Source: Clostridia bacterium (lineage in GTDB: Bacteria > Bacillota > Clostridia > Oscillospirales > CAG-272). From it: a DNA stretch of 64,000 bases. The notes under the pieces were generated by a model. The model was not told where the DNA came from and did no database searches. It saw only the letters and a list, made by a program, of their open reading frames with translations. The position numbers and the translations under genes are program-made. Location of the stretch: positions 18,271 through 82,270 of the forward strand of contig JAFVZL010000039.1 of assembly GCA_017508195.1 (NCBI GenBank). Reading direction: 5' to 3'. This document shows, one piece after another, positions 1 through 64,000 of this stretch. The stretch's first letter is position 1, and each line of letters begins with the position of its first letter.

Positions 1-488
1 GCTTAGTTGGATGCGCCGACTACACAATTACCATCACGAACTGCGCTAACAGCGGCAGCATTTTCGGCAGCTATGCTACCGGCGGCTTTATAGGAGGTGC
101 CGCCCACGCAGTCGCTATCACGGGAAGCACCAATAGCGGCACTGTTAGCGGCGGTAACAGCACCGGCGGATTCTTAGGACATATCCATTTCTATGATGAA
201 TTCAACTTCTCGTTCACGATCACGGATTGTACCAATACGGGCAGCGTTAGCGGTGATGTCAATGTAGGCCACTTGGTCGGATACTCATATTCTCAGCCAC
301 AGATCACGAATTCCTATTCTCTCGAAGGCTTAGACTATTACGAAGGCTACAACGGTGACACCTGCACCACAGAGCAGCTCAACTCCAAGGAGTTCTACAC
401 GGATACACTCAGCTGGAGCGAGGATATCTGGGATCTTTCGGAGCTTGATATTGAAAACGGGAAGTGCCCAACCATCAAAAACGCATAA
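1..488 (+). CDS. C-terminal part of a secreted/surface repeat protein (GLUG-like GGF(I/L)G repeats); 5' end outside window
   Basis: Frame 3 stays open from the window edge to the stop at 486-488. The translation (LVGCADYTITITNCANSGSIFGSYATGGFIGGAAHAVAITGSTNSGTVSGGNSTGGFLGH...) shows ~25-aa N-x-G-x-(V/I)-x-G...GGF(I/L)G repeats typical of GLUG-motif adhesin-like proteins. The listed ORF 273..488 is only its tail. Confidence 0.6.
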   Translation, partial: LVGCADYTITITNCANSGSIFGSYATGGFIGGAAHAVAITGSTNSGTVSGGNSTGGFLGHIHFYDEFNFSFTITDCTNTGSVSGDVNVGHLVGYSYSQPQITNSYSLEGLDYYEGYNGDTCTTEQLNSKEFYTDTLSWSEDIWDLSELDIENGKCPTIKNA

Positions 489-496
489 ACAGTTTT

Positions 497-655
497 TGGG
501 CTGTGGTATTTGGGCATAACCGAATAAAAAACACCGGGGTATTGTTTAGGCAGTACCTCGGTGTAAATTTTGCGCTATAAAAAAGTTAAGGTTGAAAACC
601 TTTGGTTTTCTTCTTTTATGGTGTTTTTATTCTACCGCCGTTTCCTCGCTTGGTG
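497..655 (+). repeat. Copy 1 of a ~150-bp dispersed intergenic repeat (GGCATAACCG box + long-loop hairpin + AAGGTT-GAA-AACCTT hairpin)
   Basis: Near-identical to 848..1004 by direct reading. Hairpin ACACCGGGG(531-539)/CCTCGGTGT(556-564) has one G:T pair that is acceptable only on the + strand. Confidence 0.8.
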
Positions 656-847
656 TACACCGCGCACGAACAAAGCGATAGGCAAACCTTTAGCAGCACG
701 GGTCAAGCAAAGGGCGAAACGGAGCTTTGATCCGTTTCGATTTGCTTTGCAAATTGCCCCTTTGTTTGTCAAACATTGTTAAAGACAAAGCCACACACCT
801 CTTGCTTGTCAGCCGACGGTTTCTGCACCAAATCCCTTTGCCCCGAG

Positions 848-1004
848 GGGCTGTTTCATTTTGGGCATAACCGAATAAAAAACACCGGGGTATTGTTTCG
901 GCAGTACCTCGGTGTAAATTTTGCGCTTTAAAAAGCTTAAGGTTGAAAACCTTTACTTTTTTTTAATGATGCTTTTATTCTACCGCCGTTTCCTCGCTCG
1001 GTGG
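848..1004 (+). repeat. Copy 2 of the ~150-bp dispersed intergenic repeat
   Basis: Same order of blocks as 497..655 (TTTTGGGCATAACCGAATAAAAAACACCGGGG...CCTCGGTGTAAATTTTGCGC...AAGGTTGAAAACCTT...TTTATTCTACCGCCGTTTCCTCGCT) with a few substitutions and indels. Confidence 0.8.
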
Positions 1005-1043
1005 TTTTCCCCGGCACAAGACTAAAAAACAACTGAACGGTAC

Positions 1044-1072
1044 TTTACAACCGAGGGATTATATGCTATAAT
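1044..1072 (+). promoter_or_regulatory. sigma-A-type promoter for the 1112 gene pair
   Basis: TTTACA (1044-1049), 17-nt spacer, TATAAT (1067-1072), ~40 nt upstream of the start codon. Confidence 0.6.
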
Positions 1073-1111
1073 ACCACTAGCGCTCTATACACGCGCACAC
1101 GAGGTGCATTT

Positions 1112-1807
1112 ATGAAAATAGGAATTTTTGCCGACGCACACTACTCATCGAAGGAAGTGGTCGACGGAAACAGATATAACAAGCAGTCTCTCCGAAAAAT
1201 CAAGGAAGCGTACGAGTTCTTCGAGGAGGAGGGCTGTAAGCTCGTTATCTCGCTCGGAGACCTTATCGAGGGAGATGACGACCACGCACTGGAGGTTAAC
1301 AACCTCAAAGAGATAGCAGAGATTATCTCGGCATCTCCCATACCGACCGTGTGTCTTATGGGTAACCACGATGCCTTTACCTTTGGTAAAAAGGAGTACT
1401 ACTCCACCCTCGGCATCGGTGAAGCACGCGATCTCAACATCGGCGGTAAAAGCTTTATTTTCCTTGACGCCTGCTTCCACGCGTCGGGTGAACGCTATAC
1501 GACGGGTGGTGTCGATTGGCGCGACTGCTATCTACCCGACACCGAGGAGTTATCCGAGGTTCTCGAATCGCTGAGCGAGGATAGCTACGTCTTTATCCAC
1601 CATAATATCGATCCCGCACTTCCCGAGGAATACAAGCTATCAAATTGCGACGAGGTATTTGCAATGATATCCTCGACCCCGTTAGTAAAAGCGGTATTCC
1701 AAGGTCACTACCATCCCGGCAAAATAAGCGAGTACGACGGCGTGAAATACTACGCACTCCCCGCCATGTGCGAGGGCGAGGACAGAGCCTTCGTATTCGA
1801 TCTTTGA
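1112..1807 (+). CDS. metallophosphoesterase (calcineurin-like phosphoesterase family)
   Basis: 231 aa with a GAGGTG SD. Ordered motifs D-x-H (FADAHY), GD (SLGDLIEG), GNHD (LMGNHDAF), HH (FIHHN) and GH-x-H (FQGHYH). Confidence 0.85.
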   Translation: MKIGIFADAHYSSKEVVDGNRYNKQSLRKIKEAYEFFEEEGCKLVISLGDLIEGDDDHALEVNNLKEIAEIISASPIPTVCLMGNHDAFTFGKKEYYSTLGIGEARDLNIGGKSFIFLDACFHASGERYTTGGVDWRDCYLPDTEELSEVLESLSEDSYVFIHHNIDPALPEEYKLSNCDEVFAMISSTPLVKAVFQGHYHPGKISEYDGVKYYALPAMCEGEDRAFVFDL

Positions 1808-1820
1808 TAATGGAGGAAAA

Positions 1821-2543
1821 ATGAACGTCTTAGCTATAGGAAACAGCTTCTCGCAGGATACGACAAGATATCTGCACGCGATAGCGAGGGCAGACGGAGA
1901 AAAATTAAACGTAGCGAACCTCTATATAGGCGGCTGCTCGCTCGAAAGGCACTTCCGCAACATGATGACCGAGGCGGCAGAGTACGAGCTTCAGTTTAAC
2001 GGTGAATGTACGGGCTTCAAGGTCTCGCTCTTCGAGGCACTCACCAACCGCGCCTGGGATATTATCACCGTCCAGCAAGTCAGCCACCAATCCTTCAATA
2101 AGGACAGCTACTTCCCCTATATCACCGAGCTTATAGACTACGTAAAGAGCCTTGTACCCAAGGCGAAGATATACCTTCACCAGACCTGGGGCTACGAGGA
2201 CGGCTCCGCACGCCTTGCCACAACTCCCTACGCGACCTTCGGTGATATGGCAAGCGACGTCATCATGACGAATGCCGAGGTTGCAGACGAGATCACAGCC
2301 GACCGCATCATCCCCTCGGGAGAGATGCTTCTTAAGCTCCACGAGGCAGGCATCGCTAAGATCCACCGCGACACCTTCCACGCATCGCTCGGTATCGGAA
2401 GATACGCACTTGCCCTTATATGGTACCGCGCCCTTACGGGAAAGAGCGTCCTCGAAAACACCTTCGCGGACCTCGACGAGGAAGCAAGTGACGAGGAGAT
2501 GAAGCTCGCACGCGACTGTGCCGAGAGCTTTGCTTTTGAATAA
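1821..2543 (+). CDS. SGNH/GDSL-fold hydrolase, DUF4886-like
   Basis: 240 aa with a GGAGG SD. N-terminal block-I motif AIGNSFS. Starts 13 nt after the previous stop, so it is probably co-transcribed. Confidence 0.65.
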   Translation: MNVLAIGNSFSQDTTRYLHAIARADGEKLNVANLYIGGCSLERHFRNMMTEAAEYELQFNGECTGFKVSLFEALTNRAWDIITVQQVSHQSFNKDSYFPYITELIDYVKSLVPKAKIYLHQTWGYEDGSARLATTPYATFGDMASDVIMTNAEVADEITADRIIPSGEMLLKLHEAGIAKIHRDTFHASLGIGRYALALIWYRALTGKSVLENTFADLDEEASDEEMKLARDCAESFAFE

Positions 2544-2570
2544 CGCAAAGCGAATCTAAATAAAAAGCTC

Positions 2571-2606
2571 GAGCGAAGCTACCGTCTACGATAGCTTCGC
2601 TCTTTT
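2571..2606 (+). terminator. rho-independent terminator
   Basis: GAGCGAAGCTA ... TAGCTTCGCTC stem followed by TTTT, 28 nt after the stop at 2543. Confidence 0.8.
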
Positions 2607-2873
2607 AAAAATATCTGAATAATGCAACACCCTTAACGGTTAAGCCTATGGGGAGCACGTTATAATGATTATAGAATGTCGAAAAGGCGGGAAAGCCTTT
2701 TCGCGGCTGATACATCAGCCAATCAAAAAGCCCAAGATGGCTTTTTGTAACTATATCATTTCAACAGAAATCGACAAATTTCCCATTCCGAAATTTGTTC
2801 GCAAATCCCGGATTTGCGGTCGAAATCGGGTAATTTCGACTTTCGATTGTCGTTATATAGTCCCACTCTTTTT

Positions 2874-3125
2874 TTAATCTTCCTTTAACTTGCGAATGTT
2901 CGATATAAACCCGAGAGTGCTTAAAACGGCAATCGTGTAGGATATAGCCATAAACGCCAGCGCAAGCCCCGGCGTACCAATAGAATCCACAAAACCTTCT
3001 GTGAGCATTCTTATTAAGTATAAGGTGGACCACCACAGAAAATACAAATTCAAAGCAGCCACAGCCCCGGTGATTACGAGAGAAATAATGCGGAAAACCT
3101 TCTTAAATACAGAGGATTTAGCCAT
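2874..3125 (-). CDS. small hydrophobic membrane protein (83 aa), unknown function
   Basis: Two to three predicted TM stretches. The start ATG overlaps the upstream stop by 8 nt (ATGGCTAA), suggesting translational coupling. A+T-rich codon usage differs from neighbouring genes. Confidence 0.5.
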   Translation of the reverse strand: MAKSSVFKKVFRIISLVITGAVAALNLYFLWWSTLYLIRMLTEGFVDSIGTPGLALAFMAISYTIAVLSTLGFISNIRKLKED

Positions 3126-3930
3126 TTTCGTTTCTCCTTATTATTTCACCGCTATAATACTTTGCCATTTCACGCCTTAGTTCTGTCATTGTCATTCTGC
3201 TGTATTCCTCGGGGAAGCTCGTGTAGTTATTAATCGAACGGCCACTACTTAAGGTATAGTTTTCCGGTGCAACGTACTTAAAGGTTGTGGAGTTTGTGCA
3301 ATAACCTGTATAATCGTTATATGCAAAAGATCTGTTGTTTTCATGCCCATCTATGTTTTGTATGCTATCCTTTAATGTAGCCGGGAAATTTGCAGGGAAA
3401 AAGTATGAATTTACTTGCATATCAGATGGAGCAACGCTGTTCCATATTGTCGAAGCAAAGTAAGAACAGTTATTGAACAAGTCCCAAGCATTCATCTGTA
3501 TGCATTTCTGGCTAACAGCTGACAATTGCTGTGAGGTTATCGTTATAGTTAATGAAGCGGTATTTTGCGTTCCCAACTCAGCTTGTGCTTCAAGATTTAA
3601 CCAAGCACCTTGATATAAACTTCCGGTGTCAAGATCTATGACATTGCCCCATGTTCCAATACTAACGGTTTCTCCCGAAGAAAGTGTTGTATTGTAAAAA
3701 CTGTAATCATTATCCGTTTCATTTTCTACGACCAACCATGCGTGTCCTAAATCAAGTCCAGCAGAGCTAGCGCTACTACCATTACCATGCATCGAATAGA
3801 TAGATAGTTGAATTGAGCCGCTTCCGTCTGCATACGTTGTTATTTGCAAACACAAAGTTGATACAGTAAATATCATAACAATCGTAAGTACCATAGCTGT
3901 CATTTTTCTTAGTGCTACTTTTTTAGTCAT
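3118..3930 (-). CDS. secreted protein of unknown function (270 aa)
   Basis: N-terminal signal peptide (KMTAMVLTIVMIFTVSTLCLQITTYA|DG) and a GGAGG SD. Asn/Ser/Thr-rich. No family recognised by eye. Confidence 0.6.
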   Translation of the reverse strand: MTKKVALRKMTAMVLTIVMIFTVSTLCLQITTYADGSGSIQLSIYSMHGNGSSASSAGLDLGHAWLVVENETDNDYSFYNTTLSSGETVSIGTWGNVIDLDTGSLYQGAWLNLEAQAELGTQNTASLTITITSQQLSAVSQKCIQMNAWDLFNNCSYFASTIWNSVAPSDMQVNSYFFPANFPATLKDSIQNIDGHENNRSFAYNDYTGYCTNSTTFKYVAPENYTLSSGRSINNYTSFPEEYSRMTMTELRREMAKYYSGEIIRRNENG

Positions 3931-4198
3931 TGTTCTTCCTCCTTATTTGTTTTGTTTTTTTAAGACAACCAACCGGCACGATAAATTGTGGGGCAACTCT
4001 ATTTTACCATATATGGGTGTATTTGTCAAATATATCTTTAATATCATTCGTCGGGAAACAATTTCGATCTACAATCACATCCAAAAACATTTGCATGTTA
4101 TATCGCCCGCGACAAAAACGCTTCACAAATGGACACGAAAAAACCTTCATTCAACGCATAAAACCTCGGTTTTGACAACAATAGTTATCATTACAACG

Positions 4199-4233
4199 CA
4201 AAAAGCTGCCCGACATCCATCGGACAGCTTTTT
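4199..4233 (-). terminator. rho-independent terminator of the 4246..5064 gene
   Basis: GCTGCCCG/CGGACAGC stem flanked by A6 and T5. The single non-Watson-Crick position is G:T on the minus strand but C:A on the plus strand, which fits minus-strand use. Confidence 0.7.
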
Positions 4234-4245
4234 ATATTTTGCATT

Positions 4246-5064
4246 TCACCTCACGAACGAAAGCAGATACTCCGCCGACTTATCAAGAAGCTCGGTATCG
4301 AAGGGTCTACCGTTCACCTCCAGAAGCAGGCTACCCGAGTAGCCGTCGTCACGCATTCTCGTGATGAGAGTATCAAGGGGCAAAAGGCCCTTACCCATAA
4401 CCGCGCTGCGCAGTGGGGGCATATAGGATCTGACGATCCTTCCGAACTCGTTATACTCCCAATCCTTGATGTGCGAGTGTACTATCCTGTCGCGGAAGAC
4501 CTCGTAAGCCGTGAGAACGTCCTCGCGAACGCAGAAGAAGTTGCCCGCATCGAGAACGAAGCCCACGTCGGGAGCGTTATCAATGATATATTTACAGTCC
4601 TCGATGAGCGAATCTGCGCGCTGTCTGACCGACTGATTTTCAATCATGACGGTAACGCCCGAGCCGCGTGCGTACTCAGCCATAGACTGATATCCCTCGA
4701 CCATCCTCTCACGCATCGCGTAGTATTCCTCGGGGCTCTCGGCATTCCTGACGTTCGGCGCGAGCATGATCTTCGGCACGCCAAGACGCTCGAGCTCATC
4801 GATAAAGCCCTTGACCCGTGTCAGATTTTCCTCGAGATTCACGCCCTCGGCGGTGATAATATCGGTAGTTGCGACGAATGCACCGAAGTCCATCCCCGCA
4901 CGGTTCAGCTTGCTCTTATACTCCTCTAAGGAATAGTCGACAAGCTCGCTCTCAAGCACGTCGGCGGCAACGATGCCCATATTGCGGTAATGCCTGAATG
5001 CGGCATCCTCGTCGTGCCAGTCGCTGAGCTGCCTTACGTGTACTGCATAAACGGAAACGTTCAT
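4246..5064 (-). CDS. sugar phosphate isomerase/epimerase (xylose-isomerase-like TIM barrel)
   Basis: Family-typical blocks (IMLAPN, VMIENQ, GFVLDAGNF, HSHIKDWE). I place the start at ATG 5064 (MNVSVYAV) because GGAG lies 7 nt upstream and this removes overlap with the AraC stop at 5066. The listed ORF runs to 5094. Confidence 0.8.
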   Translation of the reverse strand: MNVSVYAVHVRQLSDWHDEDAAFRHYRNMGIVAADVLESELVDYSLEEYKSKLNRAGMDFGAFVATTDIITAEGVNLEENLTRVKGFIDELERLGVPKIMLAPNVRNAESPEEYYAMRERMVEGYQSMAEYARGSGVTVMIENQSVRQRADSLIEDCKYIIDNAPDVGFVLDAGNFFCVREDVLTAYEVFRDRIVHSHIKDWEYNEFGRIVRSYMPPLRSAVMGKGLLPLDTLITRMRDDGYSGSLLLEVNGRPFDTELLDKSAEYLLSFVR

Positions 5065-5065
5065 T

Positions 5066-5836
5066 TTAATCTCCTTCATTTTCTCTGCGTTCATCTGACG
5101 GAAGCGTCAGTCCGTGCTTTTTCATAGCCTTCCAGAAGCCGGCATAGGTACGATATCCGACGTAGCTCGCGATCTCTCCGAGCGACATATCCGACACTGC
5201 GAGCAGCTGCTTCGCCATATTGACTCTCGTCGAGGTTAGCGTCTCACGGAAGCCCGCCCCCATATAATCAATGACAAGCCTCTCGGTCTGCCTCTCGGAC
5301 AGATGAAGCGATGCCGCAAGATCTCCGAGGCGTATATCCTCACTGTACTTATTCGAGAAGAACTCAAAAATGAGGAAGCCGGGGTCGCTGATATGCTCAC
5401 TTCTCACAGGCTCGACCGCGAGAAAATGGCGGCAGAAAAGCGTTATGTATGCGCTGATACCCGTGTAATCCTCGGTCGAGATGCATCTGTCGATCTCGGA
5501 GAAGAACTCCGCGAGCACCGCGGAGCCAAGCATGTACACACCGAACTCGCTGACCTCGCAATCAATCTGAAAAGCCGCCTGATGGGCATTTTCATCCCTC
5601 TCGACACCGGCATGGAAAACTCCGGCAGGAATAACGAGCATCGAGCCGTTTTTCGCACGGTAGATCTCCTCGCCTATGCGGTAAACGACGTCGCCGCCGA
5701 GGAGAAAGTGCACCTCGGCATAATTGTGCCTATGTATTTTGCTTGTTAACAGGCGCTTGTTGAAAAAGCCGTCCTGCATAAACACCTTGTGAGTGTCACT
5801 GCCGATTCTTACGTTTAATTCCTGATACATATACAT
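5066..5836 (-). CDS. AraC-family transcriptional regulator (cupin sensor + HTH)
   Basis: 256 aa. The C-terminal AraC double HTH is LGDLAASLHLSERQTERLV ... LGEIASYVGYRTYAGFWKAMKKHG. The N-terminal part is cupin-like. Confidence 0.85.
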   Translation of the reverse strand: MYMYQELNVRIGSDTHKVFMQDGFFNKRLLTSKIHRHNYAEVHFLLGGDVVYRIGEEIYRAKNGSMLVIPAGVFHAGVERDENAHQAAFQIDCEVSEFGVYMLGSAVLAEFFSEIDRCISTEDYTGISAYITLFCRHFLAVEPVRSEHISDPGFLIFEFFSNKYSEDIRLGDLAASLHLSERQTERLVIDYMGAGFRETLTSTRVNMAKQLLAVSDMSLGEIASYVGYRTYAGFWKAMKKHGLTLPSDERRENEGD

Positions 5837-5880
5837 TTCCTATCACGACAAAAAGTGCATCGTGTTGTCCGTTTGATATA

Positions 5881-5908
5881 TTGAATTCACATTATTTTAT
5901 GCTACAAT
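5881..5908 (+). promoter_or_regulatory. sigma-A-type promoter (extended -10) for the aldolase gene
   Basis: TTGAAT (5881-5886), 16-nt spacer, TGcTACAAT (5900-5908). Divergent from the AraC gene. Confidence 0.6.
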
Positions 5909-6009
5909 ATTATTATACCACAGCAAAACACGATGTCAAGTGGGTAAATGTTACATCCCACCGACAGAGAACCGTAAATAAGGATAAAAACCGAAAGGAA
6001 TTTACTGAA

Positions 6010-6891
6010 ATGATGAAATTTGAAGGCATTATGCCCGCCCTCGTTACCCCTCTCCACGATGACCAGACTGTAAACGTCGAGGTTCTCCGCGAGCTTCTCG
6101 AGTATCAGCTTGACAAGGGCGCAGACGGCTTTTACGTAGGCGGCGCTACCGGTGAAGGCATCAACCTTAAGACCGAGGAGAGAATGATCCTCGCCGAGGA
6201 GTCAATCAAGACCGTTGCTCACCGCAAGCCCTGTATCATCCAGGTCGCAGCATACGACTTCAACGATGCTATCCGCCTTGCTAAGCACGCAGAGGCTATC
6301 GGTGCTGAAGCCATCTCGGCAACTCCCCCGCTCTTCTACAAGTACGACGAGAAGGATATCTACAACTACTACAAGGCGCTTGCCGATGCAGTACATATCC
6401 CCATGATGATCTACTACAACCCTGCGGCAGGCTTCCAGATCACGGCAGATTTCGCAGCGAAGATGTTCGAGGTAGACAACATCACGGCTATCAAGTGGAC
6501 CAGCCCCAACTTCTACGAAATGATCAGACTCAAGGATCTCACCCACGGTGAGATGAATATCATCAACGGTCCCGATGAGATGCTTCTCATGGGTCTTAAC
6601 GCGGGCGCAGACGGTGGCATCGGAACGACCTACAACGTTCAGCTCGGCATCATCAAGTCGATCTACGAGAACTTCAAGGCAGGCAACATCGCCGAGGCTC
6701 AGAAGATGCAGACCCTCGCAGACCGCATCATCCACGCCATCATCCGCCACAGAACCATCCCCGTAACCAAGCTCGTCCTCGAGGCAATGGGCTTCGCAGT
6801 CGGTAACGCGACCTTCCCCATGACCCGTTACACCCCCGAGGAGAAGGCAGCCATCGTCGCAGAAGTAAAGGCAGCCGGCCTCGATATCTGA
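6010..6891 (+). CDS. DapA/NanA-family class I aldolase (N-acetylneuraminate-lyase-like)
   Basis: GFYVGGATGEG, MIYYNPAAG and the Schiff-base lysine context ITAIKWTS. Start chosen at ATG 6010 (MMKFEGIMPALVTP). The listed ORF 5881.. begins inside the promoter. Confidence 0.8.
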   Translation: MMKFEGIMPALVTPLHDDQTVNVEVLRELLEYQLDKGADGFYVGGATGEGINLKTEERMILAEESIKTVAHRKPCIIQVAAYDFNDAIRLAKHAEAIGAEAISATPPLFYKYDEKDIYNYYKALADAVHIPMMIYYNPAAGFQITADFAAKMFEVDNITAIKWTSPNFYEMIRLKDLTHGEMNIINGPDEMLLMGLNAGADGGIGTTYNVQLGIIKSIYENFKAGNIAEAQKMQTLADRIIHAIIRHRTIPVTKLVLEAMGFAVGNATFPMTRYTPEEKAAIVAEVKAAGLDI

Positions 6892-6913
6892 ATCTGATAT
6901 CAGAAAAACAAAT

Positions 6914-6969
6914 AAAACCACCGTTTAGTGTGTTATCCTTAACTAAAGGATGCCTTACGGTGGTTTTTT
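6914..6969 (+). terminator. rho-independent terminator
   Basis: CCACCGT (6918-6924) ... ACGGTGG (6957-6963) followed by T6. Confidence 0.7.
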
Positions 6970-7111
6970 CTACAATCTTCGCGGTTGACAAAGGCGCGCG
7001 CATAATATATAATTAAAGTGATAATGATAAACCCGAAAATCGGCGTTGAAGCAGTGCCGGGCGGCTCTGTTTTAACTTTTTTGACCGTTACAACGAAAAT
7101 GGGAGGCGCGT

Positions 7112-9091
7112 ATGCATACAAGGACCGAAAACAGGTATCTCTTAGAGCTGGCTAAATCCTATCCGAACCGCACGGCGGTGTCCAGCGAGATTATCAATCT
7201 CTCGGCTATCCTCGAGCTGCCGAAGGGCACCGAGCACTTCCTCAGCGACATTCACGGAGAGCACGAGGCGTTTCTGCACATAAGGCGCAACGCGTCGGGC
7301 GTCATACGCAAGAAGGTCGATCAGCTGTTCTCAAAAACCATCACCGCGACCGAGCGGGCAGAGCTCGCTACGCTCATATACTACCCCGAGGAGAAGCTCG
7401 ACGAGCTTCGCGAGAGGATAGACGATCTCGACGATTGGTATCAGGTGACGCTTATGCGTCTTATCGAGATCTGCCGACTCGTCAGCGGTAAGTATACCCG
7501 GTCCCGTGTCAGAAAAAGACTGTCTAAGGTCGCAGGCGGATATGAATATATCATCGACGAGCTCCTCAACGTCGATGCCGCATCCGAGCACAAGGTCGGC
7601 TATTATGAAAACATTATCGGCACGATCATATCGACAGGCTCATCCGAGAGCTTCATTGTCGCAGTCGCAGCGGCGATCAAGGCGCTGATCATCGACCATC
7701 TCCATATCGTCGGTGATATCTTCGACCGAGGACCGAGGGCGGATATCATCCTCGACGAGCTTCTTAAGGAGGAGTCAATAGACGTGCAATGGGGTAACCA
7801 CGACGTTCTCTGGATGTCCGCGGCAGCAGGCTCGCGCACCGCGATAGCAACCGTGCTCAACAACTCTATAACCTACAAGAATCTCGACGTTATCGAGATG
7901 GGCTACGGCATTTCCTTAAGGCCCCTCACCCTCTTTGCGAGCGAGATATACCAAAGCTCCGACGTATCCTGCTTCATGCCCAAGGGCGGAGCCTATCACG
8001 GCTTCACGGCTAAGGATGACGACCTTCTTATCGCGAGGATGCACAAGGCTATAAGCATCATACAGTTCAAGCTCGAGGGTCAGACGATACTTCGTAACCC
8101 TTCATTCCACATGGATGACAGGCTTCTCTTAGATAAGATCGACTACGCGAAAAGGATCGTGCGCATCGACGGGCGCGACTACCCCTTACGCGACACAGAC
8201 TTCCCCACCGTAGACCCCGAGGATCCTTACCGTCTGACAGACGAGGAAGAACAGGTGATGCGCTACCTTAAAAACGCATTCATGCGTTCAGAAAAGCTTC
8301 AAAGACACGCCGCTTTCCTCTACGAAAAGGGCGAAATGTACACAATATTTAACAAAAACCTGCTATTTCACGGTGCAATACCGCTCGATGACGACGGCAA
8401 TCTTCTCGCGCTTGACTGCGCGGGCGGACGCTCGGGCAAGGCTCTGATGGACTATTGCGACAACATGGCAAGGCGCGCATACTTCTCGAAGGACGGCACA
8501 CCGCAAAGGCTCGAGGCAAAGGATTTCCTCTGGTTCTTATGGTGCGGAAAGGACTCTCCGCTGTGCGCGAGGAAGAAGATCGCGACCTTCGAAAGACTGC
8601 TTGTCAAGGACGAGAGCACCTGGGATGAGCCGAAGAACGCATACTACCACTGCTGGGAGAGCGAAGCCACCGCGAATATGATCCTCTCGGAGTTCGGCCT
8701 CGGCGGTGATCGCTCGCATATCATAAACGGTCATATACCGATCAAGTCGAGCGACACGCCCCTTAAGGCGGGCGGAAAGCTGATAGTTATCGACGGCGGC
8801 TTCTGCCGTGCATATCAGCCCAAAACGGGCATCGCGGGATATACACTCATCTACAATGCCGAGGGCATAAGAATATCCGCGCACGAGCCATTCTCGGGGG
8901 CAAAGGATGCCATCAAGAACAACCGCGATATCGTATCCGACACCGTCGTGTTCGAGCACTCGGCAAACAAGATCAAGATCCGCGATACCGACGGCGGCAG
9001 AGCGATAATGCAGAAGATCGACGATCTCGAGCTCCTTCTCGCAGAATACGAGGCGGGCTGCATCAAGGAGCGCGGCGTGAGATCGCGCTGA
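7112..9091 (+). CDS. fbp: fructose-1,6-bisphosphatase, class 3
   Basis: 659 aa. The N-terminus (YLLELAKSYPNRTAVSSEIINLSAILELPKGTEHFLSDIHGEHEAF) and the length are characteristic of Firmicute class-3 FBPase. GGGAGG SD. Confidence 0.9.
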   Translation: MHTRTENRYLLELAKSYPNRTAVSSEIINLSAILELPKGTEHFLSDIHGEHEAFLHIRRNASGVIRKKVDQLFSKTITATERAELATLIYYPEEKLDELRERIDDLDDWYQVTLMRLIEICRLVSGKYTRSRVRKRLSKVAGGYEYIIDELLNVDAASEHKVGYYENIIGTIISTGSSESFIVAVAAAIKALIIDHLHIVGDIFDRGPRADIILDELLKEESIDVQWGNHDVLWMSAAAGSRTAIATVLNNSITYKNLDVIEMGYGISLRPLTLFASEIYQSSDVSCFMPKGGAYHGFTAKDDDLLIARMHKAISIIQFKLEGQTILRNPSFHMDDRLLLDKIDYAKRIVRIDGRDYPLRDTDFPTVDPEDPYRLTDEEEQVMRYLKNAFMRSEKLQRHAAFLYEKGEMYTIFNKNLLFHGAIPLDDDGNLLALDCAGGRSGKALMDYCDNMARRAYFSKDGTPQRLEAKDFLWFLWCGKDSPLCARKKIATFERLLVKDESTWDEPKNAYYHCWESEATANMILSEFGLGGDRSHIINGHIPIKSSDTPLKAGGKLIVIDGGFCRAYQPKTGIAGYTLIYNAEGIRISAHEPFSGAKDAIKNNRDIVSDTVVFEHSANKIKIRDTDGGRAIMQKIDDLELLLAEYEAGCIKERGVRSR

Positions 9092-9213
9092 CAGTCCCAA
9101 AAGAAGACCGACGCGTCTTAATATAAGAGATATGAGATCGGGCAAATATATTCCCGTAAAACCGACACGGCTTACGATCGCGTCGGATATAACGCCGACA
9201 AAAGCCAAAATAC

Positions 9214-9241
9214 AAAAAAAGAGCGTACAGCGAATACGCTC
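9214..9241 (-). terminator. terminator-like hairpin oriented for the minus strand
   Basis: A7 then GAGCGTA-CAGCGAA-TACGCTC. The U-tract exists only when read on the minus strand, although both flanking genes are on the plus strand. Confidence 0.4.
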
Positions 9242-9301
9242 ACGCAAACGGATAATTAAAACATTTTATACATCAAGACCTTAAAGGAAAAGGAGATTTA
9301 A

Positions 9302-10936
9302 ATGAAAAGATTCGGAGTAATGATCGATATGTCGCGCAACGCAGTAATGCGCCCCGATGAATTAAAGAAATTTATCAAGCAGCTTGCCGACTTCGGCTAC
9401 AATATGGTCCAGCTCTACACCGAGGACACCTACGAGATCAAGGAGGAGCCCTACTTCGGCTACCTTAGAGGAAGATATACCAAGGAGGATCTCAAGGATA
9501 TTGTCGCATATGCTGCAGAACTCGGGGTCGAAATCATCCCCTGCATACAGACTCTCGGACATCTCGAGGGTATCTTTAAGTGGGCACCTTACACCGAAAT
9601 AAACGATGCGGGAGCCATTCTTCTCGTCGGCGAGGAGCGTACCTACGAGCTTATCGAGAGAATGTTCGCAACCATCCGCGAGTGCTTCACTACCGAGATC
9701 GCGCATATCGGTATGGACGAGGCGTGGACGCTCGGACTCGGTAAATACCTTGCGAAGCACGGCTTCGAGAACAGATTTGACATTCTTTCCCGTCACCTTA
9801 AGAGAGTGCTCGAGATTGCAAAGAAGTATAATTTCAAGCCCATAATCTGGTCGGATATGTTCTTCCGCCTTGCTAATCCCGACGGTGGCTACTACGGCTG
9901 GGAAAACATCACCGACGATGTCGTCAAATCCTGCCCCGACGATATCGGACTCGTTTATTGGGACTACTACCACAACGAGAAGAAGTACTACGACGGAATG
10001 CTTGCCGCGCACAACAAGTTCGGCAAGGAGGTCTGGTTCGCAGGCGGTGCATGGACCTGGATCGGTCTTGCTCCCTACACCAGCTTCACCATCGATTCAA
10101 TGCAAAAGGCTATGCTCTCCTGCCGCGAGCAGAATATAGATAACATCATGCTCACCATGTGGGGAGATAACGGTAAGGAGTGCTCCAACTGGTCGCTGCT
10201 CCCCGCCCTCTTCAAGGTCAAGCGCTTCTATGACGGAGTTACCGATATGGACGAGATACGTCGCGAATTCAAGGAGCTGACGGGTGAGGACTATGATGCT
10301 ATGCTCGATCTCGAGCTGCCCAATATGGTGGCAGGCAATAACAGAGATTGCCCCTCTAACATATCCAAGACAATGCTCTACTCGGATCCCCTTCTCGGCT
10401 TCCTTGACGTCACCGTCAAGGAGGGTGTCAGCGAAGAATTCACAAAGCATAAATTCAAGCTTCTCGATCACGCAAGGAACAGCAAGAGATTCTCTTACCT
10501 CTTTGAGGTAGAGGCAGCCCTTGCCGACGTACTCGAGATAAAGTACGACCTCGGAGTAAGAACGAGAACCGCGTACAAATTGGGCGACAAGACAGCTCTC
10601 GAGGCACTCATTCCCGAATACGAGGAATGTGCAAGGAGAGTAAAGAAGCTGCATAATCTCTTCAGCATCCAGTGGCATAAGGAAAACAGACCCCACGGCT
10701 TCGAGGTGCATGACTCGCGCTTCGGCGGCATCATCCTTAGACTCGAGGCGTGTGTCAAGAGGATCAAGGCGTACCTCAACGGCACCGTCGAAAAGCTCGA
10801 GGAGCTCGAGGAGGAGCTTCTCCCCTACGCACTCGCAAAGGATAAGTACTTCGCAATCGAAGGCATACCCGGCACCGAGGGTATCCCCGCACTCGATCGC
10901 CACTCCTACGCATTCACCGTAAGCCGCGAGGATTAA
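9302..10936 (+). CDS. glycoside hydrolase family 20-like (beta-N-acetylhexosaminidase family)
   Basis: 544 aa. GVMIDMSRN near the N-terminus and HIGMDEA (the H-x-G-x-D-E catalytic block) fit the GH20 TIM-barrel pattern. AGGAG SD. Confidence 0.7.
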   Translation: MKRFGVMIDMSRNAVMRPDELKKFIKQLADFGYNMVQLYTEDTYEIKEEPYFGYLRGRYTKEDLKDIVAYAAELGVEIIPCIQTLGHLEGIFKWAPYTEINDAGAILLVGEERTYELIERMFATIRECFTTEIAHIGMDEAWTLGLGKYLAKHGFENRFDILSRHLKRVLEIAKKYNFKPIIWSDMFFRLANPDGGYYGWENITDDVVKSCPDDIGLVYWDYYHNEKKYYDGMLAAHNKFGKEVWFAGGAWTWIGLAPYTSFTIDSMQKAMLSCREQNIDNIMLTMWGDNGKECSNWSLLPALFKVKRFYDGVTDMDEIRREFKELTGEDYDAMLDLELPNMVAGNNRDCPSNISKTMLYSDPLLGFLDVTVKEGVSEEFTKHKFKLLDHARNSKRFSYLFEVEAALADVLEIKYDLGVRTRTAYKLGDKTALEALIPEYEECARRVKKLHNLFSIQWHKENRPHGFEVHDSRFGGIILRLEACVKRIKAYLNGTVEKLEELEEELLPYALAKDKYFAIEGIPGTEGIPALDRHSYAFTVSRED

Positions 10937-10950
10937 TTACATATAGAAAA

Positions 10951-10999
10951 AGAGTAAGACCCGAAGAACGCACCGCGCTCTAAGGTCTTACTCTTTTTT
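10951..10999. terminator. bidirectional terminator between convergent genes
   Basis: AGAGTAAGACC ... GGTCTTACTCT with an A-run on the left and a T-run on the right. Lies between the GH20 (+) and malQ (-) 3' ends. Confidence 0.75.
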
Positions 11000-11060
11000 A
11001 ATTCACGCTCGTTAACACATCCGTTTTTGACGCGTTATTACGTTGTTTGTAAATATATAT

Positions 11061-12503
11061 TTACCTTTTATAAAGGTTGTGCAGATATTTGTACTTCTCC
11101 ACGGGGAATTTCTCGAGGGCATCTCGTGTAAGTCGAAAGCCCCAGTTACCCTTTGCAACGCCGGGTGTATCCATCCTCGTGTCGGCACCGTAGCCGTAGA
11201 TATCCTGTATCGGTATGATGACCGCCCTTGCCGCCGACTGATAAAGCGATCTTATCGCGGCATCGGGTGCGCTCTCCCAGCGCGAGTGATCTGCGCCGAT
11301 ATAGTCGAAAAATCTGACACGCCCCCCGTCATCGAGCTCCCATGTGTAGCCGAGAATGGTGTTGTTGTCATGCGTTCCCGTATATGCGATCGAGTTCTCG
11401 GGAATGTTGTGCGGAAGATGCAAGGAATCGTCATCCGACAAAAATCCAAACTGAAGCACCCTCATACCGGGCATTTTGCTATATTTAAGAAGCGCTCTTA
11501 CCGAATCGGTGATGTCACCGAGGTCCTCAGCAATAACGAGTCTGCCGTCTGCGATCTCGTTTATCAGGCTGACAAGAGCCCTACCCGGCCCCTTGACCCA
11601 TCTGCCCTCCTTCGCGCTCACGGCCCCCGCAGGCACCGACCAATAAGCCTCGAGAGCACGGAAATGGTCTATCCTCACCCCGTCGTACATAGTGAATGCG
11701 TGCCTGAGTCTGTTAGCCCACCAGGCGAAGCCGTCATCCCTCATTTTCTTCCAATTGTAGAGCGGGTTACCCCAGAGCTGACCGTCTTTCGCAAAATAAT
11801 AGGGCGGAACGCCCGCAACCTCGGTGGGATATCCCTTCTCGTCGAGCAAGAACTGCATAGGCTCAGCCCATACGTCGGCAGAATCCTCGGCAACGTATAT
11901 AGGAAGATCGCCGATAATGGATATACCGCGGCTGTTCGCATAGCTCTTCAGCGCATACCACTGCGTGTAGAATTTAAACTGAACGAACTGCCAGAAGAAG
12001 AGCTCGTCAATGTCACACTCAAAATTCTGCCAGGTCTGCCACGGCGCACCGCCGTTCGCGCTTTTCAGTGCCATAAAGCACGCAACTCTCGAAAGATCCT
12101 GCCTCGAATCCACGTACTCTGCTATCTCCGTGCGGTCGAGCACCCTCGTCGAAGCCAGACGCAAAAGCGAAAGCCTTTCTTCTATAAGTCGGTCATACTC
12201 GACCGCGTATTCGCTCGTCTGCACCGCAGAAGCAAGCTCCTCTGCCGTGATCAGACTCTCCTCATAGAGAGTAGGCAGATCTATAAGCATCGGATTCGCA
12301 CCGAAGGATGCCATCGACTTATACGGTGAGTTGCAATCGTCAGCCATCGAGAGCGGCAGCACCTGCCAGAGCGAGAAGCCCGCCTCGGCAATCTTGTCAA
12401 CGAACAAGCGCGCGACCTCGCCGAACGATCCTATGGAATACTCTCCCGGCAGAGAGCTTATATGCATCAGTATACCTGCCTGCCTTTGCTTCATCTTTCC
12501 CAT
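11061..12503 (-). CDS. malQ: 4-alpha-glucanotransferase (amylomaltase, GH77)
   Basis: 480 aa. N-terminal RQAGILMHISSLPGEYSIGSFG signature and GH77-typical blocks throughout. The true start may be the second ATG (12494). Confidence 0.9.
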   Translation of the reverse strand: MGKMKQRQAGILMHISSLPGEYSIGSFGEVARLFVDKIAEAGFSLWQVLPLSMADDCNSPYKSMASFGANPMLIDLPTLYEESLITAEELASAVQTSEYAVEYDRLIEERLSLLRLASTRVLDRTEIAEYVDSRQDLSRVACFMALKSANGGAPWQTWQNFECDIDELFFWQFVQFKFYTQWYALKSYANSRGISIIGDLPIYVAEDSADVWAEPMQFLLDEKGYPTEVAGVPPYYFAKDGQLWGNPLYNWKKMRDDGFAWWANRLRHAFTMYDGVRIDHFRALEAYWSVPAGAVSAKEGRWVKGPGRALVSLINEIADGRLVIAEDLGDITDSVRALLKYSKMPGMRVLQFGFLSDDDSLHLPHNIPENSIAYTGTHDNNTILGYTWELDDGGRVRFFDYIGADHSRWESAPDAAIRSLYQSAARAVIIPIQDIYGYGADTRMDTPGVAKGNWGFRLTRDALEKFPVEKYKYLHNLYKR

Positions 12504-12666
12504 CCTTGATGATAAAATATTACTAGCGTTTTACCATACCGTCTGAAAAAGTTCAAGTGGGAGATAATTATTTTTATGTATGTGACCGCATTTTTCTGTT
12601 TTTAAGCCCGAAAACGCTTAATTTTTGGCTAAAATTGCCGAAATTTCACCAACTTTACCATTTTTA

Positions 12667-12695
12667 TTGAAATATCGGACTCATTGTGCTACAAT
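12667..12695 (+). promoter_or_regulatory. sigma-A-type promoter of the ABC sugar-transport operon
   Basis: TTGAAA (12667-12672), 17-nt spacer, TACAAT (12690-12695). Confidence 0.7.
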
Positions 12696-12779
12696 ACCTT
12701 TGAGGGATACGCGCGCGTGAACGTTATCCCGCGCCCGCGCCCCGCGCAAACGATTTCAATCTACCGAAAGGAGATCACG

Positions 12780-13691
12780 ATGGAAAAGAACAATCTGAAG
12801 GCGTGGCTATACCTTCTGCCCGCGATACTTTTCCTCGGTGTGTTCTTGGTCTATCCTCTCGTCGACGTGTTTATCTACTCGTTCGAGGAGGGCTTCAACT
12901 CTGCTTCGCAGACGCACCTCGGAATAGGCTTCTATAACTACGCGTACGTGCTTCGCGATCCGTATTTTCTTCAGGCGCTCGGCAACACCTTCGTGCTCGT
13001 GTTCATCACGGTACCCGTGTCCACCTTGCTCGCGCTCGTGATCTCGCTCGGTCTATCCTCTATCAAATGGCTGAGGAAGCTCTTCCAGACGATCTACTTC
13101 CTGCCCTACGTCACTAACACTCTGGCGGTAGGCCTCGTCTTTATGATCCTCTTCCAACAGACTCCCTACACCGACGGTATGGTGAACTTCGTGCTCTCCT
13201 GGTTCGGCATAGCGCCGATAGATTTCATCACCGGCCCCTATTGGGCTAAGATGCTTGTGCTCTCGATCTACACGGTATGGACGGTGCTTCCCTTCAAGAT
13301 ACTTATTCTGACTAGCGCTCTGGCTTCGGTCAACGATACCTACTACCAGGCGGCTCGCGTTGACGGCACCACGGGTATGAGAATGTTCACGAGGATCACC
13401 CTGCCGATGATCTCCCCCTCGCTCTTCTATCTTATCATAACCGGCTTCATCGGTGCTTTCAAGGCGTATAGCGACGCGGTCGCTCTCTTCGGCACGAACC
13501 TGAACTCAGCCGAGATGAATACGATCGTCGGATATATATACGATATGCTCTACGGAGACGGCGGAGGATATCCCTCGTTCGCTTCGGCGGCAGCGGTGAT
13601 ACTGTTCGTCATCGTGCTTACGATAACGGTTATTAATCTGCTTGTCAGCAGAAAAACAGTCCATTACGGAGGAGGTGCAGGAAATGCTTAA
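12780..13691 (+). CDS. ABC sugar transporter permease (CUT1, MalF/UgpA-like)
   Basis: Six hydrophobic segments and an EAA-loop-like AARVDGTTGMRMFTRITLP. Start at ATG 12780 (AAAGGAG SD). The upstream part of the listed ORF is untranslated leader. Confidence 0.85.
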   Translation: MEKNNLKAWLYLLPAILFLGVFLVYPLVDVFIYSFEEGFNSASQTHLGIGFYNYAYVLRDPYFLQALGNTFVLVFITVPVSTLLALVISLGLSSIKWLRKLFQTIYFLPYVTNTLAVGLVFMILFQQTPYTDGMVNFVLSWFGIAPIDFITGPYWAKMLVLSIYTVWTVLPFKILILTSALASVNDTYYQAARVDGTTGMRMFTRITLPMISPSLFYLIITGFIGAFKAYSDAVALFGTNLNSAEMNTIVGYIYDMLYGDGGGYPSFASAAAVILFVIVLTITVINLLVSRKTVHYGGGAGNA

Positions 13692-14580
13692 CTCCGAGAT
13701 ACGGACGAAAACAGCCGAGGAATACGCAAAGGATGCGAAGCGTGCAAAGGTGCTCGGCATACTCAAAAGCATCGGCATTTACACTATGCTCACCATCTGG
13801 GCGATAGCCGTGCTCTTCCCCTTCTTCTGGATGCTTATAACCTCGTTCAAGACCTTCGGCTCCTACAACGCAGAGCGCGTACCGTCCCTGCTCATTAAGT
13901 ACCCCACGATCGGTAACTATCTCTCGGCATTCACCGAGATCAACCTTGCAGGCTACTTGCTCAACACTCTGATATTCACCGTCATAACAACGCTTGCCAT
14001 GGTGATCGTCAGCGTGCTCGCAGCTTACGCATTTTCAAGGCTCGAATTTAAGGGAAAGGAGATAGTGTTCACCATCTTCCTCGCTCTTATGATGATCCCC
14101 ACCGAGCTTGTCGTTATCACCAACTTCGTCACGGTTACCAACATGGGCCTCAGAAACACCTTCACGGGTCTTATTCTTCCCTCTGTAACAAGTGTATTCT
14201 ATATTTATCTTCTTCGCGAGAATTTCTCGCAGATACCGAATAATCTCTACCTCGCGGCAAAGGTCGACGGTACGGGAGATTTCAAATACCTGTGGAAGGT
14301 AGTTATCCCGATATGTAAGCCTACGATAATTACCGTTCTTATCCTTAAGGTGATCGAGTGCTGGAACTCCTTCGTGTGGCCGAGGCTGATCACCGACAAC
14401 GATGCCTACTTCCTTATCTCTCAGGGCATTCAGGCAATACGCGAGTCGGGCTTCGGACGAGAGAACGTTCCCGCTATGATGGCGGCGGTGGTGCTCGTAT
14501 CTCTACCCCTGATAATTCTCTTCCTCGTTTTCAGAAATAAAATCATGGAAGGCGTTGCGAGAGGAGGTACAAAGGGTTAA
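13684..14580 (+). CDS. ABC sugar transporter permease (CUT1, MalG/UgpE-like)
   Basis: EAA-loop-like AAKVDGTGDFKYLWKVVIP. ATG 13684 is preceded by GGAGGAGG and overlaps the previous stop by 8 nt. Confidence 0.85.
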   Translation: MLNSEIRTKTAEEYAKDAKRAKVLGILKSIGIYTMLTIWAIAVLFPFFWMLITSFKTFGSYNAERVPSLLIKYPTIGNYLSAFTEINLAGYLLNTLIFTVITTLAMVIVSVLAAYAFSRLEFKGKEIVFTIFLALMMIPTELVVITNFVTVTNMGLRNTFTGLILPSVTSVFYIYLLRENFSQIPNNLYLAAKVDGTGDFKYLWKVVIPICKPTIITVLILKVIECWNSFVWPRLITDNDAYFLISQGIQAIRESGFGRENVPAMMAAVVLVSLPLIILFLVFRNKIMEGVARGGTKG

Positions 14581-14581
14581 A

Positions 14582-16177
14582 ATGAAAAGAATTGTTAGCA
14601 TTATACTTTGTTTATCCCTGTTATTGTCACTTTTAGCGCTCACATCATGTCACGGCGCGCCCGTAACTCATGCGTTTGAGGTGCCTGACGGACTTGACGA
14701 AAGCAAGACCTACGAGATAACCTTCTGGGCCAAGAACGACTCGAACCAGACGCAGATAGATATCTACGAGGGTGCCATCCGCGACTTTGAGGCACTATAT
14801 CCGAACATCAAGGTAAACCTCAAAAGATATACCAACTACGGCACGATATATCAGGACGTTCTCACCAACATCCCGACGGGAACTACACCTAACGTATGTA
14901 TTACCTATCCCGACCATATAGCGACCTATATGACGGGTGAAAACGTAGTCGTCCCTCTCGATGCACTGATTACGGATCCGAAATACGGTCTTGGCGGCTC
15001 TGAGCTACGGTTTGATGGAGTTGATAACGGCGAGATCGTCGAAAAATTCCTCACCGAGGGAGTTCTCGGCGGAACGCAGTACGCCATTCCATTCATGCGC
15101 TCGACCGAGGCGGTCTACGTTAACAAGACCATGGTTGAAGCACTCACCGGAGAGCCCATCCCCGAGATGATGACCTGGGACTATATCTTCGGCGTTGCAG
15201 AAAAGGCAATTGAAAAGAACCCCGACGGTACCTACAAGGGTAACGGGCAGGATACTCTCATACCTTTCATATATAAGTCAACCGACAATATGATGATACA
15301 GATGCTGAAGCAGAAGGGTGCGGGATATTCGAGAGAGGACGGAAGCATCCTCTTATTCAACGATGATACCAAGGAGATTCTCTATACCGTTCACGAGGCT
15401 ATCGAGAACAAGAGCTTCTCAACCTTCGCGGTATCCAGCTACCCGGGCAACTGGTTCGTCAGAGGTCAGTGCCTCTTTGCGATAGACTCCACCGCGGGTG
15501 CAACCTGGATGGGTCCCGATGCGCCTTTACTTGAGGTGCCGGAGGAGGAGATAGTCGACTTTGAGGTAGGAGTATATCCCGTTCCTCAGTTTGATGTGGA
15601 AAACCCCAAGATGATATCTCAGGGTCCCTCGCTTTGTATATTTAATAAAGAGGATCCCGAGGAGGTGCTTGCATCCTGGCTGTTCGCTCAGTTCCTTCTT
15701 ACGGACGATATACAGATAGGCTTCTCGATGACCGAGGGATATATTCCGGTAACCACCACCGCGCACGAGAGCCCCGAATATCTCGATTATCTATCGAGAG
15801 CGGGCGAGGATAACACCACCTATTACGACGTCAAGATAAAAGCAGCAAGAGTGATGCTCGACAACATCGACTCAACCTTCGTCACTCCCGTTTTCAACGG
15901 CTCGACCTCGCTGAGAAACGCCGCAGGTCAGCTTATCGAGGAGGTCGTCAAGGGCACCAACCGAAAGCAGACCATCGATGACGAGTTTATCGAAAAGCTC
16001 TACGATAAGATGAACTCTCTATATAAGCTCAACGAAACGAAGTCGATGAGCGGCAAGCCAGCCCTCGGAGAAATGCCGACCGAATCGATAATCCTTCTCT
16101 CATCCATCGGGGCGGTCTGGCTTGGCATCGGCGGCTACTTGGCTTACGCTTTTATTAAAAAACGTGAAAATAAGTAA
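14582..16177 (+). CDS. ABC transporter extracellular solute-binding lipoprotein with an extra C-terminal TM segment
   Basis: Signal peptide plus lipobox (LLALTSC|HG). Family-1 SBP-like body. The last ~35 aa (IILLSSIGAVWLGIGGYLAYAFIKKRENK) form a hydrophobic helix followed by basic residues. Confidence 0.8.
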   Translation: MKRIVSIILCLSLLLSLLALTSCHGAPVTHAFEVPDGLDESKTYEITFWAKNDSNQTQIDIYEGAIRDFEALYPNIKVNLKRYTNYGTIYQDVLTNIPTGTTPNVCITYPDHIATYMTGENVVVPLDALITDPKYGLGGSELRFDGVDNGEIVEKFLTEGVLGGTQYAIPFMRSTEAVYVNKTMVEALTGEPIPEMMTWDYIFGVAEKAIEKNPDGTYKGNGQDTLIPFIYKSTDNMMIQMLKQKGAGYSREDGSILLFNDDTKEILYTVHEAIENKSFSTFAVSSYPGNWFVRGQCLFAIDSTAGATWMGPDAPLLEVPEEEIVDFEVGVYPVPQFDVENPKMISQGPSLCIFNKEDPEEVLASWLFAQFLLTDDIQIGFSMTEGYIPVTTTAHESPEYLDYLSRAGEDNTTYYDVKIKAARVMLDNIDSTFVTPVFNGSTSLRNAAGQLIEEVVKGTNRKQTIDDEFIEKLYDKMNSLYKLNETKSMSGKPALGEMPTESIILLSSIGAVWLGIGGYLAYAFIKKRENK

Positions 16178-16183
16178 TTTTCA

Positions 16184-16211
16184 TTGACAACTCACCTAAT
16201 TCGTGTATAAT
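16184..16211 (+). promoter_or_regulatory. sigma-A-type promoter in front of the 16262 lipoprotein gene
   Basis: TTGACA (16184-16189), 16-nt spacer, TATAAT (16206-16211). Confidence 0.6.
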
Positions 16212-16261
16212 AGTTATTGTCGAACTTTAATTATTCGATTTTCAAAAAGGAGAACAAAAAA

Positions 16262-17662
16262 ATGAAAAAGCTATTGGCAGTACTTCTTGCCCTCACACTC
16301 GTTTTCGCTCTCACCGCGTGCTTCGCACCCGATTGCACCGAGCACGTTGACGAGAACAATGATGGCAAGTGCGACGTTTGTGACACGCCCATCGAGCCCG
16401 ATGACGGCGGCGATGAGGAGATCATGACTCACGCAGAGTACGTAGCGGCAGAAGACAATGCTGCGGTTAAGGTTAAGACCTACGTTCAGGCTAAGCAGTC
16501 CTGGTGGGAAAACAAGGGTACCTTCTATACCCAGGCTCCCGACGGTGCTTACTTCCTCTACAATATGCCCTGCACCGAGGAGCAGTACAACGCACTCGTG
16601 CCCGGCACCTGTATAATCGTCAGCGGCTTCAAGGCTGACTTCTCCGGCGAGAAGGAGATCGTCGACGCGACCTATGAGATCGTTCCCGATGATACCTACA
16701 TCGCTACCGCTACCGACCTTACTGAGAAATTCGCGAACGGTGACGATCTTCTCGCAAACCAGAACGAGTTCTTCGCTCTTAAGGGCGCAACCGTAGTTTC
16801 CAAGGCTATATACAACTGGGACGGCACAGGCTCCGCAGGCAACGACCTTTACCTCACCGTCAGCATCGGTGCTAAGCTCTACACCCTCGTTGTTGAGTCC
16901 TACCTCACCGCTGACGGCACCGAGCTCTACGATGCAGTCGAGGCTCTCGAGGCAGGCAACGTTATCGACGTTGAAGGCTTCCTCTATTGGTACAACGGCG
17001 TACAGCCTCACCTCACCAAGCTTACCGTAACCGACGAGGGTAACGTTTCTACTCACGCCGAGTTCGTAGCAGCAGAGGATGACACCGAGCACACTATCAT
17101 TACCTACGTTCAGGCTAAGCAGTCCTGGTGGGATAACAAGGGTACCTTCTATACCCAGGCTCCCGACGGTGCTTACTACCTCTACAATATGCCCTGCACC
17201 GAGGAGCAGTACAACGAGCTTACCGCAGGCACCTGCATCATGGTAACAGGCTTCAAGGCTGACTTCGCAGGTGAGAAGGAGCTCATCGATACCACCTACA
17301 CCATTCTCGGCAAGGGTGGCTTCTCTCCCAAGGCAAACGACCTCACCGATGCTTTTGCTAACGCTGAGGATCTCTTCGTTTATCAGAACGAGTTCTTCAC
17401 CGTTAAGGGTGCTACTGTAACCGCTAAGGCTATTTACAACTGGGACGGCACAGGCTCCGAGGGCAACGACCTCTACCTCGCAGTTACCGTTGGCGAGAAG
17501 GCATACACCTTTGTTGTAGAGTCCTACCTCACCGGTAACGGTACCGAGGTATACGACGGAGTAGAGGCTCTCGAGATCGGCGACGTTATCGACGTCGAGG
17601 GTTACCTCTACTGGTATGATGGCGTACAGCCTCACATCGTAAAGGTTACCGTTCAGGAGTAA
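16262..17662 (+). CDS. lipoprotein made of two tandem ~208-aa repeats, unknown function
   Basis: Lipobox LALTAC|F. An N-terminal CTEHVDENNDGKCDVCD motif. Repeat 1 (16427-17050) and repeat 2 (17051-17659) align along their whole length. Confidence 0.75.
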   Translation: MKKLLAVLLALTLVFALTACFAPDCTEHVDENNDGKCDVCDTPIEPDDGGDEEIMTHAEYVAAEDNAAVKVKTYVQAKQSWWENKGTFYTQAPDGAYFLYNMPCTEEQYNALVPGTCIIVSGFKADFSGEKEIVDATYEIVPDDTYIATATDLTEKFANGDDLLANQNEFFALKGATVVSKAIYNWDGTGSAGNDLYLTVSIGAKLYTLVVESYLTADGTELYDAVEALEAGNVIDVEGFLYWYNGVQPHLTKLTVTDEGNVSTHAEFVAAEDDTEHTIITYVQAKQSWWDNKGTFYTQAPDGAYYLYNMPCTEEQYNELTAGTCIMVTGFKADFAGEKELIDTTYTILGKGGFSPKANDLTDAFANAEDLFVYQNEFFTVKGATVTAKAIYNWDGTGSEGNDLYLAVTVGEKAYTFVVESYLTGNGTEVYDGVEALEIGDVIDVEGYLYWYDGVQPHIVKVTVQE

Positions 17663-17683
17663 TCACAAACCGATAAATACATA

Positions 17684-17712
17684 AGAGCCGCGGATTCCGC
17701 GGCTCTTTTTTT
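17684..17712 (+). terminator. rho-independent terminator
   Basis: AGAGCCGCGG-ATT-CCGCGGCTCT followed by T8. Confidence 0.9.
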
Positions 17713-17861
17713 ACTTTTTCGCTGAGCGAGGCGAGGTAGCTTTTCGGTGAAGCTCTCGACGCACAAAGCAAAGTCTTCACGCAGTGAAGTTTTACTGAGG
17801 CAAAAAACGAAGCTCCCCACACGGCTCGCAGTGAATATCATAATCTTGAATATAAACACAG

Positions 17862-17890
17862 AAAAAGCCTGACCGAAGTCGGGCTTTTCG
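17862..17890. terminator. second terminator-like hairpin (A-run/T-run on both sides)
   Basis: AGCCTGAC-CGAA-GTCGGGCT. The T:G pair is tolerated only on the + strand. It could also serve the convergent GH2 gene, with one mismatch. Confidence 0.5.
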
Positions 17891-18039
17891 TTCTCGCCAA
17901 ATTATTTTAGAGCGATGCTCGGGAAGGCAGATTTGGATGAGGATCGAGGTTATTAGTAGCGACGCTGTAGAAAACTACTGCAAGCTACTAAAACATCGAT
18001 AGAGGCTTGCCTCGTCCTCGCCGAATATGCCAACCGAGA

Positions 18040-20316
18040 TTACTTGAGAAGATTTTTGGGCTTCCTTATCTTATTCAGCTGCTTATTGATCTTAAGAAGC
18101 TCTTCCTTTGTGAAGCTGACGTTTGCCATGCCCATCATGCTCGAGAGACGGAGAACGGTGAAGCCGCCCATCATCTGGATAAGACCCTTACCCATCTTGA
18201 AGCCTGCTACCTCGAAGCCGCCTTCCTTCTTCTCGCCCTTCTTCTCGCCCTTCTTGGACATCTTCTTCTTTAAAGAAAGGCCGAAGCGCATGAACCAGAG
18301 CTTGCCCCAGAAGCAGCTCATGATATCACCGAGCTTATCGTTAAGGGAGAATCTTCCCTCGGGAGCGTCGACGTCGAACCAGTTAAGAACGGCGCCGGTC
18401 TCCTTAAGAACGTAATCCATATTTCTCTCTTCTACCTTGCGGATGGTGCTCTCGTCACGGTACTCGCCCGCGATAGCAACGAGCCGGCTCTCGCCGACGT
18501 TCGGTACGTCAAAGTAGAAGAAGTGATCGGGAGCCTGCTTCTTTCCGATGGACTCACCGTTGAGGAAGAGCTCGACCTCGGGAAGGTTCGAGTAAACGGT
18601 AACCTTTGTAACGTCCTCAACGCGGTCTACGTATCTCTTGCCGCAAATGTGTACGAAGGGATCGTCGGAGAGCCATGCCTTGTAAGCATAGAAGGAATCC
18701 TTCTTATACTTTCTGTCCATGGTGATAAGACCCTTATGGTTCTGTCCGTTCTCGCCGCCCTCTGCTCTCGCATCTGCGCCGAAGTCGAACATATTCCATA
18801 CGTGGGTAGCCCAAAGGTAGGGGCGTGCCTTTATCTGCTTGATAAGCTCCTCGTGGTAGTATGCCTGATATTCCTCGGTATAATCGCCCTGAACGGGATC
18901 GGAGGTATGCCAGTTAAGCGCCTCGCAGCCGTACTCGGAGCAGCCGATCGGAATTTCGGGATGCTTCTTATGGAACTCGTCGAACCAAGGACCGTTCATA
19001 GAAGTATCTCCGCCGTACCAGCCGAAGTAGTGGTTATACGATACTACGTCGGGGATCTGTACGTAGGGATCATCCATCGAGCACATAGAAACGCAAGCGA
19101 TGGTAGTAAGACGGGTCTTATCGAGCTCGTGAACGAGATCGTTAAGAATGTTGTGATTCTCGAGAAGGTCGGGAGTCGAACCGCTGATGGTGATCTCGTT
19201 GGAAAGACCCCATACTACGATAGAGGGGTGATTGTAATTCTGAATTACAAGCTCCTTCATCTGGTTGACGGTGTTCTCGCGGCCGCCGGGCATATGGCGA
19301 GAGATATAGGGAATCTCCGCCCAGATGACCTGACCGTACTCGTCACAAAGATCGTAGAAGTACTCATCGTGCTGATAGTGAGCAAGGCGGATTGTGTTGG
19401 CGCCCATCTCGCAGATGAGCTCCATATCCTCCTTATGATGCTCGGGAAGAAGTGCGTTACCGATGCCGAGTCTGTCCTGGTGACGGGATACACCGCGGAG
19501 GGGGTACTCCTCACCGTTGAGGATAAAGCCGCGGTCGGGGTTGATCTCGAAGGTACGGCAGCCGAATCTCGAGGATACCGCATCGATCTCCTCACCGTCT
19601 CTTACGATAGCCACCTTAGCGGTGTAGAGGTAAGGATCGCGGCGGCCGTGCCAGAGATGAGCCTCACCGATAGCGAGAGTCGCACGGGTCTCGGACGAGG
19701 TTGCGGATGCTACCTCGGCACCCTCCTTATCAAAGACGGTGTAGGATACAACATCTCCGTCCTTAAGTGCGGTAACGTAGGTCTCGATCTCAACGTCCCA
19801 GCCGCTCTCACCTTTCTTAGGAGTGATAACAACGCCTCTGCCGCCGTAGTACTCGAGGTCGAAGTGTGTCTCACTGACACAAACTATATTCACGTCACGG
19901 TAAAGACCGCCGTAGAAGGTAAAGTCAGCCATCTGCGGATATACAGTCTCGTTCGCGCTGTTGTCAACGATAATCGAAAGGTCGAGGGTGTCGCCAACGT
20001 ACTCTGTAACGTCGACGCGCCAGGTGGAGTATCCGCCGTCGTGGCTTGCGAGCTCCTTTTCACCTGCGTATACCTTAGCAGATGAGTTTGCGCCCTTGAT
20101 CTCGAGGAAGTAACGGTCAGCTAGAGGGAGCTCGGATCTTACTACCTTCTTTGCATAGAGGCAGGGGCCGCGGAAGTAATCGTTTCCACCGTCGTGACCG
20201 TCCTCGGCATTCCATGTGTGAGGAAGGTTAACGGTTACCGCGCCCTCGGTTGCCATGGGGTCGGAGCAATTCTTAATGAATCTCCAGCCCTCGTTTATGT
20301 TTAAAATATTTCTCAT
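18040..20316 (-). CDS. glycoside hydrolase family 2 (beta-galactosidase/beta-glucuronidase family) with unusual Lys/Met-rich C-terminal tail
   Basis: N-terminal INEGWRF, NTIRLAHYQ, WGLSNE (acid/base Glu context) and CSEYGCEA (nucleophile Glu context). Start set at ATG 20316 (AAAGGAG SD). Confidence 0.85.
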   Translation of the reverse strand: MRNILNINEGWRFIKNCSDPMATEGAVTVNLPHTWNAEDGHDGGNDYFRGPCLYAKKVVRSELPLADRYFLEIKGANSSAKVYAGEKELASHDGGYSTWRVDVTEYVGDTLDLSIIVDNSANETVYPQMADFTFYGGLYRDVNIVCVSETHFDLEYYGGRGVVITPKKGESGWDVEIETYVTALKDGDVVSYTVFDKEGAEVASATSSETRATLAIGEAHLWHGRRDPYLYTAKVAIVRDGEEIDAVSSRFGCRTFEINPDRGFILNGEEYPLRGVSRHQDRLGIGNALLPEHHKEDMELICEMGANTIRLAHYQHDEYFYDLCDEYGQVIWAEIPYISRHMPGGRENTVNQMKELVIQNYNHPSIVVWGLSNEITISGSTPDLLENHNILNDLVHELDKTRLTTIACVSMCSMDDPYVQIPDVVSYNHYFGWYGGDTSMNGPWFDEFHKKHPEIPIGCSEYGCEALNWHTSDPVQGDYTEEYQAYYHEELIKQIKARPYLWATHVWNMFDFGADARAEGGENGQNHKGLITMDRKYKKDSFYAYKAWLSDDPFVHICGKRYVDRVEDVTKVTVYSNLPEVELFLNGESIGKKQAPDHFFYFDVPNVGESRLVAIAGEYRDESTIRKVEERNMDYVLKETGAVLNWFDVDAPEGRFSLNDKLGDIMSCFWGKLWFMRFGLSLKKKMSKKGEKKGEKKEGGFEVAGFKMGKGLIQMMGGFTVLRLSSMMGMANVSFTKEELLKINKQLNKIRKPKNLLK

Positions 20317-20427
20317 TTTACTCTCCTTTAATGGGGAAATGCCCGACGGTACTATTATGCACCGTCGGGACATCAAAAATCACTCGGGGTGCTTTATTAC
20401 CGATAAATCGGTTGAAAAGCCCCAAAA

Positions 20428-21528
20428 TTAACCGTAAATAGTATAAGGAACGCTGATCTTTTTACCGTCAACGTAGTCTGCTACAACATCCTTGAGAGGC
20501 TCATTGCCCTTGATGAAGTTGCGGAGAATAACTGCCGCAGCGGTAGCCATAGCGTCGTCATCCTCGAGAGCAGCTGCGGAAACGTAGCCGGAATCGATCG
20601 TGTTCATTACGGAGTATGCAGCCTTCTCCTCGTCCTTTGCAGTCTCTGCAAGAAGAGAGCCTGCGTTAGCGGATACACCTACGGTGTAAAGAGGAATGAA
20701 GTGTGTTACGAGCTTGTTATAGTTAAGCTGGTATGCGCGCATAGCGAGAAGGATATCGTCGATATCGCCGTCCTCCATAGAGAGAAGGAGCTCCGCGTTT
20801 GTAGCAACCTTATCGTTGCCCTCAGCACCGGTGAAGCCCTCGAAGATAGAGGTAACGTTCTCACCTGCGGTAAGCTTAGGTGCGAATATTGCTGCCTCGA
20901 GAACAGGCTTTACAGCAGCATTGGACTCGGAGATGTACTTCTCAATAGCCTGTACAAGAAGCGAATTTCCGATAGCCTCAAGGCTGACAACGTCCGTAAA
21001 AGCATAGGAGATCTTACCGTCACCGTTACGGTCGTAGTCGTTCTTCTTATCCTTGTCGTTTGCATTCTCGATAAGGTCCTTAGCGATGCGCTCGCCAAGC
21101 TTTTGGGTGAGAGATGCTGCGTCTACGTCGATCGAGTATACCTTGTCGTACTGAACGAGATTCAGAACGGTGTCAAGAATACCCGTAGCGCACATGAAGA
21201 TAAGCGGAATGTTTGCCTCCTTGGCAGCCTTAAGGGCATGGAGAGCAACAACATCGTTACAGGGATTAAGGACAAGCGCGGGAGCGCCGCCTGCGATAGC
21301 ATCGTCGACAAGCTTCTTCTGAGCATCGGAATCACCGTTTGCATCGTAGTGCTTATACTTGATGTTCTCGATATAAAGTGCTCTGTCAAGAGCGTCTGCC
21401 ATAGTAGCGGAGAAGTCGTCGGTCTGCTTAGCCCAGATAACGGCAACCTCTTTATCGTTAATGGAGCAGGAAACCATTGCGGTAAGTGCAAGAGCAACTA
21501 CCAATACAAGTGCAAGAATCTTTTTCAT
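20428..21528 (-). CDS. lipoprotein with periplasmic-binding-protein type I (sugar-binding) fold
   Basis: Lipobox AMVSC|S. The block VAVIW..DDF...DAL......NIKYKHYDANGDSDAQKKLVDDAIAGGAPALVLNPCND...AKEANIPLIF matches the RbsB/LacI-type PBP1 pattern. GGAGG SD. Confidence 0.6.
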   Translation of the reverse strand: MKKILALVLVVALALTAMVSCSINDKEVAVIWAKQTDDFSATMADALDRALYIENIKYKHYDANGDSDAQKKLVDDAIAGGAPALVLNPCNDVVALHALKAAKEANIPLIFMCATGILDTVLNLVQYDKVYSIDVDAASLTQKLGERIAKDLIENANDKDKKNDYDRNGDGKISYAFTDVVSLEAIGNSLLVQAIEKYISESNAAVKPVLEAAIFAPKLTAGENVTSIFEGFTGAEGNDKVATNAELLLSMEDGDIDDILLAMRAYQLNYNKLVTHFIPLYTVGVSANAGSLLAETAKDEEKAAYSVMNTIDSGYVSAAALEDDDAMATAAAVILRNFIKGNEPLKDVVADYVDGKKISVPYTIYG

Positions 21529-21549
21529 ATCAGTTTTCTCCTCCTTTAT

Positions 21550-23034
21550 TTATGCTTCCTCGGAAACGGTCTCGAGCGCGGGAGCTGCCTCAGCTGCCTC
21601 GACAGCCTCTGCTGCTGCCTCGTTACCGTTCTCGTCACGTCCAAGATCCTTGTTCATCTGGGCGAGAGTCTTCTTATCGAGGTTGTAGATAAGTGCAAGT
21701 CCTACGAACTGCATAACTGCCGCAAGGAGGTAAAGAGCCGCAACGAGATAACGCATGTTGAGCGCTACGAGGAAGGTCTGATTACCGCCGTGGTACTCGG
21801 AATAACCGAGAGCAGCCATAATTACGAGAACGATAGAGGGGCCTGCGCCCTGTGCGAGCTTTCTGAAGAAGGAGTGAAGCGAATATACAACGCCCTCCTC
21901 ACGGGTACCTGTCTTCCACTCGTTGTAGTCGATAGCGTCACCCATAAGAGCCCACGATACGGTGGAGTAGATGCCGAGACCGAGAGAGTAGATGAGCTGG
22001 CAGACAACGTAAAGAACCATACCGAGAACGGTAGGAGTAATAGGAAGGATGAGCATAAGCACACCTGCAACAACGCTGCAGATAGCACCTACGGTCGAGA
22101 GCTCCTTCTTACCGTACTTGGTAACCATCTTACGCGCAAGAGGAGTGAATATTACGATCGGGATCATCGAGAAGAGCTGGATAATACCCGAGACCTGTAC
22201 GTTCTTGAAGTAAGACTGGAAGAGAACGGTAACGGCGGTAGCAGCACCCTGCATACCGATGAACATACCCATAGCGGCGAGAGTTGCGCCTACTGCGGGA
22301 CGGTTAAGCATGAAGTTCTTGAAGGCAACGAGAATGTTTACCTTAGGAGCCTCCTCGCTTACCTTGAGGTCCTCCTCAACTCTGATCTCGGTGGTACGGA
22401 TCATGAACTGGAAGGAGATGAAGCCGAGCACGCCCATGATAAGAGCTGCAAGGAATACGTTCATACCAACGATGTTGTTGTTCTGATCGTAAATGATCAT
22501 AGGAAGGATAACCATGGGAACCATGTTACCTAAGATCGAGCCGATGGAACGCCATGCGGAGAGAGACGCTCTGTCAGCGGTATCATTCGAGATAAGGGAC
22601 AGGAGCGATCCGTAAGGAACGTTAGCGATAGTGTAGAACGCATCCCAGACAACGTAGCCGGCGATGAAGATAATGATCTTCGCCCAGTCGTATGCGTTGG
22701 GAATAGGAAGGAAGCATAGCGCACCCGCTACAAGAAGTCCGATAGAGCCGAACCAGATGTATGTAAGGAACTTGTTGCGCTTATACTTTCGCTTATCCGC
22801 ATCTATTATCGAGCCGATAAGGGGATCGTTAATTGCATCCCATACCTGAACGATAATAAGGAGAAGCGCGTAGAGAATGGAGTCCATTTTCATGAACTGA
22901 GTCCAGAAAATGATGAGAGTTGACTTGAGAGCAAAGCTCATGTTACAGCCGAAGTCGCCTGCAGCATAAGAAATACTGTCGAGTATACCAAACTTGCGTT
23001 TGCCATTCTCATCAAGCTGAATTTCTTTAGCCAT
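21550..23034 (-). CDS. glycoside-pentoside-hexuronide (GPH):cation symporter family MFS transporter
   Basis: 12 hydrophobic segments and the GPH-typical N-terminus (ISYAAGDFGCNMSF ... DAINDPLIGSIID). Start set at ATG 23034 (MAKEIQ). Confidence 0.8.
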   Translation of the reverse strand: MAKEIQLDENGKRKFGILDSISYAAGDFGCNMSFALKSTLIIFWTQFMKMDSILYALLLIIVQVWDAINDPLIGSIIDADKRKYKRNKFLTYIWFGSIGLLVAGALCFLPIPNAYDWAKIIIFIAGYVVWDAFYTIANVPYGSLLSLISNDTADRASLSAWRSIGSILGNMVPMVILPMIIYDQNNNIVGMNVFLAALIMGVLGFISFQFMIRTTEIRVEEDLKVSEEAPKVNILVAFKNFMLNRPAVGATLAAMGMFIGMQGAATAVTVLFQSYFKNVQVSGIIQLFSMIPIVIFTPLARKMVTKYGKKELSTVGAICSVVAGVLMLILPITPTVLGMVLYVVCQLIYSLGLGIYSTVSWALMGDAIDYNEWKTGTREEGVVYSLHSFFRKLAQGAGPSIVLVIMAALGYSEYHGGNQTFLVALNMRYLVAALYLLAAVMQFVGLALIYNLDKKTLAQMNKDLGRDENGNEAAAEAVEAAEAAPALETVSEEA

Positions 23035-23234
23035 TTTTAGTTCACCTTTCTTTATAAAAATATTATTTTGTGAATACACAACTATATAGTATCACATACA
23101 CGAGCACATTTCAAGCCCACAAAATGAAACAAGTGTGACACATGTGTTAGAATTTTCACATGCCTATTTGTTAAACATTACCAAGGGACGCGCAAAAAAC
23201 ACCAATTTCAATGTAGAAAATAGATAAGGCACTA

Positions 23235-23263
23235 TTGACACACTCGTAACAGTAGTGTATAAT
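23235..23263 (+). promoter_or_regulatory. sigma-A-type promoter of the TetR-esterase pair
   Basis: TTGACA (23235-23240), 17-nt spacer, TATAAT (23258-23263). The spacer contains ACACT...AGTGT arms that could be an operator. Confidence 0.7.
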
Positions 23264-23293
23264 GTAAGAACAAAACACTAATGGGAGTTTTTT

Positions 23294-23881
23294 ATGTTCA
23301 AGGAATGTAAAACCGAAAGATCTGCCAAGAGGCAGCGACTTATAGAAAACACTCTGTTCGATATGATGAAGCGCCGAAGCTATGACGATATCACCGTCAC
23401 CGACCTGTGCGAGGAGCTGAAGATGCCGAGAAAGGCGTTTTACAGATACTTCGACAGCAAGGACTGTGCCCTTCAGGGTCTCATAGTACATACCCTGCCC
23501 GAATACGCGAAAGAGCAGACACCGATAGCGGGACAAAGAGTGCTGCGAAACGAGCTTATGGGCTTCTTCGAGTTCTGGAAAAAGCGGCACGAGCTTCTCG
23601 AGGTGCTCGACAGAAACGGTAAGATATCCATCGTTATGGAGTGTTGCCTCAGCTTCCCGGTCGAGACCTTCGTAAGCATAGAGAGAATACTGCCCGATGA
23701 GGAGCCTGCTATGCGCGACAAGATCTATCGCTTCGCCATAGGAGGGCTTATATCCATAGTGATAGAATGGTACCGAGAAGGTTTTAAAGAGCCGGCGAGC
23801 GAGATAGCGAGGCTGGCAGTAAGGGTATTGACCAAGCCCCCCTTCCCCGCACTTTCCCGTATGGGAATGAGCGATATTTGA
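23294..23881 (+). CDS. TetR/AcrR-family transcriptional regulator
   Basis: 195 aa. N-terminal HTH block YDDITVTDLCEELKMPRKAFYRYFDSKD. Confidence 0.85.
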   Translation: MFKECKTERSAKRQRLIENTLFDMMKRRSYDDITVTDLCEELKMPRKAFYRYFDSKDCALQGLIVHTLPEYAKEQTPIAGQRVLRNELMGFFEFWKKRHELLEVLDRNGKISIVMECCLSFPVETFVSIERILPDEEPAMRDKIYRFAIGGLISIVIEWYREGFKEPASEIARLAVRVLTKPPFPALSRMGMSDI

Positions 23882-23897
23882 GAATTTTTGAAAAGTT

Positions 23898-24575
23898 ATG
23901 TTTACAGAATCAATTAAAATCAACTCGATGGAAGTGGTTATTCGCTTCCCGGATAATTATGACAGCACCAAGCAATACCCGACACTTCTCCACCTACACG
24001 GTGCAGGATTCAGATATTCGTCAAGAGAAAAGCTCGAGAGGAGCGCCTTCTTTACGAACACCGCCGAGCACGTAAACGATCTAGGGATCATCACAGTCTC
24101 GCCTATCTGCTCCGAGGACACCTGGTTCAATCTTATGGGAGAGCTTCACGAGCTGCTCAGGACTCTATCCGAGCTTCCATACGTCGATAACGACAGAATT
24201 TACATTATGGGCTGCAGTATGGGCGGGTACGGCACCTGGATACTCGCCATGTGCTATCCCGAATACTTTGCCGCAATGGTCCCCATCTGCGGCGGTGGAA
24301 TGAGCTGGAACATCGCAAGATACAAAAACATTCCCATCTGGGCGCATCACGGTGCACTTGACGACGTCGTTCCCTTAAACGAGAGCGAAAAGATGGTCGA
24401 GGCAGCAAAAAAGGCGGGGTGCGACGTCAGATTTACGGTCTACCCCGATATCCTGCACGCATCCTGGATTCCCGTTTACAGAAGCAGAGAGGTATTCGAA
24501 TGGCTTCTGTCGAAAAAACGCAGCAGTACCGAGACAAAGGCACTTCAATATGACGACGGTGTCAAATACGGATGA
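23898..24575 (+). CDS. alpha/beta-hydrolase esterase (carboxylesterase/peptidase S9-like)
   Basis: Nucleophile elbow GCSMGG with downstream Asp (GALDDVV) and His (ILHASW). 225 aa. Confidence 0.75.
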   Translation: MFTESIKINSMEVVIRFPDNYDSTKQYPTLLHLHGAGFRYSSREKLERSAFFTNTAEHVNDLGIITVSPICSEDTWFNLMGELHELLRTLSELPYVDNDRIYIMGCSMGGYGTWILAMCYPEYFAAMVPICGGGMSWNIARYKNIPIWAHHGALDDVVPLNESEKMVEAAKKAGCDVRFTVYPDILHASWIPVYRSREVFEWLLSKKRSSTETKALQYDDGVKYG

Positions 24576-24698
24576 TCTTTTATGAAGATCCCGTCATCCG
24601 CCCGCTGTACACCCGGCGGCAACAGCATTTTTAACAGTACAAAAGCACCCCCGTGTCAAATTTCAGGCACTTAAGTGCAAAAAAGGAAGGAGTACATT

Positions 24699-25340
24699 AT
24701 GCCTACCCAGAATTCTTACAAAATCAGAACAAAGAGAGCAAACCTCTTACTCAGAGTATCGAAGGGGCACTTTGCAACCAACCACAGCCACATCAATTAT
24801 TACATCGACGTAACTACGCAGAAGATGCGTCTGTCCGAGGCACAGGCGGTTGCCGAGGAGCTCGTATCCTACTACAATACAAATACGATCATCGACGCCA
24901 TTCTATGCCTCGACGGTATGGAGGTTATAGGAACCTGTATCGCAAACGAGCTTACCAAGGGCAGCTTCATGAACCTTAACGCGCATCAGACCATATACGT
25001 AGTAACACCGGAGCGCACCTCGGGCAGCCAGATCATTTTCCGTGACAGCACGCGCCAGATGATAGAGGGTAAACACGTGCTCATTCTCGCGGCATCTGTT
25101 ACAACAGGCTACACCACAGGCTCGGCTATCGAGGCTATCAACTACTACGGCGGTCACGTTGCAGGAATCGCTTCGATATTCTCGACGGTTGACGAGTGCG
25201 GCGGATATCCCGTACATTCCGCTTTCGATACCGCAGACCTTGACGGATACGTTACGTATCCTGCTCACGAGTGTCCGTGGTGTAAGGCGGGAGAGCGCAT
25301 TGATGCGCTGGTTAATGGCTTCGGTTACTCCAAACTTTGA
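24699..25340 (+). CDS. type-I phosphoribosyltransferase-fold protein with degenerate PRPP loop
   Basis: PRTase-like core VLILAASVTTGYTTGSAI, where Ala-Ser replaces the usual acidic pair. C-terminal HECPWCKAGE. Start at ATG 24699 (GGAAGGAG SD). Confidence 0.55.
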   Translation: MPTQNSYKIRTKRANLLLRVSKGHFATNHSHINYYIDVTTQKMRLSEAQAVAEELVSYYNTNTIIDAILCLDGMEVIGTCIANELTKGSFMNLNAHQTIYVVTPERTSGSQIIFRDSTRQMIEGKHVLILAASVTTGYTTGSAIEAINYYGGHVAGIASIFSTVDECGGYPVHSAFDTADLDGYVTYPAHECPWCKAGERIDALVNGFGYSKL

Positions 25341-25383
25341 GTGGTTGGCGCATTTTGGTATAACCGTAAATGGAATATTTATT

Positions 25384-25411
25384 GCGGGGCACTTATGTGC
25401 CTCGCTTTTTT
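25384..25411 (+). terminator. rho-independent terminator (inside repeat unit 1) for the 24699 gene
   Basis: GCGGGGCAC-TTAT-GTGCCTCGC followed by T6. The G:T pair is compatible with the + strand only. Confidence 0.75.
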
Positions 25412-25625
25412 CTTTCTACTTACCATATCAATAGGGTTGGAAAACTGCGTTTTCCTCAATTTCATTTTAATTCCATTTACTATTTCCGTTTTCCTCCTTC
25501 GCGGTACCTTTGTACCGCTCTCAGTCGGAACAACGAAAATTTCTCCTCAAAATCCCCTCAACCACTCCTCTCTATCCTCTCTTTGTGGTTGGTGCATTTT
25601 GGCATAACCGTAAATGGAGAATTTT

Positions 25626-25664
25626 AGGAGTAAGGGGCATTTGCTTCTTGCTCCTTCTTTTTTC
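25626..25664 (+). terminator. terminator-like hairpin at the equivalent position of repeat unit 2
   Basis: AGGAGTAAG ... CTTGCTCCT (one T:G pair) followed by TCTTTTTTC. The sequence is unrelated to the unit-1 hairpin but sits at the same place in the unit. Confidence 0.55.
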
Positions 25665-25812
25665 GTGGCTAAGGGCGGAAAACTCCGTTTTCCATTTTTA
25701 TTATTCTCCATTTATTATTTCCGTTCGCTTACTCTCGCTGTACCATCGTACAGCTTCGGCGCGCGAAACGAAAATTTCTCCTCAAAATCCTCTCAACCAC
25801 ACCTCTCTCTTT

Positions 25813-25970
25813 CACGTTCCCCAACGGGGAACATATCGCGTTTCGCGCCGCGAAACATATCGCTCCGCCACAGGCGGAATATCGCGTCACCCCCGGTGAC
25901 ATATCGCGCTTCGCGCAAGCGAAGCATCATAACTGCTGCCCGCGGCAGCGCTGCTTCGCAGGTCGAAGCG
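25813..25970. repeat. hairpin-train element, family 1 (copy A): about 7 short GC hairpins; ATATCGC(G) occurs four times, separating the first five
   Basis: ATATCGC(G) occurs at 25833, 25857, 25879 and 25901 (spacing 24/22/22 nt). Each interval holds a perfect 6-7-bp stem with a 3-4-nt loop. Confidence 0.8.
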
Positions 25971-25971
25971 C

Positions 25972-26013
25972 AAAAAACCACGGCTGAGTTTTTCTTCTCA
26001 GCCGTGGTTTTTT
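25972..26013. terminator. bidirectional rho-independent terminator
   Basis: A6-CCACGGCTGAG ... CTCAGCCGTGG-T6. It serves the minus-strand MFS gene (stop at 26040) and any plus-strand transcript through the repeats. Confidence 0.85.
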
Positions 26014-26039
26014 ATTGTATTTTTGCATTTTTGTAAATC

Positions 26040-27362
26040 TTAGTTTGCAATATCCGCTTCTACGGCATCATTTTCTGTCGATTTTGCGCTCTCGCGTGCG
26101 AGCACCTCTATTTGGGTTTTGCGAGCCGAAGAAATGACGAATTGCACGATAACGATAACTGCCACCATCGCGACTGCGGCGGCAATGAAGCCGACGTTGT
26201 AGCTTTTTGTGATATCGTAGCAAAGATTGAACGCAGGGGAGCCGAGGGCATAGCCCGCGGTGTTCACCGAAACGAAGATACCGAGAACCTTGTCAAAGGA
26301 TTTTGCACCGAACAGATCGGATGCGTATATCGGCAGCATGATCGTTTCAAGCGGAAGTGCGAAGGATGAAATCGCAGAGTATACAAATGCAAGTGCAATA
26401 CCTAAGGGTGATGGGTCGATAAATACGAGTATCAGCGACGATATAATTGAGACACCGATACACCATGATGTGGTGGCTCTGAGTCCTGCCTTATCGTAAA
26501 TAACGCCCGTTAAAAACTTCGCGGCTGCGAGCACCAACGAATGGAAGCTGAGTATAAGAGATATCGTATCCGCATCGATATTCACGTCACGGTAATGCGC
26601 GGCAGTTACACCCGACAGTCCCTGAAGAATAAAGCCTGAGATAAAAATGCATACGAGAATTCCCCAGAAATACTTCTTGTGAAGTGCCTCCTTGAAGCTG
26701 ATACCGACCCAATCCGTACCGCGCTTTTTCTTTGCGCCCGATTTTGCCGGCACGGCATCTATCGGCTCACGCTTGGGGTCCTTAAAGAATATGAGAAGAA
26801 GAACGCCAACTACTGCAAGCACACAGGCAACGACGATATAAGCGGTTCTGTATCCCTCCGCGCCCGATTCGATGATCGGAGAAATGATCTGTATCGCTAT
26901 CGCTCCGCCGATACCGTTAGAGGCGAGCACCGCACCCATGATCGTACCTTTATTTTCCTTACAAAGGCGCGTTACAACGTATCCGACCATCGTGGTCGTG
27001 GTCCATGAAAGACCGATGCCGAGGAACACACCCGCGAGGTAAATAAGCCACACGTTAGGTGCGAACGCATACAGAAGTGTCGATATGATAAGCGAGCCGA
27101 AGCCTGCTACGATAAGCTTCTTCGGTCCGAATTTTGCAACGAGGAAGCCAAAGAACACGTTTATTATAGCAGTAGATACGTATCTGCAGCTGTCGGTGAT
27201 CGAATACACGCTTCGGTCGATTCCGAGCGCGTTGCTTATAGGAACGATATATAAGCTCTTAGGCGACGAGCAAAAGCCGAGCGCCACAAGAACCATCAGG
27301 AAGCAAAGTCCGATAATGACCCATTTGTAATCGAAGCGCTTCCTTTGATCCGAATTATTCAT
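26040..27362 (-). CDS. MFS transporter (440 aa)
   Basis: About 12 hydrophobic segments with a central basic loop (KDPKREPIDAVPAKSGAKKKRG). Subfamily not assignable by eye. Confidence 0.75.
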   Translation of the reverse strand: MNNSDQRKRFDYKWVIIGLCFLMVLVALGFCSSPKSLYIVPISNALGIDRSVYSITDSCRYVSTAIINVFFGFLVAKFGPKKLIVAGFGSLIISTLLYAFAPNVWLIYLAGVFLGIGLSWTTTTMVGYVVTRLCKENKGTIMGAVLASNGIGGAIAIQIISPIIESGAEGYRTAYIVVACVLAVVGVLLLIFFKDPKREPIDAVPAKSGAKKKRGTDWVGISFKEALHKKYFWGILVCIFISGFILQGLSGVTAAHYRDVNIDADTISLILSFHSLVLAAAKFLTGVIYDKAGLRATTSWCIGVSIISSLILVFIDPSPLGIALAFVYSAISSFALPLETIMLPIYASDLFGAKSFDKVLGIFVSVNTAGYALGSPAFNLCYDITKSYNVGFIAAAVAMVAVIVIVQFVISSARKTQIEVLARESAKSTENDAVEADIAN

Positions 27363-27518
27363 TTCTACGCCCTTCTTGTCTTACGAAAATTCATGAAGAA
27401 TTATAGCACCGCAGCCCCTTTTTGTCAACACGCAGCGGAAAAAAAGATCCATTCAAGCATGACGGAGCAGAAGAACGGTATAGATATGCGGGATATAGCC
27501 CCCGAAAAAGCCCGGATG

Positions 27519-27556
27519 AGAGAAAAGGCTGCCCGTGCATAGCATCGGGCAGCCTT
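27519..27556 (-). terminator. rho-independent terminator after the 27629..31639 gene
   Basis: AAGGCTGCCCG ... CGGGCAGCCTT, followed on the minus strand by TTTTCTCTC. Confidence 0.75.
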
Positions 27557-27628
27557 GCTGATTATTTTACATTCGGTGATAGTGTCAAGCCTTTATAACG
27601 GCACTACCGCCAAACATTCTTCTGAAAA

Positions 27629-30600
27629 TTACTTTTCAGTGATCGTTACGCTGGTCTCGGGAGCCACGTCAACAAGAACGTATCTTCTGCCGCTAGCCTC
27701 GGTATTGACCTTAAGAGTGAGGTCACCGCACTCAGCCTCAGCCCACGTTGCGGGAACGTACGCCTTAACGGTGAGAGGCATATCGTAGATATCGTCGCGC
27801 TCGTTGTCGGTAAGGCTTACGGTAAGCTCACCCGTCTCGGCGTTGTAGCTCGAGGTGGTCTTTGCACTCGACCACTCGTGATAGTAGAGAGCTGCATCGG
27901 TATAGTTTGCGATCCATACCTTATCTCCGTAATCAACTGCGTGCTTGAAGAGTGCCTCGCCCTGAACCTTGGTGATCTTGTGACCGCCCGAGCCCTCTTC
28001 ATCAAGAGTGTCGGTTATAGCGTGGATACAGTAGGATACCCATGCCTGCTTGGATACCGCGGTGTCAATATAGCCGATCCACTTTTCGAGATCGCTTTCT
28101 ATATTTGCCTCACTTGTGGTAGACGCGCTGAAGGAGAGAGTCTTCTGTCTGTTGTTTACAGAGGTGAAGTAGTCCTTGGTGTGGTATCCGCCGCCAGCCG
28201 TGTTACGGCAGCCGATCGTCACGCCCTCCTCGTACGCCTTATCATAGATCTCTGCCCAATAGGTACCGTGTCCGATGATCTGGGTGCCCTTGGGAATGGT
28301 GGTCGAATAATTGACTACCTTGATAACGGTGCCCGCGGGAATAACGCTGTTGGTGTATTCTGCATTCGTAGTGATCGCGGTTCCCGAGGGGATAGTGATC
28401 TTGTTGGAAATAAGGTCTATCACCGCATCCTCTGCAACGATAAGAACACCGTTCTGAACGGCTACCGCCGTATCCGACACGAGTCTTACAACGCTTCCGT
28501 TGAGTGTTACATTAACGTCGGTTTCAGTAGCCTTTGTCGAGCCTGTCACAGCAATTCCGGGAGTGATGAAGGTGATGGCTCTTGAGCCAAGATCTCCGAA
28601 GAGATCCTTTATCATCTGCTGAGCACCGAACATCTCCGCGCTGGTGCTGCCCTTGGCAAAGGTGGTAGGAGTCTTGCTGATAGTATCGCTGGAGTTTCCG
28701 ATAGCGAACATAGATCCGCCCTCGTCGTTAACACCCCAGAACTTATGACTGTAGGAGTGAGCGATTATCTCGCTTCTGCCGGGAGTTGCCGAGAGAATGT
28801 CGCGCCAGAAGTCAACGACAAGACCCTGGCTCTCGTCACCGTCAACGTACTTATCGATTGTGTAGGTGTAATTACCGTTCTCGTCCATTACGTACTCAAG
28901 GATTCCGTCACCGTCAAGGTCCTCGGTAATAAGAGTACCGAACTTGCTCGGATAAATACCGAAGGAAAGAGCGAGCTTCGGATACTTAAGAAGCATATCC
29001 TTGGCAAATCTGCCCGTACCGATAAATCCGTCGTCAATAACGAAGGATACGGTAGCATCAGCACCGTTCTTATTTACTACGGTCGAATCTGCATCGAGCT
29101 CACCCGTAACGTTGAGCTTGATGGTGTAGGTGGAGATCGAGAGTCCGTCAGCCGAGGTAACCTTAACCTTTACCTTGCCGTCCTCGAGCTCGCCTATCTC
29201 ATATCTTGCGAGAGTGGAGTTAGGAATAACCGAGATCTCACCGAAACCGGTGTTTATATCCGCATCAACGGTGTAATCGTAAACATCCGACTTGAAGCCG
29301 GGGATGAACGCACCGCCAACTCCTATAGCGAGAGCCGAGGAATCGGAGGGATCGGCTACTCTGTAGCTCTCCTTGTTCATACAGTAATCCTCATAGGTCT
29401 TATTAAATACTACTACTGCCGACTTGGTGTCGGAGATGCTTCTATAATACTCACCCCATGCCGCAACCGACTCGAAGCTCTCGACTACGATAAGAAGGTC
29501 GTCGTCACAGCCATAGAAGGGAGATACCTTAGCGGAAGCAGATGCAGGGATCGAGATAACGCTACTCGGAACGTAGATATCTCGAAGTGAGGTGCAGCCG
29601 CTGAATGCATTTATACCGATCTTGGCAACCGATGCACCGATATGGATGCTCTTGATGGAAGAAAGGTTCATAAATGCGTATGCTGGGATCTCAAGACAGC
29701 TGTCAGAAATAATAACGGTGGAAAGAGACGCGGGAACGAAGCTTGCACCCGCTGCAGCTGCATCAGAGCCGAAGAAGTATGCAAGGAACGGATGAGAGGA
29801 GTTCACACTGCCGCCGATAAACGGAACGGTGAGCTTCTCGAGCTTGTCACAGCCCTCGAAGATACCGAAGCCGATAGCAACAAGGCTGTCGGGAAGATCG
29901 ACCACTGCGAGTGCAGTATCGGCAAACGCCTTCTGACCGATGGTCTTAAGCTCGCTGGCACCGGTGGTAACAAGCTCACCATTAGCGTTTACACTTACGG
30001 AGAAGTCAGCGAAGTGAACGCCCGTAAGAGAGGTACAGCCGTAGAATGCCGCGTTACCGATGTTCGTTACGGTCTCGGGAATGTAAACGTACTTGATAGA
30101 TGTCATTGCGCGGAAAGCGTTAGACTTGATGGATACAACCTTCTCACCGTTGTAGGTAGAAGGAATAACAACCATAGAGGGCTCGCCTGTGATGCCCGTT
30201 ACGGCATATCCGCCGTCCACTGCCTCGTAGGTCAGCTCGGGGTTAACACTCGCTGTTGGGTCAGAAAGAACGATATTCATAACCGCGCTCATGGGAGAAA
30301 CGTAAACGTAGTTATCGTTTGCCTCAAAGCTTACGGTAACGATGTATCTGCCGGGCATCGTCTTTGCGTTGCCGGTAAAGCTTACCTTAACGTCAGCGGG
30401 AATATCACCGATAAGCTCGATGGATTTTTCCTTTCCGTCATAGATGAACTGAGTATCCTTGATAGATGCCGAGAACGCTGCCTTGTTGACTACGACGGTA
30501 GCAACCATGGGAGCAACGGGCTCATAGGATATCGAGGACGAGAAGGTCGCGGTTACGGTGTAAACTCCTACGTTAACGATATCGTCTACCTCATTACCGC

Positions 30601-31639
30601 TTTCATCGACTGCGGTATAAGTGACACCGAGTCCCGAGGGAAGCTCACCCGTGATCGCGGGCATCTTCGAGGTGCCGTCATAGGTCTCGACCGAGCCGAG
30701 AAGGTGAATTCCCGACATATCGTGAGTCAGCTTGTAAATGGACATGGTCGCACTCATATTCCCGATGGGCTCGTAGTTATCGCTGACCGTAAAGCTCGCG
30801 GTAACGGTATAGGTGCCGACGTCGGTCTGTCTGTTTCCAACGTAGCTTACCTCAACGTCCTCGGGAACGCCGATTGCGAGGATGGATTTGGGAGTACCGT
30901 CGTAAAGGAATGCGGCATCCCTCATGGATATACCCGTCACGGTCGCGCGTCTGATCTCCACGGTCGCGCTGAGGGGCTCCATATCATTATAGTTTACGGA
31001 ATCACCGACGAGAGTAGCCCACACGGTATATTCACCGACGTTTACGATCTCATCGACGGTATTTCCGTCCTTGTCCTTATAAACGTATGTTGCGGAAACG
31101 CCTGCGGGAAGTCTGCCCTGGATCTCACCTGTCACCGCTACACCGTCATAGATCTTGGTCGCTCCGACAAGAGTAACACCCGAAACGTCGTAGGTAGCCT
31201 TATTTATCGTAAGGGTAGCGGTCTTGGACTCACCCTCGAGCTTAACACCCTTAAAGTAGAAGTCCGCAGTTACCGTGTAGGTACCTGCATTCATATATCT
31301 GTTGGTGGAATAAAGCACCGTTATGCCCTCGGGCACGGTAGCCTTGTCAATAGACAGATCGTGATAGGTGCCGTCATAGGTGACGGTCTTATCGTTAAAT
31401 ACAACGCCCTTGAGGTCGGGAGCTTCTGTCTCAACGCCGGGGCCGGGGGTGGGATCGCCACCCTCGAGCTTCTCTTCGCACTTGTCGCAGATCTTATCAC
31501 CGTTGGCATCCTCGTGGACACAGGTATCGTCACCGCCGGGAAGAAGCGAATTAATAATATCGCAGGATGACATTGCAAGAACGAGCGCAAATGCCAGAGC
31601 GAGGAGAAGAATATGCTTGAATTTTAAGTTTTTCATCAT
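27629..31639 (-). CDS. giant multidomain surface lipoprotein: YDG/MBG-type repeats + BspA-type LRR + cadherin-like sandwich + polysaccharide-deacetylase (NodB/CE4)-like C-terminal region
   Basis: Lipobox LAMSSC|D. A CVHEDANGDKICDKC motif. At least 5 ~90-aa repeats with (K/T)xYDG(T/V)...VGxYTVTA. LRR units such as IPETVTNIGNAAFYGCTSLTGV. Cadherin-like GFKSDVYDYTVDA. NodB motifs VSFVIDDG and HSYSH. Confidence 0.75.
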   Translation of the reverse strand: MMKNLKFKHILLLALAFALVLAMSSCDIINSLLPGGDDTCVHEDANGDKICDKCEEKLEGGDPTPGPGVETEAPDLKGVVFNDKTVTYDGTYHDLSIDKATVPEGITVLYSTNRYMNAGTYTVTADFYFKGVKLEGESKTATLTINKATYDVSGVTLVGATKIYDGVAVTGEIQGRLPAGVSATYVYKDKDGNTVDEIVNVGEYTVWATLVGDSVNYNDMEPLSATVEIRRATVTGISMRDAAFLYDGTPKSILAIGVPEDVEVSYVGNRQTDVGTYTVTASFTVSDNYEPIGNMSATMSIYKLTHDMSGIHLLGSVETYDGTSKMPAITGELPSGLGVTYTAVDESGNEVDDIVNVGVYTVTATFSSSISYEPVAPMVATVVVNKAAFSASIKDTQFIYDGKEKSIELIGDIPADVKVSFTGNAKTMPGRYIVTVSFEANDNYVYVSPMSAVMNIVLSDPTASVNPELTYEAVDGGYAVTGITGEPSMVVIPSTYNGEKVVSIKSNAFRAMTSIKYVYIPETVTNIGNAAFYGCTSLTGVHFADFSVSVNANGELVTTGASELKTIGQKAFADTALAVVDLPDSLVAIGFGIFEGCDKLEKLTVPFIGGSVNSSHPFLAYFFGSDAAAAGASFVPASLSTVIISDSCLEIPAYAFMNLSSIKSIHIGASVAKIGINAFSGCTSLRDIYVPSSVISIPASASAKVSPFYGCDDDLLIVVESFESVAAWGEYYRSISDTKSAVVVFNKTYEDYCMNKESYRVADPSDSSALAIGVGGAFIPGFKSDVYDYTVDADINTGFGEISVIPNSTLARYEIGELEDGKVKVKVTSADGLSISTYTIKLNVTGELDADSTVVNKNGADATVSFVIDDGFIGTGRFAKDMLLKYPKLALSFGIYPSKFGTLITEDLDGDGILEYVMDENGNYTYTIDKYVDGDESQGLVVDFWRDILSATPGRSEIIAHSYSHKFWGVNDEGGSMFAIGNSSDTISKTPTTFAKGSTSAEMFGAQQMIKDLFGDLGSRAITFITPGIAVTGSTKATETDVNVTLNGSVVRLVSDTAVAVQNGVLIVAEDAVIDLISNKITIPSGTAITTNAEYTNSVIPAGTVIKVVNYSTTIPKGTQIIGHGTYWAEIYDKAYEEGVTIGCRNTAGGGYHTKDYFTSVNNRQKTLSFSASTTSEANIESDLEKWIGYIDTAVSKQAWVSYCIHAITDTLDEEGSGGHKITKVQGEALFKHAVDYGDKVWIANYTDAALYYHEWSSAKTTSSYNAETGELTVSLTDNERDDIYDMPLTVKAYVPATWAEAECGDLTLKVNTEASGRRYVLVDVAPETSVTITEK

Positions 31640-31650
31640 TTACTCCTCCT

Positions 31651-34600
31651 TTAGTTTTCGTCGGCAGAGGACGAATCGACTGCCGTCGAGAATGTGTGCA
31701 GACTGTGGCCTGTCACACCGACTACGTTACCGGGAACTCTCGAACGAATTACCTCGGGATCGTCTACGCTTATATAATAGGTCTTGCCGTTGCTTGCAAC
31801 GATAGTTACGGTACCGCTTGACTTGTCGTAAGTGTATCCGTCCTTGACGAATCTGATTACATCTCCGTTCTCGAGCTCGAGAAGAGATATTCCGAAGCCG
31901 TATCTTACGTATTTAGCCTCGGTGATGCCGTCGGCTGTTAGAGTGATGGTTCTGCCCTCGGCGGTAGCCTTGGCGGGCACGAATACCTTATCCTCACCCG
32001 CGATCTCGAAGCCCTCGATCTCATCACCGTAAAGAAGAACGAAGTCACGGTCGAGAGTTACCTTAACCTCGGCACCCTCGGTCACTACCTCCTCGACCTC
32101 GGGGTTAGCGATAACTACGTTATCATCCTTGAAGTATACGTTCTCAAGAATACTGTCTGCCATCGCAAGACCGATGGGAGACTTTCTTACTGCGTGGACG
32201 TGTCCGTACTGGAAGCCGTCTCCGGCATCATACTTGAAGTCGCCCTTGGAAAGAGTCGAGCCTACCCAGTTCGCGCCAACGAGATGATAGTGGTCGTTAC
32301 CGCTCGCGATGCTCTCCTGATATGCACGGAAGAAGGAGGGAGCACCCATGTGCGCGGGAAGCTGAACTATAAAGAGCTCGAGTGGATCGTTAGCCTCGCC
32401 TACGTTGCAGGTATCGGTGAAGGTAGCGTAGAGCTGATCGATGTTGAGGCCGTAATATCCGTCACCGAACTCGTCACACTCACTCGCATCCGCTGTAGCT
32501 TCGCCCTGATACCAGCCCATGCCCTTGATATTGTATCCCTGAAGGGGAGCTATCATGGCATTGTAGATCTGGTGCTCGGCAGCGGAGCTCGAAGCCATAG
32601 GATCGTAGGCGTTAGAAATAAAGTTGGATATTGCCTTACCGTTATAGTTAAGGTCAATTATTGCTATGGTGGGGTTGCCCTCAAGCTCGACCGCAAGTCT
32701 TGTAGCCATTACGTAGCCTACCGCGGAAATACCCTCGGTGCTGTCGTCTCTTGAAAGAGTCTTGCTGTTTACGTCGAACCAGGACGCTCTGCCAAAGTCA
32801 TCGAGCACGCTCTCAGAGAGGCTCGCACCGATGCTGAAGCAACGGATGTTATCGTAGTTATCCGCAAGAGCCTTATACTCAGCGAAGTCCTCCATCTTGT
32901 AAGCGCCGAAGTTAGCGTTACTCTGACCTGCCATTACCCATACCTCACCGATATCGATATCGGTATAGGTCGCACCGCCGAACTTGCCCTCCTCCTTAAC
33001 GTCGAGGGTGAGTCCCTTGGCATAATCCATAGCGGGAAGAGTGGCATTCCACTTTCCGTCAGCGACGGTAGCGGTCACACTGACATCACCGAGAGTTACG
33101 GTGATAACCGAGCCGTTCGTGGAGCAGCTTCCCCATACGTTTATAGGCTTACCTGCCTGGAATACCATGCCGTTTGCGAACAGCTTGTTATTTATCTGAA
33201 GCTTAGTCACGTTATCTCCACTCATAAGTATGTATGTTCCCGATACGGTATCAAATACGAGCGTGCACTCACCGTCAAAGGTATGCGTACCCGAAACACC
33301 GTTCTCGGCACGGATAACGGTATTGCCGTCACCCTCTCGGAGCATAACGTTACCCGAAGCGAGGGGAACGTCACCGAGTGTAATATCACAGTCGCTTATT
33401 ACGATGGGATAAGCCGTACCGTTTCCGATAAAGGGAGTATTAACCGTATTTACCTTGCAGTCCTTGAGCCACATTTTATTCGTAGAGCCTGCCGCGGTCG
33501 TACCGACTCTGCTTACACCGTCGAACTCGCAGTTCTTGAAATAAATGCTGGAGTCCGTGGAATGGCTAACAACGGGAATCGAATTAACGAGTCCCTTCTC
33601 GGCAGCTACACCCGAAATGGCAACCTTGAAATTACAGTTCTCGGCAGTCATAAATGCCGTGGACTGAAGATAGATCATCGGGAATGAAAGCGACGATTTA
33701 TAGTAGTAATCATATGAATACCTATTGTTGGCATCGGGACCGAGAGTAAGATCGCATCCGTAATCCTCACCAGTGTAGGTAAAATCAACGTTATCCATAT
33801 AGAAACGGCAGTCCTGAAGCTGGATCATATTAGCCGATCCGTTGGTTACCTTACCGTTTGCGATCTCAGTACGGATCCTACCCGAAAGGTTCGTTTCAAC
33901 GAAGTCTATATTAGTGAAGCTTACGACAGACTCGGGGTCAGCATTATTGACGTAGATCAGACCGCCCGCATATCCTCTGAGCTTGACAGTGCATACGTTG
34001 CCCTCGGCATCCGCGCCGTCAATAGAAAGACGGAACAGTCCGCCACCGCTGAAGAAATGAGCCGCTCTTTTGTTTCCAACGTCAAATCCGTTAAAGTCGA
34101 GGAATAAGGAGCCGTTGCCGTTGCCGCTGCCAGTAAGACTCGTCGCAAGGTTATTACGCTCAGCAACAACCTTAGTGACCGCTGCGGTAGCAACAGTTTT
34201 TACATCGAATGCCGCACCAAGAGCTCCGGCACCCGAGAGTATATTATTGTAAAGCGTCTCGCTTACCTCTCCTCTGTCGGGAATGATCGTTACGGTGGTA
34301 ACGTAGCTCGCGCCGCTCTTATCAACGAGAGTCCACTTTCCGCTCTCGAGCTCGGCAAGCTCTGCATGAGCGGTAGCAACGGTGAGGGACTCCGAAACGT
34401 TCGCGGTAGGCACGTCGATAAGCGTGCTACCCGTGCCGTACCAGAGCTTGATCATATCCTTGGTCGCACCTGCACCGAGAATGGAAACACCGCTGAAGGA
34501 AACGCCCGCACCGTGGAATACGTCACCGTTCACGTCGGACGCACCGCCGAAGATAGCCTGAGAAGCCACAAACGAGGTGTCAACAGCCGTACACCAGCTG

Positions 34601-35370
34601 CCCGCCGCCATACGGTATGCGGTACCTGCGGCGATCTTGGAGCGTTCAAGTCTTACGGTAGAGCCCTTTGCGTAGACACCTATCGATGCATCGGTTGACG
34701 CGGTAATCTCAGAGCCGATAACCGTAAGGTCAACGGTATCAGCCGCTACGAGCACCGGGCTCGCACCCGTTTCTAGAGCATTGTGGGTGACGTCTGCATT
34801 TCTGAGGATGAGCTCACCCGCCGTACCCTTGGCACAAACACCGTATACGTCGATAACGTCAGCAGAATAAGTGATATCGATATCGTAGATCTCTGCATAA
34901 GCAACGGAGTCGAGCGCGATAACACCGTTATACTGATCAGCCACAAGTATGCCGCCGACCTCGGCGTCATAGTTATATCCGCCGTCAATCTCAAGTACCG
35001 CGAGATCCTTAGCAGAAATAACCGATCCGCCCTCGGTAGCAGTTATACCCGAGAAATCGAGCGTGTAACCGCCAAGATCAACGTACACGCTCTCGACACC
35101 CGTACCGCCGAGCGCTACCCGCTTGGTTGCCGCAGCATCCGAGAGCAGCTTAAGTGTAGCAGTACCGGCACCGAGTGTGCCAACCTTTTCACTGAGCTCC
35201 TCTGCCATCGCATCAAACGTACCCGTCACCGTGGTAGCATCGCCACTCGCGGGGGACAGGATAAGCTGTGCCTCGTTCGTGCCCTCTGCCGAAGTCAAGA
35301 GCACGAGGCTCACAGACAACAGAAGCGCAAGAACGAGAATGACAGAGATAATTCCAATCCTTCTTTTCAT
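31651..35370 (-). CDS. giant secreted protein: beta-helix-like N-terminal ~800 aa + sialate O-acetylesterase (SASA/SGNH)-like C-terminal domain
   Basis: Signal peptide. Gly/Thr/Val-rich ~20-25-aa periodic region. C-terminal FANGMVFQAGKPINVWG ... GEVWVMAGQSNA, which is the family hallmark. Start at ATG 35370 (AAAGGAG SD). 11 nt upstream of the next gene, so an operon. Confidence 0.75.
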   Translation of the reverse strand: MKRRIGIISVILVLALLLSVSLVLLTSAEGTNEAQLILSPASGDATTVTGTFDAMAEELSEKVGTLGAGTATLKLLSDAAATKRVALGGTGVESVYVDLGGYTLDFSGITATEGGSVISAKDLAVLEIDGGYNYDAEVGGILVADQYNGVIALDSVAYAEIYDIDITYSADVIDVYGVCAKGTAGELILRNADVTHNALETGASPVLVAADTVDLTVIGSEITASTDASIGVYAKGSTVRLERSKIAAGTAYRMAAGSWCTAVDTSFVASQAIFGGASDVNGDVFHGAGVSFSGVSILGAGATKDMIKLWYGTGSTLIDVPTANVSESLTVATAHAELAELESGKWTLVDKSGASYVTTVTIIPDRGEVSETLYNNILSGAGALGAAFDVKTVATAAVTKVVAERNNLATSLTGSGNGNGSLFLDFNGFDVGNKRAAHFFSGGGLFRLSIDGADAEGNVCTVKLRGYAGGLIYVNNADPESVVSFTNIDFVETNLSGRIRTEIANGKVTNGSANMIQLQDCRFYMDNVDFTYTGEDYGCDLTLGPDANNRYSYDYYYKSSLSFPMIYLQSTAFMTAENCNFKVAISGVAAEKGLVNSIPVVSHSTDSSIYFKNCEFDGVSRVGTTAAGSTNKMWLKDCKVNTVNTPFIGNGTAYPIVISDCDITLGDVPLASGNVMLREGDGNTVIRAENGVSGTHTFDGECTLVFDTVSGTYILMSGDNVTKLQINNKLFANGMVFQAGKPINVWGSCSTNGSVITVTLGDVSVTATVADGKWNATLPAMDYAKGLTLDVKEEGKFGGATYTDIDIGEVWVMAGQSNANFGAYKMEDFAEYKALADNYDNIRCFSIGASLSESVLDDFGRASWFDVNSKTLSRDDSTEGISAVGYVMATRLAVELEGNPTIAIIDLNYNGKAISNFISNAYDPMASSSAAEHQIYNAMIAPLQGYNIKGMGWYQGEATADASECDEFGDGYYGLNIDQLYATFTDTCNVGEANDPLELFIVQLPAHMGAPSFFRAYQESIASGNDHYHLVGANWVGSTLSKGDFKYDAGDGFQYGHVHAVRKSPIGLAMADSILENVYFKDDNVVIANPEVEEVVTEGAEVKVTLDRDFVLLYGDEIEGFEIAGEDKVFVPAKATAEGRTITLTADGITEAKYVRYGFGISLLELENGDVIRFVKDGYTYDKSSGTVTIVASNGKTYYISVDDPEVIRSRVPGNVVGVTGHSLHTFSTAVDSSSADEN

Positions 35371-35439
35371 TTTTTTCTCCTTTATAGATTTTCTCATAGG
35401 TAGTCGCGCCCATCGCGCGAAGTATTTAAGAGTATAAAT

Positions 35440-35467
35440 ATTTTAGCATAACGAACGTACCGTGTAA
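35440..35467 (-). promoter_or_regulatory. candidate sigma-A promoter (extended -10) of the 35370<-27629 operon
   Basis: Read on the minus strand: TTACAC, 16-nt spacer, TGcTAAAAT. About 70 nt upstream of the start codon. Confidence 0.5.
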
Positions 35468-35651
35468 ATTGACACTCTTCACAAAAAAAAGAGGGGCTTA
35501 TACCCCACTAAGCATAAAGCTTTGAATATTTTTTACAAATATTTTCTCCCTTTTTAACGAAATTTCAAAAGAGAGCAAAATGCAGCATAAAAAACGTAAG
35601 AAAACTACGCCGACAAGCCGTTTTCAGCGGTGTCGACTCGGGAAATGCAAC

Positions 35652-36030
35652 CTATTCTCCTCGTTTCCCTCACGTTCTCGCACCGCGAGAACATATCGCG
35701 CTTTCCCTCGGAAAGCATATCGCTCCGCCACAGGCGGAATATCGCGTCACCTCTCGGTGACATATCGCGCTTCGCACAAGCGAAGCACTCATAACGCGAC
35801 ATAGTCGCTCATAACTGCTACCCGTGGCAGCCCTTCTCCTCGTTCCCTCACGTTCTCGCACCGCGAGAACATATCGCGCTTTCCCTCGGAAAGCATATCG
35901 CTCCGCCACAGGCGGAATATCGCGTCACCTCCCGGTGACATATCGCGCTTCGCACAAGCGAAGCATACCCGGGCTTCATCCTCTGGAGCAGGATTTCATT
36001 TATAGCTTCTCCCCCTCACGTTCTCGCACC
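35652..36030. repeat. hairpin-train element, family 1 (copies B and C, tandem 178-bp units, plus a truncated third start)
   Basis: ATATCGC(G) at 35693/35717/35739/35762 and again at 35871/35895/35917/35940 (offset 178). CACGTTCTCGCACC restarts at 36017 and then diverges. Confidence 0.85.
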
Positions 36031-36097
36031 TTACAATCCATCACTGCCTTATAAGGAAAATAAGTTGTTGCAACCCTGATTCATTTGAAGCATCACA

Positions 36098-36129
36098 AAG
36101 AAAAAGGCGGAGCACAAAAACTCCGCCTT
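36098..36129 (-). terminator. rho-independent terminator (minus strand)
   Basis: AAGGCGGAG-CACAAAAA-CTCCGCCTT. The T-rich tract (TTTTTCTTT) is present only in the minus-strand reading. Confidence 0.7.
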
Positions 36130-36171
36130 CATATTCAATTTATAGTTATGAGCCAAGCTCACCGTTAAGTT

Positions 36172-36491
36172 CGGTAGCTAATTAATTTTGATGGATAGTG
36201 TCAGACGCGACCCGAAGCAATAGTGACCTATTGCGAGCTTGGGAGCGATCGGGTGCTTGCCGCGGTAGCTGATTACGCGGTAGCTGATTAATTCCGATGG
36301 ATAGTGTCTGACGCGACCCGAAGCAATAGTGACCTATTGCGAGCTTGGGAGCGATCGGTGCTTGCCGCGGTAGCTGATTACGCGGTAGCTAATTAATTTC
36401 GATGGATAGTGTCAGGCGCGACCCGAAGCAATAGTGACCTATTGCGAGCTTGGGAGCGATCGGGTGCTTGCCGCGAAATTAATAGCTACCG
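36172..36491. repeat. 3 x ~105-bp tandem array bracketed by 18/19-nt inverted repeats (MITE-like)
   Basis: Units start at 36172, 36278 and 36383. Left end is CGGTAGCTAATTAATTT. Right end is CGAAATTAATAGCTACCG, the reverse complement of the unit start minus 1 nt. No ORF. Each unit contains a GCAATAG-TGAC-CTATTGC hairpin. Confidence 0.8.
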
Positions 36492-37087
36492 ATTGACAAC
36501 ACCGCAGATATAGCTACAACCAATGGGAACACAGCAAGCACTCCCGATGCAATCATCTCACAGAGCGATACTATACTGAGTATGCCCTCCGAATGCTTTC
36601 TCGAATAGCGCGCGAGCACGAGCACGATAATAGAAATAATGAGGGAACATATACCGTACGCCATAAGAAGCATTACCGACGTCGCCATGCTTATACCCGC
36701 CATAACAGCGTTTTCGCCGCCTGCCATAAGCATCGAAAAAGCGACAGAAAGATCTGAGGATGCCTTGAATGCAAAGCATATGAACACAACGTTCAGTATG
36801 ATGAAAACGCCCGAAGCGATAGCAAATCCGAGCGCGGATGCAAAGCTCTTTACGGGTGCTTCACTCTCCCCCTCGTCATTCTCCTCGCTCTCGCTCTTTT
36901 CCGCATCCGACTTATCGGCACCGTCTGTATCGGCATTATCCGCCTCTCCCTCTTGTATAGGAGTATCGGATAGTATTTCCCCATCCGCCGTATCGTCATC
37001 GCTTTCTGTTATATCGAGCTCTTCATTGTCATAGCTTTCGTCAGGAGCAACGTCGAGCTGCTGTTCTAGATAATCCGGTTTAGCCAT
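36479..37087 (-). CDS. membrane protein with ~85-aa highly acidic N-terminal region and 4 TM segments, unknown function
   Basis: ATG 37087 is preceded by GGAGGTGA (the listed GTG 37096 lies inside the SD). The last 4-5 codons and the stop lie inside the right inverted repeat of the 105-bp array. Confidence 0.6.
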   Translation of the reverse strand: MAKPDYLEQQLDVAPDESYDNEELDITESDDDTADGEILSDTPIQEGEADNADTDGADKSDAEKSESEENDEGESEAPVKSFASALGFAIASGVFIILNVVFICFAFKASSDLSVAFSMLMAGGENAVMAGISMATSVMLLMAYGICSLIISIIVLVLARYSRKHSEGILSIVSLCEMIASGVLAVFPLVVAISAVLSIGSY

Positions 37088-37212
37088 AGCGTTCACCTCC
37101 GATAGTGCTATTTTACCACTTTTTTACCTTTAAGTCAATACCGTTTAAGAACATAGGCACGGATGCGGGAATACAATAGAAAAAAAGCCATAAAAAAATC
37201 TGTAAATGCCTG

Positions 37213-37241
37213 TTGACAAGCATATTGTGCTGTGCTATACT
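37213..37241 (+). promoter_or_regulatory. strong sigma-A-type promoter
   Basis: TTGACA (37213-37218), 17-nt spacer, TATACT (37236-37241). Confidence 0.7.
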
Positions 37242-37308
37242 CGAATTGAAGATGGCACCACCACCTTAGTATAACAGTTTAAAGCCGATTATAAGGCAAG
37301 GAGATCGT

Positions 37309-37722
37309 ATGACGCTTTGTGAAGAGCTGTATTTTGAGATTACCGTAAGCGGTATTAAATCAGAAGTTAGAAAATTTGTAAAATTCATAAAATCGGGAGA
37401 GCTTGACGAGTTCTTCGAGGTGGAGCCCGATTACATCGATTATAAGGACGGATACGAGGACCAGGACGATTCCGAGGTCACGGGATTCACCTTCTCCAAC
37501 GACGACTGGGGCATCGAGATAGATGAGTTCGACACCGATGAGTTTCTCGACGTGTTCTGTATGGCGGGCAAGGCGCTCGACATAAGCGGCAGACTCTTTG
37601 ACGTCGATGACGAGGAATATTCCTTCATATCTCAGGCAGGAGATTCTTATTACCTCAACGCAAAGAAGGCAGGCAAGTTCAACGAGGAAATGGACTCTGC
37701 TTACTTCGATGACGGCAACTGA
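37309..37722 (+). CDS. small, very acidic cytoplasmic protein (137 aa), unknown function
   Basis: AAGGAG SD with its own promoter and terminator. Asp/Glu-rich throughout (EPDYIDYKDGYEDQDDSE, DEFDTDEFLD, DVDDEEY). Confidence 0.6.
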   Translation: MTLCEELYFEITVSGIKSEVRKFVKFIKSGELDEFFEVEPDYIDYKDGYEDQDDSEVTGFTFSNDDWGIEIDEFDTDEFLDVFCMAGKALDISGRLFDVDDEEYSFISQAGDSYYLNAKKAGKFNEEMDSAYFDDGN

Positions 37723-37741
37723 TTTGCCGCACTTTTTAATT

Positions 37742-37770
37742 CGGGAGCCGTATCGCGGCTCCCGTTTTTT
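37742..37770 (+). terminator. rho-independent terminator
   Basis: CGGGAGCCG-TATCG-CGGCTCCCG followed by T6. Confidence 0.85.
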
Positions 37771-37956
37771 CATGATAATCCAAGCATAAAGTAAATAATT
37801 ATGTACATATAAACGGCTTTTCGCAAAAAAGTGAAAGAGTAAGACGTCTGTACGGCTTCTGCTTTTGCAATCGGAAATACGCCCGTTATGCTGTGCGAGA
37901 ACGGCAAAGACACCGAGTCCGCGAGGGTGCGGAAACGGCGCAAATCAATTACAAAC

Positions 37957-37981
37957 AAGAGCTAAGCGGTGCTCTTTTTTT
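37957..37981 (+). terminator. terminator-like hairpin with no annotated gene upstream
   Basis: AAGAGC-TAAGCGGT-GCTCTT followed by T7. About 190 nt after the previous terminator. Confidence 0.5.
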
Positions 37982-38079
37982 ATCGTTCCCGCCACGCAGA
38001 ACCGTGCTACTGCGGCATTTTGAGCCTGCATCGAAATTTGTTGCAATTTTGTGAACATTGTTAAATTTCACAAAAACTC

Positions 38080-38108
38080 TTTATTTTCTCACGCGCGTAT
38101 GTTATAAT
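38080..38108 (+). promoter_or_regulatory. candidate promoter (extended -10) of the DUF1385-prmC operon
   Basis: TGtTATAAT (38100-38108) with a weak -35 (TTTATT) 17 nt upstream. Confidence 0.45.
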
Positions 38109-38171
38109 GATATTTGCTACGCATATTCATAGCGCGCGCTCTTGCGCCGCGCACTGAAGGAGAAATATATT

Positions 38172-39443
38172 ATGGCTAAAAAAGAAAAGGCTCCCGCGAA
38201 CTGCAGACTCAACCGCGTCGGCGGTCAGGCAGTGCTCGAGGGCGTAATGATGAAGGCGGGAACGCACACCGTAACCACCTGCAGAAGGGAGAACGGCACG
38301 CTCGTCGTAAACGATGACAGCTTCGTATCAGTAAGAAAGAAATTCAAGATACTAGACATTCCGATCCTCAGAGGCGTTGTCAACTTTGTTGAAATGATGG
38401 CGCTCAGCGTAAAGACGCTTAACGCATCCGCCGAGGCTATGGGCATCGAGGAGGAAGAGGGTAAATTTGAGAAATGGATGAAGAAGCACCTCGGTATAGG
38501 CGTCACGGACGTGATCATGTTCATCGGTGTCGTGCTCGGAGTTGCACTCGCACTGTTTCTCTTTATGTTCCTTCCCACCTGGGCGGCAGAGGGCGTAAAC
38601 TACCTCCATATGACACTTGCCAACGCCACACTGCCGATCAACGAATACCTCATCGCCACGATCGAGGGAGTGCTGAAGATATGCATCTTCCTCTCCTATC
38701 TCGCGCTCGTCTCTCTCATTCCCGACATAAAGCGCACCTTTATGTACCACGGTGCAGAGCATAAATCCATAGCTTGCTTTGAGGCAGGCGAGGAGCTCAC
38801 GCCCGAGAATGCGATGAAGCACAGAAGATTCCACCCCCGTTGCGGAACGAGCTTCATGTTCCTTATGATAGCGCTCGGCATAGTTGCGGGTATGTTCGTA
38901 AGAAATCTCATCCCGGGTCTTTCACCGTTTGCATATACGGGCATCAGACTTCTTATACTTCCTCTCGTTATGGGTATCGGATTCGAGCTGCTCATGATCA
39001 TGGGCAAGCACGATAACATCGTCACTCGCATCATTGCCGCACCAGGTATGTGGGTACAGCGCCTTACCACGAAGGAGCCCACCCCCGAGATGCTTGAGGT
39101 CGCGATAGTATCCATCAAATGCGCTCTGCGCGACGATTTCCCCGAGTTCAAGGAGTACTTTGATGCGCGCCCCTGGGAGGCTGACGGCGGTGAGACCATA
39201 ATCGTATCCGAGAAAAAGAAAAATGGTGCTAACGCAGAAAAGCCCGAGGACACCGTCCAAGATGCCATAGAGTCCCCGGATACGGAAAACCCCGAAAAAC
39301 CCGACACGGGTGCCGAGGCTAACTTAAATATCGACGCAAACGGCGGCACGGACACAGATAACGGTATATCCCCCGAGGGCGGCGATGCCGATACGGGAGC
39401 CGACAGTCCGAAGCCCGAAAAAGAAGACGGTAAGGCAGAATGA
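38172..39443 (+). CDS. DUF1385-family membrane protein with ~95-aa acidic/Pro-rich C-terminal extension
   Basis: N-terminal VGGQAVLEGVMMK and HGAEHK motifs typical of DUF1385, the usual upstream partner of prmC in Firmicutes. Start ATG 38172 (GAAGGAG SD). The stop overlaps the prmC start (ATGA). Confidence 0.75.
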   Translation: MAKKEKAPANCRLNRVGGQAVLEGVMMKAGTHTVTTCRRENGTLVVNDDSFVSVRKKFKILDIPILRGVVNFVEMMALSVKTLNASAEAMGIEEEEGKFEKWMKKHLGIGVTDVIMFIGVVLGVALALFLFMFLPTWAAEGVNYLHMTLANATLPINEYLIATIEGVLKICIFLSYLALVSLIPDIKRTFMYHGAEHKSIACFEAGEELTPENAMKHRRFHPRCGTSFMFLMIALGIVAGMFVRNLIPGLSPFAYTGIRLLILPLVMGIGFELLMIMGKHDNIVTRIIAAPGMWVQRLTTKEPTPEMLEVAIVSIKCALRDDFPEFKEYFDARPWEADGGETIIVSEKKKNGANAEKPEDTVQDAIESPDTENPEKPDTGAEANLNIDANGGTDTDNGISPEGGDADTGADSPKPEKEDGKAE

Positions 39444-40270
39444 CACTGCGCGAGGCGATAGCCACACTCACCGAGGCGGGCATAGACTCCGCTGAGCACG
39501 ATGCGCGCGCACTGTTCAGGCACTTTCTCGGCAACAACGAGGGATATATCCCGAAGGATACCGACTGCACCTCGGATGCTCTTGTCAACGCGGTGAAAAG
39601 ACGCCAAGAAAGAGAGCCGCTTCAGTACATCATAGGACGGGTAGGCTTCTATCGCGAGGAATATCTCGTCACCGATGCCGTTCTCATACCGCGCCCCGAT
39701 ACCGAGCACCTCGTCGAATACGCGGTCAAGCATATCCCCCGCGGTGAGTGCTTTCTCGACGTATGCACGGGCAGCGGCTGCATAGCCGTATCGACTCTGA
39801 AGAACACCGCTGATACGACCGCAACGGCAGTAGATATATCCCGCGATGCACTTTCCGTCGCGAAGAAAAACGCGGAGCTTAACGGTGTATCCGACAGAAT
39901 AACTCTGCTCGAGCGCGATATACTCAAAAGCCCATATACGGGCGGCGAAAAATTCTACGCGCTGCTATCAAATCCACCATATGTAAGCCACGAGGCATAT
40001 GCCTCGCTCGAGCCCGAAATATATAAGGAGCCGAGGATAGCATTCGTGGGAGGAGAGGACGGCGGTGATTTTTACCGCGCGCTTATTCCTATGGCAAAGA
40101 ACATTGTCAAGCCCGAGGGCTTTATAGCCTTCGAGATAGGCTACGATCAAAGAGAGCTCTTATGCTCCCTCTCCGAGAGAGAGGATATGGATATCGAGAT
40201 CATCCGCGACTATTCGGGTAATGACCGAGTCGCAGTCCTTCGGTTCAGAAGGGCAAGCAAGAACGGCTAA
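39440..40270 (+). CDS. prmC: peptide chain release factor N5-glutamine methyltransferase
   Basis: SAM motif LDVCTGSGCIA and the catalytic NPPY (LLSNPPYV). Confidence 0.9.
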   Translation: MTLREAIATLTEAGIDSAEHDARALFRHFLGNNEGYIPKDTDCTSDALVNAVKRRQEREPLQYIIGRVGFYREEYLVTDAVLIPRPDTEHLVEYAVKHIPRGECFLDVCTGSGCIAVSTLKNTADTTATAVDISRDALSVAKKNAELNGVSDRITLLERDILKSPYTGGEKFYALLSNPPYVSHEAYASLEPEIYKEPRIAFVGGEDGGDFYRALIPMAKNIVKPEGFIAFEIGYDQRELLCSLSEREDMDIEIIRDYSGNDRVAVLRFRRASKNG

Positions 40271-40315
40271 ACCAAAAATCACCTGCCGCATATACTGTGT
40301 GCGAGGTGATGAAAA

Positions 40316-41314
40316 TTGAAAAAGCTTAGCGTTGCAATAATATACGGCGGCGAGGGCGGTGAGCATGAGATCTCGTGCGCGAGCGCGAAGAACATACTCA
40401 ATAGCATCGACAGAACAAGGCTTGACCCCTACCCCGTGTTAATTGACAAGGCGGGAATATGGCGTCATACCAATTACAACGGCAGGCGCGTTCATCTCGC
40501 CAAAGCAAACGGCAAGACCGTCATACGCGACAGGTACGGAAGTACGGAGATCGACGCAGCATTCCCCATTCTTCACGGTGACTACGGAGAGGACGGACGG
40601 ATACAGGGCGCGCTCGACGCGCTCGGGCTCCCCTACGTCGGATGCAGTGTTACGGCAGGGGCTGTAGCTGCTGACAAAATTCTTACAAAGCGTATCGCCG
40701 ACTCGCTCGGTATCCCCACAGTTCCGTCGGTGTCGCTGACGGGAACCGAGAGCCTACCCGAGGCAAGAGAGATTGCCGAAGCGGAAATAGGCTATCCGAT
40801 GTTTATCAAGCCCTCGGGGCTCGGCAGCTCGCTCGGCTGCTCGCTCGTCACGGAAAGGGATGGGTTTGATGACGCTCTTTCACTTGCACGGGAGTGTGGC
40901 GCAAGGGTGCTCATAGAGGAATATCTCGACGGAGCGCGCGAGGTTGAGTGCGCATACTTAAAAACACGCACCCGTGGAGAGATTTTCACCGACCCCGGTG
41001 AGATATTAAAGCGCGGTGTCTACACCTACAATGCCAAGTACGGTGATAACAGTACCGTTCGTCTATCCGTCCGTGCCGAGCTTGATAGCTCAACGAAAGC
41101 TCGCGTAAAGCGATACTCAAAGCTGCTCGTAGATGCCATAGGCATCCGTCAGCTCTCGAGGATAGACTTCTTCTTAAAAAACGGCGAGCTTTATCTGAAC
41201 GAAATAAACACCATGCCCGGCTTCACGGAGGGTAGCCTTTACCCGATGATGATAAACGCGTGTGGGATAACCACGCCCGATCTTATCACAGAGCTTATCG
41301 GGGACGCGATATGA
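40316..41314 (+). CDS. ddl: D-alanine--D-alanine ligase
   Basis: VAIIYGGEGGEHEISCASA N-terminus and ATP-grasp blocks (PMFIKPSGLGSSLG, LNEINTMPGFT). TTG start 5 nt after GAGGTGA. Confidence 0.9.
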   Translation: MKKLSVAIIYGGEGGEHEISCASAKNILNSIDRTRLDPYPVLIDKAGIWRHTNYNGRRVHLAKANGKTVIRDRYGSTEIDAAFPILHGDYGEDGRIQGALDALGLPYVGCSVTAGAVAADKILTKRIADSLGIPTVPSVSLTGTESLPEAREIAEAEIGYPMFIKPSGLGSSLGCSLVTERDGFDDALSLARECGARVLIEEYLDGAREVECAYLKTRTRGEIFTDPGEILKRGVYTYNAKYGDNSTVRLSVRAELDSSTKARVKRYSKLLVDAIGIRQLSRIDFFLKNGELYLNEINTMPGFTEGSLYPMMINACGITTPDLITELIGDAI

Positions 41315-42003
41315 TAGGCGTCTTTGACAGTGGGCTCGGCGGCGAGAACGTTATCAGGGCTATCAGGTCACGCTCGGATGCCGCCGACTTAGTCTTTTTT
41401 GCCGACCGCGCCAACGCACCATACGGCACGAAATCCGAGAGCGAGCTTATCAGGCTTACCGAGTCGTCGATAGAAAGGCTCGTCAGCGCGGGCTGCAAAA
41501 AAATTCTGATAGCTTGCTGCACGGCGAGCACCGTACACCCCTTGATAAGACGGGAGCTTGCCGATTTATCGATACCGATAATCGCTCCTACCGCACGCGA
41601 TGCGCTGAGTGCGACGGGTAACGGAAAAATTGCCGTTATAGCGACCGATGCCACCGTGCGCTCTCACGCGTTCAGGAGAGCACTCGGCTCGGGATGCACT
41701 ATCGAGATAGCCGCAAGCAGGCTCGTCGACGAGATAGAGGCGGGAGCCTCGGACGGCAATATCGACTCCGAATTAAAGAATTACCTGTACACCATCCTCT
41801 CTCCGCTCGGGAATACCGACACCGATACGCTTGTACTCGGATGCACACACTTTGTAAGGCTGAGAGGGGAAATAGAAAAAGCATTATACGACATTTTAAA
41901 TAAGCAAATAATTACCGTAGACTCGTCGGAGGCAGCAGCGGGAGAGATATTTTCCTCGCCCGTGTGCGACCTTTCGGGCGAGGGACGGCTTCTCAGGATA
42001 TAA
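41311..42003 (+). CDS. murI: glutamate racemase
   Basis: IGVFDSGLGG, ADRANAPYG and the two catalytic Cys contexts IACCTAS and LGCTHF. The ATG overlaps the ddl stop (ATGA). Confidence 0.9.
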   Translation: MIGVFDSGLGGENVIRAIRSRSDAADLVFFADRANAPYGTKSESELIRLTESSIERLVSAGCKKILIACCTASTVHPLIRRELADLSIPIIAPTARDALSATGNGKIAVIATDATVRSHAFRRALGSGCTIEIAASRLVDEIEAGASDGNIDSELKNYLYTILSPLGNTDTDTLVLGCTHFVRLRGEIEKALYDILNKQIITVDSSEAAAGEIFSSPVCDLSGEGRLLRI

Positions 42004-42021
42004 AAGAAAGGATAAACTCAA

Positions 42022-42381
42022 ATGGGAAAATACAGAAGAGGCAGAATAAACGATGCCGTGAGAGAGGAGCTCGCAATAGCTCTCGGCGGTGTCAGAGAGC
42101 CTAAGGTCACAAACAACTTTGTCAGCATCACCCGTGCAGAGGTCGCTCCCGATCTTAAATATGCGACCGTCTACTTCTCCGCTATCGGCGACTTTGACGA
42201 GGCGGCAGAGGGGCTGAAAAAATGCACGGGAATGCTCAGACACCATCTCGCAGTTACGCTCAATCTGAGAGTGACGCCCGAGCTCCACTTCGTCAAGGAC
42301 GGCTCAATAGAGCACGGAGCAAGGATCGCAAGAATTCTTGAAGAAATCAAAAAGGACGAGCGCCCCGAGGGCGACAACTAA
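42022..42381 (+). CDS. rbfA: ribosome-binding factor A
   Basis: 119 aa. RINDAVREELAIAL ... VSITRAEVAPDLKYATVYFS ... TPELHF pattern. Confidence 0.85.
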   Translation: MGKYRRGRINDAVREELAIALGGVREPKVTNNFVSITRAEVAPDLKYATVYFSAIGDFDEAAEGLKKCTGMLRHHLAVTLNLRVTPELHFVKDGSIEHGARIARILEEIKKDERPEGDN

Positions 42382-42398
42382 GAAAAGAGGACAGAAAA

Positions 42399-43277
42399 AT
42401 GAAAAAGATCACCAAGGCAATTATCCCCGCAGCAGGTCTCGGCACGAGAATGCTCCCCATTTCCCACGCAGTATGTAAAGAAATGCTTCCAATTGTTGAC
42501 CTTCCCGCGGTATATTACCTCGTCGAGGAGGCGGCTCGCGCAGGAATAACCGATATACTCATCATAACGAACAGAGACAAGGACGCGATGGAGGACTTCT
42601 TCGATCTGTCTGTCGAGTACGGACAGGCACTTACCGCAAAGGGTAAGATCAAGGAGGCAGAACGCCTTTACGAGATCGCAAATATGGCTAACGTATTCTT
42701 CCTTCGTCAGAAGGAGACCAAGGGTCTCGGACACGCGGTAGGCAGAGCGCGCAGCTTCGTCGGAGACGAGCCCTTCCTCGTTCTCTACGGCGATGACGTT
42801 ATCTTCTCCGAGGATCCCGTATGCCGTCAGATGATCGAGGTGTATGAGAAATACGGCAAGGCGGTAGTAGGTGTAAAGCCCGTTCCGATCGAGCAGGTAC
42901 AGAAATATTCTTCGCTTAAGGTAGAGGCTATCGAGGGCGAGGACAGAGTCACCTATTGCACCGATATGATAGAAAAGCCGAAGCCCGGCGAAGAATTTTC
43001 CAATCTCTCCATTCTCGGCAGAGTGCTCCTTACCCCCGAGATATTTGATATACTCGATAACCTCGAGCCGGGTGCGGGCGGAGAGTATCAGCTCACCGAC
43101 GCGATGAAGAAGCTCGCTAACACCGAGGGTGTCTACGCACTTGATTTCATCGGTGACAGATACGATATGGGCTCGAAGCTCGGTTTCCTCAAGGCAAACG
43201 TTACAAAGGGTCTCGAGCACCCCGAGTGCGCGAAGGAATTCCGCGAGTACCTTATCGAGCTCGCAAAAACGCTCTGA
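42399..43277 (+). CDS. galU: UTP--glucose-1-phosphate uridylyltransferase
   Basis: KAIIPAAGLGTRMLPISHAVCKEMLPIVD, KGLGHAV and VLYGDD blocks. Confidence 0.9.
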   Translation: MKKITKAIIPAAGLGTRMLPISHAVCKEMLPIVDLPAVYYLVEEAARAGITDILIITNRDKDAMEDFFDLSVEYGQALTAKGKIKEAERLYEIANMANVFFLRQKETKGLGHAVGRARSFVGDEPFLVLYGDDVIFSEDPVCRQMIEVYEKYGKAVVGVKPVPIEQVQKYSSLKVEAIEGEDRVTYCTDMIEKPKPGEEFSNLSILGRVLLTPEIFDILDNLEPGAGGEYQLTDAMKKLANTEGVYALDFIGDRYDMGSKLGFLKANVTKGLEHPECAKEFREYLIELAKTL

Positions 43278-43729
43278 TGGACTTCGCACGCTCGGTACCC
43301 GACGATGCCACAGGCATCGCACAGCTTGAAGAAAAGATATTTCCCGACCCCTGGAGCTACCGCTCGGTGGTCGACCTCATCACAACCGAGGGTGCTATGT
43401 GCTTTACCGCCAAGGAGGGCGGCAGAGTCATAGCCTACGTAATAGGCAGGCTTATAGCACCCGAGGGTGAGATATACCGCGTCGCGGTTGACGAAAAATA
43501 CAGGCAGCGAGGTATCGCTTACCGCCTGATCGACTACGCGGTAAAGACATCCCGGGGAAAAGGGCTCGAGAGCCTCTTTCTCGAGGTGCGCTCGAAGAAC
43601 TACCCCGCAATAAATCTATACCGCGCATACGGCTTCCGCGAGATCGGAGTGCGGAAGAACTATTACCGAGATCCTACGGACGATGCGATAGTCATGCTTA
43701 AGGCAAGCCGCGCGGATCTTATGGATTAA
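43277..43729 (+). CDS. rimI: ribosomal-protein-alanine N-acetyltransferase (GNAT)
   Basis: GNAT acetyl-CoA motif YRQRGIAYRLI. The ATG overlaps the galU stop (TGATG). Located directly upstream of tsaD as usual. Confidence 0.8.
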   Translation: MDFARSVPDDATGIAQLEEKIFPDPWSYRSVVDLITTEGAMCFTAKEGGRVIAYVIGRLIAPEGEIYRVAVDEKYRQRGIAYRLIDYAVKTSRGKGLESLFLEVRSKNYPAINLYRAYGFREIGVRKNYYRDPTDDAIVMLKASRADLMD

Positions 43730-43820
43730 AGCACTTTTGCTTGGAAAGACGGATGAAAGTGCCGCCCCGTGTGAATTTTTAAGAAATCATCTCCTACATA
43801 ACACAGAAACGGAAGAACAG

Positions 43821-44897
43821 ATGCTTATACTCGCCTTTGAGTCATCCTGCGATGAGACCTCGGCTGCGGTCGTTGAATGCTCCGATGCAGGCTTCAGTGT
43901 AAAATCAAATATAATTGCCTCTCAGGTAGAAACACACCGTCTTTACGGAGGAGTCGTACCCGAGATAGCGAGCAGAGCGCACATAGAAGCGATATCCTCG
44001 ATAACCTACGAGGCATTATCAAAAGCCAAAGTCACGCTCGACGATATAGATGCCGTTGCAGTCACGAGAAACCCAGGTCTTATCGGTGCGCTTCTTGTCG
44101 CTGTGAATTTTGCCAAAGCTCTTGCGGTAGCTAATAACAAGCCGCTCATCCCCGTCGACCACATAAAGGGTCATATTGCCGCGGTATATCTCGAGCACGA
44201 TCCTATGCCGAAGCCCCCGTTTATCGCTCTTGCGGCATCGGGCGGCCACACCGCCATCTACGAGGTGAAGAGCTTCACCGACGTGTCGGTAATAGGCACG
44301 ACGCGCGATGATGCGATAGGTGAATCCTTTGATAAAATAGGTAGGATAATAGGCATACCCTACCCTGCCGGCGCAGGCTTTGACGCGCTTTCCGCCGAGG
44401 GCTTTGCCATGGCGGTTGGTGACACCGAGGATTACCTTGAAAAATACAAAAAATCAGCAGAATATAAGTCTCCCGAGCTCGCACTTCCCTCCCCAGCCGT
44501 GAAGGACGATTCTCTCGACTTCTCCTTCTCCGGTCTTAAGACCGCTGCAATAAATCTCATACATCGCTACGAGCAGCGCGGGCTGGAGCTGCCCCGTGCG
44601 GCATTCGCGGCGAGATACACCTTTGAGGCGGTCGAGGCGGTCGCAAAGAAGCTCGGCATGGCACTCGACAGATATGAGGGCTACGACCTCGTTATCTCGG
44701 GCGGCGTTGCCGCAAACTCCCACTTAAGAAAAAGGCTCGGGACTCTGGCTAAGGAGAGGGGACGCTCACTTTATCTGCCATCCCTTTCGCTATGCGGAGA
44801 TAACGCGGCTATGATTGCCGCGCAAGCATATCACGAATTCAAAATAGGTAATCTCGCAGATTCATCGCTCAACGCCAGCGCGATGGACATGCTTTGA
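43821..44897 (+). CDS. tsaD: tRNA N6-adenosine threonylcarbamoyltransferase
   Basis: ILAFESSCDETSAAVV, metal-binding DHIKGHI and GGVAANSHLR. Start chosen at ATG 43821. Carries a ~20-aa insertion (EDYLEKYKKSAEYKSPELALP) relative to what I expect. Confidence 0.9.
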   Translation: MLILAFESSCDETSAAVVECSDAGFSVKSNIIASQVETHRLYGGVVPEIASRAHIEAISSITYEALSKAKVTLDDIDAVAVTRNPGLIGALLVAVNFAKALAVANNKPLIPVDHIKGHIAAVYLEHDPMPKPPFIALAASGGHTAIYEVKSFTDVSVIGTTRDDAIGESFDKIGRIIGIPYPAGAGFDALSAEGFAMAVGDTEDYLEKYKKSAEYKSPELALPSPAVKDDSLDFSFSGLKTAAINLIHRYEQRGLELPRAAFAARYTFEAVEAVAKKLGMALDRYEGYDLVISGGVAANSHLRKRLGTLAKERGRSLYLPSLSLCGDNAAMIAAQAYHEFKIGNLADSSLNASAMDML

Positions 44898-44926
44898 CAA
44901 TAGTAGTTTACAAAAGGAGTACATAA

Positions 44927-45628
44927 ATGGAAAGTATCGACAAGCTTCCCGGTACCTTTGAAAAAAGAATAAACGAAAGCAAGGCGAACGTACCCACGGC
45001 GGTTATCAAAAGACTGCCTCGCTATCACAGATGCCTCACAGACCTTATCCGCGACGGAAGAATGAGAATATCCTCGAAGGAGCTCTCCGAGATCATGGAG
45101 GTCACCGCATCACAGATAAGGCAGGATCTCAACTGCTTCGGCGGCTTTGGTCAGCAGGGATACGGATACAACGTCAAATATCTGCATGCAAAGATCAGCG
45201 AGCTGCTCGGTGTCACCGACGGATACCGTGCGGTCATTATCGGTGCGGGTAATCTCGGCAGAGCGCTTGCCGCAACGCATATGTTCGAGCGCAGAGGAGT
45301 CACGAGGCTCGCGCTCTTCGACAACAACCCCGAGCTTATCGGCACGAGCATCTGCGGTCTGCCCGTACACTCCATCGACGAGCTTGAAAGCTTCTCGCGC
45401 GAGAACGCGGTGGACATCGGTGTTCTCACCGTACCGAAGGAGGCGGCTTACGAGGTCGCAGACAAAATGATACGCGCGGGAGTAAAGGGCTTCTGGAACT
45501 TCGCTAATATGGAGTTGAAGTTTGATAATCCCGACATCATCGTAGAGAACGTTCATATGGGTGACTCCCTTATGACGCTTTGCTACGCAATCAAAAATAG
45601 CTCTCAAAACGGTGACGCTAATGCCTAA
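44927..45628 (+). CDS. rex: redox-sensing transcriptional repressor Rex
   Basis: Winged-helix block VIKRLPRYHRCL and Rossmann motif IIGAGNLGRAL. Confidence 0.9.
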   Translation: MESIDKLPGTFEKRINESKANVPTAVIKRLPRYHRCLTDLIRDGRMRISSKELSEIMEVTASQIRQDLNCFGGFGQQGYGYNVKYLHAKISELLGVTDGYRAVIIGAGNLGRALAATHMFERRGVTRLALFDNNPELIGTSICGLPVHSIDELESFSRENAVDIGVLTVPKEAAYEVADKMIRAGVKGFWNFANMELKFDNPDIIVENVHMGDSLMTLCYAIKNSSQNGDANA

Positions 45629-46631
45629 ATACATATATAAACTCGACACGGGGGTAGTTCTTCCCCTCGATATCTGGCAGGGCGCGAGTCTCGACGAGCT
45701 GCGCGTTCTGACCTTCCTTATGACAGATCCCGACGGCTTTTCGGATAAAGATATTGCCGAGAGCACGTCACTCAGCACGGCAAGAGTGAAATCCGCACTC
45801 GCTCTGTGGCGCGAGGCAGGCATCGTAATAAAAGAGGATGCTTCAAGAAGCGCGGCAAGCCATTCGTCTGACGATACCACACCTACGGTAAGATACGAAT
45901 TTGAGGAGCGCGAGGACACGGGCAGTATCTACGAGGAAAGCTCCGTCGAGGTCGCAGACTCACTCAGGGATGAGTCCTTAAAGGAGCTATACGATGAAAT
46001 AGCGAAAATGATGGGTAAGCCGATGCTCTCGACCCCCGAGATAAAACGCATCGCAGTGATGCACACTCAGCTGAAGCTCACCCCCGAATATATCCTTACG
46101 CTTGCCGCGCATATGGCGGCATCCTCGACCCTCTCACCCTACCGCCTCGCATCAAAGGCAGAGAGGCTTGTAAAGACGGGAACCGACACGGTCGAGGCTC
46201 TCGAGGCGTTCATATCGGCAAACGACAAGCAGTCGGGAACCTACTACGAGGTACGCAGAATACTCGGCATATGGAACAGAAACCTCTCCGAGGAGGAGCG
46301 TGAGTGTATCGACAGATGGACTCTCACCTACGGATACGGCATCGGCATCATTAATAAGGCATATGACGTCAACATCCACAACCGCGGTGAGCGCTCTATG
46401 CCGTATATGGATAAGGTGATCGAGGCTTGGTACAAGGCGGGAGTAAAGACCGCTGCCGAGGCAGACGAATATATCGCCAAGAATAAGCCCGTAAGAACAG
46501 AAACCGCATCCGCACAGGTCGCACCGCGCTCGAAAAAGAAGACCGCAGAGGTACCCGCATACTCATCCTTCAACTCCGAGGATGCTCTCAAGCGTGCGCT
46601 CGAGAGAAGCTACAGAGATGACGACAACTAA
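45621..46631 (+). CDS. DnaD-domain replication/primosome protein (DnaB_2/DnaD family)
   Basis: C-terminal DnaD-domain pattern (YYEVRRILGIWNRNLSEEERECIDRW ... MPYMDKVIEAWYKAGVKT). The ATG at 45621 overlaps the rex stop by 8 nt. A GTG at 45612 is also possible. Confidence 0.75.
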   Translation: MPKYIYKLDTGVVLPLDIWQGASLDELRVLTFLMTDPDGFSDKDIAESTSLSTARVKSALALWREAGIVIKEDASRSAASHSSDDTTPTVRYEFEEREDTGSIYEESSVEVADSLRDESLKELYDEIAKMMGKPMLSTPEIKRIAVMHTQLKLTPEYILTLAAHMAASSTLSPYRLASKAERLVKTGTDTVEALEAFISANDKQSGTYYEVRRILGIWNRNLSEEERECIDRWTLTYGYGIGIINKAYDVNIHNRGERSMPYMDKVIEAWYKAGVKTAAEADEYIAKNKPVRTETASAQVAPRSKKKTAEVPAYSSFNSEDALKRALERSYRDDDN

Positions 46632-46648
46632 TTCAAGGGAGAAAAACT

Positions 46649-47596
46649 ATGTCCGGATATTCAAATTATCAGAAGGCTAAGGAAATAATAGAGAATCGAA
46701 GACTAAGCTCCATCGCAAGAGCGGAGATGAGAGATGAGGAGGTCAGAGAGAGGTCGTCGGTAATTGCCGAGATCGACAAGGAGCTCACAGGCACAGGTCT
46801 GCTTCTCTTCAAGACCGCGTGTGCGGGCGGAGACATCGAGCCTATCAAAAAGAGAAATCTCGAGCTCGTTGCAAAAAGAAAAAAGGAGCTCGTCAGGATG
46901 GGTCTGCCCGAGGACTACACCGAGCTCAAATACTACTGCCCCAAGTGCTCGGATTCGGGCTTTATCGACACGAGAATGTGCTCCTGCCTAAGAGAGCTCG
47001 TTGTCACGATGAATATCAAATCCTCGGGCATGGGTCACCTCATCGAGAAGCAGAGCTTTGACAACTTCGACCTTGAATGGTATAAAAGCGACTCGAATGC
47101 ATACGAGCTTATGTCAAGGAACCTTGCCACGGCAAAAAAATTTGCCGAGCAGTTCGGCAAAAAGTGTCAGAATCTACTCATGATAGGCGACACGGGTACG
47201 GGTAAGACCCACCTTTCGACCGCGATAGCGCGCGAGGTCATCCACCGCGGATACGACGTTCTCTACGACTCGGCACAGAACATCGTTGCCGCCTTCGAGC
47301 ACGACCGCTTCCACTCGGGCTACGGAGAGAGCGAGAGCGAATCCGAGAAGTACATGGAGTGTGACCTTCTCATCCTCGACGACCTCGGCACCGAGTTCGT
47401 AAATCAGTTTACGGTGTCCTGTCTTTACAACCTCATCAACACAAGGCAGAACCGCGGCAAGTCCACGATAATATCCACCAATCTCCCACCCGAGGAGCTC
47501 TCGGGCAAATACGAGGGCAGGATATACTCGCGCATCGTCGGATGCGACTACAAGGTCCTCGCCTTCAAGGGCAACGACCACAGAATTTTCAGATAA
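46649..47596 (+). CDS. DnaI/DnaC-type helicase-loader ATPase (IstB-like AAA+)
   Basis: Zn-binding Cys cluster (YCPKCSDSGFIDTRMCSC), Walker A (GDTGTGKTHL) and Walker B (LLILDDLG). Confidence 0.8.
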   Translation: MSGYSNYQKAKEIIENRRLSSIARAEMRDEEVRERSSVIAEIDKELTGTGLLLFKTACAGGDIEPIKKRNLELVAKRKKELVRMGLPEDYTELKYYCPKCSDSGFIDTRMCSCLRELVVTMNIKSSGMGHLIEKQSFDNFDLEWYKSDSNAYELMSRNLATAKKFAEQFGKKCQNLLMIGDTGTGKTHLSTAIAREVIHRGYDVLYDSAQNIVAAFEHDRFHSGYGESESESEKYMECDLLILDDLGTEFVNQFTVSCLYNLINTRQNRGKSTIISTNLPPEELSGKYEGRIYSRIVGCDYKVLAFKGNDHRIFR

Positions 47597-47617
47597 ATCC
47601 TTACCTTAATACGAAAA

Positions 47618-47653
47618 GCGGAGGCACCAAAACGGTGCCTCCGCTCCTTTTTT
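47618..47653 (+). terminator. rho-independent terminator
   Basis: GCGGAGGCACC-AAAAC-GGTGCCTCCGC followed by TCCTTTTTT. Confidence 0.85.
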
Positions 47654-47697
47654 AGTTATTTCGCCACGCATATTTTCACCGCAGCGTATTAATTGCT

Positions 47698-50691
47698 TCA
47701 TGAAGGAAGGTTTGCGTAAGACTGCTCAAGAGCCTCAAGGCTGATCTGCTTCTTGGTTCTGAGACGAGCATACTCCTCGGAAATTGCAGAAGCTTCCATC
47801 TGGAACTTAGCAGCGAGGATCTGGTTGTGCCACTTCTCACCGTTCATCTGGGTATCACCGCTCTTCATGTAGTGCCGCATAATTGCGTCCTCGTACACCT
47901 TATCAAAGTCGGAGCGAATATTTTTACGAATGTAATTGAGCATTTCATTGCTCTCCGGAGAGCTTACTACATCAGTCCTAAGTATCATATCGTAGTAATC
48001 TTCCAGAACATCGGCAGAATTCAGCGACTGATAATTCAGGAACGCTGTGCACTGAGCAAACTTAGTGGTCTTTACGCCAATTGCTCCCACGCGTGCGAGA
48101 TTGTGTATTGAGGTTTTATAATTATCCACCCTCACCGCTCCGTCGACGTCGACGTAGCTCGTTCTGTAAAGCGGCACGGGAACAGCGCCGAATCCGCCGC
48201 CTTCCTCTGCAACCATACCACCGTAAGCGCTATCCTCAAGATGACCGAGCAGAACTATTCCGCCGAAGAGCACCTGATTATTTGCAAAGGCATAGCGAGC
48301 AACGGTCTCAGTAGACTCGGTAGACTTGGTGTTGGAGGTGCCTGCATCCTTGTTGATACAAACAACACCGGTGGACTCGAAGAGTGCCTTAAGGTTGCCC
48401 GCAAACTCCTCGAGGGGCTTGGAAGCGTTTGCATCCTTCTCGGAATCCGGATAGCTGAAGGTATAATCCTGATAATAAAGGGGATCATCGGGTCCATACG
48501 TCCAATCCGTCTTCATCTCTACTTCTCTGTCAATTATCTCAACCGACGTCGAATAAAGCATACCTGCAGCGCTAAGGCTGTTCGAGGCTACCGCGAAGCC
48601 GTAAACGCCCTTACCGTCGGGGTTAAGAACGTCGGAGGTATCGTTGGGAGCTATGTATATAGAGTTGGAGAAGCCCTTTACTGCATCGTAGTTCCAAAGA
48701 CCGTCAGCAACGAGTCTGTAGAAGTCGTAGAGCTCGTATCTACCGTTCTCGTTGTAGTCATAGTTCCAATCACCCTTGGTAGTGCTGACGTTAGAGCCGA
48801 TACCATCCTCAATAAGGGAGATGTTAACGGGAACCACGTATGCTGCGCGAATAGTATCGATAAAGTAATCGGATGCCAGAATGTATATCTTACGCTGAGA
48901 GAGGCTGAGCGACTGCATATACTCGATCATATATCCGTCACCCGTGTCCACATAATCAGAGTTATACTTTCCGTCCTTGGCGAACGAGAAGTAGTTCTGA
49001 AGCTCACCCGTCTTAACACCCTCGGATGAAACCTTGTTGGTGTAAAGGTTATTGAACGCACCGAGAAGCGATGTCGATACCATGTCGTAAACAAAGTTAC
49101 AGAACATGTCCGGTCTGCCCGTCACGGTGTCGGAGGTCGCTGCTGCAAGCATCTTCTCGATACCTCCGCCCCATCCGTATCCCGAGGAGTTGGGATAGTA
49201 GACATATTGAACGTCAACGTTTGCGTACTCGCAAGCAAGAGAGTTTCTATTCTTTGCGTTCTGCTCAACGAAGCCGGTATAGTCGGACTCACCGGAGAGA
49301 AATCTTCTCGATCCCGATGAAAGCTCATCGTTGTTGGTGTTATCGGTCATCTGGAACAAAAGCTGTGTCTTTGTTGGCCAGGTTACCGCCGGAAGACTCT
49401 CACCGTTAACGCCCGCAGCGGGCTTGTTATTGCCGATTATCTCCGCACCGCAAACATCGCATTCTCTATCGCTGTTCTGATCAGCGTGAGGGTAGCACCA
49501 CTCGGTAGGGATACCGTCCACGTAACGCCAATATCCTTCGGCATCAGGATCAACCGCCGAATAATAGAGCACCGTCTGCTGAATTTCGCTGGGAGCTATC
49601 TCCGCCCAGCTATCAGCAGTACCATTATAGTATATAACGGCATTTGCCGGTAGTACAACAAACGTTCCGTATTCGATACCGCTAAGCTCGGAGCTTATTA
49701 CCACGTATTCAAGTCTGGAGCAACGCCAGAATGAAAAGCTGCCAAGATTCTCTACACCATCTCCAACCCTCACGGACCTTATACTATTATTAACCGTGAA
49801 GCTAATGCTAAAGATAGAATATTTTTCACCCATGAAATCATCGGGTAAAGCTATATCCGTTTCGGAGCCAACGTAATTAACGAGATAATTTTCACCTTTG
49901 TAACTGTAGAATAAAAATCCGTCAACGTTCGTAACTTGGCTTTCGTCATCTCTGACGTCGATGGCATACTGTGCTACACCGCCGTGCTTGGTGCCACCTG
50001 CTACTACATCGAGCAGCGAGTGATTGATAACCTCGACAAGGCCTAGACACTCGCTAAACGCGCCGTCCTTTATCTCGGTAACGCCCGAGGGAATAGTAAC
50101 GCTGCTCATTCCGCTATACGCAAACGCTCCCTCGCCAATGGTGGTGATGGTATCCGGCATTACTATCTCGGTAAGCGCGCCGTTGCGCCTTGCCTTAGTA
50201 TGATCGAAACCGTTAGGCGCTATCTCGGTAACCGACCTTCCTTTGTAGCTCGGCGGAATAGTAACTTTTGTTAAAAAGCCCGAATTTCCGGCAGCAACCA
50301 TATAAGTACCGTCGTCCTTGAGGTAAAAATCGAGTCCCTGAGGGTTATCATCATCACCAACCTCAGCCTTAACGTCGGTCTTTACACCGTCGATTACCCA
50401 ATAGCCATCCTCACTTATCTCAATGACAGGCGTGTGACCGTCTTTACCGTCCACACCGTCTTTACCGTCCACGCCGTCTTTTCCGTCAACGCCGTCCTTG
50501 CCGGCATCGCAGGCGACCTTTCCGACTATCTTCTCGGTGCCGTCGCTATATATGAGCAAAAGCTCACCGTCATCATTCACCGTAACGTCGGTAATAAGCC
50601 TTTCAACACCTAGCACCTCGCACGATGAGAAGAGGAATAGTGACACAACGATCAGTAAGAGAGTCGCCAATAAGTATAGCCTTTTCTTCAT
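47698..50691 (-). CDS. large surface lipoprotein: collagen-like GKDGVD repeats + BspA-type LRR + Cys/Asp motif + ~560-aa C-terminal region of uncertain (possibly solute-binding-protein-like) fold
   Basis: Lipobox LFSSC|E. (GKDGVD)x4. LRR units (TIGEGAFAYSGMSSVTIPSGVTEIKDGAFSEC). A CYPHADQNSDRECDVCG motif. AAGGAG SD. Confidence 0.7.
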   Translation of the reverse strand: MKKRLYLLATLLLIVVSLFLFSSCEVLGVERLITDVTVNDDGELLLIYSDGTEKIVGKVACDAGKDGVDGKDGVDGKDGVDGKDGHTPVIEISEDGYWVIDGVKTDVKAEVGDDDNPQGLDFYLKDDGTYMVAAGNSGFLTKVTIPPSYKGRSVTEIAPNGFDHTKARRNGALTEIVMPDTITTIGEGAFAYSGMSSVTIPSGVTEIKDGAFSECLGLVEVINHSLLDVVAGGTKHGGVAQYAIDVRDDESQVTNVDGFLFYSYKGENYLVNYVGSETDIALPDDFMGEKYSIFSISFTVNNSIRSVRVGDGVENLGSFSFWRCSRLEYVVISSELSGIEYGTFVVLPANAVIYYNGTADSWAEIAPSEIQQTVLYYSAVDPDAEGYWRYVDGIPTEWCYPHADQNSDRECDVCGAEIIGNNKPAAGVNGESLPAVTWPTKTQLLFQMTDNTNNDELSSGSRRFLSGESDYTGFVEQNAKNRNSLACEYANVDVQYVYYPNSSGYGWGGGIEKMLAAATSDTVTGRPDMFCNFVYDMVSTSLLGAFNNLYTNKVSSEGVKTGELQNYFSFAKDGKYNSDYVDTGDGYMIEYMQSLSLSQRKIYILASDYFIDTIRAAYVVPVNISLIEDGIGSNVSTTKGDWNYDYNENGRYELYDFYRLVADGLWNYDAVKGFSNSIYIAPNDTSDVLNPDGKGVYGFAVASNSLSAAGMLYSTSVEIIDREVEMKTDWTYGPDDPLYYQDYTFSYPDSEKDANASKPLEEFAGNLKALFESTGVVCINKDAGTSNTKSTESTETVARYAFANNQVLFGGIVLLGHLEDSAYGGMVAEEGGGFGAVPVPLYRTSYVDVDGAVRVDNYKTSIHNLARVGAIGVKTTKFAQCTAFLNYQSLNSADVLEDYYDMILRTDVVSSPESNEMLNYIRKNIRSDFDKVYEDAIMRHYMKSGDTQMNGEKWHNQILAAKFQMEASAISEEYARLRTKKQISLEALEQSYANLPS

Positions 50692-50726
50692 ATAATCACT
50701 CCTTTATGTAAATTTTTGTTATCATT

Positions 50727-51950
50727 TTACGTATTGTTCGGTTCAGTTTTCGCCTTTGAAGGCTTCACCGAGCCTGACCTCAGCTTGTTTATCAGAATGA
50801 TAACGCCTACCGATATGACGGATATCAATATCCATGAAATGAACATCGGCACATAGCCGAAGCTCTTGATAACGATGCCGTATATCGCGCTGGAGACGCC
50901 CGCTCCGAGATAGGATGCGAAGTCGAGAAGTCCCGAAACCGAGGATACATTACCCGACTCGAGATAGCTCATCGGATATATCGAGGTAATTGAGGTGTTT
51001 ATCATCGAGGTCGATGCGTAGACTACGCCCAGTGCTACCACCGCGACCGCGAGTCCAAGCCCGGAAAACAAAAGAACGACCGATGCCGCAAGACAAACGG
51101 CAAAGCCGAAGAGCGCGACCGAGTTCTCCCTCTCACGAAACAGCTTTAGGAAGAAGGGGTATATCAGCCTTCCGATAAGACCTATCACGGGGATAAGCAG
51201 AACGTAATATGCCGACTCACCGAGGTCAACGCCAAAGGCAAAAGCGGTATAAGCCACCATCCACACCGTTACGTTCTCCTTCATAACACCGTGAAAGACC
51301 GACGGGATGCACATAAGAAGAATATCGCGGTTTTTCAGAAGACCGAATATCGAGCTGTGCGAGCGCTTGTCCTCTACCTCATCGGCAGGAGATATCTTCC
51401 TCGTAGCTAGAAATACTCCGCCACCGAGCAGGATATTGAGAGCACCGGGGATGATAAATGCAAACTCCACGCCAAAGGCGAGTATAAGCCATCCGCCAAG
51501 AAGTATAGCAATTATATTTCCGCTTGCAACCGCCGTTACCATAAGCGAGGTCATACGCTTAAGATACGGTCCCTTGTAGATAGAGGATACAACGCACAGA
51601 ACGCTCGACCAGAGCATCGACTGTGCATAAGCGTTTATGCTCCACAGAAGCAATATTCCGATATATGGCGGAAGAAATCCGATAGCGATATTTGCCGCGC
51701 CCGCGACACCGAGACCGATGCTCAGCATAAGCCAGGGCGGTGCCTTGTCACCGATAGTGCCGTTCACGAGTCTGCCTATCGAATATACGGTGGAAAAGAG
51801 TCCGCCGATAACGCCGTAGCCCGCCGCGTCAAAGAGCGACATAGCCTCGAGCGAGGGCTCGGCAACCGAAAGATTTACTCTCGAGATATAGATAGATGTG
51901 TACGCAAGATATACGATAAGGTATATCAGGCGTTTTTTATTAGCGCTCAT
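50727..51950 (-). CDS. MFS transporter, organophosphate:Pi-antiporter (GlpT/UhpC)-like
   Basis: 12 hydrophobic segments. N-terminal YISRVNLSVAEPSL ... GRLVNGTIGDKAPP resembles the OPA-family signature. Confidence 0.7.
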   Translation of the reverse strand: MSANKKRLIYLIVYLAYTSIYISRVNLSVAEPSLEAMSLFDAAGYGVIGGLFSTVYSIGRLVNGTIGDKAPPWLMLSIGLGVAGAANIAIGFLPPYIGILLLWSINAYAQSMLWSSVLCVVSSIYKGPYLKRMTSLMVTAVASGNIIAILLGGWLILAFGVEFAFIIPGALNILLGGGVFLATRKISPADEVEDKRSHSSIFGLLKNRDILLMCIPSVFHGVMKENVTVWMVAYTAFAFGVDLGESAYYVLLIPVIGLIGRLIYPFFLKLFRERENSVALFGFAVCLAASVVLLFSGLGLAVAVVALGVVYASTSMINTSITSIYPMSYLESGNVSSVSGLLDFASYLGAGVSSAIYGIVIKSFGYVPMFISWILISVISVGVIILINKLRSGSVKPSKAKTEPNNT

Positions 51951-51978
51951 TTTATAGTCTGTTTGCGATTAAATGCAA

Positions 51979-52010
51979 GGGTTCTCCCACAGATAAAGGC
52001 GAGAGAACCC
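51979..52010 (-). terminator. hairpin between the esterase and MFS genes (weak terminator/attenuator candidate)
   Basis: GGGTTCTC ... GAGAACCC 8-bp stem. On the minus strand it is followed by TTGCATTT, a poor U-tract. Confidence 0.35.
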
Positions 52011-52021
52011 GTATAAGTTGT

Positions 52022-55000
52022 TTATTCTGCCGTAAGAGCAACATTAAACACGGGCATCGGGAGACCCGAAGCATTCGTGATATTACCGTAGTCAATGGTT
52101 CTTAAATACTCGGTCGCATCATTTAGAGTATATACCACACCGTTCTTCGCGGTGATGGTGATAGTCTTTGCGGTAGCATCGGTCTTTACCGATGATGTGT
52201 TAAACTCAACGACCGTACCGTCACCAAGCTCGGCAAAGCACTCACCGTAAGCGTATCTTACTCTCGTAGCAGTGCCGCCCGTAGCGGTAAGGATGATCTT
52301 ATTACCGTCAACCGCACCCGAGGCATCGACCCACGTGCCGTTAACCAGAAGCTCGAAGCCGATAGGCTTATCTCCGAGAAGGAGCTTGATATCAGAGTCA
52401 AAGGTAAGAGTTACGGTAGAGCCCGAAACGGTAGCCGAGATAAGCTCGGGGTTGGTATACTCGTTAGCGAAGGTGAAATCGTACTCGTTGGCGAGTATCA
52501 TCATTGCAGCTCTCTGTCCGATGGTGGACTTTCTTCCGGGATGGATATATCCCTGATCAAAGAGAGTGAAGCCGTGAACAGCTCCGTCGAGCATGTTCGT
52601 TACGAGATAGGTATTATCGAGAGCCTCGCAGAAATCGTACTGCTCTGCCTTGAAATCGGCAAGATCCGCAGAATCGTACGAGCTGCTTACGAAGGGAGCG
52701 AGCTCCATTACGTAGAAGGGGAGCTCAGAATCGTTACCGAATACGCGTCTGTATACCTTCTCAAGCGCAGTGAAGTACTCGGTATAGGTAGTACCCTCAA
52801 CGCCGAGAGAGGTCTTGCTTACATCACCGCAACCCTGATACCACATTACACCCGCGACCTCGAAGCCCTCGAGGGGAGCGATCTGGTGATTGTAACAAAC
52901 CGTACCGAGAGTCGTATGACCCTTAGTAGGAAGCGTCAGACTGCTGTCATCCATATATTCCTTTATCTTAGCTGCCTCTGTGGGAGAGAGCGTAAGGAGA
53001 GCCTCGTAGTCTACCCACGCCTTGATCTTACTTGCACCTCTTGCAACGTGCATCAGTGCGATCGGAACGTCGGGGCCGAGCTCGTCTGCGAGCTTAGCGA
53101 CTGCGGCGTAGCCTGCCGCCGACATAAGAGAGGTGGAGCGAACGCTCTTGCCGTCAACCTTAGACCATGAAGCGGAGCCGTACTTTGAAGGATTGGCAAC
53201 GAACGAAGCCGATGACTTATAAAGGCGGATATTGCCGTATGCATCCGCAAGGGTAGCGAACTCCTCAACGTCCTCCATGTATCCCGCCTGGAGCTGAGCG
53301 TTACTCTGTCCCGACATTACCCAGACCTCGCCGACGCATACGTCGGTGAATTCAACTATGTTGGGAATGGACGCGTTCGTCTGCTCAACGGTAAGAGTAA
53401 GATTCCATTTTGCCTCCGCGATAGCGGGAAGCTCAATATAGAATTTGCCGTTTTCATCGACCTCGGTAGTACCCGAGATATCACCGAGCGTTACCTTAAG
53501 CTCCGCCTCGGTATCATCGCAGTATCCGAATACGTTTATAGTCTTTCCCCTCTGGAATACCATTCCGTTTGCGAATACGGCGGGGAAGGTGATAGGCTTG
53601 GGAGCACTGACACCGCTTGTGAGCTGATACTGACCCGAGCTTGTAGGAACCATTGCGTAGCCCTCGTTTGTAATGTAAATGCCGCTGAGAGTATTACCCT
53701 TGGTATCAACTACCGTAAGGCACTTCTCCGTCTCGTGAATGTTGACCGTACCGCTTGTAGCGAGAACGCCCGAATCAACGGTAATTTTTGTATCGTAGAT
53801 ATGCGAAACACCGCCCGTAAATACGGTGCCGGTTACGTTAAGCGTGGAGTTCATCACGGTTGCCGTTGCATCCGCACCGGTCGACATTGCCGCATAGCAG
53901 CCGTTAACTGTGAGGTTATCCGCATAGACCACAGCCTCAGCACTTAAATTGAAGGGGTATACCTTAAGACCCGAGGAGGATGTATCGTACGCCTTTACGT
54001 TCTTAAGGTGTGCAACGACCTCGGGACCGAACGAGTGGTCGAAGCCGCAAAGGTAAACGTAGGTATTGGTAGCAGTCTCGCTAAGCATCTCACCCGTGTA
54101 AGTAAGATCCACGTTCTCGAGGTAAGCCGAGCCCGAGTTGAAGTTGATAAACGCGTTAGAGCCCGCAACGCCCATATTGGTTGCAACGAAGTTGATATTC
54201 GTCACTCTCGTCACAGTCTCACGGTTGTTGATACCCGTAGAGCTCGACTGACGGGGATAGAGGAACATAAAGCTACCCGAATTTGAGAGCATCGTGCCGC
54301 GCTTGCCGTCAACGTCGGCACCGTCAAGCGAGTAGTGCATATCGCCCACATAGGCGAAGGACTTTGAGCCGGTTTCCTTCCAAGTGAGATCGTAGCCGTT
54401 GAAATCAACTATTACAGAGGTGTTATCGTTACCCGCGAAGGAGTAGTTCGATGCGATTTCGGCATTCTGTAAAAGAGTGCATATACCGACGGTAGCCTCG
54501 GTAGCAGAGCCGGTGATCGCACGCTTGATGCCGTCGGCACCCATACCCTTAACGTAGGATGAGTGGTAGGTAACAACGGGAGCCTCGCCTACCGAAGCGG
54601 TGGTAGCCATAGCTACCCTGGAGCTCAGGGTACCGGTATACTTAAGCACGTAGGTCTCACCGACGAGCACGAACTCGCAGCCTGTCTGCGCGAAGCTGCC
54701 TCCGTTAGGTGCATCACCACCCGCAACCGTCATTTCACCGTCACCATAGTAATAGAGGGGCGCCGACGTGTTGAGCTTCGAGTTATCGAAGAGTTCCGAG
54801 CTTACGAAGAGATTACCGCCGAGAATATAGAGCGTATTATTCTCCGAGGTGGAGTTGAAGGCTATAACAGCCTCGAAATCAACGGATGCAAGGAGCGCGT
54901 TGGCAGCCGTGCCGTCCGTCTCACTCAGGTTAAGTATCTTTCCTGCGAAGATATCTCCGCCCTCAATATAGCCGTTAGCACCGTAGAGATCAAGAACGAG

Positions 55001-55684
55001 GAGCTTGTCGCCGCCCGTAATATCCACGTACTTGAGGTTTGCCTTAGCTCCCGCAAACGCGGTGATAACCGTCGCTGCATCCGAAGAGGTACTCGTTACC
55101 GAGGACTCGCGGATAGTTACGGTACCGTCCTCAGCGGTAGCAAGATTCGTACCCGAGTAGGTGATATCAAGGTTCTTCACGTCAACAAGACCCGCACCGG
55201 GTGCGGCGGTAACGAGAGAGCCGTTTTCATTCGTCAGCACGAAGGCTCCGCGCTCACCGAGTGCGTTGTAGCCGCCGTTGATTCTGAACTCATACTCGGC
55301 GGTCGAAATGAAAGCAGCTTCCGACGCGGTGCTGGTGATGGTATGACCGTTCAGGTTGATATATACCTCTGCGAGAGCACCCGCGGAGATAGTTACAGTC
55401 TCGGTATGATTGACGTCCTTATTGAGCGAGAGTATGTATCTCGTCGACACGGTAGGGTCGAGATTATCGAGCTTTTTGAGAAGCTCGGCGTACGTGCCGC
55501 CCTCTCTCGAAACTTCCTTGGGCTCACCCTCATAGCCCGTATCGAGATAGGAGAACGTCTCGGTGATGAGCACCGCCTCGTAATCGCTCTCGGCATTCGC
55601 AATAAAGGTGAATACCGTCATGGTTGTGACCGCGATAGCGAGCACCAATATCAAAAGTAAAATTGATCTTGTGCTTTTCTTCAT
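52022..55684 (-). CDS. giant secreted protein, paralog of 31651..35370 (beta-helix-like region + sialate O-acetylesterase-like domain)
   Basis: Signal peptide. Shares FANGMVFQRGKTINVFG, VTLGDIS, GEVWVMSGQSNA, DFNGYD and SLDGADVDGK blocks with the 31651 protein. Start at ATG 55684 (GGGAGG SD). The listed ORF extends to 55756. Confidence 0.75.
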   Translation of the reverse strand: MKKSTRSILLLILVLAIAVTTMTVFTFIANAESDYEAVLITETFSYLDTGYEGEPKEVSREGGTYAELLKKLDNLDPTVSTRYILSLNKDVNHTETVTISAGALAEVYINLNGHTITSTASEAAFISTAEYEFRINGGYNALGERGAFVLTNENGSLVTAAPGAGLVDVKNLDITYSGTNLATAEDGTVTIRESSVTSTSSDAATVITAFAGAKANLKYVDITGGDKLLVLDLYGANGYIEGGDIFAGKILNLSETDGTAANALLASVDFEAVIAFNSTSENNTLYILGGNLFVSSELFDNSKLNTSAPLYYYGDGEMTVAGGDAPNGGSFAQTGCEFVLVGETYVLKYTGTLSSRVAMATTASVGEAPVVTYHSSYVKGMGADGIKRAITGSATEATVGICTLLQNAEIASNYSFAGNDNTSVIVDFNGYDLTWKETGSKSFAYVGDMHYSLDGADVDGKRGTMLSNSGSFMFLYPRQSSSTGINNRETVTRVTNINFVATNMGVAGSNAFINFNSGSAYLENVDLTYTGEMLSETATNTYVYLCGFDHSFGPEVVAHLKNVKAYDTSSSGLKVYPFNLSAEAVVYADNLTVNGCYAAMSTGADATATVMNSTLNVTGTVFTGGVSHIYDTKITVDSGVLATSGTVNIHETEKCLTVVDTKGNTLSGIYITNEGYAMVPTSSGQYQLTSGVSAPKPITFPAVFANGMVFQRGKTINVFGYCDDTEAELKVTLGDISGTTEVDENGKFYIELPAIAEAKWNLTLTVEQTNASIPNIVEFTDVCVGEVWVMSGQSNAQLQAGYMEDVEEFATLADAYGNIRLYKSSASFVANPSKYGSASWSKVDGKSVRSTSLMSAAGYAAVAKLADELGPDVPIALMHVARGASKIKAWVDYEALLTLSPTEAAKIKEYMDDSSLTLPTKGHTTLGTVCYNHQIAPLEGFEVAGVMWYQGCGDVSKTSLGVEGTTYTEYFTALEKVYRRVFGNDSELPFYVMELAPFVSSSYDSADLADFKAEQYDFCEALDNTYLVTNMLDGAVHGFTLFDQGYIHPGRKSTIGQRAAMMILANEYDFTFANEYTNPELISATVSGSTVTLTFDSDIKLLLGDKPIGFELLVNGTWVDASGAVDGNKIILTATGGTATRVRYAYGECFAELGDGTVVEFNTSSVKTDATAKTITITAKNGVVYTLNDATEYLRTIDYGNITNASGLPMPVFNVALTAE

Positions 55685-55745
55685 TTTATTTTCCTCCCGG
55701 ACAATGTGTAAAGTAGCGCGTGCGCTTGTATAATATACTAAAATA

Positions 55746-55775
55746 ATTATAAACAAAAAATTATTCCCGTGTCAA
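55746..55775 (-). promoter_or_regulatory. sigma-A-type promoter of the 55684<-47698 gene set
   Basis: Read on the minus strand: TTGACA, 18-nt spacer, TATAAT. Confidence 0.55.
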
Positions 55776-55809
55776 TAAAAAAAGGGGGCATTTTTAAATC
55801 TTACCCCCG
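55775..55809 (-). terminator. rho-independent terminator of the DUF1294 gene
   Basis: GGGGG ... CCCCC stem. On the minus strand it is followed by a T8-9 run. Confidence 0.65.
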
Positions 55810-55864
55810 TTTTTATGCCGTTTTCAACAATTAAATAAAATATTTTAGTGCAATTATCACAGTT

Positions 55865-56140
55865 TCACCCCTTAAGCGCAAGAAAAACGATAAGCGCGCT
55901 CTGCCAGATAACGCCAAGCGCATTAACGAGCATGAAGGATGCGTGCTTCGTCTTATGCCTGAATAAGATCATCGCGAAAAGTCCGCCGATACCGCCGCCG
56001 AAGAGCGATAGCAGAAGCAGCGTCTTCTCGGATATTCTCCACTCTCCGCGCACCGCGCGCGCCTTGTCGACACCGTAGAGCACAAAATTTATGACCGACA
56101 GTATCACTATTGCCGCAGTTACTATCTCAAACAGGTACAT
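55865..56140 (-). CDS. DUF1294-family small membrane protein
   Basis: 91 aa. YGVDKARAVRGEWRISEKTLLLLSLFGGGIGGLFAMILFRHKTKH matches the DUF1294 pattern. Confidence 0.8.
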   Translation of the reverse strand: MYLFEIVTAAIVILSVINFVLYGVDKARAVRGEWRISEKTLLLLSLFGGGIGGLFAMILFRHKTKHASFMLVNALGVIWQSALIVFLALKG

Positions 56141-56231
56141 TTCCCCACCCCCACTGAATACGCCTTTTACGATTATATTATACCAAAGTTAGGGGGAGGA
56201 TGCAATAGCAAGTCCCGAATAAAGCAGTGCG

Positions 56232-56260
56232 TTGACAAACAGGAGCGGCTGTTGTATAAT
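56232..56260 (+). promoter_or_regulatory. sigma-A-type promoter
   Basis: TTGACA (56232-56237), 17-nt spacer, TATAAT (56255-56260). Confidence 0.7.
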
Positions 56261-56286
56261 AAACTTGCTTAAGGAAAGGCGGTGAG

Positions 56287-57342
56287 ATGGTGCAATACGA
56301 TATCGCGATAATCGGTGCCGGCCCTGCGGGCGCAACGCTCGCGAGAGTGCTCGGACAGAAATGCCCCGACAAGAAAATACTTCTTCTAGACGGTGAGACG
56401 GGCGGAATAAGAAAGGTCTGCGGCGGACTTCTCTCGGAGGACGCGCAAGAGCTGCTCGCAAAAATGAACCTTGTCTTACCAAAGGACGTGCTCGAGGATC
56501 CGCAGATATTCTCGGTAGATACAATCGACCTTACCCTCGGCTTTGGGCGCAGCTATGTGCGCCACTATCTCAATATGGACCGTGCCGCCTTCGACAGATG
56601 GCTGATCTCCCTTATCGGAAAGAGCGTGGATATCACCGTCGGACGCTGCATAAAGCTCGAAAAAACCGACACGGGTCACGCCCTGACCCTGAAAACCGAC
56701 TCGGGTGTGGCACTCGTCAATACAAAATATCTCGTCGGTGCTGACGGTGCGTCATCGATAGTAAGAAGGACCTTTTTCAAGGATAAGCTCTACCGCTACG
56801 TATCCATACAGCAGTGGTTCAGAATAACAGACCCGAAGCTCCCCTACTACTCCTGTATCTTTGATAAAAAGACCAGCGACAGCTGCTCTTGGACAATAAC
56901 AAAAGGAGATTACTACATCTTTGGCGGAGCATTCCCGAAAAACGGATGCCGTAAGGCATTCGAGGAGCAGAAATCGCGCCTCGAGGATTACCTCGGTGTA
57001 AAGCTCGGAGAGCCTGTAAGGACCGAGGCCTGCCTCGTTGCATCCCCGAGAAGGCGCAGTGACTTCCTTACCGGTAAAGACGGTGTATATCTCGTAGGTG
57101 AGGCGGCAGGCTTCATCAGTGCGAGCTCCTTTGAGGGCATAAGCTCGGCAATGCTCTCGGGTATGCTCTTAGCGGATGCCATCGCTGAAGGAGCATCGAC
57201 AGAAAAAGTAACCTTTCTCTACCGCAAAAAGGTAAGAAAGCTGATATCCAAGCTCTCGCTTAAAATACCGAAAATGAAAATACTGACCTCTCCCCTCTTA
57301 AGAAGCATCATTCTTAAAAGCGGAATCACAGCAATAAAATGA
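56287..57342 (+). CDS. FAD-dependent oxidoreductase (geranylgeranyl-reductase/UbiH-like family)
   Basis: N-terminal dinucleotide fold YDIAIIGAGPAGATLA, internal LVGADGASSIVRR and C-terminal GEAAGFISASSFEG. Confidence 0.7.
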   Translation: MVQYDIAIIGAGPAGATLARVLGQKCPDKKILLLDGETGGIRKVCGGLLSEDAQELLAKMNLVLPKDVLEDPQIFSVDTIDLTLGFGRSYVRHYLNMDRAAFDRWLISLIGKSVDITVGRCIKLEKTDTGHALTLKTDSGVALVNTKYLVGADGASSIVRRTFFKDKLYRYVSIQQWFRITDPKLPYYSCIFDKKTSDSCSWTITKGDYYIFGGAFPKNGCRKAFEEQKSRLEDYLGVKLGEPVRTEACLVASPRRRSDFLTGKDGVYLVGEAAGFISASSFEGISSAMLSGMLLADAIAEGASTEKVTFLYRKKVRKLISKLSLKIPKMKILTSPLLRSIILKSGITAIK

Positions 57343-57380
57343 TCAGAGTCCCGAATCAAATAAATTGATCTCTATACTAA

Positions 57381-57446
57381 AAAAAGAAGTCCCGGCGGCG
57401 TGCTATCACAAAAGGATAACGCGTAGCGCAGGACTTCTTTTTTCTT
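57381..57446. terminator. bidirectional terminator with long loop
   Basis: A5-GAAGTCC ... GGACTTC-T6. Lies between convergent 3' ends. Confidence 0.6.
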
Positions 57447-57546
57447 TTTGTCAGCTCTGAAAATCTCCAAAATTTAAGAGGCTTTGAGCATATAAATACC
57501 GCAAATAGCGGCTTTATTGCAAATAATTATTGTCGAATTACCAATT

Positions 57547-58098
57547 TCAGAGCTTGCTTTCGTCATATACGGCACGCACACCGCCGATAAACTTAGGTCT
57601 TGTTCTGGCAGCGACGACGATCGCCTCACCGATGCGGTTGTTAGTGAGCCGCACGGGAACGGCAACCCTTTTCAGATGCATACCGATAAGAGTAAGACCG
57701 ATATCAATACCCGCATCTGCGCGTATTTCCTCAACAACGATAGCATCACTCATCATGGCGTATGCCGCAGTTGCCATCGATCCGCCCGCCTTCGGCTGCG
57801 GTACAACGTTTACCGTCTCTGCATACGGGAGCGCCTCACGCTCTGTAACGATCGCACGGTTAAGATGCTCACAGCACTGAACGGCAAGGTATATTCCCTT
57901 CTCCCTCGCATACTCATAGAAGGCACCGAACACCTCTTGCGCCACCTCGGGAGCAGAGTTGGTTCCGATTTTCTCTCCTATGATCTCACTGGTAGAGCAG
58001 CCGATGACAAGTATCTGTCCTTTTTTCAAGCTCGCTGCATCGGCTATTTCGGATATAACGAGCCTTGCCTCGTCATAGAGCGTTTTTTTCATTCCCAT
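57547..58098 (-). CDS. TIGR01440/UPF0340-family protein (YwlG-like)
   Basis: GQILVIGCSTSEIIGEKIGT and LAVQCCEHLNRAIV blocks. Start at ATG 58098 (AAGGTGGG SD). Confidence 0.8.
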   Translation of the reverse strand: MGMKKTLYDEARLVISEIADAASLKKGQILVIGCSTSEIIGEKIGTNSAPEVAQEVFGAFYEYAREKGIYLAVQCCEHLNRAIVTEREALPYAETVNVVPQPKAGGSMATAAYAMMSDAIVVEEIRADAGIDIGLTLIGMHLKRVAVPVRLTNNRIGEAIVVAARTRPKFIGGVRAVYDESKL

Positions 58099-58197
58099 GG
58101 TAAACACCCACCTTTTCATTTTTGAGATAATTATAACATACTTTCCGAAGAAAAGAATCTTCGGATATTTAATAACGTCGGATTCTAAAACCGGAGA

Positions 58198-59007
58198 TTA
58201 CCGTTCTCCCGCGCTATCCTGCGACCCCTCCGCCACGGAGCACCGGCTATTTCCGTTCTCATCTCCCGACACAACTGTGACATCTGCATTGACGCAGCGC
58301 TCCTCTGTCTGCTCACGGTAAAGCCTTCTCACCGAAAAGAACTGTCTCATAACGCATATGAGCGAGTAGATCGAGAACACGAGATAGGTTATCTGAGCAG
58401 GATGATCCTGCATCATCGAAATATCAAGCGCAATGCTGATAAACGAGCCCGCAAGCATAAACCAGGAATACTCCCTGAACGAAAGCATTGAGAGCAGCAT
58501 CGTTACGATGCCGACAAGTGTAGAAGCATTATCGAGAAGCGGATATTTTGCATCCGTATTCGTCAGTATAAAGTTTATCGCTATATAGCAAAGAGCGAAA
58601 GCGATCAGCAGAATGACGAGCTGCGCGGGTGTCAGACGCTTGAACATTGTCGAGCTTTTATATGCGCTCCTGCTCCATCTGATAAATGTGATGATCTGCA
58701 CGGGGAAGGAGACGAGCACGCAATAGGTCGTCATAGCGTAAAGCCCGAAGGAAAAATACACTACCGCATACAGTATCGAGTTAAGACCGCCGAGCAGGTT
58801 TGCGTATCTGTTAGCACCCGCCTGTAGCATACCGATGACGAGCGAAACGTAAAGAGGCACAATTCTTAGTACCTCCTGACTCGTCAGAATACCGAGCACG
58901 GTTATCATTACGCCGGCAACCGATATCAGAATGAGTGAAAAAAGATTCTTTCTCGAGAATATCTCGGCAAACAGACCGCGCTTCTCTTCCTTAACAACAC
59001 CGGACAT
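58198..59007 (-). CDS. PnuC-like nicotinamide riboside/NMN transporter family membrane protein (tentative)
   Basis: 7-8 TM segments. GANRYANLLGGLNSILYAVVYFSFGLYA...FPVQIITFIRW and a later REYSWFML resemble the two PnuC repeats. The C-terminal ~45 aa are hydrophilic. Confidence 0.5.
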   Translation of the reverse strand: MSGVVKEEKRGLFAEIFSRKNLFSLILISVAGVMITVLGILTSQEVLRIVPLYVSLVIGMLQAGANRYANLLGGLNSILYAVVYFSFGLYAMTTYCVLVSFPVQIITFIRWSRSAYKSSTMFKRLTPAQLVILLIAFALCYIAINFILTNTDAKYPLLDNASTLVGIVTMLLSMLSFREYSWFMLAGSFISIALDISMMQDHPAQITYLVFSIYSLICVMRQFFSVRRLYREQTEERCVNADVTVVSGDENGNSRCSVAEGSQDSAGER

Positions 59008-59098
59008 ATTATACCTCGTTATTATTTGGGGGCTGCCTCAAGCTCTTTAAACGAGAGGTAGCCCCTTAAGTTAAATAAAGGAAATCGTCTTAGTAAAG

Positions 59099-60910
59099 TC
59101 ACCCGAGAATAAGCTCATAAAGCGACTTATCAATAATTCCGAGGTGAATGAGGATAATCACCTGCTCCTCACCGCCGAGGCTCGCAATAAGCTCGTTGAG
59201 CTTCTCGCGCTCGGTCTTCTCTATCTTCGGTATGGTAGTTACACTCTCCTCACCGCAGACGGTACAGGTCTTCTTCTCCGAGCCCGCCTTATCCTCGGTA
59301 GGCTCGACCCTTACGGGCTCACCCCACTTATGATCACCCGTCGCAGGAACACTCTCGCCTGCCTCTATAAAGTATCCGCAATCGGAACAGTAAACGTCAC
59401 CCGTATAGCCGGGAGTATGGCAGGTCGCCTCAGTCACGTTTCTATATTCTGTATTAGTATGATTGCAATCGGGATCGATAGCGGGTATAGACTCGGTCTT
59501 GGTAGCTCCGCAGACCGCACAGGTCATCTTGCCCGTACCCGTAGAGTTAACGGTAGGGGGTGTGATCACCTCGAGTCCGCCAAATGCGTGCTGTCCCGTA
59601 GCAAGCACCGAGCTTCCCGATGAAAGCTTCTCATTGCAGTCAACGCAATACGTGTCACCGGTGTAGCCCATAGCACCGCAGGTTGCGGCAACCTTATTTC
59701 TGATCTCGGTATTCTCGTGCTCACAGGGAGGCACGATAACGGGTATCGTCTCGGTAGTAGTCGCATCGCACACGGTGCAGGTCTTTTTACCGACACCCGT
59801 CGTGGTCTCGGTAGCGGGAGTAACGACTACAAGCTCACCCCAGGTGTGTCTGCCGGTGGCTGAAATTGCCGTTCCGGTGGCGATCTTCTCACCGCACGCG
59901 GTGCAGTATGTATCACCGGTATAACCCGATTCACCGCAGGTAGCACTAACCTTGTTTCTGATCTCGGTAGAGGAGTGACGGCAGGTAGTATCACCCGAGC
60001 CGCCCGAGCCCGAGCCGCCAGAGGGGGTGGTCATATCCGAGGGGGCAGTCTTGCCAAAGAGATTCCACGCAAGCTCTGGGTAGTCGATAAATACGTTTCT
60101 GTTACCCTGATACTTTTCAACGATATCGTTTCTGCTCATCTCCCAGGTGTCAACAGGGTCGAGCGCACACCACTTAAGAAGAACGTCAACGCTTTCAAAT
60201 ACGTTGGTGATCTTGTCACATGTGTACTGCGACATACCGCCGTATCTTACGTACATATAAAGACATATTCTCGCAACGTCACCCTTGGCGAAGTCCAGAG
60301 GCTCGAAGTAACTGTTGCCGGTATAGCCGCCGAGCATTCCGCTTGCAGCATTTCCGCCGATAGCCTCCTTGGTTCCGCCCTCACCAAATTTGTCGTTGCC
60401 GCGAATGGAGTTGACTCTGTTATCCGAGGGACGGATATGGTGAAGATCGGCACCGGGGCCCGAGGTCTCATAACCGCCGAGCGACTTCGGCCATACGTGC
60501 TCCTTATTCCACGAGCCGCCGTGTCCGCTCTGAGTAGACGTTCCGTTTGTGTAGAGCAGAACGACGTTACCCTTTCCGTCACTGCAGTCGGTGTTAGAGC
60601 CAAAGTCTCTGCAATCGTTGTAGCTCGAGTTTTTGTGATGCGTGCTTGTAGTAAGCGTTCTCAGCTTCTGCAAAAGGGCATCGTTCTTAAGTCCCGAAAG
60701 GTTTGAATAAGAATACTCACCCGTGTAATAATTATTCGCCTGCGTGCTGAGTGAGGTACATTCGGTATCACGGTTTCCCGAGTTATAATAACCACTTAAG
60801 CTCGAAACAAGCTCCGACTTCGGCAACGCCGATACAGGCAGCACCAGCACCGAAAGAAGCACTGAGAAAAGCAGCAGTAAAGCTACGATAGATTTTATAT
60901 TTCTTTTCAT
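59099..60910 (-). CDS. secreted endonuclease I-family nuclease fused to three 86-aa Cys/His-rich repeats
   Basis: Signal peptide. Endonuclease_1 motifs EHVWPKSLGG and DLHHIRPSDNRVNSIRGNDKFGE. A Gly/Ser linker. Three tandem repeats with an exact 258-nt period (first Cys codons at 59981, 59723 and 59465). Confidence 0.8.
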   Translation of the reverse strand: MKRNIKSIVALLLLFSVLLSVLVLPVSALPKSELVSSLSGYYNSGNRDTECTSLSTQANNYYTGEYSYSNLSGLKNDALLQKLRTLTTSTHHKNSSYNDCRDFGSNTDCSDGKGNVVLLYTNGTSTQSGHGGSWNKEHVWPKSLGGYETSGPGADLHHIRPSDNRVNSIRGNDKFGEGGTKEAIGGNAASGMLGGYTGNSYFEPLDFAKGDVARICLYMYVRYGGMSQYTCDKITNVFESVDVLLKWCALDPVDTWEMSRNDIVEKYQGNRNVFIDYPELAWNLFGKTAPSDMTTPSGGSGSGGSGDTTCRHSSTEIRNKVSATCGESGYTGDTYCTACGEKIATGTAISATGRHTWGELVVVTPATETTTGVGKKTCTVCDATTTETIPVIVPPCEHENTEIRNKVAATCGAMGYTGDTYCVDCNEKLSSGSSVLATGQHAFGGLEVITPPTVNSTGTGKMTCAVCGATKTESIPAIDPDCNHTNTEYRNVTEATCHTPGYTGDVYCSDCGYFIEAGESVPATGDHKWGEPVRVEPTEDKAGSEKKTCTVCGEESVTTIPKIEKTEREKLNELIASLGGEEQVIILIHLGIIDKSLYELILG

Positions 60911-60969
60911 TTTCTTCTCCTATAAATCAATAATATCCACAAATTTCAAACAATTGTTAACAATATTGA

Positions 60970-61767
60970 TTATTTCACGATCGTATCGAGCGTTACACTC
61001 TCATAACCTGTCGCATCAGCGGGAGCAGTCACGGATACCTCGCTCGAGTAATCGTAGAAGGTCTCGATCTCAACGGTAACGGGGTAACTTGCGTCACCTA
61101 CGGCAACCGCATAGTAGCAACCGAGAACGGTCTTGAAAAGCTCACCGCCGAGAAGCTCTACCGTGTAGTATACGCTGCTCTTTACCATAACCGCCTCTCC
61201 GCCTATCGACTCAAAGCGAGACGTAAGAGCCTCGGTAAGAGCCGCGAAGGGCTCGTCCTTTATCTTCGAGCAGGTGATAACGGTCTTAGCACCGCCATCC
61301 TCCTCGGAGAAGCTCTCGAAGTCATCAGCACCGATATCGAGTCCCGATCCAAGCCTCTCGGTAAGATCGGCAATATCATTTTCACCTATCGCAGCCTTCT
61401 CCTTGACCGTAGCACTTGCAGTGCCGCTGTTCGCGGTGGTAGTGCGGTAAAGAACACCGTCAATAAGAACGTACTCATTAGTAAGCTCGAGTCCGTCGAG
61501 GCTTATCTCTGCCAGCACCTTAGAGCTCTCACCGTCATAGATGACCTTTGTACTGCTCGATTCAACGCCCTCGAGTGCCGCCTTAAGCTCCTCGTTATCT
61601 GTAGTTATTGTTGTTGTAACTATGGTCGTATACTTTCCGCCCTCGAGCGAAGCCTCAGCCGCCTCTATCTTATCGGCAGGACCCCCACCGATGCCGAACG
61701 CATCGCAGGACGCAAGACAACATACGATGAGCGCGATCACGCTCACGAAAGCTATTAATCTTTTCAT
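60970..61767 (-). CDS. lipoprotein of unknown function
   Basis: Lipobox CLASC|D after MKRLIAFVSVIALIVC. Start at ATG 61767 (GGAG SD). The listed ORF extends to 61833. Confidence 0.6.
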   Translation of the reverse strand: MKRLIAFVSVIALIVCCLASCDAFGIGGGPADKIEAAEASLEGGKYTTIVTTTITTDNEELKAALEGVESSSTKVIYDGESSKVLAEISLDGLELTNEYVLIDGVLYRTTTANSGTASATVKEKAAIGENDIADLTERLGSGLDIGADDFESFSEEDGGAKTVITCSKIKDEPFAALTEALTSRFESIGGEAVMVKSSVYYTVELLGGELFKTVLGCYYAVAVGDASYPVTVEIETFYDYSSEVSVTAPADATGYESVTLDTIVK

Positions 61768-61971
61768 CCGTATATTTCTCCTATTTAAATATTTTACCAT
61801 TTTAATTGTACACCACGCGCGCCCGTTTGTCAATATGTGGGTGGAATTATGGCGATTTCGTCATTCAGCGAGCTCGATTCGAGCCCCAAGCAAGCATGAA
61901 GGGCACCGCATAAGCTGCGATGCCCGGAGCTATTTATTAGTCGGTGTTATTGGTCGGCGTGGCGTTTGGAT

Positions 61972-62406
61972 TTAGTTGCCATTTAACAAATTTTCAACCT
62001 CTCGTTTTAATCTTTCAGCCGGTTTTACGAAAGTGAAATGCAAAAAAAGCAGCACGAGCGGGAACATAACTATGGTAAACAATGACGCAACGTACATAGG
62101 GATAAAAAGAATCAGAACAAGCAAGTGCATTCTTACAACAATTGATACGGTGCTTATGCCATCCTTTTCAACAATTTTTGCTTTTACCACGGGAGCAAAA
62201 GAATTTTTGGTATGTACGAATGTAGAATGCTTTAAAGGCTTTTCGCCAATAAAAAATCCGGATTCCGAAATGCTGCCGTAATAGTCCGTATATCCAGGAT
62301 CTGCAAACGATTTAACTCTGTCCAGTATTTGCTGCTTTGACAATTTAGTTTTTATTTCGAATTTTTCAAAAAGAAGTAATCTTTGTAGGATTTTGTTCAT
62401 ATTCAT
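61972..62406 (-). CDS. hypothetical protein with C-terminal double TM segment (144 aa)
   Basis: ORF with A+T-rich codon usage. No recognisable motif. Confidence 0.45.
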   Translation of the reverse strand: MNMNKILQRLLLFEKFEIKTKLSKQQILDRVKSFADPGYTDYYGSISESGFFIGEKPLKHSTFVHTKNSFAPVVKAKIVEKDGISTVSIVVRMHLLVLILFIPMYVASLFTIVMFPLVLLFLHFTFVKPAERLKREVENLLNGN

Positions 62407-62436
62407 GATCTCGCTTGTTCATTGATTTGCCTTAAA

Positions 62437-62778
62437 TCACTGGTTTTTCAAAGTCGTAACAGACGAGACAAGCATACGGCGGATACTGCCGCAATCGTGA
62501 AGTGCTTTTTTTAATGCTTCTTCCGGTATAATGGATGCTCTTTGCATTAACTCCAACCAATACTCCGTTTCATAACGCTCCTTGAGTGCGATTTGTAATT
62601 TCGAGGTGAGATCCGCTTTACTTTGAGCATATTTTGCTTCTCTTATATTTGCACCTATACTTGTAGCAGCGCGTTCGAGTTGGTTTTTGAGAGAATAATG
62701 CCCTTGAATTTGGTCACATAGATTTAAAATTTTCACGGAAAAATCCATAGATAAGTCAGCTAACCTATTCTCTTTCAT
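62437..62778 (-). CDS. four-helix-bundle protein (TIGR02436; 23S rRNA intervening-sequence protein family)
   Basis: 113 aa. SIGANIREAKYAQSKADLTSKLQIALKERYETEYWLELM is the family signature. Confidence 0.8.
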   Translation of the reverse strand: MKENRLADLSMDFSVKILNLCDQIQGHYSLKNQLERAATSIGANIREAKYAQSKADLTSKLQIALKERYETEYWLELMQRASIIPEEALKKALHDCGSIRRMLVSSVTTLKNQ

Positions 62779-62796
62779 GAAAGCTCTCCAAATAAT

Positions 62797-62989
62797 GAAA
62801 TCCCGCGACCTTCAGTCGCGCGAAGAAATCTTCACTGCGTTCAGAAGAAATCCGCCTTCAGCGGAATAAGTCGAAAACTTTGTTTTCGGTTAGAATTAAA
62901 TCCACCCACCGCCGCAGCGATTTCTTCCGAGCTTCAGCGAGGATTTCTTCTGCGTAGCAGATTTATTCCACCATCAGGTGGATTTAATT
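62797..62989. repeat. hairpin/linker train, family 2 (GAAGAAATC linker in both orientations)
   Basis: Partial GAAATCC at 62797, full GAAGAAATC at 62822 and 62844, and the reverse complement GATTTCTTC at 62919 and 62942. Hairpins are CGCGAC-CTTCA-GTCGCG, CCGC-CTTCA-GCGG, CGAAAAC-TTT-GTTTTCG and TCCACC-ATCA-GGTGGA. Confidence 0.7.
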
Positions 62990-63010
62990 GAAAACACCAT
63001 CGGTGTTTTC
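62990..63010 (-). terminator. probable guaA terminator
   Basis: GAAAACACC-ATC-GGTGTTTTC, 2 nt after the stop. The U-tract lies partly within the stem. Confidence 0.5.
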
Positions 63011-63011
63011 C

Positions 63012-64000
63012 TCATTCCCATTCGATCGTTCCAACCGGCTTCGGTGTCAGATCATAGCAAACTCTGTTGATTCCCTCGACCTCTTTGGTGATACGGTCGG
63101 TGATGCGGTGAAGCAGCGCATAGGGGATCTCCTCGATAGTTGCGGTCATGGCATCGGTCGTGTTAACGGCGCGGATGATCGCGGGCCATCCCTCGTATCT
63201 CTTTCCGTCCTTCACACCCACCGACTTAACGTCAGGAACGGCAATGAAGTACTGCCATACCGTCTTTGAAAGTCCGCTATTCTCGAACTCCTCGCGGAGT
63301 ATCGCATCCGCCTCGCGCAGAGCCTCAAGTCTGTCGCGCGTAATTGCGCCGAGGCAGCGCACGCCGAGACCGGGACCCGGGAAGGGCTGTCTGTCTACCA
63401 TGGACGAGGGCAGACCGAGCGCACGGCCTACCTCGCGTACCTCATCCTTATAAAGGAGCTTTACGGGCTCTACGAGCTCGAACTGAAGATCCTCGGGCAG
63501 ACCGCCTACGTTGTGGTGCGCCTTGACACCGTCGGACTCTATGATATCGGGGTATATAGTACCCTGAGCGAGAAATTCGATGCCCTCGAGGCCTCTTGCC
63601 TCCTCCTCGAATATTCTGATGAACTCAGCGCCGATTATCTTTCTTTTCTCCTCGGGAGAGCTTACGCCCTCGAGCTTCGAGAGATATCTGTCGGTAGCAT
63701 CGATATAAACGAGGTTAGCACCAAGACCCTTTTCAAAGACGTCAATAACCTGCTCGCTTTCGCCCTTACGCATAAGGCCGTGGTTGACGTGTACGCATAC
63801 GAGCTGCTTTCCGATAGCCTTGATAAGCAGAGCTGCGACAACGGATGAGTCTACTCCGCCCGAGAGCGCGAGAAGGACTTTTTTGCTGCCTACCTGCTCT
63901 CTCACCGCCTTGATCTGCTCGTCGATAAAGGCGTTGGCAAGCTCGCGCGTGGTAATGCGCTTCATATCATCGGGTCTTTTGTTGGGATTCATCTCAATTC
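63012..64000 (-). CDS. guaA: GMP synthase, ATP-pyrophosphatase/dimerisation part (5' end at or beyond window edge)
   Basis: SGGVDSSV P-loop, HHNVGGLP and the C-terminal GTIEWE. The frame stays open past the Met at 63992 to the window edge. A fused GATase domain and a split GuaA-B subunit therefore cannot be distinguished. Confidence 0.85.
   Translation of the reverse strand, partial: IEMNPNKRPDDMKRITTRELANAFIDEQIKAVREQVGSKKVLLALSGGVDSSVVAALLIKAIGKQLVCVHVNHGLMRKGESEQVIDVFEKGLGANLVYIDATDRYLSKLEGVSSPEEKRKIIGAEFIRIFEEEARGLEGIEFLAQGTIYPDIIESDGVKAHHNVGGLPEDLQFELVEPVKLLYKDEVREVGRALGLPSSMVDRQPFPGPGLGVRCLGAITRDRLEALREADAILREEFENSGLSKTVWQYFIAVPDVKSVGVKDGKRYEGWPAIIRAVNTTDAMTATIEEIPYALLHRITDRITKEVEGINRVCYDLTPKPVGTIEWE

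Follow-up and report, generated by a model that had tools for sequence, protein, structure and literature searches.

A modular family of folded intergenic repeats found behind stop codons in a genus of ruminant-gut Clostridia

Foldable interspersed repeats of 100-200 nt, such as bcr1-bcr18 of the Bacillus cereus group, ERIC and Correia elements, are distributed among Firmicutes and Proteobacteria. Some of them are transcribed and affect neighbouring mRNAs, and those known to be mobile are bounded by conserved inverted repeats and by duplications of the target. In the case of REP sequences, roles in mRNA stabilisation and in termination have been proposed. According to Liang, Rudd and Deutscher (2015, Mol Cell 58:431, as summarised in the available text of PMC12306157), REPs located at most 15 nt from a stop codon make the terminating ribosome stall and reduce expression. 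The same text states that 446 of 4,072 E. coli REPs (about 11%, RepRanger) lie within this distance, as against 260 of 496 in the 2015 study. The BOX, RUP and SPRITE repeats of Streptococcus pneumoniae are described, in the accessible part of the paper by Croucher et al. (2011, PMC3049150), as enriched between convergent genes and have been proposed to stabilise 3' ends.

Folded interspersed repeats have been described in a handful of cultured model bacteria, where what they do is still debated, whereas the family reported here belongs to uncultured Clostridia of the ruminant gut. Two of its units were found in the window (the whole stretch of 64,000 nt of Clostridia DNA that was analysed), where 25341-25812 is set in a 700-nt gap with convergent genes on both sides (Table 1). 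It is secure that these units are one array of a previously undescribed, modular family of repeats of about 230 nt from a ruminant-gut Clostridia genus. A structured element on the + strand, behind the upstream gene, had already been proposed in a preliminary description of the locus, and this proposal is supported. The idea of an RNA specific to the upstream 221-aa gene has to be abandoned, as the array is one of a dispersed, multi-copy family that lies behind many unrelated genes. That gene, formerly called PRTase-like, has orthologues in 19 of the 60 genomes of the genus searched, and all that is left of its name in Pfam is a faint hint of Pribosyltran (score 11.8 bits, cut-off 26.3, E 0.15).

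Table 1. Features of the array, its surroundings and other copies of the family in the window
Feature	Position	Strand	Basis or remark
Family copy, 5' three quarters	508..671	+	nhmmer C28:18778-18941; 19 nt past stop of 1268-aa gene
Second, partial copy of the 508-671 array	860..1003	+	nhmmer C28:19130-19273
Partial copy, arm B/3' half	17927..18049	-	nhmmer C28:36197-36319; overlaps GH2 gene stop, - strand
Upstream gene, 221 aa	24675..25340	+	ORF list; TGA stop 25338-25340 directly abuts P1 of unit 1
Unit 1, full-length long form, folded core 225 nt	25341..25565	+	MFE fold; best match to R1, 152 bits
Unit 1 P1	25341-25348 with 25558-25565	+	
Unit 1 P1b	25352-25357 with 25548-25553	+	
Unit 1 P2	25366-25376 with 25470-25480	+	
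Unit 1 P3, terminator-like, variable module, GCGGGGCAC/GTGCCTCGC	25384-25405, TTTTTT to 25411	+	terminator scan
Unit 1 P4, GGAAAAC-TGC-GTTTTCC, conserved (A)AGGTTG just 5'	25439..25455	+	
Unit 1 P6	25483-25498 with 25523-25539	+	
Unit 1 P5, GCGGTAC-CTTT-GTACCGC, tip of arm B	25501..25518	+	
Inter-unit CT-rich spacer, TCCTCTCTATCCTCTCTTT	25566..25584	+	sequence
Unit 2, full-length long form, folded core 216 nt	25585..25800	+	MFE fold; R1 142 bits
Unit 2 P1	25585-25592 with 25793-25800	+	
Unit 2 P1b	25596-25601 with 25783-25788	+	
Unit 2 P2	25610-25620 with 25705-25715	+	
Unit 2 P3, then T-run TCTTTTTT	25626-25655	+	terminator scan
Unit 2 P4, GGAAAAC/GTTTTCC	25677-25693	+	
Unit 2 P6	25718-25734 with 25759-25774	+	
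Unit 2 P5, GCTGTAC/GTACAGC	25737-25754	+	
CT-rich tail behind unit 2	25801..25812	+	sequence
Strong intrinsic terminator, 17-bp stem, A-run and T-run	25972..26013	+	closes convergent gap; outside the units
MFS transporter gene	26040-27362	-	convergent neighbour, far side of gap

The preliminary description was right in presenting two tandem units with common ends and with hairpins at matching positions. The period is 244 nt, unit 2 starts one nucleotide earlier than previously placed (25585 instead of 25586) and the folded cores are of the lengths given in Table 1. Units 1 and 2 can be aligned end to end with about 73% identity (BLAST), and the pair is not reported by Tandem Repeats Finder because the copies are only that similar. 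The 15-nt core of the 5' box, ATAACCGTAAATGGA, is present in the whole window only at 25360 and 25604 (0.12 occurrences expected by chance), and the 24-nt 3' block, AACGAAAATTTCTCCTCAAAATCC, exactly twice, at 25532 and 25767 (0.00 expected). Between these ends, the P3 stems are unrelated in the two units and each is followed by a T-run, the P4 arms are located at matching sites, and P5 displays the G-C to U-A double change that had been pointed out. CT-rich tails like the inter-unit spacer are also found behind other copies of the family. The hairpin train announced downstream does follow, yet from 25813 on it is a different kind of repeat, with a weak match on the - strand (25804-25887, 29.2 bits against 50) to Gut-1 (RF01706) of uncultured gut Clostridia; this resemblance concerns the adjacent train and not the units. 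Besides, the 88-codon and 140-codon frames that run over the units of the window are spurious ORFs.

In each unit, P1 (GTGGTTGG/TCAACCAC) and P1b (ATTTTG/CAAAAT) pair the 5' box with the 3' block, and P2 is made of GTAAATGGA and its partner TCCATTTAC, about 100 nt downstream; neither of these two long-range pairings had been named before. Each unit is therefore one closed folded domain. The predicted fold, with seven helices per unit, is a three-way junction formed by the closing stem P1/P1b, by arm A (P2 around the variable P3 and P4) and by arm B (P6 tipped by P5), and this model is strongly supported. Short forms consist of P1/P1b and arm B only.

The support comes from covariation. When the 14 full-length copies from the genome of the window (G000) were aligned with plain MAFFT, RNAalifold predicted 52 pairs, 36 of them with compensatory changes. 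Once P1b had been added by hand, before pair counting, standard pairs filled 88.0% of the cells, as against 41.7-50.7% when the 3' partners were displaced by 1-3 columns. Both sides had changed in 40 of 58 pairs, and none of 500 shuffles matched the observed values. P2 is paired in 98% of the cells, with 9 of its 11 pairs covarying, P4 is paired in 97%, and P1 has double changes in 7 of 8 pairs. The covariance analysis that had been suggested thus indicates that the compensatory changes are real and that they extend across the whole family.

For the relatives, a model named R1 was used, which covers P2 to P6 (174 positions) and excludes P1/P1b, P1 being tested separately. Among 102 distinct sequences from relatives, whose alignment was fitted to the model and is biased in its favour, 91.4% of the cells are paired (45.9-55.1% after sliding), 39 of 44 pairs have double changes and P4 is paired in 99.5%. 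Regarding P1, an alignment-free comparison of the flanks of 72 units gave a mean of -11.8 kcal/mol for arms of the same unit and -8.3 kcal/mol for arms of different units (Mann-Whitney p about 9e-14), so that the closing stem is copy-specific yet complementary. Conserved unpaired nucleotides are AAGGTTG before P4, CTAT between P2 and P6 and TCG before P5, and the best-conserved helices (3' arm of P2, P4, P5, P6 and 3' arm of P1) are all located downstream of P3. A possible pseudoknot between AACC (25362-25365) and the GGTT before P4 was set aside: its columns are nearly invariant and it is absent from unit 2.

BLAST of unit 1 against the genome of the window, an 88% complete assembly of 2.02 Mb in 54 contigs, detected copies on many contigs, and four rounds of nhmmer (E ≤ 1e-3) gave 58 matches in 34 arrays of one to three units, a result that decisively contradicts the eventuality, contemplated beforehand, of the unit being absent from the rest of the genome. 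Fourteen of the 58 matches are full length and many are partial, chiefly corresponding to the 3' half; R1 finds 39 matches in the same genome. All these copies are intergenic, and long, short and truncated forms occur in the arrays. Many copies are at contig ends, as expected for repeats.

The search in related genomes, also proposed in advance, located R1 in 26 of the 36 genomes of the genus that were searched, with up to 43 matches under strict filters, and weakly in 2 of 24 genomes belonging to other families within the order. A degenerate arm-B pattern was found in 74 stretches of species-representative genomes, all of them MAGs from the gut of ruminants or other herbivores, labelled as Clostridia, Eubacteriales, uncultured Ruminococcus or Oscillospiraceae. 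A phage origin was rejected, the same pattern being present in one stretch of 2.9 million viral contigs. Rfam 15 produced no match at gathering threshold in the whole window, and at E ≤ 10, for 25200-26100, nothing in the units came near threshold (for example sbrA, 24.7 bits against 45). No description of such a repeat was found in the literature on Ruminococcus or the rumen, and the rest of what was retrieved was general repeat literature.

Arrays are preferentially located behind genes of the same orientation. In G000, where genes were called by a crude ORF rule, a co-oriented gene lies upstream of 28 of the 34 arrays. A downstream gene could be called for 25 of these, and in 16 of them it is convergent. 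The end of a same-strand ORF is at most 50 nt from the first match in 24 of the 34 arrays; when only the 17 arrays starting with a 5'-complete unit are considered, 13 are 8-21 nt from the stop. Since position 1 of the profile sits 11 nt inside the unit, P1 starts at the stop or a few nucleotides past it. In the relatives, 69 first units were available (102 distinct matches less 21 of <150 nt, 9 with a unit before them and 3 with a short upstream sequence), and a same-strand ORF, with 40 or more codons or running off the edge of the locus, ends at most 70 nt upstream of 62 of them. The stop lies 21-32 nt before the start of the model in 44 of these 62 units, which places the first nucleotide of P1 between about -2 and +9 nt relative to the stop. 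In the mirror control, on the other strand and the 3' side, 25 of 63 units have an ORF end at most 70 nt away, and these ends are evenly spread, with 2 in the 21-32 bin.

Behind an RlmL-like gene, the TAA stop of G000 is inside the 5' arm of P1, and in a relative (G025) the frame passes through P1 and then stops. The genes upstream of the arrays are unrelated housekeeping genes, coding for a PfkB kinase, SDR, YebC, PolC, phosphofructokinase and a class II tRNA synthetase, and also for GH88, GH2, SpoVT, an HTH protein, a Met-gamma-lyase-like protein, an RlmL-like methyltransferase and GT4. Recently spread copies are placed less tightly, at 8-37 nt from stops. Part of the adjacency to stops could simply reflect where a compact genome tolerates insertions.

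With regard to the strand, the statement that G:T pairs are tolerated only on the + strand is true of the window, whose modelled helices contain 7 G.T/T.G and 0 A.C, and does not extend to the whole family, given that the relatives have 163 G.U against 117 A.C. One conserved U.G site contributes 61 of the former and one conserved A.C in P5 contributes 54 of the latter, and without both sites the counts are 102 and 63; in the 14 copies of G000 they are 56 and 19. Fold energy is uninformative as to strand, with the + strand version of the consensus fold being the more stable one in just 6 of the 14 copies of G000 and 21 of 81 copies from relatives. The G.U asymmetry favours the sense strand only modestly, and the assignment of the sense strand rests mainly on the orientation of the arrays and on the fact that it is the 5' end, not the 3' end, that abuts a co-oriented stop. 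Using local GC skew as a proxy for the replication strand, which is noisy (62% of genes agree), 16 arrays are 'leading' and 7 'lagging'; five arrays that go against local GC skew, including that of the window, are still behind a co-oriented gene.

Orthologous loci differ in their content of units. In G025, which has the closest orthologue of the gene of the window (85% amino acid identity), a unit starts directly after the stop and the contig ends there. Behind other orthologues, three short-form units were found in one relative (G074) and four units of a related variant in another (G023), while the remaining orthologues inspected have plain terminators and different neighbours. Besides G000, 2 of 5 relatives have units behind the YebC orthologue and 1 of 5 has them behind the RlmL-like gene, while behind the PFK gene they were seen in G000 only. 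Units at orthologous sites are as divergent as units at unrelated sites: for the unit at the RlmL site of G025, the same-site unit of G000 ranks 10th of 14 in similarity. The differences within orthologous-site pairs are mostly double changes that keep the pair, for example 12 kept against 2 single and 3 double breaks (model-fitted alignment). Young copies are lacking in G000, whose best pair has 0.88 identity over aligned columns, and 99%-identical units are present in the RGIG8981 MAG at four loci with unrelated, A-rich upstream flanks; spread has therefore been recent in some species and old in others.

No target-site duplication was visible at five near-identical copies, which have A-rich flanks and two of which are cut by locus ends. 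A Y1 transposase was considered as the mobiliser and rejected, as it is not beside the units and does not track them across the genus. Neither of the two Y1_Tnp genes in G000 has a unit close by (best model score 8.7 bits), and both are flanked by other hairpins. Across the genus, Y1_Tnp occurs in 9 of the 26 genomes that bear units and in 2 of the 10 that do not, and the search for it gave nothing in 5 of the 8 genomes with at least 20 unit matches. The reverse transcriptase domain RVT_1 was not found in G000 (88% complete). Thus, no mobilising enzyme was found in the searches for Y1_Tnp and RVT_1.

Concerning termination, P3 followed by a T-run was detected by the terminator scan in both units of the window, and a GC-rich P3 hairpin with a T-rich tail was recognised by eye in the folds of most of the 14 full-length copies of G000. 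The series of terminators formerly suggested is acceptable in this sense for the window; in the family it is an optional module, since a comparable test recognised a terminator-like P3 in just 19 of the 81 units examined from relatives, arm A is entirely missing from short forms and one subfamily has instead a conserved terminator hairpin at its 3' end, after P1. A strict finder located a canonical terminator at most 260 nt behind only 7 of the 34 arrays, so that the picture of a unit inserted between stop and terminator may not be general.

From these sequence comparisons, we consider that the unit is probably a mobile, modular 3'-UTR RNA element of the BOX/REP kind. It would be transcribed together with the upstream gene, forming the 3' tail of that mRNA, and would act as RNA in cis, its compact fold shielding the mRNA 3' end from exonucleases and P3 with its T-run, where present, supplying or reinforcing termination. 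Since P1 would be inside the footprint of the terminating ribosome, it is proposed that the fold may be opened at each termination event. By analogy with what has been reported for stop-proximal REPs in E. coli, this opening could couple translation to the fate of the mRNA. A bolder version, rather unlikely at present, is that of a translation-sensing device in which the ribosome at the stop would melt the whole junction, with the unit forming a mobile cassette attachable to any gene. In that case, translated and untranslated mRNAs would show different 3' structures and, with them, different decay, termination or ribosome rescue. Were it true, stop-proximal folded repeats would be a general, independently evolved bacterial mechanism and not an E. 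coli curiosity. The chief tension for the RNA reading lies in P3, because, if it were an efficient terminator, transcription from the upstream gene would stop short of the 3' partners of P2 and P1.

The main rival to the 3'-UTR RNA reading, possible if rather doubtful, is a purely selfish, non-autonomous DNA element, MITE- or REP-like, whose fold would be needed only in a single-stranded DNA or RNA intermediate of transposition and whose location at stops would be due to target choice or tolerance. It would account for a copy number that varies from none found to at least 43 matches among species of the genus, for presence or absence at orthologous loci, for the 99%-identical copies at four loci of one MAG and for the abundance of copies at contig ends. 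The near-symmetric G.U and A.C counts and the fold energies also fit a hairpin at DNA level, as does the fact that the orthologous-site unit of the closest relative is not the nearest to the G000 unit (10 of 14). However, no mobilising enzyme was found (the Y1_Tnp genes are not flanked by units and do not track them across the genus, and RVT_1 was not found in G000), target-site duplications were not seen at the five near-identical copies, and the P1 arms vary from copy to copy, unlike the terminal repeats recognised by transposases. Moreover, the copies of G000 are all old (best 0.88) and their pairing is still kept, and it is the 5' end of the unit, not the 3' end, that abuts the co-oriented stop.

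Less probable still, the array would mainly be a succession of intrinsic terminators serving the upstream gene, with the rest of the unit as a passenger. Both units of the window carry a GC-rich hairpin and a T-run at the same place, most of the full-length copies of G000 share this feature, one subfamily keeps a terminator hairpin at its 3' end, and few arrays (7 of 34) have another strict terminator at most 260 nt downstream. The low frequency of terminator-like P3 in relatives (19 of 81) and the short forms without arm A argue against it, and so does the fact that the most conserved and covarying helices, P2, P4 and P6, are not parts of a terminator and that P2 and P1 require sequence downstream of P3. 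A multi-helix junction with conserved unpaired nucleotides (AAGGTTG, CTAT, TCG) might also suggest an independent functional RNA with its own promoter, that is, a trans-acting sRNA, a ribozyme or a ligand-binding RNA. We regard this as very improbable, considering the dozens of copies behind unrelated genes, the tandem arrays and truncated forms, the promoter-like sites (1 against 1.2 expected) and the lack of an Rfam family at gathering score. Finally, the ORF at 25341-25607, which continues for 88 codons past the TGA in frame with 24675-25340, would be compatible with a small hydrophobic peptide or a read-through extension of the upstream gene. This coding explanation has a negligible probability and is effectively refuted: the in-frame extension behind 24 array-bearing genes varies from 0 to 88 codons (median 14), just 18 of 79 inter-copy gap runs are divisible by three, and the substitutions track base pairing.

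When compared with known elements, the units have complementary ends within each copy that differ between copies, and not the conserved terminal inverted repeats of a MITE. In the same way they are distinguished from bcr, ERIC and Correia repeats by their copy-specific terminal stem, and no duplication was seen at the five near-identical copies. P3 has the features of an intrinsic terminator in both units of the window, and this is not a character of the family (19 of 81). An integron attC site or gene cassette does not agree with upstream genes that are dispersed housekeeping genes on many contigs. The likeness to BOX is closer, and it is a likeness of kind, not of homology: both are modular and dispersed, with variable inner modules between complementary ends, both are frequent between convergent genes (16 of 25 arrays here), a 3' stem-loop on transcripts has been proposed for both, and the long, short and truncated forms in intergenic arrays correspond to a BOX-like modularity. 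The host group is different, however, the helices of the unit covary strongly and its 5' end abuts the stop, a position rule not mentioned for BOX in the accessible part of PMC3049150.

Related to practical issues, the units break MAG assemblies and give rise to spurious ORFs, and they should be taken into account in annotation. REP and BIME sequences share with the units their condition of many-copy, extragenic folded repeats in the 3' regions of genes, often in arrays and with a stop-proximal subset. A REP is a single palindrome of 20-40 bp and is linked to RAYT (Y1), whereas the unit has 216-225 nt and seven helices, and the two Y1_Tnp genes of G000 are without units nearby. Proximity to stops also differs, with 44 of 62 first units within about 9 nt here, as against about 11% of REPs by RepRanger, or 260 of 496 in the 2015 study, at most 15 nt away (from the available text of PMC12306157). 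An unusually complex, covarying fold together with such a strict position rule makes this family a clean natural test for the action of folded repeats at translation termination, the process in which the stop-proximal REPs of E. coli have been implicated.

Matches to R1, the covariance model of the family spanning helices P2 to P6, were also obtained in two genomes from other families of the order: 17 weak matches in G043 (best E-value 2.9e-6) and five in G038 (best E-value 4e-5), which suggests that the family may have distant relatives beyond the genus. Within the relatives, the tandem ~92-nt units of genome G023 have P1b-like ends in common (ATTTTCGG ... CTCGAAAAT) and a different interior, which suggests a wider superfamily of tandem folded repeats abutting stop codons. 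One unit of a related locus (L061, JAGBCA010000041.1), elsewhere typical, carries a 74-nt GC-rich insertion immediately behind the 3' strand of hairpin P5; this insertion is absent from the remaining eight units in the same alignment.

The T-rich units of the window give rise to long spurious open reading frames, which gene callers may annotate as hypothetical proteins. The hairpin train that follows unit 2 gives, on the - strand, a weak match to Gut-1 (RF01706; 29.2 bits vs a gathering score of 50). A comparable train, with a ATATCGAG linker, is located downstream of the orthologue of the phosphofructokinase (PFK) gene in a relative (G025, L171). In another relative (G035, L173 on contig C117), several tandem copies of a different hairpin, CGTAGGGGAGGATACCATCCTCCCG, lie 3' of the PFK orthologue; this is probably a further repeat family within the genus.

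Coordinates of the features associated with the units, the hairpin train and the Y1_Tnp genes
Feature	Location	Coordinates	Remarks
Train of short GC hairpins	window	25813-25970	3' of unit 2; constant ATATCGC linker between hairpins
Spurious ORF, 88 codons	window	25341-25607	in frame with the upstream gene
Spurious ORF, 140 codons	window	25614-26036	
Four tandem units, ~92 nt each	L141 (G023:C19)		behind the gene orthologous to the one upstream of unit 1
AACCAC...GTGGTT hairpins	L149 (G000:C20)	1345-1376 and 2038-2069	flanking Y1_Tnp gene
AACCAC...GTGGTT hairpin	L150 (G000:C17)	532-554	flanking Y1_Tnp gene

Both Y1_Tnp (IS200-like) transposase genes of the window's own genome (G000) have AACCAC...GTGGTT hairpins alongside, for example AACCACCAG-N5-CTGGTGGTT, and the hexamer GTGGTT/AACCAC is common to these hairpins and to the closing stem P1 of the window units. 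This sharing looks coincidental, since P1 differs from copy to copy. The hairpins flanking the transposase genes could possibly represent an arrangement of the REP/RAYT type or the ends of an IS200 element, with no relation to the units.

Follow-up and report, generated by a model that had tools for sequence, protein, structure and literature searches.

The hairpin train at positions 25816-25925 of the window, by which we mean the whole 64-kb stretch of DNA that was analysed, is, together with two further trains and a truncated copy in the same window, a solo right arm of a large family of elements from gut and rumen Clostridia. This assignment is well supported, as is the spread of the class to which these trains belong, defined by the linker heptamer ATATCGC, through protein-coding regions of Oscillospirales-type genomes, often without an accompanying gene, train A being one such lineage-specific copy. 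The trains are relatives of Gut-1 (Rfam RF01706) and members of the same family; Gut-1 itself makes up the left half of an element with two arms, in which the heptamers of one arm are reverse complements of those of the other. As to the nature of the train, our leading explanation, which we hold tentatively, is a transcribed structured-RNA module, namely a dispersed solo right arm of a Gut-1-type hairpin-heptamer family.

Anatomy of the hairpin trains

The core of this train (train A, plus strand) consists of five perfect hairpins joined by four ATATCGC linkers at 25833, 25857, 25879 and 25901: H1 (GTTCCCC-AAC-GGGGAAC, 25816-25832), H2 (GTTTCGC-GCC-GCGAAAC, 25840-25856), H3 (TCCGCC-ACA-GGCGGA, 25864-25878), H4 (25886-25900, loop CCC) and H5 (25908-25925), the closing runs of H2-H4 being six to seven perfect pairs. 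Its 5' flank CTCTTTCAC (25807-25815) is a variant linker of the ATTTCAC type, with a CU-rich run ...TCAACCACACCTCTCT before it. On the 3' side, an extension on the same strand (25926-25969) brings a linker, ATCATAA, and two hairpins, CTGCTG-CCCG-CGGCAG (CTGCTGCCCGCGGCAG, 25933-25948), which has a T.G wobble on the plus strand, and GCTTCG-CAGGT-CGAAGC (25953-25969). The strong bidirectional terminator claimed by an earlier note on this DNA was recovered by a terminator scan at 25972-26013 (17-pair stem, T-runs on either side, both strands); it ends the minus-strand MFS gene (26040-27362) and would likewise end a plus-strand transcript carrying train A. The other neighbours are LRR and SASA-esterase genes and an unannotated 221-aa ORF with no Pfam match.

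Several measures set this architecture apart from chance. ATATCGC occurs 26 times in the window against 15.2 +/- 3.6 times in shuffles, and the window has five chains of at least three perfect hairpins (stem of at least 5), three of which are trains A, B and C, whereas three shuffles have none. RNA folding of 25806-26016 gives z = -9.9 on the plus and z = -8.1 on the minus strand. Train A is not an assembly artefact, because independent assemblies from other samples (L177, L178) carry it at 99.96-100% identity. A short ORF or peptide repeat was rejected, as the earlier note had argued it should be: no frame is conserved, loops differ by 1 nt (CCC vs TCTC) and the periods are 24/22/22/22 nt. 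The 140-aa ORF called by ENA in L177 at 25614-26036 spans the repeats and has no Pfam match, an example of the spurious ORF calls that hairpin trains cause.

Train B (35674-35830, plus strand) has a five-hairpin core at 35674-35786, with H1 (GTTCTCGC-ACC-GCGAGAAC, 35674-35692), H2 (GCTTTCC-CTC-GGAAAGC, 35700-35716), H3 (35724-35738), H4 (35746-35761), H5 (35769-35786) and ATATCGC linkers at 35693, 35717, 35739 and 35762, followed by two TCATAA-linked hairpins, CGCGACATAGTCGC (35795-35808) and CTGCTACCCGTGGCAG (35815-35830). Train C (35852-35964, plus strand; linkers at 35871, 35895, 35917 and 35940) is a 178-nt tandem duplicate of B, with 99% identity over 123 nt. A truncated fourth copy, stump D (35990-36030, plus strand), begins with the centre-like AGGATTTCATTTATAGC, continues with CTTCTCCCCCTCAC and ends in a partial H1, of which GTTCTCGCACC alone is left at 36020-36030; it resembles the centre GTGAGGATTTATAGGTAGCG...CCACCAC, followed by GTTCGCC, of composites in other genomes. 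This stump had been absent from the earlier note. The region is also rich in other tandem duplications, including a 244-nt unit present twice here and three times in L177, and a 105-nt repeat present three times.

Direct reading and the window scan agree with the earlier description of common linkers and geometry, of wholesale stem exchange in H1 and H2, and of constant stems with variable loops in H4 (CCC, TCTC, TCCC) and H5 (GCAA, ACAA), while H3 is the same in every copy. Between A and B the 28 bases of the linkers and the 38 bases in the stems of H3-H5 are all unchanged, whereas H2 differs at 8 of 17 positions, H1 is mostly replaced, and B has an additional hairpin module, CGCGACATAGTCGC with TCATAA. 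The paired G-C to A-T change described for the downstream hairpin is present at position 6-11 (25933-25948 vs 35815-35830), and the T.G wobble at 5-12 is kept in both. None of the 15 hairpins in the window contains a mismatch. Other species have near-identical modules in their trains, for instance GTTTCGC-AAC-GCGAAAC (L053) and GTTCGCC-ACA-GGCGAAC (L069). Divergence between A and B is mosaic, and looks like whole-module replacement or shuffling from a family repertoire rather than stepwise compensation. The patchwork recombination that the earlier note had named as damaging to its case is therefore partly what we see, in that modules look swapped whole; the structural constraint nevertheless stands, because every swapped module is a hairpin.

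A family of structured trains

A scan for three ATATCGC repeats over 185,579 species genomes gave 120 genome hits, from which 73 Clostridia loci, together with the window, make 74 loci with hairpin-type trains, essentially all of them in gut or rumen Clostridia MAGs; a metagenome scan for exact H3 plus linkers gave no match. At least four perfect Watson-Crick pairs close 77% of the 283 distinct inter-linker segments but 0.8% of shuffles, and 77 different 5-nt stems are found among the 165 segments with at least five pairs. On the ATATCGC strand, in loci that are not phylogenetically independent, there are 1491 Watson-Crick pairs, with GA/AG outnumbering TC/CT (86 vs 11) and GT/TG outnumbering AC/CA (47 vs 25); solo trains alone have 90% Watson-Crick pairs and 24 GT vs 9 AC. 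These G.T and tandem G.A exceptions favour the ATATCGC strand family-wide. Related trains also contain G.U intermediates, for example GTTGTCACAAGCAAC / GTTGTCACAAACAAC / GTTGCCGCAGGTAAC.

When solo trains were aligned for covariation, as the earlier note had proposed, plain MAFFT followed by RNAalifold found compensatory changes at 6/6 pairs of hairpin 2. No other hairpin is kept in register by this alignment, since the hairpins vary in length and lack positional homology; we therefore relied on alignment-free pairing statistics. With regard to selection on structure, the window alone is weak evidence, having only two independent copies, and the A-versus-B comparison is not the clean stepwise compensation that the earlier note had read in it. 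The claim itself is supported, because the family statistics (283 segments, 74 loci) settle what the window cannot, and so is the conclusion that the element is non-coding with hairpin formation as its conserved property.

The solo format comprises five hairpins, four exact ATATCGC heptamers, a GTT...AAC first hairpin preceded by (T)CAC or CTC, and an intergenic location, and our definition of solo further requires no partner arm within 200 nt. Trains of the window have this format, which recurs in L003, L019, L026, L034, L042, L067, L085, L098, L099, L115 and others.

Two-armed composites, Gut-1 and PF05635

A complete composite has a left arm of about four hairpins with G[CU]GA[AU]AU-type heptamers, a short centre, and a right arm of about four hairpins with the reverse-complementary heptamer, and it includes a hairpin, P1, the 3' half of which recurs in the centre; 4+4 is the commonest linker count (38 of 66 composites), and tandem G.A hairpins are confined to right arms (63 vs 3). 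Such reverse-complementary left and right repeats, in at least eight sequence classes, occur in 60 of the 68 regions upstream of PF05635 (23S-rRNA-IVS four-helix-bundle) genes, often right after tRNA or 5S genes, and all eight heptamers of one element change in concert (GAAGAAA/TTTCTTC in the composite of the window, GTGATAT/ATATCAC in L039). The ATATCGC class shows no tRNA association in 50 loci, apart from one dubious call. In MFE folds of six composites, left heptamers are mostly paired to right heptamers; in L093, TCGATAT (four times) faces ATATCGC without compensation. A nested-ladder register test, which is a weak one, had the ladder beating the average register at 17 vs 5 loci and best in just 7 of 23.

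The relationship to Gut-1 emerged from permissive Rfam searches alone, the window having no match at the gathering threshold: on the minus strand at 25804-25887, train A reaches 29.2 bits, and train C no more than 18.7 bits, both under the gathering score of 50. By comparison, 19 of 20 PF05635 loci have sense-strand RF01706 matches of 57-80 bits located 130-230 nt upstream of the gene, the right arms in L225 and L262 match RF01706 antisense at about 50 bits, and L039 has a true Gut-1 (57 bits) and ATATCGC elements side by side. The seed alignment of Gut-1, with GUGAAAU, GUGAUAU or GCGAUAU heptamers, itself contains a left-arm GUGAUAU, a centre and then AUAUCAC hairpins. This relationship had not been part of the earlier note. 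The idea that a left arm is a flipped right arm acting on the other strand was rejected, both arms folding better on the PF05635 sense strand.

The only composite of the window (62794-63011, minus strand; hairpin chain 62949-63010) uses other heptamers and lies directly upstream of a 112-aa PF05635 (23S_rRNA_IVP, four-helix-bundle) gene (62443-62778, minus strand; tblastn 3.7e-30, Pfam 3.6e-24, PDB 2RLD 5e-24). Its left arm (GAAGAAATC), right arm (GATTTCTTC), P1 (AAATCCACC-TGAT-GGTGGA) and centre (GGTGGATTTAATT) follow the layout of the 60/68 upstream regions. Trains A-C have one arm only, with no GCGATAT array anywhere in the 64 kb, no PF05635 gene or remnant near them, and no visible cis or nearby trans partner for AUAUCGC, and are best described as solo right arms. 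Read on the minus strand (GCGAUAU), they give a Gut-1-like layout of at least three hairpins with the heptamer; the family-wide G.U/G.A asymmetry, the local T.G wobble and the terminator point to the plus reading (AUAUCGC), which would make them a mirror-image right arm.

Strand and transcription

Across PF05635 loci, which again are not phylogenetically independent, the sense strand, as set by the gene, folds better in 52/67 cases (mean -3.45 kcal/mol, Wilcoxon p = 2e-7) and is favoured by local G.U pairs (206 vs 96). This bias fits single-stranded DNA folding of the lagging-strand template equally well, because that template is the sense strand of any co-oriented gene. Just upstream of composites in L013 and L113 lie promoters (TTGAAA/TTGATA-17-TGnTATAAT), and at many GTGAAAT-class loci a -10-like box stands between composite and PF05635 gene, which means that the PF05635 mRNA may not include the composite in every case. 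Terminator counts (7 vs 3 and 7 vs 2) are too few for use in strand assignment.

In the window, stems are perfect palindromes and folding z-scores are alike on both strands, and the T.G wobbles of 25933-25948 and 35815-35830 would become C.A if the minus strand were read. The terminator at 25972-26013 stands immediately 3' of train A on the plus strand and shields it from the minus-strand MFS transcript. The 5' flank ...TCAACCAC...TTTCAC, followed by GTT, resembles L026, where CTTTCAACCAC, followed by GTTTGC, precedes a train that runs into a PF05635 gene, and is to be compared with the (T)CAC/CTC plus GTT..AAC with which solo trains of other genomes begin. Trains B and C have minus-strand terminators on their flanks, and scans around these two trains gave no convincing plus-strand promoter and no good plus-strand terminator.

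Discussion

We propose, still tentatively, that a plus-strand RNA ends at 25972-26013 and carries train A in its 3' portion. Its five very stable hairpins would be rigid, nuclease-resistant spacers holding four or five identical single-stranded AUAUCGC heptamers exposed at fixed pitch, with protection of the transcript 3' end as a by-product. The heptamers would be the working parts: in composites they could zip against the complementary heptamers of the other arm, while those of a solo train would be free to pair in trans with a GCGAUAU arm. Alternatively, a repeat-recognising factor might read them, the pentameric PF05635 protein being the obvious candidate, although any role for it is pure inference. 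Against the proposal stand the similar folding of both strands and the atypical loops of the window trains, the poor plus-strand signals at B and C, the different heptamers of the window composite, the uncompensated L093 and the weak ladder test. Such a design would make hairpins interchangeable, any stable stem serving, so that stems could be swapped whole while heptamers evolve in concert. A more ambitious version, which we regard as improbable, is an RNA system centred on the PF05635 pentamer, in which a self-zipping ladder leader on tRNA/rRNA operon transcripts is cut out or switched by pairing of its eight heptamers and solo trains (including 25816-25925) are trans partners or decoys, pairing with the complementary arm or wrapping one hairpin per pentamer subunit, within a genome-wide regulatory or selfish network.

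A competing explanation that is possible, if on the unlikely side, is a DNA-level dispersed repeat (REP/BIME-, REPIN- or MITE-like). Its hairpins would form while DNA is single-stranded, either on the lagging-strand template or in the course of transfer; the heptamer at the hairpin foot would be recognised or cut by a trans-acting nuclease or transposase that spreads the trains around the genome; and RNA structure would be a by-product. Copies are dispersed, intergenic and neutral in orientation to neighbouring genes (49:49), a ratio on which a cis-regulatory 5'-UTR element of the downstream gene was rejected for the class, that arrangement holding for PF05635 only. Train A is a lineage-specific copy: species whose MFS is 68-73% identical do not have it in the syntenic intergenic region between the MFS gene and the 213-aa gene. 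A local tandem duplication led from B to C, a truncated copy is present, and L095, L019, L105 and L107 have several trains within 8 kb. The neutral orientation and the empty syntenic sites also mark the element as dispersed and locally dispensable, in keeping with our leading explanation. The two inverted arms resemble REP doublets, concerted change extends to all eight heptamers of an element, and a lagging-strand template would produce the strand bias as well. Family triloops closed by C-G are GAA (25), GCA (23) and GTA (14), and a GNA triloop closed by C-G is a classic extra-stable DNA mini-hairpin; the loops of the window trains (AAC, GCC, CCC, CTC, TCTC) are atypical for family right arms, where GAA/GCA/GTA predominate. 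Against such a repeat, no transposase, RAYT or integrase was seen beside any copy, PF05635 being the only recurrent neighbour, and hairpins are highly diverse within and between genomes (77 stems among 165), whereas REPs or MITEs within one genome are near-identical and Y1 transposases require specific hairpins. Hairpin number is fixed (4+4 or 5) rather than variable, and neither terminal inverted repeats nor target-site duplications came to light where A, B and C end, the empty sites of relatives being too diverged to define borders. Among 2.9 million viral contigs, 56 pattern matches included no hairpin train, which gives no phage link. Finally, tandem G.A motifs, conserved geometry and bona fide covariation led Rfam curators to an RNA call for the left arm.

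We also consider it unlikely that solo trains are functionless relics, that is, decaying leftovers of PF05635 leaders (gene and left arm lost, or local duplicates) in which palindromes are kept for a while by recency, gene conversion or template-switch quasipalindrome correction rather than because selection acts on this locus. The mosaic pattern of A versus B/C (no change in H3-H5 stems and linkers vs about 40% in H1 and H2), the duplicate and the stump at 36020-36030, the surrounding tandem duplications, the empty syntenic sites of relatives and the failure to find a PF05635 remnant near the trains would all suit a relic. However, many unrelated MAGs keep the format of five hairpins and four linkers with 90% Watson-Crick pairs, and their excess of G.T over A.C (24 vs 9) disfavours a relic because neutral decay or DNA-level palindrome correction would not yield it; moreover, related solo trains differ across species by compensated changes, and the 15 hairpins of the window have zero mismatches. 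Least probable, to the point of being hard to credit, is a protein-binding array in double-stranded DNA, with heptamers as iteron- or operator-like sites, four facing each way about a centre, an arrangement known from partition or autoregulatory sites, read by a co-evolving sequence-specific protein. Concerted change of heptamers in both orientations, -10-like boxes adjoining many composites and a period of about 22-24 bp, near two helical turns, are compatible with it, but linker-to-linker spacing across the family varies between 15 and 29 bp, which is incompatible with helical phasing, the use of perfect palindromes of free sequence as spacers is unexplained, strand-asymmetric G.T/G.A exceptions make no sense for duplex DNA, and solo trains often lie between convergent genes, beside terminators.

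The family survey changes the picture of Gut-1, an orphan Rfam family since 2010, for which the literature searched gives a metagenome origin and no gene association or proposed role. Gut-1 is half of a mirror-symmetric element, which is the usual upstream partner of PF05635 genes at tRNA/rRNA operon ends and whose heptamers evolve in concert in both arms, and in Oscillospirales-type genomes one class of the family has proliferated in the form of solo trains. Outside DGRs, no function is known for proteins of the PF05635 family (23S-IVS S23p, related to the DGR protein Avd), and a conserved structured partner makes their function experimentally approachable.

Several known systems were considered. 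Attachment (attC) sites and iterons were rejected on anatomy. CRISPR repeats are about 23-50 nt long with unique non-palindromic spacers, and ToxI-like repeats of type III toxin-antitoxin systems are identical tandem units about 36 nt long and lie directly upstream of an endoribonuclease toxin gene; a CRISPR array was rejected here (repeat of 7 nt, "spacers" that are palindromes of 15-19 nt, no cas-like domain among the neighbours scanned), as were ToxI-like repeats (units differing in sequence and in length, 22-26 nt, beside MFS, LRR, SASA-esterase and 221-aa ORF neighbours). REP/BIME elements and REPINs of Proteobacteria are abundant intergenic palindromes, often in inverted pairs with conserved short linkers, which are orientation-independent, strain-variable and transcribed within mRNAs, and can stabilise upstream RNA. 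The hairpin-heptamer family likewise has dispersed intergenic palindromic units, inverted pairs and conserved linkers, but REP palindromes of one genome are alike in sequence and have a foot of the GTAG type that a RAYT transposase recognises, whereas trains have free, diverse palindromes, a conserved linker, a fixed unit number and, in the downstream genes listed, no RAYT/Y1-transposase-like neighbour. Similarly modular and intergenic are the BOX elements (boxA-boxB(n)-boxC) of Streptococcus pneumoniae and other MITE-like repeats of Firmicutes, which contain internal modules in tandem, are predicted to fold strongly as RNA and are scattered near genes. A BOX module keeps its sequence and varies in copy number; in the trains it is the linkers that are conserved, while hairpins vary and their number is constant. 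As an analogy only, the multi-site decoy RNAs CsrB and RsmZ are also hairpin strings presenting many copies of one short motif, which is how we propose that the trains work, although their GGA motif is in loops and its binding protein is known, unlike the motif of the trains, which is in linkers and has no known binder.

Two systems come closer. Gut-1, which is listed as not cis-regulatory and known from metagenomes only (Weinberg et al. 2010, PMC2864571), shares tandem short hairpins with a conserved heptamer, gut Clostridia-type metagenomes and, in its seed, the same two-armed layout. The window trains match its model in reverse, as other right arms of the family do. They differ from Gut-1 in scoring 29 and 19 bits vs the gathering score of 50 and, as right arms, fall outside what the Rfam model describes; they use ATATCGC, have five hairpins, and are without left arm, centre or PF05635 gene. 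In 23S IVSs, for example that of Coxiella, the S23p (PF05635) ORF is bracketed by complementary sequences that form a processed stem, and in Coxiella two to three tandem GACAGAT heptamers precede the ORF, with RNase III cutting at the first repeat (PMC4990558). IVSs interrupt helix 25 or 45 of the 23S rRNA and form a single long stem rather than hairpin trains, unlike the window trains, which are without ORF and stable-RNA neighbour; what IVSs share with the family is a PF05635 gene in stable-RNA operons, where composites follow tRNA or 5S genes.

Results

Re-reading the sequence bore out the linkers, hairpins and terminator that an earlier note had described for train A, one of three hairpin trains with ATATCGC linkers in the window. 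Within 25816-25925 on the plus strand, train A comprises hairpins H1 (GTTCCCC-AAC-GGGGAAC), H2 (GTTTCGC-GCC-GCGAAAC), H3 (TCCGCC-ACA-GGCGGA), H4 (GTCACC-CCC-GGTGAC) and H5 (GCTTCGC-GCAA-GCGAAGC), with one ATATCGC between each pair (at 25833, 25857, 25879 and 25901). It is extended 3' by a variant linker, ATCATAA, with the hairpin CTGCTG-CCCG-CGGCAG (25933-25948), and by a last extra hairpin, GCTTCG-CAGGT-CGAAGC (25953-25969), directly followed by a bidirectional terminator with a 17-pair stem (25972-26013). Trains B and C are also on the plus strand: B spans 35674-35786, with additional hairpins as far as 35830, and C (35852-35964) is its tandem duplicate, 178 nt long. Of a fourth copy there is only a stump (36020-36030). 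Chains of at least three perfect hairpins number five in the window and zero in shuffles, RNA folding of the 211-nt train A region gives z = -9.9 on the plus and -8.1 on the minus strand, and train A is also present in independent assemblies. Every train is preceded on the plus strand by a CU-rich run (TTCTCCTC...TCAC; 25774-25815, 35652-35673, 35831-35851 and 36007-36019), which on RNA would resemble an anti-Shine-Dalgarno-like seed; its minus-strand reading is GTGAGGGA in copies B, C and D and GTGAAAG in A.

Other repeats and ORFs lie nearby. Between train A and a 221-aa gene, two tandem units of ~240 nt occupy 25341-25812. Three copies are present in a sister assembly, and in a relative at 72% identity a related unit stands 3' of the orthologue of that gene (loci outside the window: L177 4324-5267 and L181 4360-4830). 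Besides a GGAAAAC..GTTTTCC hairpin and one that looks like a terminator, each unit contains an enclosing helix, TAAATGGA(GA)AT / AT(TC)TCCATTTA, in which an insertion is compensated; the unit has no match in Rfam and could represent a conserved 3'-UTR structure of its own. Rfam likewise gave no match for a 105-nt unit (~2.9 copies, 94% matches, 36146-36475) between the trains and a 205-aa gene (36479-37096, minus strand); on the minus strand, a terminator (36130-36103) follows the repeated unit. The 140-aa ORF annotated by ENA at 25614-26036 (plus strand; L177 4327-4749) covers repeat unit, train A and terminator, has no Pfam match and is almost certainly spurious. Two long direct repeats at 16478-17632 (300 nt at 77% and 197 nt at 88% identity, 624-nt spacing) are unrelated to the trains, lie inside a 481-aa ORF (16217-17662) and look like an internal protein repeat.

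The proposal that structure, not coding, is selected found support at the level of the family. Scanning 185,579 species, each represented by a single genome, for ATATCGC-N14-19-ATATCGC-N14-19-ATATCGC matched at least 120 loci. Hairpin-type trains number 74 (73 genome loci among the matches listed, plus the window), and the remaining loci among those listed are ordinary tandem repeats; where titles were shown, the hairpin-type genome loci listed belong to MAGs of Clostridia from gut or rumen (Oscillospiraceae, Ruminococcaceae, Acutalibacteraceae, Christensenella). Among the matches listed, at least four perfect Watson-Crick closing pairs are found in 77% of 283 distinct inter-linker segments versus 0.8% of shuffled ones, and the 165 segments with at least five pairs have 77 different 5-nt stems; the family therefore keeps the hairpin, not the sequence. 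At nested positions on the ATATCGC strand of these listed matches, Watson-Crick pairs number 1491, GA/AG 86 against 11 complements, and GT/TG 47 against 25 AC/CA. The exceptions to pairing are such as a folded single strand with the polarity of ATATCGC would tolerate.

The element exists in two forms, of which the two-armed composite, with reverse-complementary heptamers left and right, is the commoner among the matches listed. It starts 5' with a variable hairpin, followed by a left arm of about four GCGATAT-joined hairpins, the first being AAATYCC-N4-GGRATTT, and by a last hairpin such as GTCCC-TTC-GGGAC; then come a centre, G(A/T)GA...GGAATTTATATC, which copies the 3' half of the first hairpin, and a right arm of ATATCGC-joined hairpins that closes the element. 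The most frequent linker number is 4+4 (38 of 66 composites among the matches listed). In these listed composites, the right arms contain tandem sheared G.A hairpins such as AACCGAG...CGAGGTT and ACGAACGAAGTGAGT (63 G.A versus 3 T.C), and the left arms are nearly all Watson-Crick. The solo train is built of five hairpins with four ATATCGC linkers, its first hairpin being GTT...AAC after (T)CAC or CTC, with no partner arm inside 200 nt and 24 G.T versus 9 A.C among the matches listed. Trains A-C are of this solo type, and the minus-strand GTGAGGGA reading of copies B, C and D resembles the start of the centre after the left arms of composites. Some genomes have 3-5 arms per 8 kb between successive genes (8-kb loci L095, L019, L105, L107 and L119), with several tandem copies of a train plus the 5' portion of a PF05635 gene in L119. 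Mixed trains also occur (AATTCAT then ATATCGC in L016; ATATCAC then ATATCGC in L011).

Among the matches listed, the neighbours of ATATCGC elements are assorted housekeeping genes, oriented without bias (49:49 on each side). The sole recurrent neighbour, at about ten of these loci, is a 113-118-aa PF05635 (23S_rRNA_IVP) gene starting 14-40 nt past the last linker. The window's own PF05635 gene (62443-62778, minus strand), encoding a 23S rRNA IVS-type four-helix bundle, is preceded by a composite (62794-63011, minus strand) with heptamers GAAGAAATC left and GATTTCTTC right; since these differ from those of the trains, the genome contains heptamers of two classes. We fetched 80 metagenome PF05635 loci by alignment of PF05635 proteins. 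Repeated left and right hexamers are reverse-complementary in 60 of 68 distinct PF05635 upstream regions, with at least eight classes (GAAATC/GATTTC, TGAAAT/ATTTCA, GAAATA/TATTTC, GTGAAA/TTTCAC, GATGAA/TTCATC, TGAAGT/ACTTCA and others).

Gut-1 (Rfam RF01706) is an RNA motif with a gathering score of 50 bits. Its model reaches 57-80 bits, sense strand, over the left arm of 19 of 20 metagenome PF05635 loci, and in 2 of these the right arm matches antisense at ~50 bits. The model consensus joins three hairpins by GUGAAAU; the 2010 seed alignment includes GUGAUAU and GCGAUAU linkers and, 3' of the modelled part, continues with a centre and AUAUCAC-linked hairpins, the same composite layout. In one intergenic region (L039 2374-2900), GCGATAT/ATATCGC and GTGATAT/ATATCAC composites lie 300 nt apart, and the latter scores 57 bits for Gut-1. 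Rfam's Gut-1 models the left arm and the window trains are the mirror-image right-arm type, which explains why train A matches weakly and in reverse (29.2 bits, minus strand, sub-threshold in a permissive Rfam search). The 2010 survey (PMC2864571) put Gut-1 among likely RNAs that are not cis-regulatory and recorded it from human-gut metagenomes only, and our search of the literature on Gut-1 found nothing beyond it.

Left and right heptamers covary strongly at class level. In MFE folds of six composites, left heptamers mostly pair with right ones in a ladder of four-way junctions, and the outermost pair of the window composite deviates in step (AATAAATC with GATTTCATT, versus inner GAAGAAATC with GATTTCTTC). 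A general register test is weakly positive (ladder above mean register at 17 loci versus 5; best register in 7 of 23), and TCGATAT in L093 is left uncompensated. An alternative long helix, joining the first left heptamer and the 5' half of P1 to the centre, covaries as well as the ladder, and the composite leader may switch between the two. All eight heptamers of one element change together, which calls for concerted evolution plus pairing or a co-evolving reader.

In relatives with an MFS transporter 68-73% identical, the LRR-MFS-213-aa-esterase/TetR synteny is kept and the corresponding intergenic regions hold no train, so train A is a lineage-specific gain. Trains A, B and C have identical linkers and H3-H5 stems, H1 and H2 of B/C differ from those of A, B has an additional module, and trains of other species contain modules like these. 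The "compensatory" change earlier proposed between copies thus holds in that every module is a hairpin, less so as a stepwise process; to judge from this mosaic, the differences are better described as whole-module exchange constrained to hairpins. Genuine step-by-step compensation, passing through G.U intermediates, can be seen among related trains of other genomes.

Discussion

Which strand acts could be approached through PF05635 loci, where the gene sets polarity independently. When the upstream 210 nt are folded, the sense strand is the more stable in 52 of 67 loci (mean -3.45 kcal/mol; Wilcoxon p = 2e-7, indicative only, the loci being phylogenetically non-independent), and local G.U pairs number 206 sense versus 96 antisense. 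L013 and L113 have strong promoters (TTGAAA/TTGATA-17-TGnTATAAT) directly 5' of their composites; many GTGAAAT-class loci have a terminator 5' and a -10-like box 3' of the composite. Because the stems of the window trains are perfect, energy cannot tell their strands apart; in their loops these trains depart from what is typical of the family. The plus strand is favoured by the conserved T.G wobble in CTGCTG/CGGCAG, by a 5' flank like that of L026, a locus from elsewhere, and, for train A, by the terminator immediately 3' on that strand, which in addition keeps the MFS transcript out of the train. On balance, the plus strand is somewhat more likely than the minus for the window trains.

Our tentative reading is that the trains are a dispersed structured-RNA module, probably of the plus strand, representing a right arm of the Gut-1/PF05635 leader family that stands alone; its stable hairpins would hold out copies of the same heptamer, to be paired or to be read by a factor that recognises the repeat. 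The earlier view of a selected, non-coding structure survives at the family level, amended by modular replacement between copies and by kinship to a known motif. A folded single strand could also be DNA, and a REP/MITE-like repeat acting at that level is a less likely reading that still deserves attention: in co-oriented genes it is the sense strand that serves as lagging-strand template, and triloops of the C-GNA-G type are highly stable in DNA. That the trains are inert relics seems improbable to us, and an array bound as duplex DNA is very improbable beside exceptions typical of a folded strand.

In about 40 of 60 metagenome loci (L187-L266 set, e.g. L265 710-1536 and L224 652-2043), a bona fide Gut-1/PF05635 cassette directly follows a tRNA gene (about twenty kinds in all), which is nearly always on the strand of PF05635 and mostly ends ~200-470 nt before the PF05635 start. 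In L265 the order is 5S rRNA, tRNA-Asn, Gut-1, PF05635. One dubious call aside, none of 50 ATATCGC-class loci has a tRNA nearby. In L217 and L224 the Gut-1/PF05635 cassette is flanked on both sides by tRNA-Gly(gcc), and L224 and L263 have additional Gut-1 copies past the PF05635 gene. PF05635 loci after tRNA or 5S genes echo the intervening sequences of 23S rRNA, which have the same ORF family. In those of Coxiella, tandem heptamer repeats precede the ORF and excision is by RNase III (PMC4990558). Among solved structures, 2RLD is the nearest relative of the PF05635 protein of the window and has five chains, and the Xanthomonas campestris protein of the 23S-IVS ORF family is a homopentameric toroid.

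Follow-up and report, generated by a model that had tools for sequence, protein, structure and literature searches.

A predicted beta-helix/CE20-type esterase and a leucine-rich repeat lipoprotein ending in a NodB-like domain, encoded side by side in an uncultured gut Clostridia bacterium

The genes considered here can be set against five kinds of described systems. The CE20/SASA esterases (PF03629) include XacXaeA (7KMM), Fl8CE20_II (9H4U) and insert-less sialic acid esterases (8F9O-R); the substrates of the characterised bacterial CE20 enzymes are xyloglucan and xylan, insert-less members are reported with a Ser-His dyad, and the similarity network of insert-bearing CE20 contains only Bacteroidota and Pseudomonadota (PMC12313940). 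Within the CE4 superfamily, BoPDA (BACOVA_03992) is a CE4-in-CBM deacetylase of B. ovatus, the apo form of which is 4DWE (PMC11713874; PMC10967932). Together with the divergent NodB1.3 class of CE4 enzymes (Vibrio 3WX7, 4NY2), it combines a catalytic barrel carrying large loop insertions with a following beta-sandwich; BoPDA has lost one of the MT2 histidines and is inactive on every substrate tested, and loss of the MT5 His marks inactive CE4s. BspA-type leucine-rich repeat (LRR) surface proteins, built from LRR_5 repeats (TpLRR 6MLX, 4FS7, 4GT6; HupY/LrrG), are classic adhesins. In Roseburia intestinalis, a CE2 and CE17 pair reportedly acts on acetylated mannan, these enzymes being soluble and encoded in a full utilisation locus with glycoside hydrolases (GHs) and an ABC transporter. 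Finally, phage receptor-binding proteins such as G7C gp63.1 and those of Klebsiella prophages address acetylated surface polysaccharides with pectin-lyase-like beta-helices and SGNH esterases, and beta-helix depolymerases and SGNH esterases are the two dominant enzyme folds of capsule-targeting receptor-binding proteins (PMC13123978).

The window, that is, the whole stretch of 64,000 nucleotides that was analysed, comes from an uncultured gut Clostridia bacterium, a monoderm; all gene and domain coordinates below lie on its minus strand. As originally predicted, two large open reading frames, EST1 (31651..35370, 1,239 aa) and LRR1 (27629..31639, 1,336 aa), follow one another with only 11 nt between the stop of the former and the start of the latter, a spacing that is operon-like. 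EST1 starts with the ATG at 35370, preceded by an AGGAG ribosome-binding site, and its orthologs begin MKKR. A consensus scan places a promoter-like site (TTTACA-17-TAAAAT with a TG extension; 35440..35468, minus strand), a consensus match only, 5' of EST1, with a terminator-like hairpin (35493-35506) lying just upstream of the site. This is the one promoter-like site upstream of the pair, and a terminator appears only past LRR1, where an intrinsic-terminator-like hairpin (GGCTGCCCG-N10-CGGGCAGCC, then TTTTCTCTC; 27518..27554, minus strand) was read directly from the sequence, since its 10-nt loop exceeds the limit of the automatic scan and kept it out of the scan output. Within the window, nothing directly attached to the pair codes for a glycoside hydrolase, a sugar transporter or a regulator. 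We regard it as an even call that EST1 and LRR1 form a two-gene operon placing two different acetyl-removing enzymes on the cell surface.

EST1, annotated at NCBI as "hypothetical protein" (MBR7117122.1), is supported as a beta-helix fused to a SASA/CE20-type esterase with predicted acetylesterase activity. Its putative signal peptide (aa 1-29, ...LLTSA|EG; 35284..35370), with a cleavage site read from the sequence, retains the SAE junction in orthologs. The following ~700 aa (aa 30-725; 33196..35283) are modelled by AF2 as an all-beta structure (pLDDT 85, pTM 0.87) for which Foldseek returns exclusively right-handed beta-helix proteins (PL6 lyases, Ag43, GH55, tailspikes), so that the beta-helix reading of this region is upheld, Pfam Beta_helix itself being sub-threshold; almost none of the polar residues of the helix are invariant across 24 family members. 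The esterase module (aa 726-1165; 31876..33195) consists of an N-terminal beta-sandwich (FANGMVFQ...VWG), an SGNH domain without ancillary insert and a beta-sandwich at the C-terminus. Pfam SASA detects the esterases of the two large proteins of the window at 28.5 and 35.5 bits (gathering threshold 24.8), and the motifs FANGMVFQAGKPINVWG and GEVWVMAGQSNA, on which the original assignment was built, are present. EST1 aligns colinearly, in three segments, to 9ega, 7kmm and 9h4u, and in one segment to the insert-less 8f9o; common to CE20 and EST1, besides the two beta-sandwiches, are the SGNH fold with GQSN, the WYQGE block and the block V His. Ser817 (GQSN) and His1059 are the predicted catalytic residues, and GQSN, W.QG, His1059 and K1063-S1064 are invariant in the 24-sequence family alignment, the most distant member having only 23% identity with EST1. 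Like the insert-less members, EST1 lacks an Asp two residues before the block V His and would therefore be expected to use a Ser-His dyad. It is nevertheless important to stress that members of the EST1 clade carry Ser/Thr instead of Asn/Asp in block III and His/Gln instead of Asp in block V, so that catalytic competence is not guaranteed.

EST1 further differs from described CE20 proteins in its upstream beta-helix, in its clostridial host, in being partnered with an LRR lipoprotein rather than belonging to a PUL or GH operon, and in a conserved ~75-aa tail (aa 1166-1239; 31654..31875) that ends ...FSTAVDSSSADEN. In this tail, for which no family match was found, N1215, G1221 and F1227 are invariant in the 24 sequences, and orthologs finish in SSSAGEN. 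The beta-helix family is rare, accounting for 43 clusters out of 1.84 billion representatives; its esterases are annotated "hypothetical". The folds of EST1 are the same as those of the phage receptor-binding proteins, and a viral fold search with its beta-helix returns tailspikes; EST1, however, is chromosomal and syntenic with housekeeping genes across species, carries a Sec signal peptide and a CE20-type esterase, and lacks a phage context as well as trimerisation and chaperone domains.

LRR1 is annotated as "leucine-rich repeat domain-containing protein" (MBR7117121.1) and has the lipobox cysteine (...AMSS-C26) expected of a lipoprotein, as has LRR2 of the second locus described below. A CxHxDxxxDxxCDxC motif at aa 40-54, common to LRR2 and to orthologs, precedes five YDG/MBG-like Ig repeats (aa ~75-465; 30245..31417); here, the periodicity of the claimed repeats stands, YDG returning every ~80 aa, but their family assignment is weaker, Pfam MBG reaching 19.8 bits against a threshold of 25 and MBG_2 likewise being sub-threshold. 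The BspA-type LRRs (aa ~470-750; 29390..30232) are recognised at the profile level (Pfam LRR_5, E 8e-30), match 4fs7, 4gt6 and TpLRR 6mlx in the PDB and give a HupY/LrrG match in the NCBIfam search. The proposed cadherin-like beta-sandwich (aa ~765-845; 29105..29347) is borderline, with an E-value of 6.9e-5 but a score of 23.6 bits, under the cutoff of 24.2. LRR1 thus shares LRR_5 repeats and surface-protein architecture with BspA-type proteins, from which it differs in that its LRRs have Ig-like repeats on one side and an enzyme-like domain on the other, and in that its gene is coupled to an esterase gene.

That enzyme-like domain (aa 845-1336, including a C-terminal beta-sandwich; 27632..29107) appears to be a very divergent NodB/CE4-like domain, an assignment supported by its modelled fold and its motifs. 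The motifs originally cited for NodB, VSFVIDDG and HSYSH, are present, but Pfam Polysacc_deac_1 goes undetected even at E<=10, and Pfam and PDB sequence-profile searches of the domain gave no match; the profile search, named beforehand as a check that could refute the assignment, failed, and NodB identity rests on fold and motifs. Foldseek with the AF2 model (pLDDT 88) places 4dwe/BoPDA first (E 1.7e-5, probability 1.0) and then Vibrio chitin oligosaccharide deacetylases, PdaC and BA3943, with CE4 enzymes at probability 0.9-0.98, all at low TM-scores (0.3-0.4). Candidates for metal binding and catalysis are D869, D870, H961, H965, R1145 and H1206; in the model, the motifs sit at strand ends like those of CE4 MT1, MT2, MT3 and MT5, and DDG, H[ST]xxH, the Arg and C[IL]H are kept in every member of the NodB-like family. 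In common with BoPDA and NodB1.3, its best structural matches, to which it has no detectable sequence similarity, the LRR1 domain would consist of a barrel with large loop insertions and a beta-sandwich, with the MT1 DD and the MT5 His present. It differs in retaining both MT2 histidines, one of which BoPDA has lost, in a clade-specific ~80-aa beta insert, in capping a lipoprotein of 1,336 aa that also contains MBG, LRR and cadherin-like modules, and in its host, Clostridia as opposed to Bacteroides.

The order of an EST gene followed by an LRR/NodB lipoprotein gene is kept at ~50% identity in other genomic loci (L005, L049, L050/L051 and L002), most of which add little independent support because they are orthologous and syntenic. 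Locus L001 lies outside this synteny and has an EST gene and an LRR lipoprotein gene adjacent in a different genomic context; its LRR partner is without a NodB domain, so that this domain is dispensable for the role of the EST-LRR pair. One protein of 2,199 aa (P0046) unites beta-helix modules with LRR_5, cadherin-like and NodB-like domains. In another clade of NodB-like lipoproteins, distinct from this one, the gene invariably comes immediately downstream of that for a GDSL/SGNH esterase of 616 aa (L053, L057 and L058). The pairing of an SGNH esterase with a NodB-like lipoprotein is, on this evidence, a recurring, non-random arrangement.

The gene next to LRR1 encodes an MFS transporter of oxalate/formate or monocarboxylate type (MFS1; 26040..27362; Pfam MFS_1), the best NCBIfam matches of which (bile-salt, L-lactate and OFA families) are all far under their cutoffs. 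The terminator reported before this gene is the hairpin at 27518-27554, and MFS1 has a perfect σ70-type promoter of its own (TTGACA-17-TATAAT, with TG; 27400..27428, minus strand), which implies independent transcription. The neighbour is present in L005, L049 and L050 and absent from L001. MFS1 is thus probably a conserved neighbour outside the enzyme pair, contrary to its earlier inclusion in the unit.

The original prediction had also described a second locus of the same make-up. EST2 (52022..55684, 1,220 aa; "hypothetical protein", MBR7117139.1), with a perfect promoter at 55746-55775, is indeed a full-length EST1 paralog, with beta-helix and CE20 module, that aligns with it end to end (28% identity, E 3e-77); of the motifs cited in common, SLDGADV(E/D)GK is exact in EST2, but EST1 has SIDGADAEGN instead. 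The neighbours diverge. MFS2 (50727..51950) resembles organophosphate:phosphate antiporters (UhpC/PgtP-like) and shows no similarity to MFS1 in pairwise comparison. LRR2 (47698..50691, 997 aa) has GKDGVD collagen-like repeats, LRR_5 and the Cys motif; its terminal 577-aa domain has no family match, and a NodB-like domain is absent. Similarity between LRR1 and LRR2 is confined to ~235 aa of LRR (24% identity) and the short Cys motif, and the genes are arranged EST-LRR-MFS at locus 1 as against EST-MFS-LRR at locus 2. The claim of a shared make-up was accordingly overstated, and locus 2 is rejected as a copy of locus 1, all that they have in common being a paralogous esterase and an LRR lipoprotein of generic type.

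Within the proposed pair, EST1 would be exported through its Sec signal peptide, its beta-helix most likely forming a rigid stalk or a scaffold that binds glycans, and its CE20-type module would remove O-acetyl groups by means of the Ser817-His1059 dyad. LRR1, presumably lipid-anchored through Cys26, would reach outward via its MBG-like Ig repeats and BspA-type LRRs and present at its tip the BoPDA-like NodB domain, with a full Asp-His-His metal site and catalytic Asp and His as predicted, which may take off acetyl groups of a second class, be they N-acetyl or else O-acetyl beyond the reach of the esterase. The LRR module could also tether the otherwise unanchored EST1 at the surface, possibly by docking its conserved C-terminal tail. 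Both activities would then operate next to each other on an acetylated polysaccharide outside the cell, making it accessible to glycosidases. As in the Roseburia CE2/CE17 case, one locus encodes two deacetylating enzymes of different kinds, presumably for different acetyl positions of one polymer; in contrast to that case, they are an SGNH and a NodB-like enzyme on giant proteins predicted to lie at the surface, with no GH attached.

Among other explanations, the pair might serve to remodel the cell's own envelope, the two enzymes editing O-acetylated peptidoglycan, a secondary wall polysaccharide or a capsule, much as Ape-type O-acetyl-peptidoglycan esterases act together with PgdA/PdaC-type CE4 N-deacetylases. 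BoPDA is encoded in a capsule-biosynthesis locus, the peptidoglycan-type proteins PdaC and BA3943 are among the fold matches, and genes in the surroundings suit an envelope role equally well: ddl and an Asp/Glu racemase between the two loci, a DegT/Bac_transf/acetyltransferase/GT4 polysaccharide-synthesis cluster beside the pair in L001, and a GT4 glycosyltransferase next after the EST2-like esterase in L006. However, ddl and the racemase are encoded on the other strand, >4 kb off and amid unrelated housekeeping genes (prmC, tsaD, rex, dnaD-like), and their proximity is therefore ordinary synteny; GH106, GH78 and CE2 genes stand beside relatives of the NodB-like lipoprotein, housekeeping wall enzymes do not usually carry a huge beta-helix or adhesin-type LRR/MBG modules, and the family is rare and patchy, unlike core wall-maturation enzymes. 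We consider this role unlikely, and a purely adhesive or surface-layer role more doubtful again. In the latter case, the beta-helix, MBG, LRR and cadherin-like modules would attach and the esterase and NodB-like modules would be binding-only pseudoenzymes, as the departures of EST1 from the canonical residues in blocks III and V, the inactivity of BoPDA, the existence of CE4 pseudoenzymes with BA3943 among the fold matches, and the HupY/LrrG match to classic adhesins might suggest. Yet the nucleophilic Ser, the general-base His and GQSN/W.QG are invariant even among distant members while the beta-helix drifts freely, and all CE4 metal and catalytic motif residues are kept, the MT5 His included.

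It is very unlikely, in our view, that the beta-helix is itself a lyase or hydrolase, which would make EST1 a bifunctional, tailspike-like depolymerase of the capsule or exopolysaccharide of other microbes. EST1 does combine both folds dominant in capsule-targeting phage proteins (PMC13123978), and the helix is matched best, by fold, to PL6 alginate lyases of the two-helix kind, to GH55 enzymes and to phage tailspikes or depolymerases. However, TM-scores of ~0.18 indicate fold-level similarity only, the non-enzymatic Ag43 and pertactin score similarly, and the only near-invariant helix residues are D425, N427, D451 and D660; neither a conserved Lys/Arg/His nor a conserved acid pair of the sort that marks lyase or hydrolase sites is seen. 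The original proposal of a dedicated front end for mucin or O-acetylated sialoglycans, the freed sugar being taken up through the MFS transporter, now appears the least probable. MBG-type repeats occur in mucin-binding adhesins, which speaks for it, as do the name SASA, the PDB relatives titled sialate O-acetylesterase, and a NanA-like DHDPS-family aldolase and a GH20 located 20-25 kb upstream. Against it, SASA is a family name only, the characterised enzymes working on xyloglucan and xylan (PMC12313940) and CE20 clusters being predicted to cover pectin, N-glycan and xyloglucan; the aldolase is under both NanA cutoffs (221 bits vs 281) and separated from the cassette by unrelated genes; Pfam GH33 has no match among the ORFs scanned; and MFS1, with its own promoter, is closer to monocarboxylate/oxalate-formate carriers than to sialate transporters (30 bits vs a cutoff of 604).

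The kinds of enzymes that EST1 and LRR1 represent are already known, and the pair is not a new kind of system. Rather, EST1 and LRR1 probably strip acetyl groups from a complex sugar at the cell surface, and the GH106, GH78 and CE2 genes that adjoin related NodB-like genes hint that this sugar may be found among plant or microbial rhamnose-containing acetylated glycans rather than sialoglycans.

The open reading frames named in the original prediction are all found at the positions given, on the minus strand. The esterase gene EST1 (31651-35370) is followed by the gene for the leucine-rich repeat lipoprotein LRR1 (27629-31639), which, as had been proposed, starts 11 nt past the EST1 stop codon and has a terminator-type hairpin with a T-rich tail on its 3' side (27518-27554). 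The start of EST1 is placed at the ATG at 35370, since an AGGAG ribosome-binding site precedes it and the orthologs likewise begin with MKKR, thus ruling out the upstream ATG at 35397. A perfect TTGACA-17-TATAAT promoter lies at 27400-27428, before the transporter gene MFS1 (26040-27362), and this promoter, together with the hairpin at 27518-27554, makes MFS1 a separate transcription unit. At NCBI, EST1 (MBR7117122.1, locus tag IKC87_05380) and its paralog EST2 (MBR7117139.1) are both recorded as 'hypothetical protein', and LRR1 (MBR7117121.1) as 'leucine-rich repeat domain-containing protein'. The GC content is about 50% along the whole window and the composition is unbroken at both esterase loci; Rfam and tRNA scans over the window returned no match.

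The EST1-LRR1 block does not form a polysaccharide-utilisation-type unit, as no glycoside hydrolase, cognate sugar transporter or regulator is co-transcribed with the esterases. MFS1 is the sole transporter adjoining the pair and is not of the sugar-porter type, and the nearest glycoside hydrolase (GH2) lies about 6 kb past MFS1, with several unrelated genes between. The part of the window below this block contains genes of sugar metabolism, namely GH20, GH77, an ABC sugar transporter, a GH2 glucuronidase-like protein, a GPH transporter and a NanA-like aldolase, while the interval between the two esterase loci holds housekeeping genes (DUF1385, prmC, ddl, an Asp/Glu racemase, a nucleotidyltransferase, tsaD, rex and dnaD-/dnaC-like genes). 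Some further open reading frames carry internal repeats: a 481-aa frame 3' of the ABC sugar transporter (16217-17662), with no family match, contains a 624-nt duplication (D1 and D3, 77-88% identity), and a 603-aa Endonuclease I protein with a double zinc-ribbon region (59099-60910) contains a 98-nt direct repeat (D7).

The C-terminal module of EST1 and EST2 matches Pfam SASA (PF03629) with 28.5 and 35.5 bits, respectively, at a gathering score of 24.8, the match in EST1 covering residues ~726-1165. By definition, CE20 enzymes carry an SGNH domain between an N-terminal and a C-terminal β-sandwich (PMC12313940), an architecture that EST1 is predicted to share: in sequence alignment, residues 723-1160 are covered by three colinear segments against 9EGA, 7KMM (XacXaeA, the founding CE20 member) and 9H4U (Fl8CE20_II), and by one segment against the insert-less esterases 8F9O-R. 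The residues G815-Q816-S817-N818 and H1059, which comprise the block I nucleophile serine and the block V histidine, are invariant in 24 out of 24 sequences, and so are W.QG and K1063-S1064, in an alignment whose most distant members are 23% identical to EST1. In place of GESN, block III has GEAT in EST1 and GCGD in EST2. Insert-bearing CE20 esterases use a water-mediated Ser-His-(H2O-Asp/Asn) triad, whereas insert-less ones are reported as Ser-His dyads (PMC12313940). In EST1 (G-H-V-H) and EST2 (G-Y-I-H), the Asp/Asn two residues ahead of the histidine is absent, and the ancillary insert of about 200 aa seen in bacterial CE20 structures is missing, with EST1 residues 913-931 aligning to chain residues 201-410. 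Thus, both proteins fit the insert-less, dyad-type subgroup.

The region preceding this module is of a different nature. A stretch read as a Sec signal peptide (residues 1-29) comes first. For residues 30-725, AlphaFold2 with an alignment of 10 sequences gave a model of short strands throughout (pLDDT 85, pTM 0.87), and Foldseek searches of this model against the PDB and viral models returned right-handed parallel β-helix proteins only: two-helix PL6 alginate lyases, Ag43, GH55, pertactin, AlgE4 and phage tailspikes or depolymerases. Since the E-values start from ~1e-4 (PDB) and 4e-6 (viral models) with TM-scores of only ~0.18, the modelled region is called a β-helix at fold level and not a member of any of these families. 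Pfam Beta_helix scores 15.4 bits, under its cutoff of 25.9. Invariant polar residues are nearly absent from the helix in the 24-member alignment, where only D425, N427, D451 and D660 are near-invariant. The contrast between this drifting helix and the invariant esterase residues argues for an active esterase and for a scaffold or binding function of the helix. A tandem duplicated module was discarded for EST1, as the helix halves (27-353 and 354-731) have no BLAST similarity to each other, although the longer relatives P0041-P0046 do repeat its second half. Finally, the tail (residues 1166-1239) has no family match but is conserved, with N1215, G1221 and F1227 invariant and the orthologs ending in SSSAGEN.

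LRR1 and LRR2, the latter being the 997-aa lipoprotein near EST2 (47698-50691), are identified by LRR_5 scores of 103.8 bits (E 8e-30) and 59.6 bits, respectively, against 27.7, and by lipoboxes judged by eye with a PROSITE-type rule (...VLAMSS-C26 in LRR1, ...LFLFSS-C in LRR2, ...ALASC or FASC in orthologs). In LRR1, the lipobox cysteine is followed by a Cys/His motif (residues 40-54), five YDG repeats with MBG and MBG_2 matches under threshold, the LRR_5 region and a borderline cadherin-like sandwich. The Cys/His motif, C-x-H-x-D-x(3-5)-D-x(1-2)-C-D-x-C, is encoded at 31478-31522 in LRR1 and at 49441-49497 in LRR2 (residues ~399-417), and is also found N-terminally in every EST-linked LRR lipoprotein of the related loci L001, L002, L005, L049 and L050; it is reminiscent of a small metal-binding knuckle. 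LRR2 contains in addition a collagen-like GKDGVD repeat in four copies (residues ~62-86, 50434-50508) with a weak NCBIfam SclB match. Its C-terminal 577 aa (residues ~421-997, 47698-49428) match nothing in Pfam, NCBIfam or PDB sequences, and kinship with the ABC solute-binding protein of the window or with the NodB-like domain was discarded for want of similarity to either. The exact LRR2 protein is absent from a collection of 15 billion sequences.

The C-terminal domain of LRR1 had been read as a NodB-type deacetylase, and this reading failed at the level of sequence profiles, being kept only at that of predicted fold and motifs. The isolated 492-aa C-terminus matches neither Polysacc_deac_1 (PF01522) nor any other Pfam family at E<=10, and an NCBIfam scan likewise gave no NodB match; a profile built from 18 homologs found nothing among PDB sequences, and precomputed Pfam domains are absent from all 20 homologs. 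CE4 membership at the sequence level is therefore rejected. The family nevertheless has near-invariant motifs, VNKNGADATV-x-F/Y-V-I/L-DDG, H-S/T-x-x-H-x-F/Y-W-G-x-N/D-D-x-G-G, an arginine and C-I/L-H, in which MT1 VIDDG (D869, D870), MT2 HSYSH (H961, H965) and MT5 CIH (H1206) are kept in all members, MT1 and MT2 corresponding to the Asp-His-His metal triad and the catalytic aspartate, and MT5 to the catalytic histidine; the conserved R1145 (in R-N/G-T) could stand in for MT3 RxPY, and a clear MT4 DxxD(W/Y) was not found. In the AlphaFold2 model (pLDDT 88), each CE4-type motif is predicted to lie at a strand end. The best Foldseek match in the PDB is 4DWE (E 1.7e-5, probability 1.0), followed by a GH66 group with lower probabilities and then by Vibrio chitin oligosaccharide deacetylases, PdaC, BA3943 and 2J13 (probability 0.9-0.98). 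4DWE is the apo structure of BoPDA, a Bacteroides ovatus CE4 domain inside a CBM that is encoded in a capsule locus and belongs, together with the Vibrio enzymes, to the divergent 'NodB1.3' class. BoPDA has lost one MT2 histidine, is also divergent in MT3 and MT4, and has so far revealed no activity; in contrast, LRR1 keeps the full Asp-His-His triad and the MT5 histidine. As the evidence consists of predicted fold and active-site signature and not of a profile match, the domain is called NodB-like and not a demonstrated CE4 member. Its esterase-linked clade carries an extra β insert of about 80 aa. Taken together, the domain assignments in both proteins are very probably correct.

The two loci had been described as sharing the same make-up, of which the esterase paralogy is real, the remainder amounting to a generic LRR lipoprotein nearby. 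EST1 and EST2 (52022-55684) align end to end (28% identity, E 3e-77). LRR1 and LRR2, however, are not a matched pair, their similarity being confined to some 235 aa of LRR (24% identity) and to the short CxHxD...CDxC motif; nor are MFS1, oxalate/formate- or monocarboxylate-like, and MFS2 (50727-51950), UhpC/PgtP-like, between which pairwise similarity is absent. The order of genes also differs. An EST2 counterpart in an 'uncultured Ruminococcus sp.' MAG (L006, on the contig of L004, 6555-8399) is a 614-aa CE20 module without β-helix. After it come genes for a GT4 glycosyltransferase and an MFS2-like protein, and LRR2 lacks a counterpart there, so that locus 2 is not kept as a unit.

The arrangement of locus 1 is conserved beyond this genome. 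Orthologous genes for the esterase, the LRR/NodB lipoprotein and the MFS protein occur in the same order, at about 50% protein identity, in L005 (a sheep colon Clostridia MAG), L049 and L050/L051, and in part in L002/L004 ('uncultured Ruminococcus sp.'), with a housekeeping context common to all; these loci show conservation but count as one evolutionary event. Another context is found in L001, where an EST gene adjoins that of a 608-aa LRR lipoprotein with the same make-up at its N-terminus but without NodB domain; this pair lies beside genes for relaxase and recombinase and a cluster for polysaccharide synthesis, and there is no MFS. The constant partner of the β-helix esterase is thus the LRR lipoprotein, and the MFS gene is not constant. 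The two proteins are linked by a Rosetta-stone protein, P0046 (2,199 aa), which unites three or four EST-type β-helix modules with LRR_5, cadherin-like and NodB-like domains, without a CE20 esterase. In a separate clade of NodB-like lipoproteins (666-670 aa, no LRR), the gene lies 18 nt 3' of one for a 616-aa GDSL/SGNH esterase (L053, 6133-10001; L057, 316-4184; L058, 1-3090). Over all these loci, the order of SGNH esterase and then NodB-like lipoprotein recurs. The L053 pair adjoins a GH106 rhamnosidase, and another NodB-like member lies near GH78 and CE2. By eye, the GDSL esterase and its lipoprotein seem to share an N-terminal domain over a short stretch, ...E(A/S)VY.E(I/V).GY.N... The upstream neighbours of the NodB-like genes in L054 (1,053 aa) and L053 (GDSL) show no relation to the β-helix profile by hhalign.

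The β-helix family itself is rare. An exhaustive HMMER search of 1.84 billion cluster representatives with its profile returned 43 proteins, of which 24 have E-values below 1e-30; their lengths are mostly 1,190-1,270 aa, and a few proteins are longer, with extra helix modules. Among GTDB species representatives, full-length relatives are found in two MAGs only, the remaining matches, largely from Bacteroidota, being confined to the CE20 module. A word-indexed homolog search with the β-helix alignment yielded only three proteins, and a metagenome scan with the NodB alignment a single locus.

From these data we propose, at about even odds, that EST1 and LRR1 constitute a co-transcribed pair of O-acetylesterase and NodB-type deacetylase, which would act at the cell surface on an extracellular acetylated glycan, the LRR of the lipoprotein tethering the secreted esterase. 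The docking and substrate parts of this proposal are less certain than the whole. A wider version appears unlikely, namely that a modular 'surface deacetylation pair' serves gut Clostridia as a general device stripping both acetyl classes off one glycan, with the secreted SGNH esterase docking non-covalently via its C-terminal tail on the LRR and the lipoprotein bearing the Pfam-invisible NodB-like family; this version draws on two unrelated esterase types and one single fused protein. The main rival is that the enzymes edit envelope polymers of the cell itself, in keeping with both the capsule context of BoPDA and the neighbours of the esterase genes in L001 and L006. As for the O-acetylated sialoglycan suggested originally, specific support was not found: no Pfam GH33 match occurs among the ORFs scanned, and the sole lead is a DHDPS-family aldolase 20 kb from EST1-LRR1-MFS1 (5881-6891), best against N-acetylneuraminate lyase models, which scores 221 bits, below the 281 cutoff. 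An AraC-type regulator adjoins this aldolase.

The surroundings of the block also raise the question of mobility. An element of about 125 nt, consisting of four or five short GC hairpins, each followed by GCGATAT when read on the minus strand, occurs in two copies upstream of EST1 (35665-35787 and 35843-35965) and in one just 3' of the MFS1 terminator (25829-25927), so that copies in the same orientation bracket EST1-LRR1-MFS1. A mobile insertion bracketed by this repeat was rejected as an explanation in view of the ~50%-identity synteny in L005, L049 and L050. Since other species keep the block in synteny, the element, which has no Rfam match, is probably a species-specific intergenic repeat. 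Other repeats lie close by: a 105-nt tandem repeat of about three copies (94% matches) in the intergenic region 5' of EST1 (36146-36475), adjoining a 205-aa ORF with no family match (36479-37096), and two non-coding direct repeats (D8, D11) with a spacing of ~235-244 nt at 25341-25808, between the ORF 24675-25340 and MFS1.

Current understanding is not overturned by these findings, and their worth lies in annotation and enzyme discovery. The system is not new in kind; what is new is the CE20 architectural variant, the profile-invisible NodB-like family and the recurring gene pairing, which seems to be undescribed so far, the literature having yielded work on CE20, on BoPDA/NodB and on phage SGNH proteins only. 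Because acetyl decorations block glycoside hydrolases, access to many polysaccharides of the gut and rumen, be they of dietary, host or microbial origin, is governed by deacetylases. If the assignments are true, Clostridia would possess a clade of CE20-type esterases of new architecture (β-helix fusion, insert-less, dyad-type site) now annotated as 'hypothetical', and the NodB-like family, unseen by profile libraries despite its full CE4 active-site signature, would be a candidate for a new family related to CE4, worth curating in Pfam and CAZy. The pair would likewise offer a testable case in which a monoderm bacterium tethers a secreted enzyme to a lipoprotein via an LRR.
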